Shown here piece after piece: positions 1 through 32,000 of a stretch of 32,000 bases of DNA (positions within the stretch are counted from its first letter, which is position 1; each line of letters begins with the position of its first letter). The translations under genes were made by a program, and so were the position numbers. The stretch covers positions 5,370,001 through 5,402,000 of the forward strand of contig NC_010296.1 of the NCBI RefSeq assembly GCF_000010625.1, written 5' to 3'. The notes under the pieces are model-generated. The model searched no databases. It was not told the origin of the DNA and saw nothing but the letters and a program-made list of their open reading frames with translations. This DNA comes from Microcystis aeruginosa NIES-843 (GTDB lineage Bacteria > Cyanobacteriota > Cyanobacteriia > Cyanobacteriales > Microcystaceae).

Positions 1-454
1 AGGACTGCGATCGGGTACAATATTTACACCGCAAATTGTCGGTTTTGCCAAGGCGGTAGAATTGGGCATCAAAGCGATAGAAGAAGATAACAGCCACTTA
101 AATCAGTTAAAAGCCCGTTTATGGGAGATTATCAGTCAATTAGACAGAATTTATCTCAATGGTCATCCTAGCCAAAGATTAGCCGGAAATTTAAATATTA
201 GTATTGAAGGGGTGGACGGTGCGGCGTTATTGTTAGGATTACAGCCAATAGTGGCGCTTTCCTCCGGTTCTGCCTGTTCTTCTAGCCATACCGCCCCCTC
301 TCACGTTTTAACTGCCTTGGGTCGCCCCGAATCTCTCGCTTATGCCTCCCTGCGCTTCGGGTTGAGTCGTTTTAATACTTTAGAAGAAATTGAACTGGTG
401 GGGGAACAGGTGGTTTTAACGGTTAATTCCCTCCGCAAAGCCAAAAATTTTTGA
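1..454 (+). CDS. cysteine desulfurase (class I NifS/IscS-like), C-terminal part; 5' end lies outside the window
   Basis: The frame is open from position 2 (GLRSGTIFTPQIVGFAKAVELG...). It has the active-site loop SSGSACSS and the tail LRFGLSRFNTLEEIE typical of NifS/IscS desulfurases. Confidence 0.85.
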   Translation, partial: GLRSGTIFTPQIVGFAKAVELGIKAIEEDNSHLNQLKARLWEIISQLDRIYLNGHPSQRLAGNLNISIEGVDGAALLLGLQPIVALSSGSACSSSHTAPSHVLTALGRPESLAYASLRFGLSRFNTLEEIELVGEQVVLTVNSLRKAKNF

Positions 455-516
455 AGTTTCGGCTCCTATCCACAAGTTAGTTTCGGTCTAGGTTTGAAAA
501 ATTCCGAAAAAGGTTT

Positions 517-1989
517 CTACGATTGCCTTTGACTAATTGCCGTGCCGGTTAATAACACTGATGCTTGGTTTTCAGTCCAGTGAATCATCCAACTCGGTTG
601 TAATCCCAAAACAATAATAAATAAAGCCAAGGCAATTTCGGGAAATCTTTCGGGCCAGGTACTGCGAGGAATGCGCGATAATTCGGGGGTTAAACGACCA
701 AAGAAAACCCGATTAATCATCAGGAGAAAATATACTGCGGTTAAACCACTAGCGACCAAACATAAGAGCGTTTGTATCGGAAAAATCGGGAAACTGCCCC
801 GAAAGACCAAAAATTCGGCGATAAATCCCACCATTCCGGGGATGCCGGCGCTGGCCATGGCCGCTAAAATCATTAACATTCCCGTGATTGGTAAACCTCT
901 TTCTGGATTTAATAAACCGCGTAGATAATCCACATCCCGGCTGCCGGTTTTTTTATACACCACTCCCACCAACAAAAATAACAAAGCGGAAATTAAACCG
1001 TGACTAATCATCTGCAAAATCGCCGCAGTGATGCTTAATCTGGTGGTGGCCGCCGCCGCTAGTAAAATATAGGCCATGTGGGAAATGGAAGAATAGGCGA
1101 CTACTTTTTTCATATCCTTTTGGGCAATAGCGCAACTGGCCCCGTAGAGGGCGCTGATAGCTGCTATTGTTGCTAACCAAGGGGCGAGAGTCACCCAAGC
1201 ATCAAGAAATAAACCGACTCCAAAGCGCAGCAGTCCATAGGTTCCTAATTTGAGTAATATTCCCGCTAAAAGCACAGAAACGGGGGTAGATGCTTCCACG
1301 TGGGCATCCGGTAGCCAAGTATGAAAGGGAAAAATCGGGATTTTGATGGCTAATCCAATCAGAAGGGGGATGAGGAGCAGTAATTGGGTTTTAACGTCTA
1401 AATTATTCGATAAAAGGGGGTTATAGGCGAAATTATCAGCACCGGTTAGCCAAACTAAGCCAAGGAAAGAGATTAGCACTAAAAAGCCGGAAATTGCCGT
1501 GTATAATAAAAATTTCATGCCCGCGTAACCGCGTCTTTGCCCCCCCCAAATGGCAATGAGAAAGTAAAGCGGGACGATTTCTAATTCGTAAAATAGGAAA
1601 AATAGCAGTAAATCCTGCGCTAGAAAGGCCCCCGCTACTCCGGCATTGAGTAACAAGAGCAGGGAATAGTAAAATTTCGGTCGGTTAACCTCTGTGCCAC
1701 TAGCATAAAGAGCAATTATTGTCAAGATGCTGTTAAGAAAAAGTAATGAGAATGACAATCCATCGACACCGAGGGCATAATTGAAACCGAGGAAATTAAT
1801 CCAAGGCAGGTTAACCGTGAACTGCATTTGCGGGTTACTAGGGTCAAATTGCCAGCCAAGGAGAATATTCAGCAGTAAGAGAACGACAGCAAGAGTTAGA
1901 GCTAATCCTCGCACTTTTTTCGCCTCTAGAGGCGTGTAGGCAATCAGTATCGCCCCTATAATCGGTAGCCAAATAAAAGCGTTGAGCAT
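517..1989 (-). CDS. ndhD: NAD(P)H-quinone oxidoreductase chain 4 (NdhD family; its size fits the shorter NdhD3/D4-like forms)
   Basis: 490-aa polytopic membrane protein. Complex I chain 4 motifs are present: LFFLFYELEIVPLYFLIAIWGG, FPFHTWLPDAHVEASTPVSVLLAGILLKLG. No ndhF or cup gene is adjacent. Confidence 0.85.
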   Translation of the reverse strand: MLNAFIWLPIIGAILIAYTPLEAKKVRGLALTLAVVLLLLNILLGWQFDPSNPQMQFTVNLPWINFLGFNYALGVDGLSFSLLFLNSILTIIALYASGTEVNRPKFYYSLLLLLNAGVAGAFLAQDLLLFFLFYELEIVPLYFLIAIWGGQRRGYAGMKFLLYTAISGFLVLISFLGLVWLTGADNFAYNPLLSNNLDVKTQLLLLIPLLIGLAIKIPIFPFHTWLPDAHVEASTPVSVLLAGILLKLGTYGLLRFGVGLFLDAWVTLAPWLATIAAISALYGASCAIAQKDMKKVVAYSSISHMAYILLAAAATTRLSITAAILQMISHGLISALLFLLVGVVYKKTGSRDVDYLRGLLNPERGLPITGMLMILAAMASAGIPGMVGFIAEFLVFRGSFPIFPIQTLLCLVASGLTAVYFLLMINRVFFGRLTPELSRIPRSTWPERFPEIALALFIIVLGLQPSWMIHWTENQASVLLTGTAISQRQS

Positions 1990-2198
1990 TCTTTAATGGG
2001 CATGATAAACCTTCCCATTATTGCCTGAGCGGTCAATCTTTAGCAAGATAGCTATCAACTTTTAACATTTATTAATAAAATGAGCCAGAGATTACCATTA
2101 CCAGAAATTCGTCGGGAAAAAAACAGCGATTTTGCTGCCATATACCGAGTAAATCGCTTGGCTTTTGGCTGGGAAAATGACGCTAATTTAGGAAACCC

Positions 2199-3587
2199 TC
2201 ATAACTCACCATTAAGATAACTGCTATAATTAGGGTCCGTGGTTTGACTCGGTGTCAAAAAAGTTTCAGCTAATTTAATTAAATTGGTTCGATTAATCTT
2301 CCCCTGGGGACTTTTTGGTATCTCTGGTAATTTTATCCAATGTTTCGGCAGTTTATAATTGACTAATTTATCCTTAATCAGGGATTGAATACTTGCCTGG
2401 CCTATCTGAGAGTTAACGGGTACATAAAAAGCCACAATTACCTGTCCCCATCGAGAATCTGGCAATCCTAAAACCACCACATCTTTAACTAAATCAGTTT
2501 GTCTAATGGCATTTTCTACCTCAAGAGGATAAACATTTTCTCCTCCGGTAATTATTTTTTGACTATCGCAACCAATGATATATAAATAACCACTTTTATC
2601 CAAATAACCTAAGTCATCGGTCTCGAAGTAGCTTGCTTGATTAAGATGGGGATAATAACCTAAAAATAAAGATTTAGCTTCAATAATAATTTTCTGGTTA
2701 TCGGGATTAATTTTTATCTGAGCATGGGGTAATAGCTGTCCACTACTATTATTTCCTCGTCGAAAATCTTCTGGTTTAAGAGTGACAATTTGTGAGGCAG
2801 TTTCCGTCATTCCATAGGTGGGAGATAGGCAAATATTATATTCTCTAGCTTTTTCTAGTAAAGATGGCCAGGCAGGAGAACCTCCTAGTAAAACTGTTTT
2901 AAAATTGGCTAACCATCGAGGATCATTTTCTAGAAAAAATTGTAATTGACTGGGAACTAAGGAGATAAAATAATCTTGAAGATTGAGATTATTTACACGC
3001 TTTTCTTTGATTTTATGGTAAGGAATAACAGCAAAATCTCCCCCAGTTAAAAAACTTCTCAGAAACTGCATTAAACCACTAACATGATATAAGGGCAGTA
3101 GGCAAAAAGAGTTAACCTGCTTGACTTGAAAATATTCAGAAAAACCTTTGACAGAAGCAGTTAAAGTTAACCAGTTATGGATAGCAAAGCGAATTTTTCC
3201 CGAGGTTCCTCCCGTGGGTATCATCAGAGAATTAGTCAAAGGATTGACAGGAGGAGAATTATAGTTAAAAACCTTGATATTTTCGCCAAAAATATCATCG
3301 GGTTGCATCAGAGAGAAAACCTGTTGCCATTCGTTAGTTTTCCAGTCAGGATTAGCTAAAAATAGGCAACTTTTGACCCTGACGGCAGCCAAGAATATCG
3401 CTAAAAATTTAATGGGATTGACTTCAGCAAGCAGTATAGTTAATCGAGGATTATCTGCGGCGATAAATTGCTGAGAATAGGACTGATATAATTGATAAAA
3501 TTTTTGGCTATTGTATCCATATAACCAATCTTTTTGACTGAGATATGCTAATTGTTTGCTGATGTCGTCCACAGTTTTTCCAACCAA
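2199..3587 (-). CDS. menE: o-succinylbenzoate-CoA ligase (AMP-binding enzyme)
   Basis: Adenylate-forming motifs are present: PTGGTSGKIRFA, TYGMTET, DLGYLDKSGYLYIIGCDSQKIITGGENVYP, and the C-terminal lysine region PQGKINR. It overlaps the upstream menC-like gene by 40 nt. Confidence 0.75.
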   Translation of the reverse strand: MVGKTVDDISKQLAYLSQKDWLYGYNSQKFYQLYQSYSQQFIAADNPRLTILLAEVNPIKFLAIFLAAVRVKSCLFLANPDWKTNEWQQVFSLMQPDDIFGENIKVFNYNSPPVNPLTNSLMIPTGGTSGKIRFAIHNWLTLTASVKGFSEYFQVKQVNSFCLLPLYHVSGLMQFLRSFLTGGDFAVIPYHKIKEKRVNNLNLQDYFISLVPSQLQFFLENDPRWLANFKTVLLGGSPAWPSLLEKAREYNICLSPTYGMTETASQIVTLKPEDFRRGNNSSGQLLPHAQIKINPDNQKIIIEAKSLFLGYYPHLNQASYFETDDLGYLDKSGYLYIIGCDSQKIITGGENVYPLEVENAIRQTDLVKDVVVLGLPDSRWGQVIVAFYVPVNSQIGQASIQSLIKDKLVNYKLPKHWIKLPEIPKSPQGKINRTNLIKLAETFLTPSQTTDPNYSSYLNGEL

Positions 3588-4513
3588 TCGGGGTCACTAT
3601 TATTAAACCATTGTTGCACACCAAAACCTAAAGCTCGCTCCTTTTTGGGGTATTCTTGTGCTAGACGTAGAGCGGATTTTCTGCCGATATTAGTTTCTAA
3701 AACGGAGGAAAATACTAAATCTAAGGGATATTTTTTCCAGAGATTTCTTAACCCTTGTATTGAACCGGTAATAGCAGGTTTAATCACAAAAATTCCTCGC
3801 CATCCCCGTTGATAACATTCCTCTATTTGTCTAAGATTGGCCACCGATTCATCTAAAGCAATCCCCGTGGTAAAATCTTGACTTAATTGCAACATTTCTA
3901 ACCATTGAGACGGGGGTAAAGGTTGTTCGATAAATTCAATTATTTTAGATTCATCGGCAATTTTTAACCAGATTTTACTGTCAGCAATACTTAATCCCCC
4001 ATTGGCATCTAAACGCAATTTAATGTTCCTGGGTAATCGGGTAATTAATTTTTCAAATAGTTTTAACTCTTGTGGGAGAGAATTGACCGCAATTTTCCAT
4101 TTATAAGTATTAGTTTGATTGGTGGCTAGAATATCATCCAGACAGGGAAATACTGCCGCACCGGTGGGTAATAAATAACTATAATTTCTCGGTTCTAATT
4201 CTCTTGATTTATTCTCGATACTTAAATCTTCTAAAGCTGATTCAAAGGCAAATTGACAAGCGGGAAATTGTTCAGGAATAGAAAAAATTGAATTTATTGA
4301 TAGGGGATTTTCGAGACTTTGACAGAATAATATTGCTGCCGATAATGTTTCTGAACCAAATTCAGGTAAAGGAGCAATTTCTCCCCATCCAATACGTCCA
4401 TCTTCCGCTTCTAAGCGAATAATAATTCCTTCCCTAATTTGCCAGAGTCCGTGATGGGTTTGTAGGGGATGCAGCAAAGGACGCTGATAAACACGAAATT
4501 GCCAGAAATACAT
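3548..4513 (-). CDS. menC: o-succinylbenzoate synthase (enolase superfamily)
   Basis: 321 aa with the enolase-superfamily metal-ligand pattern (KWKI, RLDANGG, IEFIEQPL, ALDES). It lies in an operon-like overlap with menE. Confidence 0.75.
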   Translation of the reverse strand: MYFWQFRVYQRPLLHPLQTHHGLWQIREGIIIRLEAEDGRIGWGEIAPLPEFGSETLSAAILFCQSLENPLSINSIFSIPEQFPACQFAFESALEDLSIENKSRELEPRNYSYLLPTGAAVFPCLDDILATNQTNTYKWKIAVNSLPQELKLFEKLITRLPRNIKLRLDANGGLSIADSKIWLKIADESKIIEFIEQPLPPSQWLEMLQLSQDFTTGIALDESVANLRQIEECYQRGWRGIFVIKPAITGSIQGLRNLWKKYPLDLVFSSVLETNIGRKSALRLAQEYPKKERALGFGVQQWFNNSDPDWLEKLWTTSANN

Positions 4514-4564
4514 GATTAACTATAAGTAGTCGTGAAAAATTAATTTTCTAGTTGAGATAGGAGA

Positions 4565-4593
4565 CCTTTCAGTAATCAGTAATCAGTGAAAGG
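4565..4593. repeat. short hairpin built on heptamer repeats (CCTTTCA GTAATCA GTAATCA G TGAAAGG)
   Basis: A 7-bp stem CCTTTCA/TGAAAGG encloses tandem GTAATCA heptamers. The same CACTGAT(A/T)A(CTGAT(A/T)A)nCTGAA family occurs at 16441 and 18979. Confidence 0.5.
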
Positions 4594-4724
4594 CTGCCGC
4601 TCAATTTTATAGAAATATCTATATCATATTTTGGGCTTGTAAGGAAGTAATCTCAATTAATTGTTAGATAGTGGGACAGGCTTCTGATTCTTTGTATTTT
4701 ATCTTTAATTGTAACCAGCTACTT

Positions 4725-4837
4725 AGTCGATGATAGGTAGTGCGTTACTTCAATCATAGTCCATCACACAATCACAGTCGATGATAGGTAGTGCGTTACT
4801 TCAATCATAGTCCATCACACAATCACAGTCGATGATA
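4725..4837 (+). repeat. 51-bp tandem repeat, 2 full copies plus 11 bp of a third copy that is interrupted by IS630
   Basis: AGTCGATGATAGGTAGTGCGTTACTTCAATCATAGTCCATCACACAATCAC occurs at 4725-4775 and 4776-4826. The third copy starts at 4827 and resumes after the IS at 5976 (TAGGTGGTGCGTTAC). Confidence 0.85.
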
Positions 4838-5975
4838 TACTTTAGACGTTCATAATCTGAGATTTATTAAACTTCTGAAATCGTAGAGTCAGCAAGGAAT
4901 CCAGTTCTTTTTTATGTTTCAAATGGGCATCATTCAAACATTCATAAATGGCTGAAGAAAAGTCAGAAAAGTTTTCATAGTATTTACCATACAAACATTT
5001 CTTTTTGACAAATTTCCACAGCCTTTCAATTAAATTTAGATTAGGCGAATAAGACGGCAAATAGAGTAGCTCTATTGACAAAGAAAGAGCCAATTCTTCA
5101 ACAATTTTACATTTTTGATAGCGGGCATTATCTAAGACTAGAGTGATGGGAATAGTTATTCCTAAAGCAGCTATTTTTGACCAGAGTTCACAGACTTGAG
5201 TTGCTGTAATATAAGTGTCATTCGTAACCAGAATAACTTCATGAGTTATTGCATTTAATGCTCCTAAAACATTGAAGCGTTTACGCCCGCTCGGTGACTT
5301 AACAAAAAGTCTCTCAAAACACCAAACAAAACCGAGAAATGCTCCCATGACGAAGTGAGCGGCATCAACAAAAAAAACAGCCCTTTTTCCTTCTTTAGCC
5401 TCATTTAGTCTGGGTTCTAGCTTTTTTTCTTTGTAGTCCTCTTGTTCATCTGGGTCAGCTTTAGAAGGAAGAGAACCTACTTTTAAACATTTCATTCCCA
5501 TTGATTTTAAAAATTTTCTCACTTGGGTAAGACTTCGTTTTATTCCCGTTAATTCTTCTATCCTATATACAGCTTCATTTATTGTGGCTGGTGGATTTTT
5601 CTCGAAGTATTTTTTGAGCGTTTCTTTTTGAGACTCTAATTCACTTTTAGGGCGATAGAAGTTGATTTCTTTTAATTTTTCTATTCCGCCTTCTTCATAA
5701 TCTCGAAGATAGGTTAATAAGGTATTTGGCGAGATTCCTGCTAACTGACAAATTTTTTTGTGCGGTATCTTTTGGCTCTTTAACCAGAGAACTTCCATCT
5801 TCAGTTGAACCCGGGGATGGGGATGATGAAATCTTTCATAATACAGTGAGTTCTTTTCTTCTTCCGTGAATTCTAGGTTAATCATGTTTTTAATGAGTGC
5901 TTTGCTTCTAATTATGACTCTTAAACTATATTATTGTCCTTGAGTAAAAAATGCAAGTTGTAGCCGTGCAAAGTA
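4838..5975 (-). mobile_element. IS630-family insertion sequence, copy type 1 (about 1.14 kb)
   Basis: Imperfect terminal inverted repeats (TACTTTAGACG... / ...CGTGCAAAGTA). A TA dinucleotide lies on both sides (4836-4837, 5976-5977). It contains a single transposase ORF. Confidence 0.85.
4842..5885 (-). CDS. IS630-family DDE transposase
   Basis: 347 aa. N-terminal HTH (ICQLAGISPNTLLTYL). DDE region: FFVDAAHF, LVLDNARYQ, LPSYSPNLNLIERLWKFVK. Confidence 0.9.
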   Translation of the reverse strand: MINLEFTEEEKNSLYYERFHHPHPRVQLKMEVLWLKSQKIPHKKICQLAGISPNTLLTYLRDYEEGGIEKLKEINFYRPKSELESQKETLKKYFEKNPPATINEAVYRIEELTGIKRSLTQVRKFLKSMGMKCLKVGSLPSKADPDEQEDYKEKKLEPRLNEAKEGKRAVFFVDAAHFVMGAFLGFVWCFERLFVKSPSGRKRFNVLGALNAITHEVILVTNDTYITATQVCELWSKIAALGITIPITLVLDNARYQKCKIVEELALSLSIELLYLPSYSPNLNLIERLWKFVKKKCLYGKYYENFSDFSSAIYECLNDAHLKHKKELDSLLTLRFQKFNKSQIMNV

Positions 5976-5977
5976 TA

Positions 5978-6044
5978 GGTGGTGCGTTACGACGGATTGT
6001 CACCTTCCAGTCAAAGCAGCAATTTTTGGCCGTCTAACGCACCC
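5978..6044. repeat. long-loop inverted repeat carrying the GGTGCGTTA motif
   Basis: GGTGCGTTACGACGG (5981-5995) pairs with CCGTCTAACGCACC (6030-6043) with one bulge. The element is squeezed between the two IS630 elements. Confidence 0.6.
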
Positions 6045-6046
6045 TA

Positions 6047-7294
6047 CTGGACTGTTTCAGCTAAAATAGGGCAATAGCTCGAACAAGCAGAGGACATCAA
6101 TCATGGGAAGAGGTCGGCGAGATAAAGTCAATCTAACAGGGGAACAAAGAGAAAACCTCGAACAAATCAGTCGTAATGGCTATGCACCAGCTAAAAAAAT
6201 TCTCCACGCTCGGATTTTGCTGATGTGTGACGAGGGAGAACAGGCGAAAAGGAAATGGACAGATGAAGAAATAGGCGAAGCTTTAGAAGTTCATAGAAAT
6301 ACAGTGGGACGTATTCGTCAAAGATTTCTTCAAAAAGGCGAAAAACCAGCATTAGAACGGAAATCGAGAAAAACTCCCCCCACTCCGGCAAAAGTTGATG
6401 GAGCCGCCGCCGCCCAAATCATTGCCCTGTGCTGTTCGGAGCCACCATCTGGCCGAGCCGAGTGGACAATCCGACTATTAACCTCGGAACTCAAACAAAG
6501 ACAAATTATCACCGAGATTTCCAGTCCAACGGTGTGGCGTACTCTAAAAAAAACCAATTACGCCCTTGGAAAACCCAAAGATACTGTATTCCGGAACAGG
6601 ATTTAGCCCGATTTGTTGCCCAGATGGAAGTTGTCCTTGACCTGTATGGCACTCAGCCATCGGAAGAAGAACCGTTAATCGCGATGGATGAAGCATCAAA
6701 GCAACTACTTGGAGAAGTTTACCCTCCGATACCCATGCAACCTGGACAAGATAAAAAAGAAGACTATCACTATAGTCGTGAAGGGGTTCAAGCCTTGTTC
6801 ATGTTTTTTGACCCCCATCGAGGATGGAGACGGGTGAGTAACCGAGATAGTCGAACCCGAATAGATTGGGCAGAAGAAATTCGTCAATTATTGGATGTGG
6901 ACTATCCAAAGGCTCGAAAAGTCAAGCTCGTCTGTGATAATCTCAACACTCATAACATAGCCTCGCTTTATGAAGCATTTCCAGCACCCGTTGCTCATCG
7001 TTTAGCTAGAAGACTGGAAATTTATTACACACCTCGTAATGGTAGCTGGTTAAATGTAGCCGAAACTGAACTAAGCGTCTTATCGAGGCAATGTTTAGAT
7101 AGAAGGATTTCTAGCAAGGAAGAACTGAAAAGGGAGATAGAAACCTGGCAAAAAGAACGTAATCAGACTGCATCTACAGTAATATGGACGTTTACGACCA
7201 GCGATGCTAGGGTCAAGCTGAAACATCTTTATCCTGTGTTTGAGGAGGAGGAATCGGGAGAATCTATTGCACCAAATTAGCTGAAACAGTCCAC
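6047..7294 (+). mobile_element. IS630-family insertion sequence, copy type 2 (1248 bp)
   Basis: About 19-bp TIRs (CTGGACTGTTTCAGCTAA / TTAGCTGAAACAGTCCAC). Flanking TA at 6045-6046 and 7295-7296. The transposase is unrelated in sequence to copy type 1. Confidence 0.9.
6103..7280 (+). CDS. IS630-family transposase encoded in two frames (orfA 6103-6553, then -1 shift, orfB to 7280)
   Basis: orfA holds the HTH part and orfB the DDE part (VCDNLNTH, YTPRNGSWLNVAETELS). The A8 run at 6546-6553 joins ...TLKK to NQLRPWKTQRYCIP, recreating the family-typical LKKNxLxPW...CIP motif. Confidence 0.85.
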
Positions 7295-7311
7295 TACAAG
7301 CTGTATTAAGA

Positions 7312-10300
7312 TTAAACTAATACAAGTATATTAGATGCGGTAAGAGTGGGTTTGGAACTGAGAGTTGCAATTTGAATGGCTGCTAGTGTACCTGTCCCGT
7401 CCCCATCAAAGAATAGTCCTCCAGTGATTGTATTATAAATAAAGCGATTGCTGGCATTTAATGCAGTTGTTCCTAACACGAATTGAGCGGCTGTAATCGC
7501 CACTCCTGCGGCTAAACCACCGCCAAAACCCGCAGCAGAGACAGTAATTTTATCCCCCTGACTGGAGAGAAAATCGGTAATTGTGTCAATCCCTTGATTG
7601 GGGTTTTTGAAGGTGAAGCGATCGCCACCTGCACCCCCTGTTATGGTATCATTACCAGTACCACCAATCAAGGTATCATTTCCCGCACTTCCTGTAAGGG
7701 TATTTTTACCACTATTACCAGTGATAATGTTATTTAATGTGTTACCTGTCCCATTAATATTTGCGGTTCCCGTTAACGTGAGGTTTTCTAGGTTATTTCC
7801 CAGGGTATAAGTAACTGATGATTGAACAGTATCTGTCCCTTGGTTGGCATTTTCCGTAATGGTATCGGTAGTAGTATCAACTTGATAAGTATCATTCCCT
7901 AAACCACCGATGAGGGTATCAATTCCTGTTGCACCATTAAGAATATTGTTACCACTATTACCGGTGATAATGTTATTTAATGTGTTACCTGTCCCGTTAA
8001 TATTTGCGGTTCCCGTTAACGTGAGGTTTTCTAGGTTATTTCCCAGGGTATAAGTAACTGATGATTGAACAGTATCTGTCCCTTGGTTGGCATTTTCCGT
8101 AATGGTATCGGTAGTAGTATCAACTTGATAAGTATCATTCCCTAAACCACCGATGAGGGTATCAATTCCTGTTGCACCATTAAGAATATTGTTACCACTA
8201 TTACCGGTGATAATGTTATTTAATGTGTTACCTGTCCCGTTAATATTTGCGGTTCCCGTTAACGTGAGGTTTTCTAGGTTATTTCCCAGGGTATAAGTAA
8301 CTGATGATTGAACAGTATCTGTCCCTTGGTTGGCATTTTCCGTAATGGTATCGGTAGTAGTATCAACTTGATAAGTATCATTCCCTAAACCACCGATGAG
8401 GGTATCAATTCCTGTTGCACCATTAAGAATATTGTTACCACTATTACCGGTGATAATGTTATTTAATGTGTTACCTGTCCCGTTAATATTTGCGGTTCCC
8501 GTTAACGTGAGGTTTTCTAGGTTATTTCCCAGGGTATAAGTAACTGATGATTGAACAGTATCTGTCCCTTGGTTGGCATTTTCCGTAATGGTATCGGTAG
8601 TAGTATCAACTTGATAAGTATCATTCCCTAAACCACCGATGAGGGTATCAATTCCTGTACCTCCATTAAGGATATTGTTACCACTATTACCGGTGATAAT
8701 GTTATTAGCAGCGTTACCTGTCCCATTAATATTTGTAGTCCCAGTTAGGGTCAGATTTTCCACATTAGCGGGTAGGGTAGTGGTGACATTAGCGGTTAAG
8801 GTGTCGCTGATGGTGACAATTCCCTTGTTATTGGTAAGAGTTGCATTGATGGGATTACTGAGGTTAATGGCAAAAGTTTCGTTTGCCTCATTGAGGTTAT
8901 CATTAAGGATGGGAATGGTAATAGTAGCAGTGGAAGTATTAGGTGCAATGGTGATAGTTCCGGTTTTGCTAGTGTAATCTACATTAGCGGTAGCGTTAAT
9001 GGGTGCAGTGGTATAGTTGAAGGTAATTGGTTGTGAATTGGGGTTATCAACTGTGACGGTGAGGATGGCATTATTATCTTTACCTTCCACTACGGTGATA
9101 TTATTGATGGAGAGTTTGGAGAAATCGTCATTAGTAATTGTCCCCGTCACTGCGGTGGCGGTCCCCACTGTATAACCAGTACCTGAAGCAAGAGTTAAAG
9201 CGACGGTTTCGTTATTTTCAACTGTAGTGTCAGCAGTGGGGTCAACTGTTACGGTAGCAGTGGATGAATTAGCAGCGAAGGTGACTGTATTGGTAGTCCC
9301 TGTACGAGTGTAGTCGGTATTGAGGGTAGCTGTCCCTCCGAGGGTGTAATTGACTGTTAAGGAATTAGTGGTTACTCCGCTACGAGTGAAGGTATAAACC
9401 AGATTTGTTGTCCCGTCTTCGTTAACACTTGCAGGGGAGACTGCTAAGCTAATAACGACAATTGTCCCTTGCTCTTCAAATGCACCAATATCTACTGTAC
9501 CACCAAAGATGCGATTGAATCCTGTTCCTCGTTGATCAAAGGGAATTTGTTCGGTCGTGTCACCATCACCATCAATATCTTCGCTATCAACAAGAATAAG
9601 GCTATTGTTTCCTGCATTAATCGCCGGACTTCCTGCTAAAAGTGCATGGGTCAGAGTTAAACCCCCATAGTTAGCTAAAGGAGCAAGTCCAGGATTAGAA
9701 TTAACAATATCAGTTCCTGTGCCAATCGTTCCTTTTGCACCAGTTAAATCACCGATAAGGTTGTAGTTATTGCCATTAAATATCGCACCAGATAACCCAG
9801 AAGAAAGTAAATCGAAACCATTAGTTGTATTATCTATATTTCCAGCAACAATTGTGTTTTTAAGAAAAAAGGTTGTACCAAGACTATAAATGCCGCCTCC
9901 ACCGCGTCGTCCAACAAATTGAGTGTCAACGACAGTATTATTGGTAATTGTGCTATTAATCAAATTAAATGTGTCACCAGAAGAATATATGCCACCTCCA
10001 GCATAACTTGCATTATTGCCACTAACGGTTGTATTGATCAAAGCCATTGAAGTACCGTTGTTCGTTATGCCTCCACCATTTCCCGCACTATTACCACTAA
10101 CAGTAGTATTGATCAGAGTCAGCGATCCAGCTACACTTGATATGCCACCTCCATAAACGCCTCCTTGATTATTATTAATTGTCGAGTTGATTGCAATTAG
10201 TGTTCCGCCTGAATTGTCAACGCCTCCGCCTTCCTGAAAACTACTACCACTAGCTATATTATTACTAACCACGCTACCCTGACGGAGATAGACAAAACCA

Positions 10301-11268
10301 CGATTCTGAATACCACCACCATTGCTAGAAGAACCAAGTGCCTTATTTCCACTTACAGTTGTGTTGTATAAGTCAAGAACACCTGTCGCATTAACACTAA
10401 TACCTGCGCCGGAAGAAGATATAATTCCCCCGGTTACTACGACATTCTGTAAGCTTAATGCACCTCCACTGAGAACATGAAAAACCCGATCAGAATTTAA
10501 TAATCCTGACGCATCAATAGTAGCTTTTTGTCCATTAAATGCTCCAATATAAAGCACATTATTACGAGACTTAATATCTAAGTCTCCCTTTTTTCCCTCA
10601 TTTTCATTAACGCCATTACTCGTTAGAGTATAGGTTAAGCCTCCTGTTAAATGAATTTCATATTCAGTATTCGGGTTAGCATTAGCAATTAAGATCGCAT
10701 CCCGCAAAGATAATCCATTATCAGCATTGCCATCATTTTGATCGGCGGTCGTATTAACGGTTAAAATAGTTGGTGCAGATTTTTCTACAGGAACATCATT
10801 TCCTGTGATTGTAATATTGGCAAAGTCATTTTCAGTTGTAATTCTTGCTACTTCTTGCGTTGTTAAATCTACTCCACGAACTAATGCTGCGAAATATTCT
10901 CCCTCATCTCCCGCGCTATCCACCTGATTAATTTGAGCATCCACATAATGCCCAATTTCTTCTAAAATTACATTAATTATCGTTGCTGACGAGGCCGTAT
11001 TCAAAAAAGATGCTGATAGATAAATCTTATTCTTACTGCTGGAATATGCACCATTCGCAGTCCCCAAAACCTCATCACTGAGTACCTCAATTGGGGGAAG
11101 TTGACTAAAATTTCGACTTTGCCACTGTTGTCGTAATTGCGTCGCCTTAACCACATCATAACTTGTCCCAAAAGCGGTTTCTAAATTCACCCAAAAGCCA
11201 TCAGATTGAGCGAAATTGAACAAAACATCGTCAACAGCAGGAAGAATCGGCAACAGGGTAGAAGTCAT
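7312..11268 (-). CDS. giant secreted RTX-type protein: N-terminal conserved leader domain, parallel beta-helix, Calx-beta-like domains, five 81-aa Ca-binding repeat modules, T1SS-type C-terminus
   Basis: 1318 aa. It has a CSLREA-like LSLRDAILIANANP followed by many xNTTVSGN/GGGI beta-helix turns. Calx-beta-like segments: TATVTVDPTADTTVENNETVALTL, TATITIPILNDNLNEANETFAINL. GGxGxD nonapeptides: GGLGNDTY, GGTGNDTITGGAGGDRFTF. There is no N-terminal signal peptide. Confidence 0.85.
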   Translation of the reverse strand: MTSTLLPILPAVDDVLFNFAQSDGFWVNLETAFGTSYDVVKATQLRQQWQSRNFSQLPPIEVLSDEVLGTANGAYSSSKNKIYLSASFLNTASSATIINVILEEIGHYVDAQINQVDSAGDEGEYFAALVRGVDLTTQEVARITTENDFANITITGNDVPVEKSAPTILTVNTTADQNDGNADNGLSLRDAILIANANPNTEYEIHLTGGLTYTLTSNGVNENEGKKGDLDIKSRNNVLYIGAFNGQKATIDASGLLNSDRVFHVLSGGALSLQNVVVTGGIISSSGAGISVNATGVLDLYNTTVSGNKALGSSSNGGGIQNRGFVYLRQGSVVSNNIASGSSFQEGGGVDNSGGTLIAINSTINNNQGGVYGGGISSVAGSLTLINTTVSGNSAGNGGGITNNGTSMALINTTVSGNNASYAGGGIYSSGDTFNLINSTITNNTVVDTQFVGRRGGGGIYSLGTTFFLKNTIVAGNIDNTTNGFDLLSSGLSGAIFNGNNYNLIGDLTGAKGTIGTGTDIVNSNPGLAPLANYGGLTLTHALLAGSPAINAGNNSLILVDSEDIDGDGDTTEQIPFDQRGTGFNRIFGGTVDIGAFEEQGTIVVISLAVSPASVNEDGTTNLVYTFTRSGVTTNSLTVNYTLGGTATLNTDYTRTGTTNTVTFAANSSTATVTVDPTADTTVENNETVALTLASGTGYTVGTATAVTGTITNDDFSKLSINNITVVEGKDNNAILTVTVDNPNSQPITFNYTTAPINATANVDYTSKTGTITIAPNTSTATITIPILNDNLNEANETFAINLSNPINATLTNNKGIVTISDTLTANVTTTLPANVENLTLTGTTNINGTGNAANNIITGNSGNNILNGGTGIDTLIGGLGNDTYQVDTTTDTITENANQGTDTVQSSVTYTLGNNLENLTLTGTANINGTGNTLNNIITGNSGNNILNGATGIDTLIGGLGNDTYQVDTTTDTITENANQGTDTVQSSVTYTLGNNLENLTLTGTANINGTGNTLNNIITGNSGNNILNGATGIDTLIGGLGNDTYQVDTTTDTITENANQGTDTVQSSVTYTLGNNLENLTLTGTANINGTGNTLNNIITGNSGNNILNGATGIDTLIGGLGNDTYQVDTTTDTITENANQGTDTVQSSVTYTLGNNLENLTLTGTANINGTGNTLNNIITGNSGKNTLTGSAGNDTLIGGTGNDTITGGAGGDRFTFKNPNQGIDTITDFLSSQGDKITVSAAGFGGGLAAGVAITAAQFVLGTTALNASNRFIYNTITGGLFFDGDGTGTLAAIQIATLSSKPTLTASNILVLV
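7716..8770 (-). repeat. 243-bp (81-codon) tandem repeat inside the giant gene: about 4 near-perfect copies plus diverged edge copies
   Basis: The GTAACTGATGATTGAACAG... unit starts at 7811, 8054, 8297 and 8540 (period exactly 243). The inner copies are identical by eye. Confidence 0.9.
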
Positions 11269-11298
11269 GACGTTAACTGCAACAGTTTATTGCTAACA

Positions 11299-11328
11299 AT
11301 TTTAGCCTAACAAGTGCAAATTTTTCAA
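11299..11328 (-). promoter_or_regulatory. sigma70-like promoter of the giant gene (TTGAAA - 18 nt - TAAAAT)
   Basis: On the minus strand, -35 is at 11328-11323 and -10 at 11304-11299, about 30 nt upstream of the ATG at 11268. The same architecture is conserved in four other copies. Confidence 0.45.
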
Positions 11329-11360
11329 GGGTGCTGTAACAGAAATTAATATTGATTACA

Positions 11361-11393
11361 AGAAAACGGGTTTCTTTAAGAAACCCGTTTTCT
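11361..11393 (-). terminator. 33-nt perfect hairpin (AGAAAACGGGTTTCTT T AAGAAACCCGTTTTCT), followed by an extra copy of the right arm (11394-11409)
   Basis: The 16-bp arms are exactly complementary. It lies immediately 3' of the Rpn-like A1 stop codon, and the U-rich 3' arm fits an intrinsic terminator. Confidence 0.55.
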
Positions 11394-11407
11394 AAGAAAC
11401 CCGTTTT

Positions 11408-12367
11408 CTAGATATTGATTTTTGCCAAAGACTGCTTAAATTCTGCGAGAGAATTAGCGGTAGCTGCTAATTTTAGTAGCTCTTCTAAGATAGTAGGGTT
11501 AGTCATTTTGCCGATTATCTCTTCAATTTCTGAAGAAATCTGTCCAAACCGCACAGTTAAAACTGTTTTTATGTCATCACGGCTTTTTTCTAGCACCCCA
11601 ATTTCTTTACCGCGTTCGATTCCTCGTAACTCCATATTACTCATTAAAGGCATGGTTTTTTCCTCCTCAAATTGTTTAATTTTACTCTCTAAGCTTGACT
11701 GCAATTCAGGGGATAAAGTCATCATATTGTCGATGATTTCAAACAGTTTAATTATCTGTTCCCTCTCGAACTCCTTTTCATATAATCCCCTGATTAACTT
11801 CCACTTCCACTGTTCCCGTTGTGGCAGCTTCCCAGTAGTCGCTTTTGTTTTCAGGTGTGCCATGACTATCATAGCAAAAGGATTGCTACTTGCTTCTAGT
11901 TCTGTCCATCTTTCCTCATAGTCCAGTAATTTAACCGTTGGGAATTTGAGGCTGACTTCACAACCGGCGATAGTATAATTATAGGAATCTGGTCGCCAAT
12001 TTACTCGTTCATCTCCTAATATAGCGAGACTGATAACCGGTTTCTGATACAAATCAAAGGCCCGATAGTTATAAATATACATCCTCTGAGGAAAATTTTC
12101 TTCGTATTGACTTTGAATTTCAATATGAATCAAAATCCAGACTTCTTCACCCCTGAGTAACCAAACTTTATAGAGTTTGTCAGCGAAACGTTTTTTGGTC
12201 TTTGCTGAAGCGGTAATCCGTTTGAGTTCTTTTTCTAGGGATTCGGGAATTTTTGTCCAATCAATTAATTGGTGAACTTCAGGAAAAAAGAAGTATAAAA
12301 ACGCTTCAAAATACTCGCTTAATGCTTCTTTCCAGGGTTCATCATAATTGGCGGTTGTTGGGTTCAT
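11408..12367 (-). CDS. YhgA/Rpn-like PD-(D/E)XK nuclease ('recombination-promoting nuclease/putative transposase') with DUF4351-type C-terminal tail, family A copy 1
   Basis: 319 aa. N-terminus YDEPWKEALSEYFEAF. Core: ADKLYKV...WILIHIEIQ...FPQRMYIYNY (a D...E.Q nuclease-like motif). Helical tail: TVLTVRFGQISSEIEEIIGKM...LAEFKQSL. It has one RGIERGKEIG hinge unit. Confidence 0.65.
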   Translation of the reverse strand: MNPTTANYDEPWKEALSEYFEAFLYFFFPEVHQLIDWTKIPESLEKELKRITASAKTKKRFADKLYKVWLLRGEEVWILIHIEIQSQYEENFPQRMYIYNYRAFDLYQKPVISLAILGDERVNWRPDSYNYTIAGCEVSLKFPTVKLLDYEERWTELEASSNPFAMIVMAHLKTKATTGKLPQREQWKWKLIRGLYEKEFEREQIIKLFEIIDNMMTLSPELQSSLESKIKQFEEEKTMPLMSNMELRGIERGKEIGVLEKSRDDIKTVLTVRFGQISSEIEEIIGKMTNPTILEELLKLAATANSLAEFKQSLAKINI

Positions 12368-12711
12368 TTGAGTTGTTTGCTTACTCGTAGGCTGTGAAGC
12401 GCGATAGCGTAACGCACCGATTTAATAATAGAGGTGGTGGTGGTAATCTGGGGATTTTGTGGTAAAAAAGCGGATATTTGTTCGATTCCGTCTTGATTGG
12501 GAGAGAGAATAACCGTGGCGACTTCTGGAATTACTCCAGCTTGGAGACTTTGATAATCGCTAACACCAGCATCGAGGAAAACTACGGTAGCGGTTAAACG
12601 CTGATTTCTCACACTATCCACCCGATTAGCTTGACTCAAGCCATCAGATTGAGCAAAATTGAACAAAACATCGTCAACAGCAGGAAAGCTCGGCAACAGG
12701 GTAGAAGTCAT
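12364..12711 (-). pseudogene. 5' fragment of a DUF4347-domain giant-protein gene (leader + truncated domain), reading into the Rpn-like A1 start
   Basis: MTSTLLPSFPAVDDVLFNFAQSDG matches the giant-gene start. It is followed by TATVVFLDAGVSDYQSLQAGVIPEVATVILSPNQDGIEQISAFL...QITT, which looks like a DUF4347 N-terminal half. The rest of such a gene is absent. Its stop overlaps the A1 ATG (ATGA). Confidence 0.7.
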
Positions 12712-12740
12712 GACGTTAACTGCAAAGGATTAATGCGACT

Positions 12741-12770
12741 ATTTTATGCAAACAATCGCCAATTTTTCAA
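12741..12770 (-). promoter_or_regulatory. sigma70-like promoter copy (TTGAAA - 18 nt - TAAAAT) in front of the leader fragment
   Basis: Same hexamers and spacing as at 11299-11328. Confidence 0.4.
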
Positions 12771-12799
12771 GGGGGATATAACAAAAATTAACATTATAC

Positions 12800-12832
12800 A
12801 GAAAACGGGTTTCTTTAAGAAACCCGTTTTCT
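12800..12832 (-). terminator. 33-nt perfect hairpin plus duplicated right arm (unit boundary)
   Basis: Identical to the hairpin at 11361-11393 and directly 3' of the A2 stop. Confidence 0.55.
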
Positions 12833-12846
12833 AAGAAACCCGTTTT

Positions 12847-13878
12847 CTAGATATTGATTTTAGCCAAAGACTGCTTAAATTCTGCGAGAGAATTAGCGGT
12901 AGCTGCTAATTTAACAATCCCTTGTAATGTAGATAGTACCGAAACTTTATTCAGGTATTGTTCCACATCTAAAGGAACTTCACCTAAGCGAGCTTGCAAA
13001 ACTGTTTTGACAAAATCACGAGCATTTTCTAACGCTCCGATTTCCTTGCCTATTTCTTTACCGCGTTCTATCCCTCGTAACTCCCCAATTTCCTTGCCAA
13101 TTTCCTTACCGATTTCCTTACCGCGTTCTATTCCTCGTAACTCCATATTACTCATTAAAGGCATCGTTCTTTCCTCCTCAAATTGTTTGATTTTACTCTC
13201 TAAACTTGACTGCAATTCAGGGGATAAAGTCATCATATTGTCGATGATTTCAAACAGTTTAATTATCTGTTCTCTCTCGAACTCCTTTTCATATAATCCC
13301 CTGATTAACTTCCACTTCCACTGTTCCCGTTGTGGCAGCTTCCCAGTAGTTGCTTTTGTTTTCAGGTGTGCCATGACTATTATAGCAAAGGGATTGCTAC
13401 TTGCTTCTAGTTCTGACCATCTTTCCTCATAGTCCAGTAATTTAACCGTTGGGAATTTGAGGCTGACTTCACAACCAGCGATAGTATAATTATAGGAATC
13501 TGGTCGCCAATTTACTCGTTCATCTCCTAATATAGCGAGACTGATAACTGGTTTCTGATACAAATCAAAGGCCCGATAGTTATAAATATACATCCTCTGA
13601 GGGAAATTTTCTTCGTATTGACTTTGAATTTCAATATGAATCAAAATCCAGACTTCTTCACCCCTGAGTAACCAAACTTTATAGAGTTTGTCAGCGAAAC
13701 GTTTTTTTGTCTTTGCTGAAGCGGTAATCCGTTTAAGTTCTTTTTCTAGGGATTCGGGAATTTTTGTCCAATCAATTAGTTGGTGAACTTCAGGAAAGAA
13801 GAAGCATAAAAACGCTTCAAAATACTCGCTTAATGCTTCTTTCCAGGGTTCATCATAATTGGCGGTTGTTGGGTTCAT
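12847..13878 (-). CDS. YhgA/Rpn-like nuclease with DUF4351-type tail, family A copy 2 (variant C-terminal cassette)
   Basis: 343 aa. It is near-identical to A1 and A3 except for hinge repeat number and a replaced ~39-codon block (FVKTVLQARLGEVPLDVEQYLNKVSVLSTLQGIV). Confidence 0.65.
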   Translation of the reverse strand: MNPTTANYDEPWKEALSEYFEAFLCFFFPEVHQLIDWTKIPESLEKELKRITASAKTKKRFADKLYKVWLLRGEEVWILIHIEIQSQYEENFPQRMYIYNYRAFDLYQKPVISLAILGDERVNWRPDSYNYTIAGCEVSLKFPTVKLLDYEERWSELEASSNPFAIIVMAHLKTKATTGKLPQREQWKWKLIRGLYEKEFEREQIIKLFEIIDNMMTLSPELQSSLESKIKQFEEERTMPLMSNMELRGIERGKEIGKEIGKEIGELRGIERGKEIGKEIGALENARDFVKTVLQARLGEVPLDVEQYLNKVSVLSTLQGIVKLAATANSLAEFKQSLAKINI

Positions 13879-14222
13879 TTGAGTTGTTTGCTTACTCGTA
13901 GGCTGTGAAGCGCGATAGCGTAACGCACCGATTTAATAATAGAGGTGGTGGTGGTAATCTGGGGATTTTGTGGTAAAAAAGCGGATATTTGTTCGATTCC
14001 GTCTTGATTGGGAGAGAGAATAACCGTGGCGACTTCTGGAATTACTCCAGCTTGGAGACTTTGATAATCGCTAACACCAGCATCGAGGAAAACTACGGTA
14101 GCGGTTAAACGCTGATTTCTCACACTATCCACCCGATTAGCTTGACTCAAGCCATCAGATTGAGCAAAATTGAACAAAACATCGTCAACAGCAGGAAAGC
14201 TCGGCAACAGGGTAGAAGTCAT
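13875..14222 (-). pseudogene. 5' fragment of a DUF4347-domain giant-protein gene (second copy)
   Basis: Protein identical to the 12364-12711 fragment, with the same ATGA overlap with the A2 start. Confidence 0.7.
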
Positions 14223-14251
14223 GACGTTAACTGCAAAGGATTAATGCGACT

Positions 14252-14281
14252 ATTTTATGCAAACAATCGCCAATTTTTCAA
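14252..14281 (-). promoter_or_regulatory. sigma70-like promoter copy (TTGAAA - 18 nt - TAAAAT)
   Basis: Same hexamers and spacing as at 11299-11328. Confidence 0.4.
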
Positions 14282-14310
14282 GGGGGATATAACAAAAATT
14301 AACATTATAC

Positions 14311-14343
14311 AGAAAACGGGTTTCTTTAAGAAACCCGTTTTCT
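14311..14343 (-). terminator. 33-nt perfect hairpin plus duplicated right arm (unit boundary)
   Basis: Identical to the hairpin at 11361-11393 and directly 3' of the A3 stop. Confidence 0.55.
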
Positions 14344-14357
14344 AAGAAACCCGTTTT

Positions 14358-15401
14358 CTAGATATTGATTTTAGCCAAAGACTGCTTAAATTCTGCGAGA
14401 GAATTAGCGGTAGCTGCTAATTTTAGTAGCTCTTCTAAGATAGTAGGGTTAGTCATTTTGCCGATTATCTCTTCAATTTCTGAAGAAATCTGTCCAAACC
14501 GCACAGTTAAAACTGTTTTTATGGCATCGCGGCTTTTTTGTAACGCGCCAATTTCTTTACCAATTTCCTTACCTATTTCTTTACCGCGTTCTATCCCTCG
14601 TAACTCCCCAATTTCCTTGCCAATTTCCTTACCGATTTCCTTACCGCGTTCTATTCCTCGTAACTCCATATTACTCATTAAAGGCATCGTTCTTTCCTCC
14701 TCAAATTGTTTGATTTTACTCTCTAAACTTGACTGCAATTCAGGGGATAAAGTCATCATATTGTCGATGATTTCAAACAGTTTAATTATCTGTTCCCTCT
14801 CGAACTCCTTTTCATATAATCCCCTGATTAACTTCCACTTCCACTGTTCCCGTTGTGGCAGCTTCCCAGTAGTCGCTTTTGTTTTCAGGTGTGCCATGAC
14901 TATTATAGCAAAGGGATTGCTACTTGCTTCTAGTTCTGACCAGCTTTCCTCATAGTCCAGTAATTTAACCGTTGGGAATTTGAGGCTGACTTCACAACCG
15001 GCGATAGTATAATTATAGGAATCTGGTCGCCAATTTACTCGTTCATCTCCTAATATAGCGAGACTGATAACCGGTTTCTGATACAAATCAAAGGCCCGAT
15101 AGTTATAAATATACATCCTCTGAGGAAAATTTTCTTCGTATTGACTTTGAATTTCAATATGAATCAAAATCCAGACTTCTTCACCCCTGAGTAACCAAAC
15201 TTTATAGAGTTTGTCAGCGAAACGTTTTTTGGTCTTTGCTGAAGCGGTAATCCGTTTGAGTTCTTTTTCTAGGGATTCGGGAATTTTTGTCCAATCAATT
15301 AATTGGTGAACTTCAGGAAAAAAGAAGTATAAAAACGCTTCAAAATACTCGCTTAATGCTTCTTTCCAGGGTTCATCATAATTGGCGGTTGTTGGGTTCA
15401 T
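14358..15401 (-). CDS. YhgA/Rpn-like nuclease with DUF4351-type tail, family A copy 3
   Basis: 347 aa. It has the longest hinge, (GKEI)3-GELRGIER-(GKEI)3, and an A1-type C-terminal tail. Confidence 0.65.
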   Translation of the reverse strand: MNPTTANYDEPWKEALSEYFEAFLYFFFPEVHQLIDWTKIPESLEKELKRITASAKTKKRFADKLYKVWLLRGEEVWILIHIEIQSQYEENFPQRMYIYNYRAFDLYQKPVISLAILGDERVNWRPDSYNYTIAGCEVSLKFPTVKLLDYEESWSELEASSNPFAIIVMAHLKTKATTGKLPQREQWKWKLIRGLYEKEFEREQIIKLFEIIDNMMTLSPELQSSLESKIKQFEEERTMPLMSNMELRGIERGKEIGKEIGKEIGELRGIERGKEIGKEIGKEIGALQKSRDAIKTVLTVRFGQISSEIEEIIGKMTNPTILEELLKLAATANSLAEFKQSLAKINI

Positions 15402-15455
15402 TTGAGTTGTTTGCTTACTCGTAGGCTGTGAAACGCGATAGCGTAACGCACCGAT

Positions 15456-15746
15456 TTAATAATAGAGGTGAATGGTGGTAATCTGGGGATTTTGTGGTAA
15501 AAAAGCGGATATTTGTTCGATTCCGTCTTGATTGGGAGTGAGAATAACGGTGGCGACTTCTGGAATTACTCCAGCTTGGAGACTTTGATAATCGCTAACA
15601 CCAGCATCGAGGAAAACTACGGTAGCGGTTAAACGCTGATTTCTCACACTATCCACCCGATTAGCTTGACTCAAGCCATCAGATTGAGCAAAATTGAACA
15701 AAACATCGTCAACAGCAGGAAAGCTCGGCAACAGGATAGAAGTCAT
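15456..15746 (-). pseudogene. 5' fragment of a DUF4347-domain giant-protein gene (third copy, ends ...QITTIHLYY-stop)
   Basis: Same sequence as the other two fragments, but it has 1 nt more in the GGT run. It therefore keeps the family-like ...TTIHL frame and stops 55 nt before the A3 ATG. Confidence 0.7.
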
Positions 15747-15775
15747 GACGTTAACTGCAAAGGATTAATGCGACT

Positions 15776-15805
15776 ATTTTATGCAAACAATCGCCAATTT
15801 TTCAA
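15776..15805 (-). promoter_or_regulatory. sigma70-like promoter copy (TTGAAA - 18 nt - TAAAAT)
   Basis: Same hexamers and spacing as at 11299-11328. Confidence 0.4.
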
Positions 15806-15834
15806 GGGGGATATAACAAAAATTAACATTATAC

Positions 15835-15867
15835 AGAAAACGGGTTTCTTTAAGAAACCCGTTTTCT
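15835..15867 (-). terminator. 33-nt perfect hairpin plus duplicated right arm (unit boundary)
   Basis: Identical to the hairpin at 11361-11393 and directly 3' of the A4 remnant stop. Confidence 0.55.
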
Positions 15868-15881
15868 AAGAAACCCGTTTT

Positions 15882-16670
15882 CTAGATATTGATTTTTGCC
15901 AAAGACTGCTTAAATTCTGCGAGAGAATTAGCGGTAGCTGCTAATTTTAGTAGCTCTTCTAAGATAGTAGGGTTAGTCATTTTGCCGATTATCTCTTCAA
16001 TTTCTGAAGAAATCTGTCCAAACCGCACAGTTAAAACTGTTTTTATGGCATCGCGGCTTTTTTGTAACGCGCCAATTTCTTTACCAATTTCCTTACCTAT
16101 TTCTTTACCGCGTTCTATTCCTCGTAACTCCCCAATTTCCTCACCAATTTTCCTTCCTCGTAACTCCATATTACTTACTAAAGGCATGGTTCTTTCCTCC
16201 TCAAATTGTTTGATTTTACTCTCTAAGCTTGACTGCAATTCAGGGGATAAAGTCATCATATTGTCGATGATTTCAAACAGTTTAATTATCTGTTCCCTCT
16301 CGAACTCCTTTTCATATAATCCCCTGATTAACTTCCACTTCCACTGTTCCCGTTGTGGCAGCTTCCCAGTAGTCGCTTTTGTTTTCAGGTGTGCCATGAC
16401 TATTATAGCAAAAGGATTGCTGCTTGCTTCCAATTAGTCACTGATAACTGATAACTGATAACTGATAACTGAATAGAGTTTGTCAGCGAAACGTTTTTTT
16501 GTCTTTGCTGAAGCGGTAATCCGTTTAAGTTCTTTTTCTAGGGATTCGGGAATTTTTGTCCAATCAATTAGTTGGTGAACTTCAGGAAAGAAGAAGCATA
16601 AAAACGCTTCAAAATACTCGCTTAATGCTTCTTTCCAGGGTTCATCATAATTGGCGGTTTGTGATGTCAT
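15882..16670 (-). pseudogene. family A Rpn-like gene copy 4 with an internal ~280-bp deletion replaced by heptamer repeats
   Basis: The N-terminal 66 codons (16473-16670) and the C-terminal ~180 codons (15882-16430) align to A2 and A3. The nuclease core (LIHIEIQ...) is missing. The filler is CAATTAGTCA(CTGATAA)4CTGAA. Confidence 0.8.
16441..16473. repeat. (CTGATAA)4 heptamer microsatellite at the A4 deletion junction
   Basis: Four exact CTGATAA units plus CTGAA. A related array lies at 18979-19005. Confidence 0.9.
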
Positions 16671-16775
16671 GTTTTAGGTTGTAACTCTATTGTATAATCT
16701 CATCCGAGATGTCAGTACAAGGGGGATGCTTCCCGCGTTAACCCTTCTCTTTCAATCAAAACTCACTTGAAGTCC

Positions 16776-16808
16776 AGAAAACGGGTTTCTTAAAGAAACC
16801 CGTTTTCT
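16776..16808 (-). terminator. 33-nt hairpin variant (AGAAAACGGGTTTCTT A AAGAAACCCGTTTTCT) between family B copy 1 and A4
   Basis: Same arms as the unit-boundary hairpin. It lies about 55 nt 3' of the B1 stop. Confidence 0.5.
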
Positions 16809-16865
16809 CGATAATGGTGTTGAGACTGAAGCTTATCTGTTAATTCCCCCCTGAAAATGACAATT

Positions 16866-17861
16866 TTACAGGGTAATTAAAGTATTTAACCAATTGATTA
16901 AATCTTCAACCGTAGAAAAATCGAATAAAGCTTCTCCTAATACTTCGACATCATCAATACTTAACTGCATAATTTTAGTTTCCAATGAAGGATTAATCTC
17001 CCCTAACTTGCGTTTAATTTGACGAAGAATCAATGTCTTTTCGCGTTCGATACCTTGTTCGATACCTTGTTCAATACCTTGTTCAATACCTTGTTCAATA
17101 CCCCGTTCGATACCTTGTTCAATACCTAGTTCAATACCTTGACGCATCCAACTGGTAGTAATTTGCATAACTCCCTCCTGTACGGGTTGACTAAATGTGC
17201 TAATCTCTTGTTGAAATTGTATCTCTTCGACCGGATTTAGATTGAGATAAGTATCAATAAATCCAGAAATTAATTCCATTTTCGCAGGATTTAACCTTAA
17301 AGTAATTAACAAGCGCAGACATTCGGCCTTAACTTTTGCTCGCTCTTTCTCGGCAATGTTCATCTTCGCCATCAAAGCTGAAGCAACCGGATTCGGCTGA
17401 TTGAGAAAATCTCGCCAATTTAATCGATTTAACTGCACTACTTGATAGTTAAATTCTAAGACTTTTAAATCAGGAAAATCGACTACATATTGACTAATCG
17501 CTTCTCTTTTTGGCTTTGAATAAGAAAAAATTACAATCGGATAAATCGGTAAGACAAATTTCTCATGAAAGCGAGCAAAATAAGTAAACATTCGCCGGTT
17601 AAACCACTTTCGGGAACTTTCCTGCGCCTCTACATGAATCAGAAAAAAAGATTCTTTTCCTCGAAACTTAACCTGTGCGACTAAATCACTTTCATACCTT
17701 TCTCCTTCCGTGACATCTGTAAATACTTCTTTGTCTAAAAAAGTAATCGATTCCCTATCTAAATAATCTATCAATTGAGGGAAAAACAACTCGATAAATT
17801 CGACAAAAAAGGTGGAGATTAACTCCTTAAATAAGCGATAATGGTCAATATTATTAGTCAT
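16866..17861 (-). CDS. YhgA/Rpn-like PD-(D/E)XK nuclease ('Rpn family recombination-promoting nuclease/putative transposase') with DUF4351 tail, family B copy 1
   Basis: 331 aa. N-terminus DHYRLFKELISTFFVEFIELFFPQ. Core: ESDLVAQV...FFLIHVEAQ...FNRRMFTYFARF. Also LNRLNWRDFLNQPNPVASALMAKM. The hinge is (GIEx)8. The tail LILRQIKRKLGEINPSLETKIMQLSIDDVEVLGEALFDFSTVEDLINWL is DUF4351-like. Confidence 0.75.
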   Translation of the reverse strand: MTNNIDHYRLFKELISTFFVEFIELFFPQLIDYLDRESITFLDKEVFTDVTEGERYESDLVAQVKFRGKESFFLIHVEAQESSRKWFNRRMFTYFARFHEKFVLPIYPIVIFSYSKPKREAISQYVVDFPDLKVLEFNYQVVQLNRLNWRDFLNQPNPVASALMAKMNIAEKERAKVKAECLRLLITLRLNPAKMELISGFIDTYLNLNPVEEIQFQQEISTFSQPVQEGVMQITTSWMRQGIELGIEQGIERGIEQGIEQGIEQGIEQGIEREKTLILRQIKRKLGEINPSLETKIMQLSIDDVEVLGEALFDFSTVEDLINWLNTLITL

Positions 17862-17960
17862 GTAATGTCATCTTAACTAATCTGAGCGATGAATGACTAC
17901 TCTTCTCTGTTGTATTCTGAAAAGTCGGTTTTGGCAACGGATTGTTATGACCTCACCCCC

Positions 17961-18065
17961 TTAACCTACAGCGATTGCCAAATTCGCCCAAAAACCATCA
18001 GATTGAGCAAAATCGAACAAACTATCGTAAACAGCAGGAAAAATCGGCAAAAGAGAAGAAGTCAT
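17961..18065 (-). pseudogene. 34-codon stub of a giant-protein gene (MTSSLLPIFPAVYDSLFDFAQSDGFWANLAIAVG-stop) abutting the family B unit
   Basis: It is homologous at DNA and protein level to the first 34 codons of the 1318-aa gene (…FAQSDGFWVNLETAFG…). Homology ends at about 17969, where the family B unit begins. Confidence 0.7.
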
Positions 18066-18095
18066 GACTATAACTGCAAAAGTTTATTGCTAACA

Positions 18096-18125
18096 GTTTT
18101 AGCCCAACAATCCCCAATTTTTCAA
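18096..18125 (-). promoter_or_regulatory. sigma70-like promoter copy (TTGAAA - 18 nt - TAAAAC) in front of the leader stub
   Basis: Same position and spacing relative to the ATG as in the other four copies. The flanking sequence is closest to the giant-gene copy. Confidence 0.4.
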
Positions 18126-18240
18126 GGGTGCTATCACAAAAATTAACATTTATTACAAGAAAACGGGTTTCTCGTAATGTTCACTACCCGATGAAATTGC
18201 TCTGGTAAAATGTCCATAATAGACAAGAGAGAATTTACTT

Positions 18241-18453
18241 ATGAGTGTAGCCGACGAAATTTACAAAATCGTGAAATCAATGCCTGAAGATCGAGCGAAT
18301 AAAATTTTGGATTTTGCAAAGTTTTTGCAAGCTAAACCAGAGTTAGAAGATAAGCCATTAGATTTCCGCGATGCGGCGGGATTGGGGCAAGAAATGTGGC
18401 AATCAATTGATGTAGATGCTTATATTCAGCAGGAGCGATCATCATGGGAATAG
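18241..18453 (+). CDS. type II antitoxin (VapB-position small protein, DUF2281-like N-terminus)
   Basis: 70 aa. It overlaps the downstream PIN gene by 10 nt. N-terminal pattern: IYKIVKSMPEDRANKILDFAKFLQ. Confidence 0.6.
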   Translation: MSVADEIYKIVKSMPEDRANKILDFAKFLQAKPELEDKPLDFRDAAGLGQEMWQSIDVDAYIQQERSSWE

Positions 18454-18878
18454 TTTTACAACCGGGAAATATTGTATTTTTAGATACGGCTCCTTTTATT
18501 GACTTTTTCGAGCAACATCCCATCTTTTTTCCTTATATGGAAAAGTTATTTTATGATGTCTCCATTTATCAGGTTAAGGTTATCACTTCGATGATCACTT
18601 TTATCGAAATTGTTACCCATCCAGCAAGGATAGGTAATCAGGAGTTGGTAGAACAATACCGGACATATTTCACCCGTTCGAGCCAAATTACTCTGTTACC
18701 AATCGATTTATCTATTGCTAAGGAGGCGATCGCTCTTCCTACCCAATACACTCTCAAAACACCCGATGCGATTCAACTGGGAACAGCGATCGCATATTCA
18801 GCAACCTACATTATCACTAATGATAGGCAATGGAAACAGTTAACTCATCAAAATGTATTGCTAGTAGATGAAATGTAG
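18444..18878 (+). CDS. vapC: PIN-domain ribonuclease toxin (VapC family)
   Basis: 144 aa. The conserved acidic positions are visible (FLDTAPF, FIEIV, TPDAIQLGTA, IITNDRQW). It is translationally coupled to the upstream small ORF. Confidence 0.75.
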   Translation: MGIVLQPGNIVFLDTAPFIDFFEQHPIFFPYMEKLFYDVSIYQVKVITSMITFIEIVTHPARIGNQELVEQYRTYFTRSSQITLLPIDLSIAKEAIALPTQYTLKTPDAIQLGTAIAYSATYIITNDRQWKQLTHQNVLLVDEM

Positions 18879-18920
18879 CGAATCAGTTCTGGAAATGAAT
18901 GATTTTACCTCTCCCCCTAA

Positions 18921-18972
18921 CCCCATCTCCTCGTAGGAGAGGGGGAATTGCGACTCCTGCGAGGAGATGGGG
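18921..18972. repeat. 13-bp inverted repeat CCCCATCTCCTCG / CGAGGAGATGGGG with two internal mini-palindromes
   Basis: The arms at 18921-18933 and 18960-18972 are exact complements. Internal CTCCTCGTAGGAG and CTCCTGCGAGGAG are each self-complementary. It lies 3' of vapC. Confidence 0.6.
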
Positions 18973-19028
18973 AAATACACTGATAACTGTTAACTGTTAA
19001 CTGAAATTCATACCTGAAAATGACAATT

Positions 19029-20036
19029 TTACAGGGTAATTAAAGTATTTAACCAATTGATTAAATCTTCAACCGTAGAAAAATCGAATAAAGCTTCTCC
19101 TAATACTTCGACATCATCAATACTTAACTGCATAATTTTAGTTTCCAATGAAGGATTAATCTCCCCTAACTTGCGTTTAATTTGACGAAGAATCAATGTC
19201 TTTTCCCGTTCAATACCTTGTTCGATACCTTGTTCAATACCTTGTTCAATACCTTGTTCAATACCTTGTTCAATACCCCGTTCGATACCTTGTTCAATAC
19301 CTAGTTCAATACCTTGACGCATCCAACTGGTAGTAATTTGCATAACTCCCTCCTGTACGGGTTGACTAAATGTGCTAATCTCTTGTTGAAATTGTATCTC
19401 TTCGACCGGATTTAGATTGAGATAAGTATCAATAAATCCAGAAATTAATTGCATTCTCGCCGCATCTAACCTTAAAGTAATTAACAAGCGCAGACATTCG
19501 GCCTTAACTTTTGCTCGCTCTTTCTCGGCAATGTTCATCTTCGCCATCAAAGCTGAAGCAACCGGATTCGGCTGATTGAGAAAATCTCGCCAATTTAATC
19601 GATTTAACTGCACTACTTGATAGTTAAATTCTAAGACTTTTAAATCAGGAAAATCGACTACATATTGACTAATTGCTTCTCTTTTTGGCTTTGAATAAGA
19701 AAAAATTACAATCGGATAAATCGGTAAGACAAATTTCTCATGAAAGCGAGCAAAATAAGTAAACATTCGCCGGTTAAACCACTTTCGGGAACTTTCCTGC
19801 GCCTCTACATGAATCAGAAAAAAAGATTCTTTTCCTCGAAACTTAACCTGTGCGACTAAATCACTTTCATACCTTTCTCCTTCCGTGACATCGGTAAATA
19901 CTTCTTTGTCTAAAAAAGTAATCGAGTCCCTATCTAAATAATCTATCAATTGAGGGAAAAACAACTCGATAAATTCGACAAAAAAGGTGGAGATTAACTC
20001 CTTAAATAAGCGATCATGGTCAATATTATTAGTCAT
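19029..20036 (-). CDS. YhgA/Rpn-like nuclease with DUF4351 tail, family B copy 2
   Basis: 335 aa. It is near-identical to B1, differing by an extra GIEQ unit, a small patch (DAARMQ vs NPAKME) and two point changes. Confidence 0.75.
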   Translation of the reverse strand: MTNNIDHDRLFKELISTFFVEFIELFFPQLIDYLDRDSITFLDKEVFTDVTEGERYESDLVAQVKFRGKESFFLIHVEAQESSRKWFNRRMFTYFARFHEKFVLPIYPIVIFSYSKPKREAISQYVVDFPDLKVLEFNYQVVQLNRLNWRDFLNQPNPVASALMAKMNIAEKERAKVKAECLRLLITLRLDAARMQLISGFIDTYLNLNPVEEIQFQQEISTFSQPVQEGVMQITTSWMRQGIELGIEQGIERGIEQGIEQGIEQGIEQGIEQGIEREKTLILRQIKRKLGEINPSLETKIMQLSIDDVEVLGEALFDFSTVEDLINWLNTLITL

Positions 20037-20089
20037 GTAATGTCATCTTAACTAATCTGAGCGATGAATGACTACTCTTCTCTATTATA

Positions 20090-20293
20090 GGGTTTGCTGA
20101 AAAAGTTTCTCGTGGGGGCAGGGTGTGGGGTGTAGGGTGTAGGGTTTTACCCATTTTCAGGTGGTCAATTACCTAATTTTCAGGGAAAAAGTACCTGAAT
20201 TTTACCCCCGATCACTCCGATAGCCAGTACTTTTTGATTTCCCAAAAGTCTAAAAGTCTTACCCAACAAGGTTTTTAGATTTATTCAGCAAGC
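20090..20293. mobile_element. MITE (~204 bp) with a G-rich GGGGTGT/AGGGTGT heptamer tract
   Basis: Left end GGGTTTGCTGAA..., right end ...TTCAGCAAGC. A 9-10 bp direct duplication (C)TCTATTATA lies at 20080-20089 and 20293-20302. The uninterrupted equivalent site is present upstream of B1 (17901-17920). Confidence 0.8.
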
Positions 20294-20392
20294 TCTATTA
20301 TATTCTGAGAAGTCGGTTTTGGCAACGGATTGTTATGACCTTACCCCCTTAACTTACGAGGAGAGGGGGATGCTTCCCGCAAAAAACCCCAC

Positions 20393-20425
20393 AGAAAACG
20401 GGTTTCTTGAAGAAACCCGTTTTCT
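20393..20425 (-). terminator. 33-nt hairpin variant (AGAAAACGGGTTTCTT G AAGAAACCCGTTTTCT)
   Basis: Same arms as the unit-boundary hairpins. It lies upstream of the B2 unit. Confidence 0.45.
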
Positions 20426-20429
20426 CGAT

Positions 20430-20492
20430 CAGAAATTAATTACATTTTCGCTAGATTTAACCTTAAAGTGATTAACAAGCGCAGACATTCCG
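20430..20492 (-). pseudogene. ~63-bp remnant of a third family B Rpn-like gene
   Basis: CAGAAATTAATTACATTTTCGCTAGATTTAACCTTAAAGTGATTAACAAGCGCAGACATTC aligns to the internal B1 sequence 17264-17326 with a few mismatches. Confidence 0.7.
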
Positions 20493-20708
20493 CTAACCGA
20501 TCACAAAAAAAACTGGAGCGAGCGCTTTTCGCCACCCCAGTGCTGTCACGGAATTCAATTCTGTATCTAAATTAACACATTATTGGCAGCAAGCATAATT
20601 AAGGAAATTGGAAATTTTTCCGAAAGGGGTTTCCAAAGGCTGTAACCTTTACTGACAGGGGATTTCGAGCCTGATAAGGCTAAAGTTTTTGGAGTCTATC
20701 CTCGAAAA

Positions 20709-22136
20709 TTAAACTTCGGCCCTGAGATGTTCCCCCAGATGAACGGTTTTCACCCATTTTAAACGTTTAGGACGCAAAGCCATCCGCAGGCTGACACTGG
20801 GAATAATAATAAACCAGTGCATCATATAAATCATGCCACGAATGGTTTGAGCAAGGATGTCCAAACCGAGAGCGAAAGTGAATTTTTTACCCGTATTAAC
20901 TCGGATTAATCCTGTCACCATCCCCCAGAGAGAAAGGGAAAGAGCCAAACCAGTTAAAGGCGTTAAAATCGGAGCTTGATGACGAGTAATAGTGATTAAA
21001 AGATCGGGAATAGCGGCCGCAGGTAAGATATATTGAACGATCAAAAAAGCAATTAAATCAAACTTTTTCGGCCAAGGCATGGGAGACTTTAAAATTGCTT
21101 TCCAATAGTCGAGATAACGCTGAAAACCACCTTCGGCCCAACGATTGCGCTGATGCCATAAAGCGATCGCAGTTGTCACCCCTTCTTCCGCTACTGCGGG
21201 AAAATTTAAGATATTAATTTTCCAATTATCGATATGGAGACGAATAGTTAAATCAAGATCGTCGGTGATCGTTTGTTCATTCCAACCCCCGCAACGATTT
21301 AAGGCACTACGACGGACAAATTGACCATTTCCGCGCAATTCTCCGATCCCTCCCACCGCGATCCGTTGCTGTTGGAAACAGCTATCAAAGATCATTTCTA
21401 CCGCTTGTCCTTTTGTCCAGAAGTTTTCGGCGGCATTGGCGATCGCTTTTCGCACCTGTACCGCACCCACTTCTCGATCGTCGAACATCGGGACGACATG
21501 ACGCAGTAAATCGGCGGATAATCCCGCATCGGCATCGAATACGCCGATAATTTCCCCGTTAGTCAGGGATAAAACCTGATTCAAGGCGCCGGATTTGCCA
21601 CCTCCGGCATTAGCAGGACGATGGAGAATTTGTAATTGGGGATATTCTAGAGCCAGGCGATCGAGAATCGCCCCCGTGTTATCGGTGCTATAGTCATCGA
21701 CGATCCAAACTTCTAATTTATCTTGGGGGTAGTCTAGATGACAGAGATAATTAACCAGTTTCGTGATTACGGTTTCTTCATTTTTGGCCGCTACTAAGAG
21801 GGACACCCTAGGTACAGAGGCTAAATCCTTATCCAGTAAGGGAATTGGCGGCGTTTCTGGTTTCGTGAACAGCAGCCGCAAAGCTTGTCCCGATAGTACC
21901 ATAGTTAAGGCGATAATTGCCCAATAACCCCAACTAAGCCAATGAAGTCCGATAATTATTGTCCAGATCGCCATGAGGCTAAAAGCCGCTTTCTGTCTGC
22001 GTCCCGATCGGCCTTGAAAAATTTCGCTCCTAAATTCGTCCTCTTCGTCTTCGGGATCGGACCAGTCAGATAGGAGGGAACCAATCGGGTCTAATTCTTC
22101 GTTATCATCCTCTCGCGACCAATAATTTTCTGCCAT
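20709..22136 (-). CDS. family 2 glycosyltransferase, membrane-bound, processive-type (possibly the cyanobacterial monoglucosyl-diacylglycerol synthase type)
   Basis: 475 aa. GT-A motifs: VAAKNEE, VDDYSTDNT, FDADA, QRNRWAEGG (QxxRW). TM helices flank these motifs, and there is an acidic N-terminal extension. The specific lipid-synthase call is recollection of size and architecture only. Confidence 0.7.
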   Translation of the reverse strand: MAENYWSREDDNEELDPIGSLLSDWSDPEDEEDEFRSEIFQGRSGRRQKAAFSLMAIWTIIIGLHWLSWGYWAIIALTMVLSGQALRLLFTKPETPPIPLLDKDLASVPRVSLLVAAKNEETVITKLVNYLCHLDYPQDKLEVWIVDDYSTDNTGAILDRLALEYPQLQILHRPANAGGGKSGALNQVLSLTNGEIIGVFDADAGLSADLLRHVVPMFDDREVGAVQVRKAIANAAENFWTKGQAVEMIFDSCFQQQRIAVGGIGELRGNGQFVRRSALNRCGGWNEQTITDDLDLTIRLHIDNWKINILNFPAVAEEGVTTAIALWHQRNRWAEGGFQRYLDYWKAILKSPMPWPKKFDLIAFLIVQYILPAAAIPDLLITITRHQAPILTPLTGLALSLSLWGMVTGLIRVNTGKKFTFALGLDILAQTIRGMIYMMHWFIIIPSVSLRMALRPKRLKWVKTVHLGEHLRAEV

Positions 22137-22347
22137 AATCGACTCAGGTTAAGTAACTGTTCCAGTAGACGCTTGTTTCTTGCTTTATTTTACCGAAAAT
22201 TGTTAAAATTTTTAACAGAATCTTAAGTTTTTTCGGGAAAGAAACCCTAGTTTTTCAGGCTATTGGTTTTTTTTGCCCGATAAATGCGCTTTTTCGGCTA
22301 AGATTGCTCTGTTTACATTCGTTGAGAAAATTTAACATTTATCCCCT

Positions 22348-23583
22348 ATGTCAAACCTGCTCCTCTGTGTCGGACTGATTTGTGGCTCAATTATTTGGGT
22401 GGAGATCGTGCGTGATAGCTATCATGCTCTGGCCCACCATTGGCAGCCCCTTTATCGTCTGCACGTCTGGCATCATCGGGTTTTTCGTCCCGATCTGTCG
22501 GTAATGAGCGAGGAAATTTATCGTCGGGCGCACTGGTACAATGATGTACCAGAGGCCTTGGTGATGTTGGCTGCCAGTGTTTTACCTGTACTACTGGCCT
22601 ACTCTTGGGGGTTCGATCGCCCTTGGTTGGGTTGGTTAGGTTCCCTTTATACTTTGACTTTTCTCAGTACGGCGATCGGTCGAGGTTTAGGCATCGCCAA
22701 TCTGGAGGAATTAACCGATTTAACCCATCGTCCGGGGCAATTTGAGAGTTTACCGGCTCAATGGCGCGTTAATCGTACCTACCACTGGCGACACCATTTT
22801 GATAACCAAAAGGCTTATTATTGTGGAACTTTCACCTTTATGGATAAATTGATGGGGACGGCACTTTCTCTTAAGGGTAAAACGATCGCCATTACCGGAG
22901 CGAATGGAACCTTAGGGCGATCGCTGTTAAAGTACCTACAACTGAAAGGAGCTAAGGTAATCGCGCTCACTTCCAGGGAGAATGCGATCGCTATTGAAAT
23001 TAACGGCGAATCAGTACCTGTAAAAACCGTGAAATGGCAAATCGGTGAAGAAACGCAACTTGAGGACTTATTTAGGTCTGTAGATATACTGATTTTAAAT
23101 CATGGCGTTAATGTCCACGGCCAAAGAACCCCAGAAGCGATCGAATTAGCCTACCAAGTGAATACTTTTTCCGTCTGGCGTTTAATGGAATTATTCTTCA
23201 AAACTGTCCGCACTAACGAGCAAATTGCCCGCAAGGAAGTCTGGGTGAATACCTCGGAAGCAGAGGTTAATCCTGCCTTTAGTCCCCTCTACGAACTCAG
23301 TAAACGAGCGATCGGTGATATGATTACCCTGCGTCGTTTAGATGCCCCCTGTGTGGTAAGAAAGCTAATTCTTGGCCCTTTTAAGAGTAATTTAAATCCT
23401 CTGGGTATTATGTCCGCCGATTGGGTGGCTAAACAGATTATCAAGGCGGTACAGAGGGATAGCCGCAATATTATTATTACTATTAATCCCTTGACTTTTA
23501 TCACCTTCCCAATTAAGGAATTCTCTGTTTCTACTTACTTAAAACTATTTACTCGTTCCCCAAAAAATCGGGAAAATCCCTAA
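22348..23583 (+). CDS. fusion protein: N-terminal fatty-acid hydroxylase/sterol-desaturase-like His-box membrane domain plus C-terminal short-chain dehydrogenase
   Basis: His boxes HALAHHW, HVWHHRVF, HWRHHF. Then the Rossmann motif ITGANGTLGRSL and YxxxK (YELSK). This matches the common cyanobacterial 'bifunctional sterol desaturase/short chain dehydrogenase' architecture. Confidence 0.75.
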   Translation: MSNLLLCVGLICGSIIWVEIVRDSYHALAHHWQPLYRLHVWHHRVFRPDLSVMSEEIYRRAHWYNDVPEALVMLAASVLPVLLAYSWGFDRPWLGWLGSLYTLTFLSTAIGRGLGIANLEELTDLTHRPGQFESLPAQWRVNRTYHWRHHFDNQKAYYCGTFTFMDKLMGTALSLKGKTIAITGANGTLGRSLLKYLQLKGAKVIALTSRENAIAIEINGESVPVKTVKWQIGEETQLEDLFRSVDILILNHGVNVHGQRTPEAIELAYQVNTFSVWRLMELFFKTVRTNEQIARKEVWVNTSEAEVNPAFSPLYELSKRAIGDMITLRRLDAPCVVRKLILGPFKSNLNPLGIMSADWVAKQIIKAVQRDSRNIIITINPLTFITFPIKEFSVSTYLKLFTRSPKNRENP

Positions 23584-23590
23584 CTATTTA

Positions 23591-23805
23591 GGGTTTGCAG
23601 CAAAAAGTTTGTTGGTGGGGACAGGGTGTGGGGTGTGGGGTGTGGGGTGTAGGGTTTTACCCATTTTCAGGGGGTTAATTACCTAATTTTCAGGGAAAAA
23701 GTCCAGGGATTTTCCCCCCGATCACTCCCATATCTGGTACTTTTTGATTGACAAAAGGTCTAAAAGTGTTACCCAACAAGGTTTTCAGATTTATTCAGCA
23801 AACCC
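23591..23805. mobile_element. MITE (~215 bp), same family as 20090-20293
   Basis: TIRs GGGTTTGCAGCAAA / TTATTCAGCAAACCC. The 10-bp duplication TAACTATTTA (23581-23590 and 23806-23815) includes the stop codon of the upstream gene. It has a longer GGGGTGT tract. Confidence 0.85.
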
Positions 23806-23818
23806 TAACTATTTATCC

Positions 23819-24763
23819 TTAATCGGGGATCAGGACTATTTTTCCGCGCACTCTTTCCGATTCACTATAATTATGAGCTTCTACCACCTGGGAAAAAGTA
23901 TAGGTGCGATCGATTCTAACAGTTAATTTTCCCGATTCGATCGCTTCTTTGAGAAATTGCCAGTCAGACGCTTGTGCTTGAGCAAAAAATATCAGTTTCC
24001 CTTTTTGGGGCAACCAAGCACCGAGATAATTTAGGAAGATAATTCCGGGATTTGGGAGGGTGGTTATATAGGTCCCTTGGGGTTTTAAAAGCTGACGACA
24101 GTGCCAAAAAGAAGACTTAGCCACAGCATCGAAGATTATATCATATTTCTGCTCGGTTTTTCTCCAATCTTCTTGGGTATAATCGATAACTTTATCGGCT
24201 CCTAAAGAGGTGACATAATCGATATTTTTACTACTACAAACTCCATCTACTTGCGCGGAGAAAATTTTTCCTATCTGCACGGCAAAGCTACCCACTCCTC
24301 CCGATGCACCATTAACTAAAATCCGATTTCCTGCTTGAATACCGCCAAAATCCCGCAAGACTTGCAAAGCGGTAGAAGCGGCTAAAGGAGTGGCGGCAGC
24401 TTCAATAAAACTCTGATTATGCGGTTTTTTAACTAATAGGGAAGCGGGAATAATTGCATATTCAGCATAGGTTCTACCGGGTAATTGATTGAGAAAACCA
24501 AAAACCTCATCTCCGATCTGGAATTGTTCCACCTGACTGCCTTTTTCAACGATAATTCCCCCATAATCAAAACCTAATTGCAGGGGAAATTTATTACCTG
24601 TGGCTATTTTGAGCATCCCCCGACGAATCTTCCAATCAATCGGATTAATTCCCGCTGCCATAATCTTAATTAAGACTTCTTTCCCTTGGGGAATTGGCTT
24701 TTCTATTTCGGTGTATTGGAGAACATTACTATCGCCATAGCGATTAATGATAATAGCTTTCAT
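23819..24763 (-). CDS. NADPH:quinone oxidoreductase-like medium-chain dehydrogenase/reductase
   Basis: MKAIIINRYGDSNVLQYTEIEKP..., GVNPIDWKIR-type segment, nucleotide-binding VNGASGGVGSFAVQIGK. The start was moved to Met23 of the tracked ORF (ATG at 24763), just after the upstream gene's stop. Confidence 0.8.
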   Translation of the reverse strand: MKAIIINRYGDSNVLQYTEIEKPIPQGKEVLIKIMAAGINPIDWKIRRGMLKIATGNKFPLQLGFDYGGIIVEKGSQVEQFQIGDEVFGFLNQLPGRTYAEYAIIPASLLVKKPHNQSFIEAAATPLAASTALQVLRDFGGIQAGNRILVNGASGGVGSFAVQIGKIFSAQVDGVCSSKNIDYVTSLGADKVIDYTQEDWRKTEQKYDIIFDAVAKSSFWHCRQLLKPQGTYITTLPNPGIIFLNYLGAWLPQKGKLIFFAQAQASDWQFLKEAIESGKLTVRIDRTYTFSQVVEAHNYSESERVRGKIVLIPD

Positions 24764-24765
24764 AA

Positions 24766-32000: not shown

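Follow-up and report, generated by a model that had tools for sequence, protein, structure and literature searches.

The window analysed here, a 32,000-nucleotide stretch of Microcystis aeruginosa NIES-843, contains a head-to-tail array of Rpn-like genes that ends in an intact giant gene of the secreted type (Table 1). The array consists of three complete units of 1.44-1.52 kb and a differing, core-deleted fourth copy, all bounded by a 33-nt hairpin; past 16808, from the hairpin at 16776 on, the locus adds the paralogue B1, a fifth leader fragment, B2 and the hairpin at 20393. A preliminary description had located the palindromes at 11361, 12800, 14311 and 15835, with periods of 1439, 1511 and 1524, and had recognized the tandem amplification of a composite unit bracketed by direct repeats of hairpin and leader, all of which we confirm. 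Its fourfold amplification is instead three-fold plus one different copy: three units carry the leader and DUF4347 fragment, whereas the fourth (15835-16775, 941 nt) comes with an upstream region of its own. The hairpin is a perfect palindrome, AGAAAACGGGTTTCTTTAAGAAACCCGTTTTCT, predicted to fold at -24.9 kcal/mol (z -5.9), and the window contains 17 copies of its 14-nt half-site where 0.01 would be expected. Copy 1 is a probable bidirectional intrinsic terminator for A1. The window holds no obvious defence island; housekeeping genes, IS630 copies and one VapBC-like pair lie nearby.

Table 1. Features of the array and its surroundings, in window positions
Feature	Position	Strand	Remarks
Giant secreted-type gene, intact, 1318 aa	7312..11268	-	RTX nonapeptide, Calx-beta and choice-of-anchor Q domains
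Giant gene promoter and 5' region	11269..11360	-	TTGAAA 11328-11323, TAAAAT 11304-11299; ~81% identical to array leaders
Hairpin copy 1	11361..11409		33-nt perfect palindrome and extra 16-nt half-copy, after A1
A1, Rpn-like, 319 aa	11408..12367	-	D63/E83/Q85 intact, one KEIG repeat, C-terminal type 1
Junction segment	12368..12430	-	Fragment of small inverted-repeat (REP/MITE-like) element
Unit 1 leader ORF, 115 aa	12364..12711	-	24 leader codons, DUF4347 codons 25-91, junction read-through
Unit 1 promoter copy	12712..12799	-	TTGAAA-18-TAAAAT, 12770-12741
Hairpin copy 2	12800..12848		
A2, Rpn-like, 343 aa	12847..13878	-	Five xEIG repeats, swapped C-terminal cassette
Unit 2 leader/DUF4347 fragment and promoter copy	13875..14310	-	ORF 13875-14222, 115 aa
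Hairpin copy 3	14311..14359		
A3, Rpn-like, 347 aa	14358..15401	-	Six xEIG repeats, C-terminal type 1
Unit 3 junction, leader/DUF4347 fragment and promoter copy	15402..15834	-	ORF 15456-15746, 96 aa
Hairpin copy 4	15835..15883		
A4, core-deleted copy	15882..16775	-	Own upstream region 16671-16775
Hairpin copy 5, simple palindrome	16776..16808		Positioned after B1
B1, paralogous Rpn-like, 331 aa	16866..17861	-	C-terminal DUF4351
Fifth leader copy	17961..18172	-	Half hairpin, promoter-like region, 34 RTX-type giant-gene codons
B2, 335 aa	19029..20036	-	DUF4351
Hairpin copy upstream of B2	20393..20425		

The array genes and their paralogues belong to the Rpn/YhgA-like PD-(D/E)XK family with a D...ExQ core, as had been proposed for the amplified gene. 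The assignment is borne out by conserved residues, by profile matches of homologues and by hhalign against E. coli RpnA (E 1.7e-4), in which D63 and E83/Q85 of A align with D63 and E82/Q84 of RpnA. D63, H81/E83/Q85, K146 and M239 are kept in at least 90% of 48 diverse homologues, of which 17 match PF04754 (best E 3.6e-7) and 11 match DUF4351; plasmid homologues at 42% identity carry the RefSeq name 'Rpn family recombination-promoting nuclease', and the family comprises 5953 clusters at 50% identity. The A proteins of the window themselves score under the curated thresholds (16.8-17.5 bits against 21 for PF04754; 17.6 against 52.1 for TIGR01784), PADLOC gave no match for A, and Foldseek against the PDB returned nothing significant (best E 0.19 for the full-length model, 3.2 for the C-terminal model). 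An AlphaFold model (pLDDT 92.8) comprises an alpha-beta-beta-beta-alpha-beta core, a 59-residue helix and, after it, three short helices. Homology between A and B proteins spans their full length (E 4e-19); B1 and B2, 97% identical and one four-residue repeat apart, match DUF4351 (E 1e-20).

Zhong et al. 2023 (PMC10400941) described Rpn toxin-antitoxin "genes within genes" in which RpnL-RpnS specificity is set by repeat number and DUF4351 corresponds to RpnS. Rpn arrays arise by tandem direct duplication, and variable dodecamer (four-residue) repeats, variable C-terminal domains, C-terminal-only copies and additional small copies downstream of full rpn genes are all known in Rpn (PMC10400941). 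The Microcystis locus shares with these systems the D...ExQ core, an internal start, 12-nt repeats, a DUF4351-type C-terminus, tandem arrays and C-terminal-only copies, and the position of the A internal start matches that of E. coli RpnA, which starts internally at M244 with a ribosome-binding site in codons 240-241 (PMC10400941). GAGGAGG stands 8 nt ahead of the M239 ATG in every A gene, and AGGAGG stands 6 nt ahead of the M232 ATG in the B genes (in B1, AGGAGGG at 17173-17179 and ATG at 17166-17168, with (GIEQ)n repeats at 17045-17141). This signal is retained across cyanobacterial genera: its two Glu codons are GAG in 31/32 non-Microcystis genes against a background of 21%, and in 60/60 Microcystis genes against 22%. 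The four-residue repeats begin 9-15 residues past the internal Met candidates M239, M242 and M245. Across 78 Microcystis copies, M239 and the last repeat residue delimit a segment of 15-47 residues whose length changes mainly by multiples of 4, and four main types of C-terminus are found repeatedly. Each gene most likely encodes both a toxin and its antitoxin, as a self-contained 'gene within a gene'. Since the copies in the window all differ in repeat number or cassette, they are probably mutually insulated toxin/antitoxin pairs.

Three A genes have the expected lengths of 319-347 aa (319, 343 and 347 aa). The internal ATG lies at 11651-11653 in A1 (Shine-Dalgarno sequence GAGGAGG at 11662-11668), at 13162-13164 in A2 and at 14685-14687 in A3 (Shine-Dalgarno sequence at 14696-14702), with 12-nt and 60-nt repeats at 14540-14667 in A3. 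The swapped cassette of A2 (type 3, ~12913-13035) is 54% identical to the others, at 67/123 positions versus 118-123/123 among the other units. In A4, a (TCAGTTA)n heptamer (16440-16472) stands in place of ~270 nt of nuclease core and splits the gene into an N-terminal stub of 78 aa (16434-16670) and a C-terminal ORF of 183 aa (15882-16433) that retains the internal start and the RpnS-like part. The differences noted previously between units, namely the number of 12-nt hinge repeats, one cassette and a 1-nt junction length difference, are all present; outside hinge and cassette the units are 96-100% identical, and their mosaic site patterns (abab, abba) indicate gene conversion.

The upstream part of the three complete units comes from another gene. 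TTGAAA-18-TAAAAT recurs on the minus strand at 11328, 12770, 14281 and 15805, the fragments share the first 24 codons of the 1318-aa gene, and what follows matches DUF4347 and breaks off after ...TTIHL, the remainder of the DUF4347 gene being missing from the window; in all of this the preliminary description was right. The co-amplified fragment comprises the promoter and codons 1-94 of a DUF4347 giant gene. Array leaders are 99-100% identical among themselves, and the unit 2 fragment is identical to that of unit 1 across 433 nt. That the intact giant gene carries the same promoter and leader holds for the 24 codons and the hexamers, but its leader is only ~81% identical to those of the array; with the terminal leader so diverged, the near-identical units themselves were most likely the substrates of recent crossing-over.

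At the joint, the intact DUF4347 gene reads ...ATTACCACCATTCACCTC/GTTTCC and a small repeat element, which at other loci normally lies 3' of giant genes, reads ...GCACCACCTC/TATTATT. Unit 3 reads ...ATTCACCTCTATTATT and units 1 and 2 read ...ATTACCACCACCACCTCTATT; the junction has two alleles. The DUF4347 fragment is joined to the repeat element through microhomology, and progenitor-like layouts, in which the element comes after an intact DUF4347 gene, are present at two other loci (L001 and L048). The chimeric unit occurs at 90-99% identity in many Microcystis genomes, long-read complete genomes included, with variable copy number and at several loci each. In M. aeruginosa KW, an equivalent array ends in an intact DUF4347 gene, so the gene body missing here was located by comparison with related genomes, as the preliminary description had suggested.

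We consider it likely that these observations reflect a six-gene Rpn cluster of self-contained toxin-antitoxin genes, in which a composite unit arose through a microhomology joint and was then amplified and diversified. The full-length, RpnL-like protein would be a toxic DNA nuclease, and the internal start (GAGGAGG, ATG codon 239 in A, 232 in B) would yield a small C-terminal RpnS-like, DUF4351-type protein that may bind and inactivate the long form of its own gene, as an antitoxin, via the long helix of four-residue repeats. An illegitimate, microhomology-mediated joint, produced by deletion of the DUF4347 giant-gene body or formed where a tandem duplication ended, would have created a founding segment of hairpin, giant-gene promoter, 24-codon leader, DUF4347 codons 25-94, repeat-element piece and rpn. 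Amplification would have come from unequal homologous recombination, at first involving the hairpin/leader repeats on either side and later entire units. Diversification would have followed at the known variable sites of Rpn, the 12-nt repeat number and the C-terminal cassette; one copy would have lost its nuclease core, and the rest would have been kept near-identical by gene conversion. A model of simple random duplication does not account for the uniformly short leader fragments ahead of rpn genes (25-115 codons, from genes of 1300-2200 codons).

A tentative alternative, which complements this explanation and does not exclude it, is that the 1.5-kb unit is a hopping cassette, so that the array and the dispersed copies reflect movement beyond purely local amplification. 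The unit would be looped out by leader/hairpin recombination or carried by transforming DNA, and would re-enter other leader-bearing loci by homologous recombination. Within individual complete genomes the same joint is found at unlinked sites (FBCC-A1114, 1.15 and 3.49 Mb, L013 and L019; BLCC-F210, 1.70 Mb, L043), the KW and window arrays sit in different gene neighbourhoods, and nearly every unit is flanked by leader and hairpin copies; the window also contains a comEC-type competence gene. However, the units have no terminal inverted repeats, target duplications or adjoining recombinase gene, Zhong et al. found no evidence of autonomous rpn transposition (PMC10400941), and Microcystis genomes are so heavily rearranged that unlinked copies could also stem from old segmental duplications.

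It is also conceivable, if rather doubtful, that promoter capture was selected, in which case the leader fragment would be a functional upstream ORF, not a scar, and the leader ORF and giant-gene promoter would drive rpn and couple its translation. Short leader fragments were joined to the front of rpn independently at least three times (DUF4347(1-94)/A; RTX-type(1-33)/B1; RTX-type leader/A in L080), and the -35 and -10 hexamers remain unaltered in each of the three array copies. The stop of the 115-aa form overlaps the A start codon (ATGA; that of A1 in unit 1), and the 115-aa and 96-aa forms both persist across strains. Yet the 96-aa fragment of unit 3, which keeps the intact gene's frame to ...TTIHL, lacks the overlap and leaves a 55-nt gap; the fifth leader (~17961-18172), fused to the B1 upstream region, has TAAAAC instead of TAAAAT; A4 and B2 are preceded by other upstream regions; and the dN/dS among fragment copies, which at ~0.45 would favour this reading, lacks significance and was computed from just 7 distinct sequences.

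We find it unlikely that rpn and giant exoprotein genes form a variation system, in which the hairpin/leader would be a preferred site of breakage or exchange, the Rpn nuclease next to it would help giant surface-protein genes to be exchanged or cut short under one promoter, and leader fragments would be the scars. In metagenome contigs picked by leader sequence alone, which are non-independent samples, an rpn gene ends <300 nt upstream or starts <900 nt downstream of 26/31 evaluable leader copies (~84%), the hairpin lies <=200 nt upstream of 39/43, and 34/43 head truncated ORFs. In two complete genomes, most A loci (7-8 of 9) have a gene of 754-2220 aa shortly downstream, and the giant genes are mosaics that have the leader and some internal modules in common. 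These are correlations, and hitch-hiking of homologous blocks accounts for the linkage. Elsewhere in cyanobacteria the orthologues are single-copy and away from giant genes, save for one case in Geminocystis, and a characterised Rpn nuclease reportedly has low sequence specificity. Finally, although draft Microcystis assemblies often break within these genes, mis-expansion of a single unit by the assembler is highly improbable, as the copies are distinguishable by hinge length, one cassette, one core deletion and two junction alleles, and complete chromosomes of other strains hold equivalent arrays.

The preliminary description, which knew of no account of leader-fragment and Rpn arrays, overstated the novelty: features of Rpn arrays are already published (PMC10400941), and the chimeric unit, with the same joint, is found in many Microcystis genomes, where sources naming its genes mostly use 'hypothetical protein'. 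The captured promoter may transcribe rpn, and the locus may have an anti-phage role. Rpn arrays were already known; here, the copies brought with them the start of an adjacent giant surface-protein gene, namely its promoter and initial codons.

The analysis supports both parts of the preliminary description, the tandem amplification and the Rpn-like assignment of the amplified genes. All relevant genes of the locus lie on the minus strand, and its landmark is a 33-nt perfect palindrome (AGAAAACGGGTTTCTTTAAGAAACCCGTTTTCT) whose four starts, with periods of 1439, 1511 and 1524 bp, agree with those first reported. We aligned the four hairpin-to-hairpin segments and compared segment-wise identities. 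A complete unit has the order hairpin, promoter-like TTGAAA-18-TAAAAT, ATG and 24 codons common to the intact 1318-aa RTX-type gene (the leader and the giant gene), about 70 codons matching DUF4347 (the fragment), a 63-nt junction and an rpn gene (A1 to A4 in units 1 to 4). The amplification had been called fourfold. Three complete units stand, with rpn genes of 319, 343 and 347 aa, whereas the fourth segment has neither leader nor fragment and carries an upstream region of its own; in its nuclease-core coding sequence, (TCAGTTA)4-5 takes the place of about 270 nt. Across the 433 nt of promoter, fragment and junction, units 1 and 2 show no difference, and unit 3 differs at 5 sites. The locus also continues past 16808, where it had been taken to end, with the rpn paralogues B1 and B2.

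Features of the locus, in window numbering, with repeat number and C-terminal type of the A genes
Feature	Position	Strand	Remarks
IS630-type (DDE_3) transposase gene	4842-5885		
Second IS630-type (DDE_3) gene	6103-7280		two overlapping ORFs, apparently frameshifted
Giant gene	7312-11268	-	1318 aa
Tandem repeats in giant gene	7701-8735		4.3 near-perfect 243-nt copies (98% matches)
Module in giant gene	8614-9453		282 aa
Array hairpins (starts)	11361, 12800, 14311, 15835		
Extra direct half-copy on array hairpins	11377-11410, 12816-12849, 14327-14360, 15851-15884		16 nt; absent from hairpins 16776 and 20393
Further palindrome copies	16776, 18158, 20393		18158 half only
Junctions (pieces of small repeat element)	12368-12430, 13879-13941, 15402-15464		one per complete unit
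A1		-	1 repeat; type 1
A2		-	5 repeats; type 3
A3		-	6 repeats; type 1
A4		-	5 repeats, variant; type 1
Heptamer of A4	16440-16472		
B1	16866-17861	-	one repeat apart from B2
Fifth leader copy, ahead of B1	about 17961-18172	-	diverged; 34 codons of an RTX-type gene
VapBC-like pair	18241-18878	+	between B2 and leader fragment ahead of B1; second ORF putative PIN
B2	19029-20036	-	97% identical to B1
Dispersed repeat, about 230 nt	20058-20299, 23584-23811		first copy in B2 upstream region, second 3.3 kb off
ComEC-type gene	26944-29103		Competence and DUF4131 domains

In M. aeruginosa PCC 9808, the slot between a B gene and a leader holds another small pair, UPF0175 and DUF3368 (comparison loci L080 5107-5846 and L081 2502-2968). 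The dispersed repeat upstream of B2 also occurs twice in L002, the locus of M. aeruginosa strain KW. The two IS630-type genes directly adjoin the giant gene on its 3' side. The ComEC-type competence gene, 7 kb from the cluster, is only a reminder that uptake of foreign DNA and recombination are plausible in this organism.

For the 14-nt half-site of the palindrome, the expected number of copies in the window is 0.01 and the observed number 17, the copies at 16776, 18158 and 20393 included. As RNA, the hairpin forms a 15-bp stem with UUUUCU after it (-23 to -27 kcal/mol, z about -4 to -6), and because it stands directly 3' of each gene, we read it, from fold and position, as a probable intrinsic terminator. 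A consensus terminator scan did not call the hairpin, since it counted the U-run into the stem. An Rfam search over 10.5-21 kb gave only sub-threshold chance matches on it, for example to the L20 leader and mir-981, and the hairpin is therefore not assigned to a known RNA family.

The assignment of the A proteins to the Rpn/YhgA-like family (PF04754, TIGR01784, COG5464) appears sound, despite scores of the window copies below the family cut-offs: PF04754 gives 16.8-17.5 bits for the A proteins and 20.3 bits for B2 (cut-off 21), and TIGR01784 gives 17.6 bits for the A proteins (cut-off 52.1). The link is carried by conserved residues, a profile match to RpnA, DUF4351 in the B proteins and RefSeq names. 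Across an alignment of 48 diverse homologues, D63, H81, E83, Q85, K146 and M239 are kept in at least 90%; matches to PF04754 were obtained with 17 of these sequences (best E 3.6e-7), and to DUF4351 with 11. The family profile matches E. coli RpnA (E 1.7e-4, probability 50%) and places D63/E83/Q85 of the A proteins on D63/E82/Q84 of RpnA. DUF4351 (PF14261; cut-off 25) is matched by B1 at 73.8 and by B2 at 73.6 bits (E 1e-20). The A proteins have no direct match to this domain, and are homologous to the B proteins end to end, C-terminus included (E 4e-19).

The best homologues of A3 are M. aeruginosa proteins at 93% identity; a look-up of the exact A1 sequence found no record. Relatives at 87% identity carry the source names 'Rpn family...' or 'RpnC/YadD family', and for full-length homologues at 42% identity, from plasmids of Nostoc PCC 7120, RefSeq gives the name 'Rpn family recombination-promoting nuclease/putative transposase'. 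The family is large, with 2748 matches in a database clustered at 90% identity and 5953 clusters at 50% identity; a search of a phage collection found no homologue, and no PADLOC v2 model matched A. One homologue, the 447-aa JGI metagenome protein P0032 (75% identity), joins an A-like sequence and a PIN domain (PF01850) in a single predicted protein, perhaps through fusion or because a neighbouring toxin gene was called wrongly.

The conserved Asp and Glu-x-Gln of PD-(D/E)XK enzymes are present in the A proteins as D63, E83 and Q85 by the RpnA alignment. An AlphaFold model (pLDDT 92.8) has an alpha-beta-beta-beta-alpha-beta core at 45-117, a 59-residue helix (244-302, pLDDT above 90) and three short helices. 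Foldseek against the PDB returned nothing significant for the full-length or the C-terminal model, RpnA-S did not surface, and PD-(D/E)XK enzymes appeared only among the non-significant matches of the full-length model, so that the fold evidence is descriptive. Sequence and profile searches of the PDB found no relative. Nuclease work on E. coli Rpn proteins was reportedly carried out by Kingston et al. in 2017.

Rpn genes have been described as toxin-antitoxin genes within genes (Zhong et al. 2023, PNAS, PMC10400941; the accompanying commentary agrees). An internal start yields the small C-terminal protein RpnS (in RpnA at M244, with the ribosome-binding site in codons 240-241), which blocks the full-length nuclease, RpnL. 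Four-residue repeats in the common long helix start 8-20 residues past the internal Met; strains differ in how many repeats there are, and this number determines which RpnL a given RpnS neutralizes. Stand-alone RpnS genes are annotated DUF4351, extra small copies can sit downstream of rpn genes, and rpn arrays, which lack inverted repeats and target duplications, form through direct duplication in tandem (PMC10400941). Each of these points appears to be mirrored in the window locus.

A1-A4 carry a perfect GAGGAGG 8 nt before the in-frame ATG of M239, and B1 and B2 carry AGGAGG 6 nt before M232; the signal also persists in Crocosphaera, Calothrix, Cronbergia, Dolichospermum, Geminocystis and other genera. 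GAG is used for both of its Glu codons in 60/60 Microcystis genes (background 22%) and in 31/32 non-Microcystis genes (21% GAG elsewhere in those genes), counts whose independence a binomial p-value overstates because the genes are related. Synonymous positions flanking the signal do vary. An internal translation start with its own ribosome-binding site is thereby predicted at the level of sequence. KEIG/GIEQ repeats start 9-15 residues past the internal Met candidates M239, M242 and M245. In 78 Microcystis copies, the segment that runs from M239 through the last repeat is 15-47 residues long, mostly in steps of four, and the C-terminal tail is of four main types. The tail of A2 is the cassette that had been noticed as swapped. 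Since the window copies differ in repeats or cassette, and given the findings of Zhong et al., they may constitute mutually insulated toxin/antitoxin pairs.

The window proteins share with E. coli RpnA-E and the plasmid-borne RpnP2 (PMC10400941) an N-terminal PD-(D/E)XK core with D...ExQ, an internal ribosome-binding site and ATG at about residue 240, variable four-residue repeats soon past this Met in the long first helix (KGIE in RpnC), a C-terminal domain that is small, helical and variable (DUF4351) and many copies per genome. In contrast, in their first 100 residues the A proteins are only about 25% identical to RpnA, they fall under the Pfam and TIGRFAM thresholds, and the window genes come from a cyanobacterial host. 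Their hinge also shows a higher-order 60-nt duplication, and their C-terminal domain comes as four discrete, exchangeable types. By the standard of the RpnL/RpnS system, the long form is predicted to be a toxic DNA nuclease that is neutralized by its cognate short form and gives protection against phage.

A4 is without D...ExQ but retains the internal start, the C-terminal part and an N-terminal stub. Its allele, with the identical heptamer, recurs at no fewer than four other loci in at least two other Microcystis genomes (L043, L017, L007, L022), with one 3' joint and two different 5' joints. The (TCAGTTA)n heptamer is present in intergenic regions too. Furthermore, C-terminal-only ORFs of 116-118 and 160-175 aa directly follow full A genes at many Microcystis loci. 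These ORFs and A4 look like the RpnSs class (ypaA/rpnE-Ss, annotated DUF4351), with which they share a retained C-terminal part and, in A4, the internal start. Unlike in that class, one Microcystis form has (TCAGTTA)n in place of the nuclease core with the N-terminal stub left behind, an allele found in several species.

The history of the composite unit can be followed at its joint. The junction comes from a REP/MITE-like small inverted-repeat element, GTAGGGTGCGTTAGG ... CCGTAACGCACCACCTCTATTATTAAATCGGTGCGTTACGC ... CACCCTAC, also written GTAGGGTG...CACCCTAC with the internal pair GGTGCGTTAC/GTAACGCACC. Elsewhere this element lies just 3' of giant-gene stop codons (comparison loci L001 at 20932, L005 at 16437 and L048 at 6754). 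To read the joint, we set the units beside the DUF4347 gene that is intact in strain KW; this gene has ...ATTACCACCATTCACCTC followed across the joint by GTTTCC; the element has ...GCACCACCTC followed by TATTATT. Unit 3 reads ...ATTCACCTCTATTATT, with the microhomology CACCTC, and units 1 and 2 read ...ATTACCACCACCACCTCTATT, in the alternative register ACCACC. The 1-nt indel seen earlier between units thus corresponds to two microhomology registers, which also account for ORFs of 115 aa versus 96 aa; both forms are present in other strains. By this comparison, the unit is an illegitimate joint of DUF4347 codon 94 to the element.

Such a joint would have arisen by a deletion of about 5 kb that took out the body of the DUF4347 gene, or else it would mark the end-point of a tandem duplication; the progenitor-like order of leader, intact DUF4347 gene and element at L001 and L048 fits the deletion route. 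Lying between two hairpin/leader copies, the unit could then have been amplified by unequal crossing-over. The bracketing direct repeats proposed for this step are in place. The leader of the giant gene itself agrees with the array leaders at only about 81% identity and is therefore not the recent exchange partner. Mosaic sites indicate later gene conversion: in the N-terminal part, unit 1 agrees with 3 and unit 2 with 4, and at other sites 1 agrees with 4 and 2 with 3. As in classical amplification by unequal crossing-over, the segment is bracketed by direct repeats (hairpin and leader), runs head to tail and is homogenized by gene conversion. The difference is that the flanking repeat is here the promoter/leader module of a giant exoprotein family and the cargo is a putatively recombinogenic nuclease.

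Other readings of the unit fare less well. A simple insertion into a DUF4347 gene gives way to the microhomology joint of a deletion or duplication. The units do not contain DUF4347 giant genes, only 5' fragments with an incomplete domain: the match covers profile positions 1-52 of 164, and no trace of the gene body was found when the window was searched with the intact KW protein from residue 95 to about residue 790. An insertion sequence, transposon or integron-like cassette can be dismissed, as there is one palindromic hairpin at a single boundary with neither a terminal inverted repeat pair nor a recombinase, the joint is microhomology rather than target duplication, and the ends of rpn-bearing segments vary between loci.

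Published tandem rpn arrays, for example in Bacillus thuringiensis with 26 copies, are reported to have formed as individual genomic regions were directly duplicated (PMC10400941, section 5, SI Fig. S1B). Like them, the window array is head-to-tail, without terminal inverted repeats or target-site duplications, with copies that differ in repeat number and with various duplication types inside one genus. Unlike them, its segment includes the probable terminator hairpin, the promoter and the first 94 codons of a neighbouring giant gene, so that each copy has a captured promoter and leader ORF, and the chimeric unit is dispersed to several loci across Microcystis species.

Strain KW has an array of like kind in a different neighbourhood, in the order leader-fragment-A, A, leader-fragment-A and two C-terminal fragments. 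At its end stands an intact DUF4347 gene of 1774 aa, and over the first 407 nt this gene matches the window fragments at 93% identity, which locates the gene body that had been noted as missing. In a scan of one genome per species, units with the identical joint (90-99% identity) turned up in many Microcystis genomes, and complete genomes had them at several loci each; the window array is thus not an isolated oddity. Copy number, which the preliminary description had proposed to check, and composition differ between strains. Draft Microcystis contigs often end inside these genes. Outside Microcystis, orthologues are mostly single and without adjoining giant genes, with one exception in Geminocystis. 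A 686-nt contig of a Nocardioides allogilvus assembly (L023, NZ_PZYX01000055.1), with 90% protein identity to a Microcystis A gene, is probably contamination. The 282-aa module of the giant gene is 78% identical to the C-terminal part of the KW DUF4347 giant, and this common module argues that giant exoprotein genes are module-sharing mosaics.

Neighbourhood look-ups and a scan of metagenome contigs for a 26-nt leader pattern strongly link rpn genes to the hairpin/leader module in Microcystis. An N-terminal search for leader-bearing proteins returned short or partial proteins only, and the loci retrieved solely by this N-terminus all have an A or B gene, or part of one, upstream. Of the 43 metagenome leader copies with 600 nt or more of upstream sequence, 39 are preceded by the hairpin at no more than 200 nt, and 34 form the start of short closed ORFs. 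An rpn gene ends within 300 nt upstream or starts within 900 nt downstream of 26 of the 31 copies evaluable on both sides, from contigs that are not independent. Short fragments (25-115 codons) ahead of rpn genes derive from at least three independent joints. The linkage might come from hitch-hiking of a homologous block, from selection for promoter capture or from a break hot-spot near the leader, each a possible explanation; dN/dS of the leader fragments is about 0.45, from too few sequences to decide. It is improbable, in our judgement, that hairpin-promoter-leader and rpn genes form one functional system, in which Rpn would break DNA at or near the hairpin/leader, recombination among leader copies would swap, truncate or silence giant surface genes, and short leader fragments would be the footprints. 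If true, such a system would resemble surface-antigen variation, perhaps serving escape from phage or grazers.

Arrays of this kind had been thought undescribed, a claim that goes too far, as the Rpn gene system and the formation of arrays are known from other bacteria (PMC10400941). The searchable literature gave no account of this locus, of DUF4347 or DUF4351 in Microcystis, or of cyanobacterial Rpn arrays. The locus is a cyanobacterial case, which adds a tidy mechanistic history and the question of the rpn-leader linkage. It would extend the Rpn 'antitoxin inside toxin gene' architecture to cyanobacteria, on unusually clear sequence evidence: a synonymous-site Shine-Dalgarno signal, stepwise four-residue variation and four exchangeable C-terminal types. 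Natural, near-identical copies that differ only in repeat number or cassette are suited to tests of RpnL-RpnS specificity. The locus also offers a concrete route, a microhomology joint followed by unequal crossing-over, by which a nuclease gene could be amplified and pick up a neighbour's promoter. Finally, the adjacency of rpn genes and leaders may help to explain the genome plasticity of Microcystis and its repertoires of cell-surface genes.

Follow-up and report, generated by a model that had tools for sequence, protein, structure and literature searches.

The locus analysed here raises the question of how five open reading frames (ORFs) on the minus strand of Microcystis aeruginosa NIES-843 came to share one promoter region and 24 codons, and then to continue in different ways. 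An initial annotation of this stretch of DNA (the window, 32,000 nucleotides) had offered two answers: a surface-protein variation system in which one expression leader is joined to exchangeable bodies, or debris from repeated recombination among paralogous giant genes beside Rpn nuclease genes. The second answer proved essentially right.

The five minus-strand ORFs begin at ATGs 11268, 12711, 14222, 15746 and 18065, and the earlier report of a common leader at these starts agrees with the ORFs, a pattern match and the repeat family. All five fit the consensus MTS(T/I/S)LLP(I/S)(L/F)PAV(D/Y)D(V/S)LF(N/D)FAQSDG, a degenerate leader pattern matched four near-identical copies (0.43 expected by chance), and a repeat finder placed all five copies in one 208-nt family with 62–100% identity to the reference copy. 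The repeated element, here called the ‘module’, is made up of a promoter-like site that is preceded by a 13-nt motif and followed by a 5' UTR and 24 codons (~180–210 bp; n = 5, minus strand). In the five-copy alignment homology begins at GAAACCCGTTTTC and stops after GATGG(C/T)TT, at window position 11195/6, which confirms the abrupt loss of homology between RTX-type and DUF4347-type copies reported near 11195. The −35/−10 pair was said to be the same everywhere; this holds for four of the five copies (TTGAAA-N18-TAAAAT), but the copy at 18065 reads TTGAAA-N18-TAAAAC, with the 18-nt spacer kept. The promoter part as a whole occurs as two sequence variants, one in the RTX and stub copies and the other in the three DUF copies.

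After Gly24 the window contains two bodies, an RTX-type N-terminal domain and DUF4347, rather than the three first proposed, since the supposed third (FWANLAIAVG) is the RTX type cut by the 5' flank of an rpnB gene. The RTX-type body is seen as a full gene (ATG 11268) and as a stub of about 33–34 codons (ATG 18065), in which RTX-type homology is kept to codon 32. The DUF4347 fragment is indeed present three times, and all three copies were additionally found to end after codon 94, with two of them also frameshifted; their matches to Pfam PF14252 cover profile positions 1–49 or 1–52 of 164, an incomplete domain.

Table 1. Positions of the features of the window discussed in the text.
Feature	Position	Strand	Description
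Intact giant gene	7312..11268	-	1318 aa; leader, predicted zincin-like N-terminal domain, Calx-beta, RTX repeats
Module copy 1	11197..11375	-	Before RTX gene; 13-nt motif, TTGAAA-N18-TAAAAT, codons 1–24
Palindrome	11362..11408	.	GAAAACGGGTTTC / GAAACCCGTTTTC arms; between rpnA stop codon and promoter
Unit U3	11375..12813	-	Module + DUF4347 5' fragment + rpnA
U3 DUF4347 ORF	12711-12364	-	115 aa, frameshifted; stop overlaps rpnA ATG (ATGA)
U3 rpnA	12367-11408	-	319 aa
Unit U2	12814..14324	-	Module + DUF4347 fragment 14222-13875 + rpnA
U2 rpnA	13878-12847	-	343 aa; C-terminal segment divergent
Unit U1	14325..15848	-	Module + DUF4347 fragment + rpnA
U1 DUF4347 fragment	15746-15456	-	96 aa; frame kept to junction after codon 94
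U1 rpnA	15401-14358	-	347 aa
Damaged rpnA copy	15882..16670	-	Residues 69–156 (nuclease core) deleted
Palindrome	16777..16807	.	Downstream of rpnB1; M. ichthyoblabe ortholog homology switches here
rpnB1	16866..17861	-	331 aa; D59..E78-x-Q80, eight (Q/L/R)GIE repeats, DUF4351; in-frame SD + ATG at 17168
rpnB 5' flank	17862..17969	-	Cuts stub after codon 32; repeated at 20357-20293 before rpnB2
Module copy 5 + RTX-type stub	17961..18172	-	ATG 18065; lone 13-nt motif 18171-18159
rpnB2	19029..20036	-	335 aa; one QGIE repeat more than rpnB1; without upstream module

The leader appears to be at home in the RTX type. The intact giant gene holds five 243-bp tandem repeats, and its Pfam matches are to HemolysinCabind (PF00353, 6.7e-26; five stretches, best at residues 1183–1217), which identifies C-terminal RTX nonapeptide repeats (GGxGxD), and to Calx-beta (7e-17); genes for an ABC transporter, membrane-fusion protein or TolC were not found among the window ORFs scanned with Pfam. 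In an AF2 model of residues 1–167 of the giant protein (pLDDT 88), residues 8–21 form helix 1 (block-mean pLDDT >90) and the codon-24 junction lies in the loop preceding helix 2. Nostocales homologues have an N-terminus alignable with the leader (L..NQL..FS.L.NFW..FDTAFGT), and L16 and F19 are invariant in an alignment of the window protein with 31 homologues, Nostocales included. The leader thus corresponds to helix 1 in a confidently modelled, zincin-like N-terminal domain of ~160 aa, which is conserved in Nostocales as well, and it is native to the RTX type. Among RTX-type paralogs the promoter and about 126 codons show 84–92% nucleotide identity and the sequences are divergent beyond, and the family bodies behind the N-terminal domain vary, with RTX, FG-GAP, beta-helix or Calx-beta repeats.

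What follows each leader copy, a check that the initial annotation had proposed, was surveyed in the genomes and metagenomes of Microcystis, where about 190 copies of the module showed the same two continuations alone. In genomes, 38/38 exact-match copies were FW- or LSQ-type, as were 47/47 BLAST modules from the window and the loci of those 38; the 114 module copies on metagenome contigs divided into 60 FW-type and 54 LSQ-type, and a negative-filter scan of the metagenomes for a codon 25 that begins with any base but T returned zero matches. Junctions are identical between species-level clusters. In the 150 listed of 10,752 DUF4347 homologues, most align from query residue ~35–43 and most start 3–40 residues ahead of the domain, without the leader; one leaderless Microcystis paralog, which begins MSRQTNLNQS, has a domain that is 92% identical. 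An intact leader-DUF4347 gene occurs at locus L028 (1276 aa, DUF4347/LVIVD; profile positions 1–148 matched). Because DUF4347 proteins are generally without the leader, the codon-24 junction is best read, from these comparisons of sequence, as one old, fixed chimera, probably the product of a single recombination that set the module before a DUF4347/LVIVD giant gene. The initial annotation had set against its hypothesis of exchange the case in which the leader is simply the conserved N-terminus of a large paralog family with no breakpoints at codon 24; it is such an N-terminus, but exactly one fixed breakpoint does exist at that codon.

The genes behind the broken ORFs appear to be of the RpnL/RpnS type, with a predicted PD-(D/E)XK nuclease and an internal antitoxin start, as in the YhgA-like (PF04754) RpnL toxin nuclease with its intragenic RpnS antitoxin (Kingston et al., 2017, PMC5350276; Zhong et al., 2023, PMC10400941). 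Like these, they have a D..E-x-Q motif (rpnA, D63...E83-I-Q85; rpnB, D59...E78-A-Q80) at positions matching the catalytic residues D63, E82 and Q84 of E. coli RpnA (PMC5350276), an in-frame SD and ATG for a predicted C-terminal product of ~100 aa, and copy-variable four-residue repeats (KEIG x1–6, QGIE x8–9) ~9–15 residues past the internal Met. In all six rpn copies an in-frame GAGGAGG or AGGAGG is followed 5–8 nt on by the predicted internal ATG (11653, 13164, 14687, 16187, 17168 and 19343; predicted products 81–109 aa), and the KEIG repeats number one, three plus two and three plus three across the three rpnA copies, the (Q/L/R)GIE repeats eight in rpnB1 and nine in rpnB2. In the damaged rpnA copy a (CAGTTAT)x4 array (16471-16444) marks the deletion, and the RpnS-like C-terminal ORF from ATG 16187 is intact. 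Unlike known rpn genes, rpnA matches PF04754 below the Pfam gathering score (E = 4e-4 to 5e-3), and its nuclease domain gave no match to NCBIfam, PADLOC or PDB sequences; rpnB matches DUF4351 in Pfam (1e-20) and a PADLOC ‘putative invertase’ model (E = 1e-6). NCBI uses the Rpn family name for only some members of the cluster.

Two fixed composites of module and rpn gene are dispersed over strains, one consisting of the module, 32 codons and rpnB, the other of the module, 94 DUF4347 codons, 66 nt and rpnA; the latter is amplified three times in tandem in the NIES-843 window, where identical blocks are common to alternating pairs of the three units. The stub/rpnB junction is identical in seven genomic copies with at least four different upstream contexts, and 51 copies have one and the same junction, after CACCT, between the truncated DUF4347 (DUF') and rpnA. 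Among metagenome DUF-type ORFs, 48/53 are shorter than 300 aa, and most truncated ORFs that precede an rpn gene have the module. As a rule an rpn gene immediately precedes a giant gene of the same orientation, and for 26/37 long RTX-type genes an rpn 3' end lies at most 250 nt upstream. A comparison of strains, also proposed earlier, found that four strains are unlike one another at orthologous loci, both in how many module-fragment-rpn units are present and in which kinds, with no DUF'-rpnA unit in M. ichthyoblabe, three in NIES-102, three in NIES-843, and two, with a different giant gene, in one metagenome strain. All four combinations of promoter variant and body type occur (53/26/18/61), and this shuffling, together with the polymorphism of the loci, indicates that the module is a substrate of homologous recombination, as the initial annotation had held for the leader.

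Repeated palindromes lie between these units. The structure at 11362..11408, with an RNA fold of −24.9 kcal/mol (z = −5.9), recurs at 12801-12847, 14312-14358 and 15836-15882, and upstream of rpnB2 a fragment of rpnB (20493-20430) is accompanied by a palindrome at 20424-20394. The 13-nt motif accompanies 189 module copies, 90–135 nt ahead of the ATG and variable in number and orientation, and lone palindrome arms occur at 18171-18159 and at two other loci (L012, L016). Many homology blocks terminate exactly at the palindrome or the 13-nt motif, and at locus L043 the stretch between the motif and leader codon 22 has been deleted, with TCTG microhomologies at the two ends; the block ends, lone arms and deletion together may reflect breaks or recombination of a more specific kind. 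That the module-fragment-rpn unit might be an insertion sequence or transposon was considered and rejected, for it has no defined ends. Terminal inverted repeats were not found at unit ends, where the only inverted repeats are 13–16-nt motif arms; these arms are single, direct tandem or inverted and so are not fixed ends, and target-site duplications were not seen at lone-arm junctions.

The anatomy of these loci, their fixed junctions, dispersal, strain polymorphism and mosaicism are direct observations, and the explanation that we favour for them, at a probability of roughly two in three, is that the module is the 5' end of a giant-gene family, copied via rpn composites by ordinary recombination. 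Two single illegitimate joins would have made the two composites, stub-rpnB and DUF'-rpnA, and these units lie between repeats, to which the rpn genes, the palindrome and also the module belong. Unequal crossing-over, loop-out with re-integration, and gene conversion could have copied the units to several loci, and the same homologous recombination could have amplified them in tandem. The outcome in the window would be the order stub-rpnB, damaged rpnA, three module-DUF'-rpnA units and an intact module-RTX expression unit, and five module copies would be found here because an rpn array with broken gene starts grew before one intact RTX gene. The module promoter may, in addition, drive the downstream rpn genes. 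Passive duplication alone, however, leaves the systematic position of rpn upstream of giant genes unexplained, and the breakpoints at the palindrome and 13-nt motif hint at a more specific mechanism.

In a possible, though unlikely, alternative the units are semi-autonomous cassettes, with a captured promoter that expresses rpn and with module and palindrome as portable homology. A looped-out 1.5-kb circle or a transformed fragment could insert ahead of any giant gene and leave that gene undamaged, Rpn breaks at or near the palindrome would stimulate integration, and the array would adaptively multiply and diversify a defence gene. Such cassettes would account for composites outnumbering intact genes (the short DUF-type ORFs and 51 copies of one junction given above), for the same units upstream of different giant genes, for a target gene that is always intact with its own module, and for the overlap of the 115-aa ORF with the rpnA start; the units also have different numbers of repeats in the RpnS region, where one C-terminal segment is swapped as well, homology breakpoints gather at the palindrome, and a possible role of RpnL in starting the duplication of rpn genes has been the subject of speculation (Zhong et al., 2023, PMC10400941). 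Against them, E. coli RpnA has little or no sequence specificity (PMC5350276), and rpnA tandem arrays without a module exist (locus L033), so rpn–rpn homology alone suffices for amplification; moreover, the window RTX module differs from the DUF modules from the motif onward, which places the last crossover in rpnA or the palindrome and not in the module. It is improbable that Rpn nucleases cut at the palindrome or 13-nt motif bordering every module, and that these breaks cause module-fragment-rpn units, as well as giant-gene 5' ends, to be gained, lost and shuffled. If they did, the locus would amount to a defence array that amplifies and diversifies itself, coupled both physically and by transcription to giant genes for surface proteins that may themselves be phage receptors.

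In cassette antigenic variation, as at Neisseria pilE/pilS and Borrelia vlsE, one expression site is accompanied by silent promoterless cassettes. These systems resemble the present loci in having a conserved 5' segment beside variable sequence, clustered homologous repeats and recombination between them, and a programmed joining of one leader to alternative surface-protein bodies would suit the ~85–100% nucleotide identity of the module with its abrupt change at codon 24, the diverse family bodies and the polymorphism between strains. It is nonetheless hardly credible here, contrary to the variation system first suggested: about 190 copies and an empty negative-filter scan yield two fixed fusion partners only, every copy has its own promoter-like site instead of there being a single expression site, and silent promoterless giant-gene bodies are absent among the window ORFs. 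The repeats are 5' fragments and not alternative bodies, the DUF4347 copies, cut at one fixed point and in two cases frameshifted, are dead, the junctions do not vary across species-level clusters, and Pfam scans of the window ORFs turned up DDE transposases of the IS630 type, rpn and a PIN toxin-antitoxin pair but neither an invertase nor a site-specific recombinase. A tempting false lead is thereby removed. Selection on the 24 residues, the 13-nt motif or both as a signal for co-regulation, targeting or retention, for which the DUF4347 gene would have acquired the leader, is a quite improbable substitute for gene conversion. The motif resembles many operator sites in its variable number and orientation, the leader is kept in the intact 1276-aa protein, and L16 and F19 are invariant; yet conservation extends to synonymous sites and the homology breaks off abruptly, both of which fit conversion tracts, the leader read by eye has no Sec, Tat or double-glycine signal features, in the RTX type it is modelled as an integral helix of a folded domain, and leaderless DUF4347 paralogs with nearly the same domain exist.

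Recombination of the favoured, ordinary kind has partial parallels elsewhere. As in the concerted evolution of 5' ends of RTX or adhesin paralogs, high identity gives way to divergence and promoter variants are shuffled, but the DUF4347 type has the first 24 codons only in common and a sharp chimeric junction. A further parallel is offered by the orphan toxin/immunity modules found behind rhs and cdiA genes, in which part of the conserved core is retained and serves as homology for recombination; there, as here, fragments with a conserved piece pile up in tandem beside an intact gene with which they can recombine. Unlike those orphans, the present fragments are 5' ends with promoters, lie upstream of the intact gene and carry an unrelated rpn gene instead of alternative functional tips, and recombination would alter the number of units and not the protein. 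Known rpn arrays have been traced to genomic regions duplicated directly and in tandem, with variable ends and without inverted repeats or target duplications (PMC10400941), all of which applies to the arrays described here; what differs is that duplication here takes along the promoter of a neighbouring giant gene together with its decapitated 5' end, and that the arrays systematically precede giant exoprotein genes across Microcystis.

In this bloom-forming cyanobacterium, rpn defence or toxin genes thus seem to have spread as fixed composites with a giant-gene promoter and first codons, which accumulate before giant exoprotein genes and leave those genes undisrupted. This provides a concrete, testable case for the question of how rpn genes are duplicated or moved without transposon ends (Zhong et al., 2023, PMC10400941). 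It would also explain why many Microcystis genomes have a class of short ORFs that are annotated as ‘DUF4347 domain-containing’ or ‘hemolysin’.

ORF calling found a 24-residue N-terminus common to the minus-strand ORFs at 18065, 15746, 14222, 12711 and 11268, and a multiple alignment of these window copies showed that their homology begins at the 13-nt motif GAAACCCGTTTTC, ~107-110 nt 5' of the ATG, and stops after GATGG(C/T)TT at 11195/6. This bears out the five-fold module and the abrupt end of homology near 11195 that the initial annotation had reported. Its uniform -35/-10 pair with an 18-nt spacer holds in part: within a promoter-like site of TTGAAA-N18-TAAAAT, the five copies share TTGAAA-N18, and the copy at 18065 has TAAAAC instead of TAAAAT. 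The three downstream bodies it had counted reduce to two, since the stub at 18065 stays homologous to the RTX copy (11268) up to codon 32 and has one promoter variant in common with it; a second variant is common to the three DUF4347 copies. Exact protein look-ups gave BAG05669-BAG05674, placing the window in Microcystis aeruginosa NIES-843, and returned no record for the 1318-aa RTX protein, and an Rfam scan of 11100-20600 gave no match. The RTX gene contains five tandem 243-bp (81-aa) repeats (7646-8767; 79-93% identical), and its positional equivalent in M. ichthyoblabe is longer (at least 2115 aa), with many Calx-beta-like repeats. Directly 3' of the RTX gene are two IS630-family (DDE_3) copies, one intact and one split into two ORFs, an arrangement also found in strain NIES-102 (L049).

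Features of the array in minus-strand 5' to 3' order, with the motif sites at the end
Feature	Window position	Strand	Remark
rpnB2	19029-20036	minus	in-frame SD + internal ATG, 19343
Module + 34-codon stub	18172-17961	minus	
rpnB1	17861-16866	minus	in-frame SD + internal ATG, 17168
Palindrome 3' of rpnB1	16807-16777	minus-strand reading	
rpnA copy, nuclease core deleted	16670-15882	minus	rpn copy 15882-16433; in-frame SD + internal ATG, 16187
Tandem unit U1 (module + DUF4347 5' fragment + rpnA), 1524 bp	14325-15848	minus	rpnA 14358-15401; in-frame SD + internal ATG, 14687
Tandem unit U2, same composition, 1511 bp	12814-14324	minus	rpnA 12847-13878; in-frame SD + internal ATG, 13164
Tandem unit U3, same composition, 1439 bp	11375-12813	minus	rpnA 11408-12367; in-frame SD + internal ATG, 11653
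Module + intact 1318-aa RTX/Calx-beta gene	11268-7312	minus	
Two IS630 copies	4842-5885, 6103-7280		last in layout
Motif/palindrome sites	11362-11408, 12801-12847, 14312-14358, 15836-15882, 16777-16807, 18159-18171, 20394-20424		
Motif sites in other loci			L002, L012, L017, L075, L123

The shared leader had been proposed to serve a surface-protein variation system with exchangeable bodies, and this proposal fails on what follows codon 24. With one genome taken for each species, a search for exact matches found 38 copies at 35 loci, all in Microcystis except for two contigs binned as Nostocales, and every copy continues with FW.N (RTX type) or LSQ.N (DUF4347 type). In metagenomes, no leader with a non-T first base at codon 25 was found, and the positive-control scan recovered 114 copies at 109 loci (60 FW-type and 54 LSQ-type). 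A search with a shorter core identified 189 modules, of which 97 are RTX-type, 88 DUF-type and 4 begin with F but differ in the residue after it, at codon 26. Listing what follows each leader copy thus yields two continuations and no further bodies, so the key prediction of a cassette system is contradicted and the locus is no variation system. RTX-type genes in a Dolichospermum MAG (L011) and an Anabaena MAG (L029) begin with the exact leader 26-mer of Microcystis, preceded by different upstream sequence; these are either mis-binned Microcystis DNA or the product of horizontal transfer.

Many Microcystis proteins, and Nostocales proteins with ~50% identity, are homologous to the RTX protein over its first ~165 residues and cover the whole N-terminus (the homologues listed were at most ~1.75 times as long as the query, and full-length relatives were taken from a representative search and from the loci). 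The Nostocales equivalent of the leader reads L..NQL..FS.L.NFW..FDTAFGT, and L16, F19 and F25 are invariant in an alignment of the window protein with 31 homologues. An AlphaFold2 model from that alignment (mean pLDDT 88) places helix 1 at residues 8-21 (block pLDDT >90) and residues 22-24 in a loop ahead of helix 2. The leader is thus the opening helix of an N-terminal domain that is conserved. Fold searches with the domain gave weak minimal-zincin matches (E of at least 0.035, TM 0.3-0.5), with which a below-threshold SprT-like Pfam match agrees, a hint that the domain may be zincin-like. A double-glycine, Sec or Tat signal was rejected by reading the sequence, which is acidic, lacks a hydrophobic core and departs from the GG-leader consensus at -2, -4 and -7. 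Nucleotide homology between RTX-type paralogs and the window gene continues until ~10880-10898 (~codon 126), where the bodies diverge into forms that include RTX, FG-GAP/VCBS, beta-helix and Calx-beta repeats.

With a leader-DUF4347 protein as query, HMMER identified 10,752 DUF4347 homologues across the whole library. Among the 150 matches listed, the alignment almost always starts from query residue ~35-43, 3-40 residues from the target N-terminus, and the closest full-length Microcystis relatives among them (86-92% identical) start with MSRQTNLNQSVVFLD and have no leader. Another strain (L028) contains an intact 1276-aa leader-DUF4347/LVIVD gene. Together, the leaderless relatives and this intact gene show the DUF4347 type to be a chimera, in which the family 5' module was joined to a DUF4347 gene. 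In a leaderless form (L043), CTGATGGCTTGGTTCAAGTTAAG, a remnant of leader codons 22/23-30, directly follows the palindrome, and the promoter and codons 1-22 are gone between two TCTG microhomologies. At L043 2640-3262 the remnant is followed by ~620 nt of unrelated sequence with a new start, MSRQTNLNQS.

The repeated genes of the array are putative rpn nuclease genes. The rpnA and rpnB types align as homologues from end to end (25% identity, E 4e-19), and both contain a D...E-x-Q motif at positions that match the catalytic residues D63, E82 and Q84 of E. coli RpnA (PMC5350276). The nuclease-domain HMM match is below threshold, and PADLOC, NCBIfam and PDB sequence searches gave no useful match to the products, so assignment to the Rpn family draws on motifs, architecture and NCBI naming. 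All copies contain an in-frame Shine-Dalgarno sequence and ATG predicting a C-terminal product of 81-109 aa, which begins with four-residue repeats (KEIG x1-6, QGIE x8-9) that differ in number between copies; this is the same layout of toxin and intragenic antitoxin as in RpnL/RpnS (Zhong et al., 2023, PMC10400941). In the core-deleted rpnA copy, residues 69-156 (the nuclease core) are lost exactly at a (CAGTTAT)x4 array (16444-16471), and the RpnS-like ORF is intact. A CAGTTAA/CAGTTAT array resembling it lies just 3' of rpnB2 (18983-19003).

Two junctions between modules and rpn genes recur unchanged. Seven genomic copies, which lie in no fewer than four upstream contexts, have an identical stub junction, where GCAATCGCT meets GTAGGTTAAGGGGG of the rpnB 5' flank. 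Likewise, 51 copies have an identical junction between the DUF4347 fragment and rpnA (after CACCT, codon 94, with the rpnA ATG 66 nt further on). Stub-rpnB and DUF4347 fragment-rpnA are two composites, each of single origin, that were later dispersed. DUF-type ORFs are shorter than 300 aa in 48 of 53 metagenome cases, an rpn start comes next after truncated module-ORFs in most cases, and the stop of a 115-aa ORF overlaps the rpnA ATG. An rpn 3' end lies within 250 nt upstream of 26 of the 37 long RTX-type genes that have enough flank, and the same module-DUF4347 fragment-rpnA unit also precedes other giant genes (L016, L002, L034). Previously described rpn genes have variable ends with neither inverted repeats nor target duplications, and their arrays are reported to arise when genomic regions are duplicated directly in tandem (PMC10400941). 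The array is an rpn array of this known kind, with an unreported twist in fixed composites that contain the promoter and 5' end of a giant gene and are widespread in Microcystis; a search of the accessible literature found no paper linking Microcystis with Rpn or DUF4347.

The strain comparison that the initial annotation had called for revealed orthologous loci differing in unit number, giant gene and flanking pair, with two or three complete genomes covered by pieces of 8-20 kb. Between window positions 16430 and 2361, NIES-102 is collinear (98.8% identity); it has three units, with a full-length rpnA in the place of the core-deleted copy. A metagenome strain (L050/L051) has the glycosyltransferase flank in common (98.4%), two units, no stub-rpnB, a different toxin-antitoxin pair and a different giant gene (N-domain 67% identical). 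In M. ichthyoblabe (L008) the antitoxin-stub-rpnB flank is also present (95%), and rpnB is followed directly by a module and giant gene with zero units. A DUF2281/PIN toxin-antitoxin pair lies between the two rpnB copies (18241-18878, plus strand), its position in the metagenome strain being occupied by a UPF0175/DUF3368 pair (L050 7590-8329, L051 934-1673); look-up of the PIN gene gave matches only on contigs of up to 3 kb.

The view of the leader as a recombination substrate was upheld by promoter-body combinations and by mosaic units. All four combinations of promoter variant and body type occur (counts 53, 26, 18 and 61; Fisher p = 3e-8 for association), which means that sequence was exchanged repeatedly in the interval from the -10 region to codon 25. 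In the tandem-unit alignment U2 is identical to U3 in columns 1-480, U1 is identical to U3 in columns 480-900, and U1 and U2 are nearly identical in columns 900-1260. The C-terminal (RpnS) region of the U2 rpnA includes, between identical flanks, a 120-nt stretch (12920-13040, minus strand) whose identity to U1 and U3 is just 57-60%, and which looks like a swapped segment. The sequences thus show junctions that are fixed, composites that are dispersed, units that vary in copy number and repeats that are mosaic; the units would multiply and spread through general homologous recombination, with the repeated rpn genes, palindromes and modules as its substrates, and the module promoter may drive the downstream rpn genes. 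A Campbell-type integration with its crossover inside the module is disfavored for the window array because the RTX and DUF modules differ from the motif onward; homology in rpnA or the palindrome is a likelier substrate, and the last crossover probably fell there.

In 189 module copies the 13-nt motif is found 90-135 nt 5' of the ATG, alone, as 2-3 direct repeats or inverted to form the palindrome, with a spacing of 16-18 nt, and it resembles an operator-type site or else a boundary for recombination. The palindrome folds strongly, but a terminator scan was negative and no T-run follows the stem, which argues against a canonical intrinsic terminator. Inverted repeats hinted at a TIR-bounded element, but neither the number nor the orientation of the arms is constant and target duplications are absent, so this reading was rejected. 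Breakpoints cluster at the palindrome and motif and rpn genes regularly lie in front of giant genes, observations under which the Rpn nuclease might play an active part at the locus.

Follow-up and report, generated by a model that had tools for sequence, protein, structure and literature searches.

Four neighbouring genes of Microcystis aeruginosa NIES-843 belong to one family and are nearly identical along most of their length. The second of them, named A2 here, carries a different block of about 39 codons in its C-terminal tail, and the sequence on both sides of this block is common to the other copies. The locus therefore raises the question of how such a block could arise between near-identical flanks and whether it might have a role in the interactions of the encoded proteins. 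The genes lie on the minus strand at ~11.3–16.7 kb of the analysed stretch of DNA (NC_010296.1; 32,000 nt, referred to as the window) and form an array of four tandem units with a start-to-start spacing of 1500–1523 nt. Each unit contains one gene of the family, and the nearest database relatives of these genes are almost all from Microcystis. The coordinates of the array and of its neighbours are collected in Table 1.

Table 1. Features of the 32,000-nt window discussed in the text (positions counted from the first nucleotide of the window).
Feature	Position	Strand	Remarks
IS630-type transposase, intact	4842-5885	-	HTH and DDE_3
Second IS630-type transposase	6103-7280	+	two overlapping ORFs: HTH_32 6103-6606, DDE_3 6429-7280
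Intact RTX/Calx-beta gene	7312-11268		1318 aa
Copy A1	11408-12367	-	319 aa, type I tail, one KEIG unit
Copy A2	12847-13878	-	343 aa, Rpn-like ORF, type II tail; D63, E83, Q85 intact
Palindromic 15-mer AGAAACCCGTTTTCT, three copies	12800..12848	.	overlaps the A2 stop codon; three likewise at each A stop
Putative intragenic small protein of A2, RpnS-like	12847..13164	-	105 aa
Last 21 codons of A2, KLAATANSLAEFKQSLAKINI, and stop	12847..12912	-	zero differences vs A3; right-hand homology flank common to types I and II
Variant 39-codon block of A2, tail type II	12913..13029	-	A2 residues 284-322; putative small protein residues 46-84
Four-residue repeat tract (GKEI)n with ELRGIER insert	13036..13122	-	copy number variable; likely left recombination flank
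Candidate internal RBS and start codon, GGAGGAAAGAACGATG, Met239	13162..13177	-	in all four A copies
Copy A3	14358-15401	-	347 aa, type I tail, 3+3 KEIG units
Copy A4	15882-16670	-	C-terminal 183-aa ORF 15882-16433 and N-terminal remnant 16467-16670; type I tail
DUF4347 5' fragments, 96-115-aa ORFs	12364-12711, 13875-14222, 15456-15746	-	Pfam E=4e-10
B1	16866-17861	-	DUF4351-bearing paralog, upstream of the A array
PIN-domain gene	18444-18878	+	Pfam E=2e-13; between B1 and B2
B2	19029-20036	-	DUF4351-bearing paralog, upstream of the A array
AGAAACCCGTTTTCT sites	11361-11409, 12800-12848, 14311-14359, 15835-15883, 16776-16808, 18158-18172, 20393-20425		inverted and direct arrangement

The variant block of A2 and the tail types of Microcystis

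In several other Microcystis genomes, a single B gene and a single A gene accompany the large RTX/Calx-beta gene at the syntenic locus. As there is one A gene at each of these loci, comparison of the genomes indicates that the four-copy array is a local expansion. The nuclease domains of A1, A2, and A3 are ~98% identical, and their tails differ pairwise in type or repeat number.

The whole units of A2 and A3 were aligned using MAFFT. The alignment showed that 76 aligned positions differ between the two units and that 56 of them fall within the 117 columns from 13029 to 12913 (Fisher p=8e-53). Upstream of this block, ~18 substitutions were found in ~1250 nt (~1.4%), and downstream of it, at 12912-12712, there were zero differences over 200 nt. 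The divergence is thus confined to a block and is not gradual, which agrees with the sequence-only reading in its claim of a replaced block between near-identical flanks; the peptides that it had quoted and the identity of the last 21 codons proved to be correct as well. A few extra substitutions and a 12-nt indel (one KEIG) are found as far as 13048, which places the left edge of the A2 block at or inside the repeat tract. The peptides, read directly, keep the hydrophobic positions between types I and II, and most other positions are changed (R-D-x-[IV]-K-T-V-L-x-x-R-[FL]-G-x-[IV]...[IL]...L...[LV]-K-L-A-A-T). This pattern fits the same fold with a new surface. A frameshift origin of the block was rejected, since the alignment of the two versions is gap-free and shows substitutions, and since type II recurs elsewhere at 98–100% identity.

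Some minor signals overlap this region. A terminator scan flagged a short type II-specific hairpin with a T-rich stretch behind it, GAGCGTTAGAAAATGCTC GTGATTTTGT, at the left block edge (13020-13037, minus strand); as a terminator, it is probably a chance match. An antisense ORF at 12854-13432 was taken as a mechanical by-product of the repeats and was set aside.

The comparison of Microcystis proteins and loci revealed at least four discrete tail types, namely type I (...TVRFGQISSEIEEIIGKMTNPTILEELL; A1, A3, and A4), type II (...QARLGEVPLDVEQYLNKVSVLSTLQEIV; A2), and types III (...KTRLGDIPIEIEQAVDKISVLSILDELLKSALTVNSFDELHQLLEQ) and IV (...ENRLGDIPGDIGQCLNDASVISVLEEMLKAALIVNSFEECRKSF). At the DNA level, the tail blocks are 96–100% identical within a type, with a single outlier copy (L018) at 89–93%, and 49–69% identical between types. 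The A2 block itself is 98–100% identical to the type II blocks of five other loci (L001, L002, L003, L005, and L026) and 49–55% identical to type I; its private change is LQGIV, where the other type II copies have LQEIV. Over the first 715 nt, the genes are 90–99.6% identical whatever the tail type and cluster by genome. For example, two adjacent copies of LEGE 91341, one with a type III tail (L001a) and the other with a type IV tail (L001b), are 99.6% identical over these 715 nt.

All tail types have the same left boundary, immediately behind the final KEIG repeat. The sequences of types I and II come together again at AAATTAGCAGC, and the KLAATANSLAEFKQSLAKINI segment is 88–100% identical between type I and type II copies across genomes; types III and IV remain different through the stop codon. 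Several proteins carry hybrid tails. In P0137 and P0140, a type I left part and a type II right part are joined at KTVL, P0147 has the reverse arrangement (type II left, type I right), and P0001, P0006, and P0134 combine type II with the type I 'ELL' end. The SNPs of the array itself form a checkerboard, in which A2 resembles A4 in the 5' part (first third) and A3 further 3'. The discrete types, the hybrids with other breakpoints, and the SNP checkerboard together indicate that the A2 block originated from homologous recombination or gene conversion and not from drift, as had been proposed from the sequence alone. As far as alignments can establish it, the mosaic, the discreteness of the types, and their reassortment are clear.

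No second type II block that could have served as a donor was found anywhere in the 32,000-nt window. The neighbours examined include no silent cassettes, no recombinase, and no reverse transcriptase with a template repeat. Moreover, unlike in pilE/pilS-type variation, shufflons, and diversity-generating retroelements, the breakpoints here vary between hybrids, as they do in general homologous recombination. On these three grounds, a programmed cassette system was rejected.

The direction of the exchange may be read in two ways. A type II gene in an assembly of M. flos-aquae (L029) is 96% identical to A2, shares its KINI end, and is also located before a matching DUF4347 fragment; A2 could therefore be either the recipient of a type II block or the unconverted copy. 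In the latter case, the unit would have been type II originally and A1, A3, and A4 would have been converted to type I. Alternatively, the flanks would have undergone concerted evolution, with the block resisting it, and the clustering of nuclease domains by genome is the signature of such a process. However, type I is the commoner state here, being present in three of the four units and in the syntenic single-copy loci L010, L011, L012, L017, and L021, and we consider these reversed or concerted histories possible, though less likely than not. They would change the history of the array only and not the mechanism.

The mosaic could also be suspected to be an artefact, in which a tandem array was collapsed or misassembled with reads of a type II copy from elsewhere in the genome. 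Repeats of 1.5 kb with 98% identity are hard for short-read assemblers, and the exact A2 protein has no record in the public collection. However, private SNPs and a repeat count of its own distinguish A2 along the unit, and type II tails with identical flanks recur in independent assemblies (L001, L003, L026, and L029), including a complete chromosome. A misassembly of the A2 block is therefore highly unlikely.

The block of A3 is 100% identical to that of L010, whereas the nuclease domains of the two genes are 94.3% identical. More generally, within-type blocks are conserved between strains at least as well as the nuclease domain, which suggests that the tails are a few maintained alleles and not the product of mutational hypervariability. 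The variability of Rpn tails to which the sequence-only reading referred is reported for E. coli (PMC10400941); in this family, there are few conserved types and no hypervariability by point mutation. Every one of the co-resident copies examined differs from the others in tail type or repeat number.

The nuclease domain, the internal start signal, and the repeats

The assignment of the A genes to a protein family was examined with profile and structure comparisons. A2 matched PF04754 with E=0.0034 and 17.5 bits, below the cut-off of 21, and TIGR01784 with 15.5 bits, below the cut-off of 52.1. Weak matches to PF04754 were obtained for 13 of 42 homologues (best 8.8e-5), and some close homologues are named 'Rpn family' or 'RpnC/YadD family' by NCBI. 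The residues D63, E83, and Q85 are invariant across the 42 homologues, and the AF2 model of A2 (pLDDT 75.6) places a beta-beta-alpha-beta core around them. An hhalign comparison of the family profile with the single sequence of E. coli RpnA gave no significant match; the non-significant one pairs D63 and HIEIQSQ with D...LIEHQST of RpnA. The Foldseek searches with the full-length model and with the tail-only model returned nothing significant, the weak matches including the PD-(D/E)XK nucleases EcoO109I, McrC, and Cap4 at E>0.3. When the family profile was searched against PDB sequences, only chance matches were obtained, and a PADLOC scan of A2 gave no defence-system match. Taken as a sequence family, the A proteins fit best as a remote branch of the Rpn superfamily (YhgA-like, PD-(D/E)XK) that lies outside the formal limits of the curated models. 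Such genes are abundant in cyanobacteria, where most of them carry annotations as hypothetical proteins or transposases.

The tail had been named DUF4351 in the sequence-only reading. Pfam makes no such call on the A-copy tails: PF14261 gave no match for the A1 and A2 tails even at E<=10, nor did it in the 42 homologues. The neighbouring B copies match DUF4351 with E=1.2e-20, and the A profile aligns with B1 over the whole length, including the DUF4351 tail (hhalign probability 98.5%, E=2.9e-15). As the alignment runs from end to end, the A tail appears to be a divergent relative of the DUF4351 tail of B, and the label can be used for the A tails solely in the sense of this profile homology to the B paralogs.

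A GGAGG-N8-ATG string precedes the tail in all of the Microcystis and Nostocales copies examined, and it is identical in Nostocales homologues of only ~75% overall identity. In a close relative (L029), GATGAGG is found instead of GAGGAGG. The residue at this site is methionine (Met239) in 40 of 42 proteins and Val in the other two. For a wider comparison, 50 divergent homologues were used (distinct, from metagenomes, with 40–70% protein identity). An ATG was present at the Met239 site in 49 of them, and a GGAGG was located 5–20 nt upstream in 32 of 50, whereas random 16-nt windows of these genes contain it in 2.2% of cases. The Glu codons at -6/-5 showed a GAG:GAA ratio of 35:7 versus 606:1074 elsewhere (p=7e-10, an optimistic value as the homologues are related to one another; synonymous sites are saturated at 40–70% protein identity). 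An earlier sliding-window count of identical codons also peaked just before Met239 (7/8), which alone was not significant and was superseded by the larger codon test. At the level of sequence, the A genes thus contain a conserved internal start signal. Two internal starts had been put forward previously, and it is the one in MPLMSNMELRG that gained strong comparative support from the conserved GGAGG-N8-ATG and the codon bias. A scan for sigma-70-type promoters upstream of the internal start found weak consensus matches only, 320–470 nt away, and these were not taken as evidence.

Translation from Met239 would yield putative small proteins of 81 aa (A1), 105 aa (A2), 109 aa (A3), and 101 aa (A4). 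In the putative small protein, the first KEIG repeat starts at residue 15, 14 residues past Met239, and the copy number ranges from 1 to 8 among the Microcystis copies. In the divergent homologues, the repeats have other sequences (GRQE, GIEQ, GMEK, and others), and in 27 of 29 they begin 8–18 residues past the Met. The AF2 model of the tail predicts a long helix through the repeats (residues 6–60), followed by three short helices, with pLDDT 81–88 over residues 41–100. The Foldseek search of this tail against the PDB gave no significant match and did not recover RpnA_S (7TH0).

Tail-only copies are common. In A4, the nuclease core (residues ~69–156), including the E-x-Q motif, is deleted, and the internal SD/ATG and the repeats are kept. 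As the identical deletion junction (…KKRFADKLYSVISYQLSVISD) recurs in other strains (L003 and L019), this nuclease-less copy looks old and conserved, and it may be a stand-alone gene for the putative small protein. Together with A4, truncated copies are found in L001, L003, L015, and L019 directly behind full-length genes; those in L001 and L003 are of type II. Many annotated Microcystis proteins of 85–109 aa start at Met239 or Met215 and have the same tail extent. No tail-like proteins, as a possible phage mimic, were found by a scan of viral contigs.

These data bear on a simpler reading, according to which the mosaic is real but has no function: a chance exchange would have taken place in an ordinary C-terminal domain, and the GGAGG-ATG would be unused, being, for example, a pause site or a by-product of the EEE(R/K)xM peptide. 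Such a reading would agree with the scores below the curated family models and with the gene conversion seen elsewhere in the array without an obvious purpose. However, the GAG bias falls precisely at the Shine–Dalgarno position, and the start codon is retained almost throughout the divergent homologues. The conservation of within-type blocks, equal to or higher than that of the nuclease domain, argues for selection on each type, and the co-resident copies examined never share both tail type and repeat number. We therefore regard a functionless mosaic as improbable.

A proposed mechanism and known systems

In E. coli, the variable C-terminal domains of Rpn proteins are made separately, as RpnS, from internal starts and block the toxic full-length protein RpnL, a DNA endonuclease (Zhong et al. 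2023, PMC10400941), as the sequence-only reading had stated of a small intragenic protein. The neutralisation by RpnS is paralog-specific, and the four-residue repeats, which start 8–20 residues past the internal Met, tune the pairing by their number. The same study describes rpn arrays that arose by tandem duplication as well as stand-alone RpnS genes, some of them annotated as DUF4351, and itself likens the repeats to those of type I restriction specificity subunits (PMC10400941).

The A genes share several features with RpnA-E of E. coli and with the plasmid-borne RpnP2. These are an N-terminal domain of the PD-(D/E)XK type (presumed in the case of the A proteins) with the D...E-x-Q-S motif, an internal RBS and ATG before the tail (candidate sites in the A genes), four-residue repeats 8–20 residues after the internal Met with a number that varies within the species, a helical tail that opens with a long helix (predicted in the case of the A proteins), and tandem arrays formed by direct duplication. 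The sequence similarity to the E. coli proteins is remote and lies below the Pfam and NCBIfam cut-offs. RpnA_S comprises 49 aa in the crystal structure 7TH0, whereas the putative small protein here has 81–109 aa and four predicted helices. The reassortment of discrete, conserved tail blocks between near-identical paralogs is absent from PMC10400941, and the specificity in E. coli was shown for whole paralog tails and for the repeat number but not for a 39-codon sub-block. The occurrence of tail-only genes beside full-length copies resembles the stand-alone RpnS genes of E. coli (ypaA/rpnE_Ss and rpnC_Ss; DUF4351); however, the tail-only copies here arose when array members lost internal or 5' sequence, and they are PF14261-negative.

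Two other kinds of systems offer a partial parallel. Like the polymorphic toxins CdiA-CT/CdiI and Rhs, the A proteins have a conserved N-terminal body, a sharp boundary, and interchangeable C-terminal modules, with orphan modules nearby and exchange via homologous recombination. In those systems, the toxin is swapped and immunity is encoded by a separate gene, whereas here the swapped part would be the putative oligomerisation or antitoxin part nested in the toxin gene. In EcoR124I/II, the number of the four-residue TAEL repeat and the shuffling of target-recognition domains alter specificity, and the A genes similarly combine a variable number of four-residue repeats with domain reassortment. 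However, EcoR124I/II belong to another protein family, and their specificity is for a DNA sequence and not for a protein partner.

Based on these comparisons, we propose the following mechanism. The 3' third of each A gene contains an internal Shine–Dalgarno sequence and ATG, then the KEIG repeats, and then a small domain predicted to be helical. Recombination or gene conversion reassorts the tail types I–IV onto near-identical nuclease domains. The repeat tract and the upstream part of the gene are the likely left flank; the right flank of types I and II would consist of the final 63 nt and the palindromic 3' element. A2 is a type II tail within a type I array. The tail would also be made as a separate small protein, which would keep the full-length nuclease inactive by binding to its identical domain. 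Since both partners would be read from the same DNA, a block replacement would alter the toxin and the antitoxin at once, and the new pair would be self-compatible and insulated from the neighbouring paralogs.

Our main reading, to which we assign a probability of about 0.6, is that the A array may represent an Rpn-like gene-within-gene system with tail types reassorted by recombination and with the tail acting as a nested antitoxin. The separate small protein, the silencing of the nuclease, and a contribution of the block to pairing specificity are plausible by analogy with RpnL and RpnS of E. coli. More tentatively, Microcystis might keep the tails as 'allotypes' I–IV, so that each swap by gene conversion would create a new insulated toxin/antitoxin pair, a cassette mode beside the repeat-number mode known from E. 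coli. Balancing selection might maintain the tail types in the population, with cyanophages as one conceivable agent. The locus would be a cyanobacterial case of the system described in 2023 and not a new kind of element, and the reassorted tail types would be a modest extension of it. If the analogy holds, the array is a natural experiment in the diversification of gene-within-gene toxin/antitoxin pairs, and the Rpn model extends to cyanobacteria; the gain would be incremental, as the system has already been described.

Neighbouring features of the window

The palindromic AGAAACCCGTTTTCT occurs 17 times in the window, as compared with 0 expected copies, and always just 3' of an A or B copy. 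It is also found at many other Microcystis loci. It might act as a terminator or as an anchor for recombination, or it might be a REP-like element.

The stop codon of the DUF4347 fragment overlaps the start codon of the next A gene (ATGA). The first ~24 codons of the fragment match the start of the intact RTX/Calx-beta gene and the remainder does not, so the duplicated unit was apparently taken from a different locus of an A gene and a large gene. The intact gene itself includes five tandem 243-nt copies at 7646-8767, which are 79–93% identical and encode GNSGNNILNG...DTLIGGLGNDTY modules.

Upstream of the array, B1 and B2 are distinguished by a single GIEQ repeat and by a short patch, LNPAKMEL versus LDAARMQL, of which a third partial copy is present as a 64-nt stretch at 20430-20493. 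A GGAGG-N5-ATG is located before the (GIEQ)n repeats in both genes (B1, 17166-17178; B2, 19341-19353), and each of them may have its own putative internal small protein. The PIN-domain gene stands between them, and a PIN domain match (PF01850) was also obtained in a metagenomic A homologue of 447 aa (P0031). At the other side of the array, beyond the RTX/Calx-beta gene, the second of the two IS630-type transposases is split and could be a frameshifted or a programmed-frameshift copy.

Follow-up and report, generated by a model that had tools for sequence, protein, structure and literature searches.

The window, the whole 32,000-nucleotide stretch of Microcystis aeruginosa NIES-843 DNA that was analysed, carries two copies of an rpn gene of family B (B1 and B2), an array of family A rpn genes and leader sequences of giant genes. 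The features are listed below by position in the window.

11361–16670, minus strand: tandem array of family A rpn genes, period ~1.5 kb
16776–16808, no strand assigned: perfect palindromic hairpin of 33 nt, AGAAAACGGGTTTCTTnAAGAAACCCGTTTTCT, downstream of B1
16850–16865, minus strand: 16-nt 3' tail common to B1 and B2, a piece of mosaic 3' flank with no defined element end
16866–17861, minus strand: rpn family B copy 1 (B1, RpnL), ORF of 331 aa with predicted N-terminal YhgA-like PD-(D/E)XK nuclease domain and C-terminal DUF4351 domain
16866–17168, minus strand: predicted intragenic antitoxin ORF RpnS, 100 aa, in the RpnL frame, start at Met232 (MQITTSWMRQ...)
17045–17141, minus strand: hypervariable 12-nt tandem repeat (4 aa, GIEQ/GIER/GIEL), 8 copies in B1 (TRF)
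17172–17180, minus strand: Shine-Dalgarno sequence (SD) AGGAGGGAG, 5 nt upstream of the Met232 ATG
17862–17969, minus strand: 5' region of B (b5), 108 nt, promoter-like TTGCCA-17-TATAAT, best match in B2
17969, minus strand: distal end of b5, centre of the degenerate palindrome CCCCCTCTCCTC|GTAGGTTAAGGGGG
17970–18065, minus strand: stub of a giant-gene N-terminus, codons 1–32 (MTSSLLPIFPAVYDSLFDFAQSDGFWANLAIA), with V-G-stop supplied by b5
18066–18173, minus strand: copy of a giant-gene promoter and 5'UTR, 86% identical to 11269–11375
18158–18172: half hairpin AGAAAACGGGTTTCT at the start of the promoter copy
19029–20036, minus strand: rpn family B copy 2 (B2), 335 aa, from ORF, DUF4351 profile and B1/B2 alignment
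19208–19316: 12-nt repeat in B2, 9 copies (TRF)
20081–20089 and 20294–20302: 9-bp target duplication of the MITE, TCTATTATA
20090–20293, no strand assigned: MITE of 204 bp within the B2 5' region, terminal inverted repeat (TIR) GGGTTTGCTGAA
20430–20493, minus strand: internal fragment of a third B gene, 64 nt, abutting the hairpin at 20393–20425

At the level of sequence family, B belongs to the Rpn (YhgA-like) genes of the RpnL/RpnS toxin-antitoxin type; genes of this kind serve as toxin-antitoxin and antiphage systems (Kingston et al. 2017, PMC5350276; Zhong et al. 2023, PMC10400941). B1 matches the DUF4351 profile with E = 1e-20. Within a set of 13 close homologs, 61–74% identical to B1, DUF4351 was present in all 13, PF04754 (Transposase_31) in 11 (best E = 7e-8) and PDDEXK_2 in four. 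Searched alone, B1 gave no PF04754 match above the cutoff, B2 reached E = 4e-4 (20.3 bits, cutoff 21), and the TIGR01784 match scored 18.7 bits, below the cutoff of 52. Homologs are named 'Rpn family recombination-promoting nuclease/putative transposase', TIGR01784 family or 'DUF4351 domain-containing protein' (NCBI, JGI). Residues D8, D59, E78 and R90 vary little or not at all, and Q80 occurs in the motif HVEAQ. By spacing and motif, rather than by structure-based alignment, D8/D59/E78-x-Q80/R90 of B pair with D11/D63/E82/Q84/R94 of RpnA (PMC5350276), the spacing being alike. An AlphaFold2 model (pLDDT 76.8) contains a beta-beta-beta-beta-alpha-beta core at residues 34–112. Foldseek comparison of this model with the PDB returned nothing at E<=0.001 (best E = 0.036), the PD-(D/E)XK nucleases BstEII, Card1 and MGME1 being among the weak matches, and PDB sequence searches with B1 alone or with the family profile yielded nothing useful. 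Because the structure model gave no significant PDB match, the predicted PD-(D/E)XK nuclease fold of B rests on sequence evidence. B homologs were found on plasmids and none in the phage records searched. PADLOC reported just a weak 'putative invertase' match, to the repeat region.

The internal start is strongly conserved, the SD and ATG of RpnS being kept in about 50 copies with Met232 invariant, and RpnS is probably translated from Met232. The 4-aa repeat begins at residue 11 of RpnS, ~10 residues beyond its Met, and (GIEQ)n varies from n = 1 to 15 across Microcystis copies; in described RpnS proteins repeats begin 8–20 residues past the RpnS Met (PMC10400941). RpnL and RpnS of B would presumably act as toxin and antitoxin. 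Family A is homologous to family B (25% identity, E = 4e-19) and has the same RpnL/RpnS design in the window, its copies differing by whole 4-aa repeats. Each family A copy is preceded by a hairpin, a giant-gene promoter and a DUF4347-type leader stub.

B1 (16850–17969) and B2 (19013–20357) could be aligned from end to end, which confirmed the limits of homology proposed in an earlier, sequence-only reading of this DNA. They differ at 16 of 1120 nt (98.6% identity), and B2 has one unit of the 12-nt repeat more than B1 (9.1 vs 8.1 copies, TRF). Copies from elsewhere reach a protein identity to B1/B2 of ~96% at most, compared with 98.6% nucleotide identity between B1 and B2. A look-up of the exact B1 and B2 proteins returned no record. 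The flank of B2 was likewise described correctly as GAGGAGAGGGGGATGCTTCCCGC followed by the hairpin at 20393–20425. This hairpin with its fragment of a third B gene also occurs in four other loci (L009, L078, L080, L153). The MITE inside B2, of which a second copy lies at 23624–23807, is an internal control that shows true transposition within the same DNA; its uninterrupted site in B1 reads TCTGTTGTA.

The ends of the repeated B block are variable and lack both TIRs and target site duplications (TSDs). The best inverted match between the ends was no better than in shuffled sequence, and no direct repeat abuts either copy. The sequence-only reading was therefore right on these absences, and its conclusions that the genes have been relocated or duplicated, and by a mechanism other than classical DDE transposition, also hold, the MITE within B2 having both TIRs and TSDs whereas the gene has neither. 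Its discrete unit of ~1.1 kb does not. Homology between within-genome paralog pairs (three Microcystis genomes) continued 4, 39, 86, 105–109, 176, 247–250, 265, 292 or 311–312 nt upstream of the ATG and from −12 to 1731 nt beyond the stop, and such variable extension into the flanks had been named in advance as telling against a unit. Overall, 5' homology ended at −312, −250, −108, −86, −39, −25, −4 and 0 relative to the ATG. The 5' boundary of B1 and B2 (17969/20357) is sharp. The flanks had been called unrelated on both sides, which is correct for the 5' side; the 3' boundary (16850/19013) is not clean, the B1 flank past 16850 and up to the hairpin being common to L051, L064 and L017. The 3' flanks of B1 and B2 are one mosaic family of short modules, and both copies have a ~40-nt deletion relative to most copies. 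Most other copies diverge 11–12 nt ahead of the B1 stop and use a different stop codon there. Some boundaries recur precisely: many pairs end at −108, others at the hairpin edge (−312) or, ~14–29 nt beyond the common stop, at a HIP1 site. A process with site preference could conceivably lie behind them. B2 is missing from L013 and L025, where synteny breaks ~7 nt or less from its proposed 3' end. The left flanks of these two loci beyond the hairpin are not collinear with the window and only the 3' side can be mapped, hence a clean presence/absence polymorphism of B2 was dropped as a candidate.

On the upstream side, B1 does lie beside a truncated leader with its promoter, as had been proposed. 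The leader comprises 32 giant-gene codons (18065–17970), not 34, since b5 supplies codons 33–34 and the stop. As a whole, 17970–18173 (minus strand) is a paralogous copy, 86% identical, of the giant-gene promoter and start at 11168–11375, and the giant gene behind the B1 stub is RTX-type. In several loci homology with B1 stops exactly at the start of the promoter copy (q297–299). The exact junction GGCAATCGCT|GTAGGTTAAGGGGG was found in 11 genome copies in at least 7 genomes, including three copies in BLCC-F210 and two each in FBCC-A1114 and LEGE 91341, and in 4 metagenome contigs. With the stub|B junction in 11 copies, the truncated leader travels with the gene, and an identical junction in up to three copies per genome goes back to a single old breakpoint, propagated since. 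What had been taken for two contexts is thus one breakpoint, with an inherited, multi-copy junction. Intact paralogs continue ...NLAIAFGSSYDVVKATELRQQW (L011, L027), the 'empty site' sequence. A VapBC-like module beside an intact giant gene with no B between was absent among the loci fetched, and the search yielded only paralogous intact leaders. The remainder of the interrupted giant gene was never seen downstream of B, which argues against a simple insertion.

Three independent junctions between truncated giant genes and rpn genes were observed: codon 32|B, a DUF4347-type stub|A, and a DUF4347-type gene broken at ~codon 170|B (L037/L169). Family A accordingly does sit behind a truncated giant gene, and giant-gene 5' regions do recur beside rpn genes, as the earlier reading had it, while nothing supports calling them landing sites. 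Their recurrence follows from the conserved order of rpn gene and then giant gene, tandem duplication, and homologous recombination among promoter and hairpin modules. A purely random process would nevertheless not obviously yield three such junctions, and L001 is the only locus where the stub|B junction shows the clean signature of a tandem duplication; these observations, and the sequence unrelated to rpn that precedes the stub in most loci, count against duplication.

Further copies of the 33-nt hairpin start at 11361, 12800, 14311, 15835 and 20393. The hairpin folds with a dG of −27.3 kcal/mol (z = −5.4), and in the loci it often stands where two modules meet. Of 105 hairpins sampled without bias from metagenomes, 53 had an rpn A/B gene or the N-terminus of a giant gene no more than 400 nt away, as against a background of 5%, the comparison (50% vs 5%) being drawn from hairpin-selected contigs that are possibly redundant. 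An association exclusive to rpn was rejected, about half of the sampled hairpins having no rpn or giant-gene neighbour. A simple terminator was rejected as well: the terminator scan missed the hairpin, which has a loop of 1–3 nt and no T-run. No RNA family in Rfam matched anywhere in the window, hence the hairpin corresponds to no described RNA.

We consider it probable that B1 and B2 are paralogous Microcystis rpn toxin-antitoxin genes, non-autonomous and spread passively by duplication and recombination. Three routes would contribute: tandem or segmental duplication with breakpoints anywhere outside the ORF; homologous recombination and gene conversion among rpn copies, 33-nt hairpins and giant surface-protein promoter-leaders; and occasional illegitimate joins, often at palindromes. 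The ancestral Microcystis order would have been rpn gene(s), hairpin, promoter and giant gene, and a duplication with its right breakpoint early in the giant gene would join a truncated leader to an rpn gene. The codon-32|B junction would have arisen once in this way and then been copied within and between genomes. The inherited junction in many copies and the order of the modules are seen directly in the loci; the sequence of events would be as outlined, with palindromes as putative break sites. In L001 the order B-A-hairpin-stub|B-A is the signature of a tandem duplication. B1 is itself a mosaic, its 5' half and upstream flank matching L013/L025 and its 3' end and downstream flank matching L051.

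Other readings account for parts of this picture. A tandem duplicate (B 5' region, B, sometimes A, hairpin, promoter, 32-codon stub) might loop out as a circle by homologous recombination and re-integrate Campbell-style in a different giant-gene paralog, at its hairpin-promoter module, so that the block would spread among giant genes without an element-encoded recombinase. The rpn block is indeed bracketed by direct repeats of the promoter module, with the stub upstream and the intact promoter and giant gene downstream, in L007, L008, L013, L010 and the window; in most loci what precedes the stub bears no relation to rpn, and same-genome homology can end at the hairpin edge, 311–312 nt upstream. 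Stub promoter copies form no clade apart from intact promoters, and the nearest relative of some is an intact promoter at a different locus, a pattern that crossovers at varying positions would produce, but gene conversion alone would explain these relationships. Flanking promoter copies within one locus are 78–93% identical, a poor substrate for recent recombination, downstream contexts vary greatly among copies, and no circle or excision product was seen, which leaves re-integration of circles rather unlikely. Unlikely, too, is the bolder idea that giant surface-protein genes have a 5' 'switch region' prone to recombination, assembled from rpn nuclease genes, the dedicated 33-nt hairpin and the shared promoter-leader, where breaks induced by Rpn or by palindromes would drive cassette exchange, truncation, promoter re-pairing (RTX/Calx-beta vs DUF4347 bodies) and the spread of rpn blocks among paralogs. 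If true, the locus would hold a host-level system that varies surface proteins and defence genes, beyond duplication debris.

The sequence-only reading itself treated the ~1.1 kb B block as a discrete, non-canonical mobile element, moved without TIRs or TSDs by its own PD-(D/E)XK nuclease and preferring giant-gene 5' regions in a homing-like manner. We know of no autonomous PD-(D/E)XK transposase. The recurrence of the sharp 5' boundary in many loci, the three independent giant-gene/rpn junctions and the synteny break next to the missing B2 in L013 and L025 would suit such an element, and autonomous or site-preferring movement was raised as possible for rpnC (Kingston et al., PMC5350276). However, the −108 boundary is a single breakpoint defined by just two flank families, and the widely varying ends of paralogs largely refute the idea. 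The stub accompanies the gene in 11 copies, no giant-gene remainder was seen downstream of B, the B' subfamily (74–76% identity) has no giant-gene or hairpin neighbours, and rpn genes have been judged non-autonomous (PMC10400941); a mobile element of this kind is very improbable. Next to no weight falls on an assembly artefact or chance similarity, in which B1 and B2 would be collapsed or chimeric repeats and no true paralogs. Microcystis genomes are rich in repeats and hard to assemble (PMC2442094), but 16 substitutions, one repeat unit and the MITE separate B1 from B2, and these architectures turn up again in complete genomes and independent assemblies.

The general conclusion, duplication and recombination with no defined element, is already published for rpn genes: Zhong et al. 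2023 (PMC10400941) described them as free of TIRs and TSDs, with ends that vary and with arrays built up through tandem duplication. The position of rpn genes upstream of giant-gene promoter-leader modules, the three independent junctions with truncated giant genes and the 33-nt perfect hairpin at many module boundaries may be new, and local to Microcystis. The 'putative transposase' and 'DUF4351' genes of Microcystis should be annotated as Rpn toxin-antitoxin genes, likely antiphage, and not as mobile elements; they add to the inflated transposase counts reported for bloom-forming Microcystis. The locus also gives a concrete view of rearrangement in this genus, with hairpin, giant-gene promoter-leaders and rpn genes as portable homology that gives rise to arrays, stubs and mosaics. 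Were the association with giant surface proteins functional, it would tie a defence nuclease family to surface-protein variation, which the present data do not require.

Compared with known systems, Microcystis B shares with Rpn (PF04754/COG5464; PMC5350276, PMC10400941) the residues of the N-terminal PD-(D/E)XK-type motif, the absence of TIRs and TSDs and the variable region ends, and families B and A share the multi-copy occurrence and tandem arrays. It differs in that B1 itself matches PF04754 and TIGR01784 weakly, below cutoffs, that the Microcystis copies, predicted from sequence, are a cyanobacterial lineage, and that the hairpin, the giant-gene promoter-leader modules and the truncated stubs are absent from the descriptions in PMC5350276 and PMC10400941. 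As in RpnL/RpnS (PMC10400941), the C-terminal DUF4351 lies behind an internal SD and ATG, and a 4-aa repeat of variable copy number follows the RpnS Met; stand-alone RpnS-like ORFs also occur downstream of B in L010 and L030. Like insertion sequences and MITEs (e.g. the IS630-like gene at 4842–5885 and the MITE at 20090–20293), B is multi-copy, ~1 kb long and annotated 'putative transposase', but unlike insertion sequences it has no TIRs, TSDs, constant ends or DDE, HUH or serine/tyrosine recombinase domain. The hairpin resembles REP/BIME-type repeats in being dispersed, in lying beside many unrelated flanks and at rearrangement boundaries, and in occurring in 1.5x and 2x copies. In contrast to classical REPs, it is far more tightly associated with rpn/giant-gene modules (about half of the sample).

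B is a copy of a predicted Rpn toxin-antitoxin gene and not a discrete mobile unit. The protein matches DUF4351 (E=1e-20); the B1 copy alone gives marginal matches to PF04754 and TIGR01784, and PF04754 is matched by 11 of 13 close homologs of B1. In databases the homologs are named 'Rpn family recombination-promoting nuclease/putative transposase' or 'DUF4351 domain-containing protein'. Residues D8, D59, E78-x-Q80 and R90 are conserved in the B family, in a spacing that agrees with the RpnA residues found necessary by mutation (PMC5350276). About 10 residues separate an invariant internal Met232, preceded by AGGAGGGAG, from a (GIEQ)n repeat downstream; n is 8 in B1, 9 in B2 and anywhere between 1 and 15 in the Microcystis copies. 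This is the same as the gene-within-gene toxin-antitoxin layout of RpnL and RpnS described by Zhong et al. 2023, in which the RpnS part is DUF4351; the offset of 8-20 residues agrees, and so does the variation in 4-aa repeats (PMC10400941). Family A, the second rpn family of the window, is homologous to B (25% identity, E=4e-19) and of the same design. In an AlphaFold2 model of B (pLDDT 77) the beta-sheet core looks plausible, a PDB search with this model returned no significant match, and we infer a nuclease fold for B. Directly downstream of full-length B, two other Microcystis loci carry stand-alone RpnS-like ORFs with SD and ATG, repeats and DUF4351 (L010 4965-5240, L030 4903-5348), similar to the separate RpnS copies of E. 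coli.

The window is DNA of Microcystis, and the loci nearest to it are supplied by Microcystis genomes (protein identity up to 96%; handles beginning with L denote the loci compared). The features between 20.5 and 7.3 kb are listed below in - strand order, a giant gene being a large surface-protein gene of RTX/Calx-beta or DUF4347 type.

Features of the window
20430-20493: internal B-gene fragment, 64 nt
20393-20425: perfect 33-nt palindrome (hairpin)
20358-20392: spacer of 35 nt, GTGGGGTTTTTTGCGGGAAGCATCCCCCTCTCCTC
19013-20357: B2, 5' region interrupted by a MITE
18241-18878, + strand: VapBC-like pair, DUF2281 + PIN
18158-18172: half hairpin
17970-18173: giant-gene promoter copy and first 32 codons (stub), half hairpin included
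16850-17969: B1
16776-16808: hairpin
about 15882-16670: family A copy, rearranged
11361-15867: three complete units of hairpin, promoter, DUF4347-type leader stub and family A gene
11361-11393: hairpin, then promoter
7312-11268: intact RTX/Calx-beta giant gene, 1318 aa

Four family A units form a tandem array with a period of about 1.5 kb (11361-16670), each comprising a 1.5x hairpin, the giant-gene promoter, a DUF4347-type leader stub (ORF of 96-115 aa) and the gene for A. With 319, 343 and 347 aa, the A proteins differ by whole 4-aa repeats; the fourth copy lacks about 270 nt internally. The VapBC-like toxin-antitoxin pair, with an antitoxin of DUF2281 and a toxin of PIN type, separates B1 from B2 and is encoded on the other strand. 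Given six rpn copies in addition, the region has the appearance of a cluster of toxin-antitoxin and defence genes. An IS630-like transposase gene (4842-5885, DDE_3 and HTH domains) adjoins a perfect 51-bp tandem duplication (4725-4826), and the giant gene contains five tandem 243-bp (81-aa) repeats that are 79-93% identical (7646-8767).

Alignment agrees with the sequence-only reading that B1 and B2 are homologous over 16850-17969 and 19013-20357; the repeat is real and had been described largely accurately. With the MITE and one 12-nt repeat removed, 16 of 1120 positions differ, five within the 108 nt upstream of the ATG (the B 5' region) and five in one clustered patch of the gene. The 5' region is older and has diverged more than the gene. 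The MITE of B2 (20090-20293, about 204 bp) has 12-nt TIRs (GGGTTTGCTGAA) and a 9-bp target duplication, TCTATTATA in the B2 5' region copy. A second copy lies at 23624-23807 of the window, and related copies are present in many Microcystis loci. At the ends of the B unit, an inverted repeat was no better than in shuffled sequence and a flanking direct repeat was not found. The claim that B lacks TIRs and TSDs and is not a DDE element is correct, but had been published before (PMC10400941). The B2 3' flank contains a compound palindromic short repeat (CCCCTAACCCCATCTCCTCGTAGGAGAGGGGGAATTGCGACTCCTGCGAGGAGATGGGG, 18900-18965), related to the degenerate palindrome at the B unit's 5' terminus. B2 is absent from strains L013 and L025 (window about 19006 versus 2828-2861 in each); there, a hairpin sits exactly at the B2 3'-flank end, adjoining the same TTAACAG-repeat and VapBC-like region, and left of it the sequences of the strains are unrelated.

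A discrete relocating unit of about 1.1 kb had been proposed, with variable flank homology between copies named as the refuting outcome, and variable flank homology between paralogs is what was found. The sample comprised 68 genome-assembly loci and 120 metagenome contigs selected by hairpin, and the 5' homology to B1 begins at several separate points.

Start of 5' homology to B1, in nt from the ATG
further upstream than about -312: orthologs, L013, L025
about -312: hairpin edge, L002, L005, L007, L008, L010
about -250: L004, L046
-108: B2-type flank
-86: L027
-39: L001a, L015-17, L038, L048
-25: inside a DUF4347-type giant gene, L037, L169
-4: L003
0: B' subfamily, 74-76% identity

The -108 boundary rests on two flank families only, the stub and the GCGGGAAGCATCCCCCTCTCCTC spacer, and is thus a single breakpoint. 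On the 3' side, most B copies terminate in NWLNTLTA and a stop, followed by about 30 nt in common up to a HIP1 site, GCGATCGC; past this site the flanks part into a family A gene 70 nt off, a hairpin with giant-gene promoter, or other short repeats. A deletion of about 40 nt, producing an NTLITL end, is common to B1, B2 and L051, and sequence beyond 16850 in the B1 flank is common to L051, L064 and L017. In paralog pairs from three genomes, homology extends 4, 39, 86, 105-109, 176, 247-250, 265, 292 or 311-312 nt upstream and -12 to 1731 nt downstream.

The stretch 17970-18173 is 86% identical to the giant-gene start and encodes MTSSLLPIFPAVYDSLFDFAQSDGFWANLAIA. A giant-gene leader is indeed present before B1; its giant-gene part has 32 codons instead of the 34 first counted, since the V-G-stop that follows is contributed by the B 5' region. 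Intact paralogs continuing ...NLAIAFGSSYDVVKATELRQQW, the sequence predicted for an empty site, were found in L011 and L027. The exact stub/B junction was placed between GGCAATCGCT and GTAGGTTAAGGGGG, and is identical in 11 genome copies (including three in BLCC-F210, two in FBCC-A1114 and two in LEGE 91341). The RTX/Calx-beta and DUF4347 giant genes have in common the hairpin, the promoter and about 24 initial codons (window 11269-11375, 12712-12832, 17970-18173; L037, L046, L061), which suggests exchange of this 5' module between the families. In L015 (6142-6256) and L052 (about 1477-1700) the hairpin directly truncates giant-gene leaders, at about codon 57 and codon 45, at junctions without an rpn gene.

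Module maps of Microcystis revealed a recurring order of hairpin, promoter and 32-codon stub, joined to B 5' region, B, (A), hairpin, promoter and intact giant gene (L007, L008, L013, L010, L005, L046 and the window). L001 has the order B, A, hairpin, stub, joined to B, A. Such a pattern is expected from a tandem duplication whose breakpoints lay within the giant-gene leader on the right and upstream of B on the left; the A array of the window fits this scheme too, from another breakpoint. Given the conserved rpn-then-giant-gene order, duplications ending early in the giant gene would leave truncated leaders beside rpn genes. The modules would afterwards have been reshuffled by homologous recombination and gene conversion, because stub promoters form no clade separate from intact promoters, B1 is a mosaic (upstream half agreeing with L013/L025, 3' end and downstream flank with L051), and B1 and B2 are nearer to one another than to any other copy found. 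Duplication with later recombination is most likely behind the arrangement. The association with giant genes, previously taken to mark recurrent landing or recombination sites, does exist. Local architecture together with duplication and recombination accounts for it best, with a small chance that a functional recombination region underlies it.

Palindromes coincide with several breakpoints, namely the hairpin edges, the centre of CCCCCTCTCCTC/GTAGGTTAAGGGGG and the HIP1 site. The hairpin (folding energy -27.3 kcal/mol) adjoins many unrelated sequences, internal B and A gene fragments among them. In the hairpin-only selection, 53 of 105 hairpins lie ≤400 nt from an rpn A/B gene or giant-gene N-terminus, against a background of 5% for positions on these contigs at distances >2 kb, a figure that is indicative only, as contigs may be redundant. 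Short internal rpn fragments directly adjoin the hairpin, B from about nt 535-598 and A from about nt 165 (window 20430-20493; L009, L078, L080, L153; L073, L099, L146, L157, L161), and hairpins would seem to sit at breakpoints of deletions or insertions within rpn genes.

Three features of these loci were absent from the papers searched: the giant-gene promoter-leader neighbourhood common to RTX-type and DUF4347-type genes, the three independent truncated giant gene/rpn junctions, and the dedicated hairpin. B homologs occur in 78 cyanobacterial plasmid records and none was found in the phage records searched, which fits passive spread. Kingston et al. kept autonomous or locally stimulated acquisition as a possibility (PMC5350276). 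According to Zhong et al. (PMC10400941), identifiable TIRs and TSDs are absent from rpn genes, rpn-containing regions end differently among genomes, tandem direct duplication gives rise to arrays, and a transposase role for Rpn proteins is very unlikely; the Microcystis results reproduce these conclusions.
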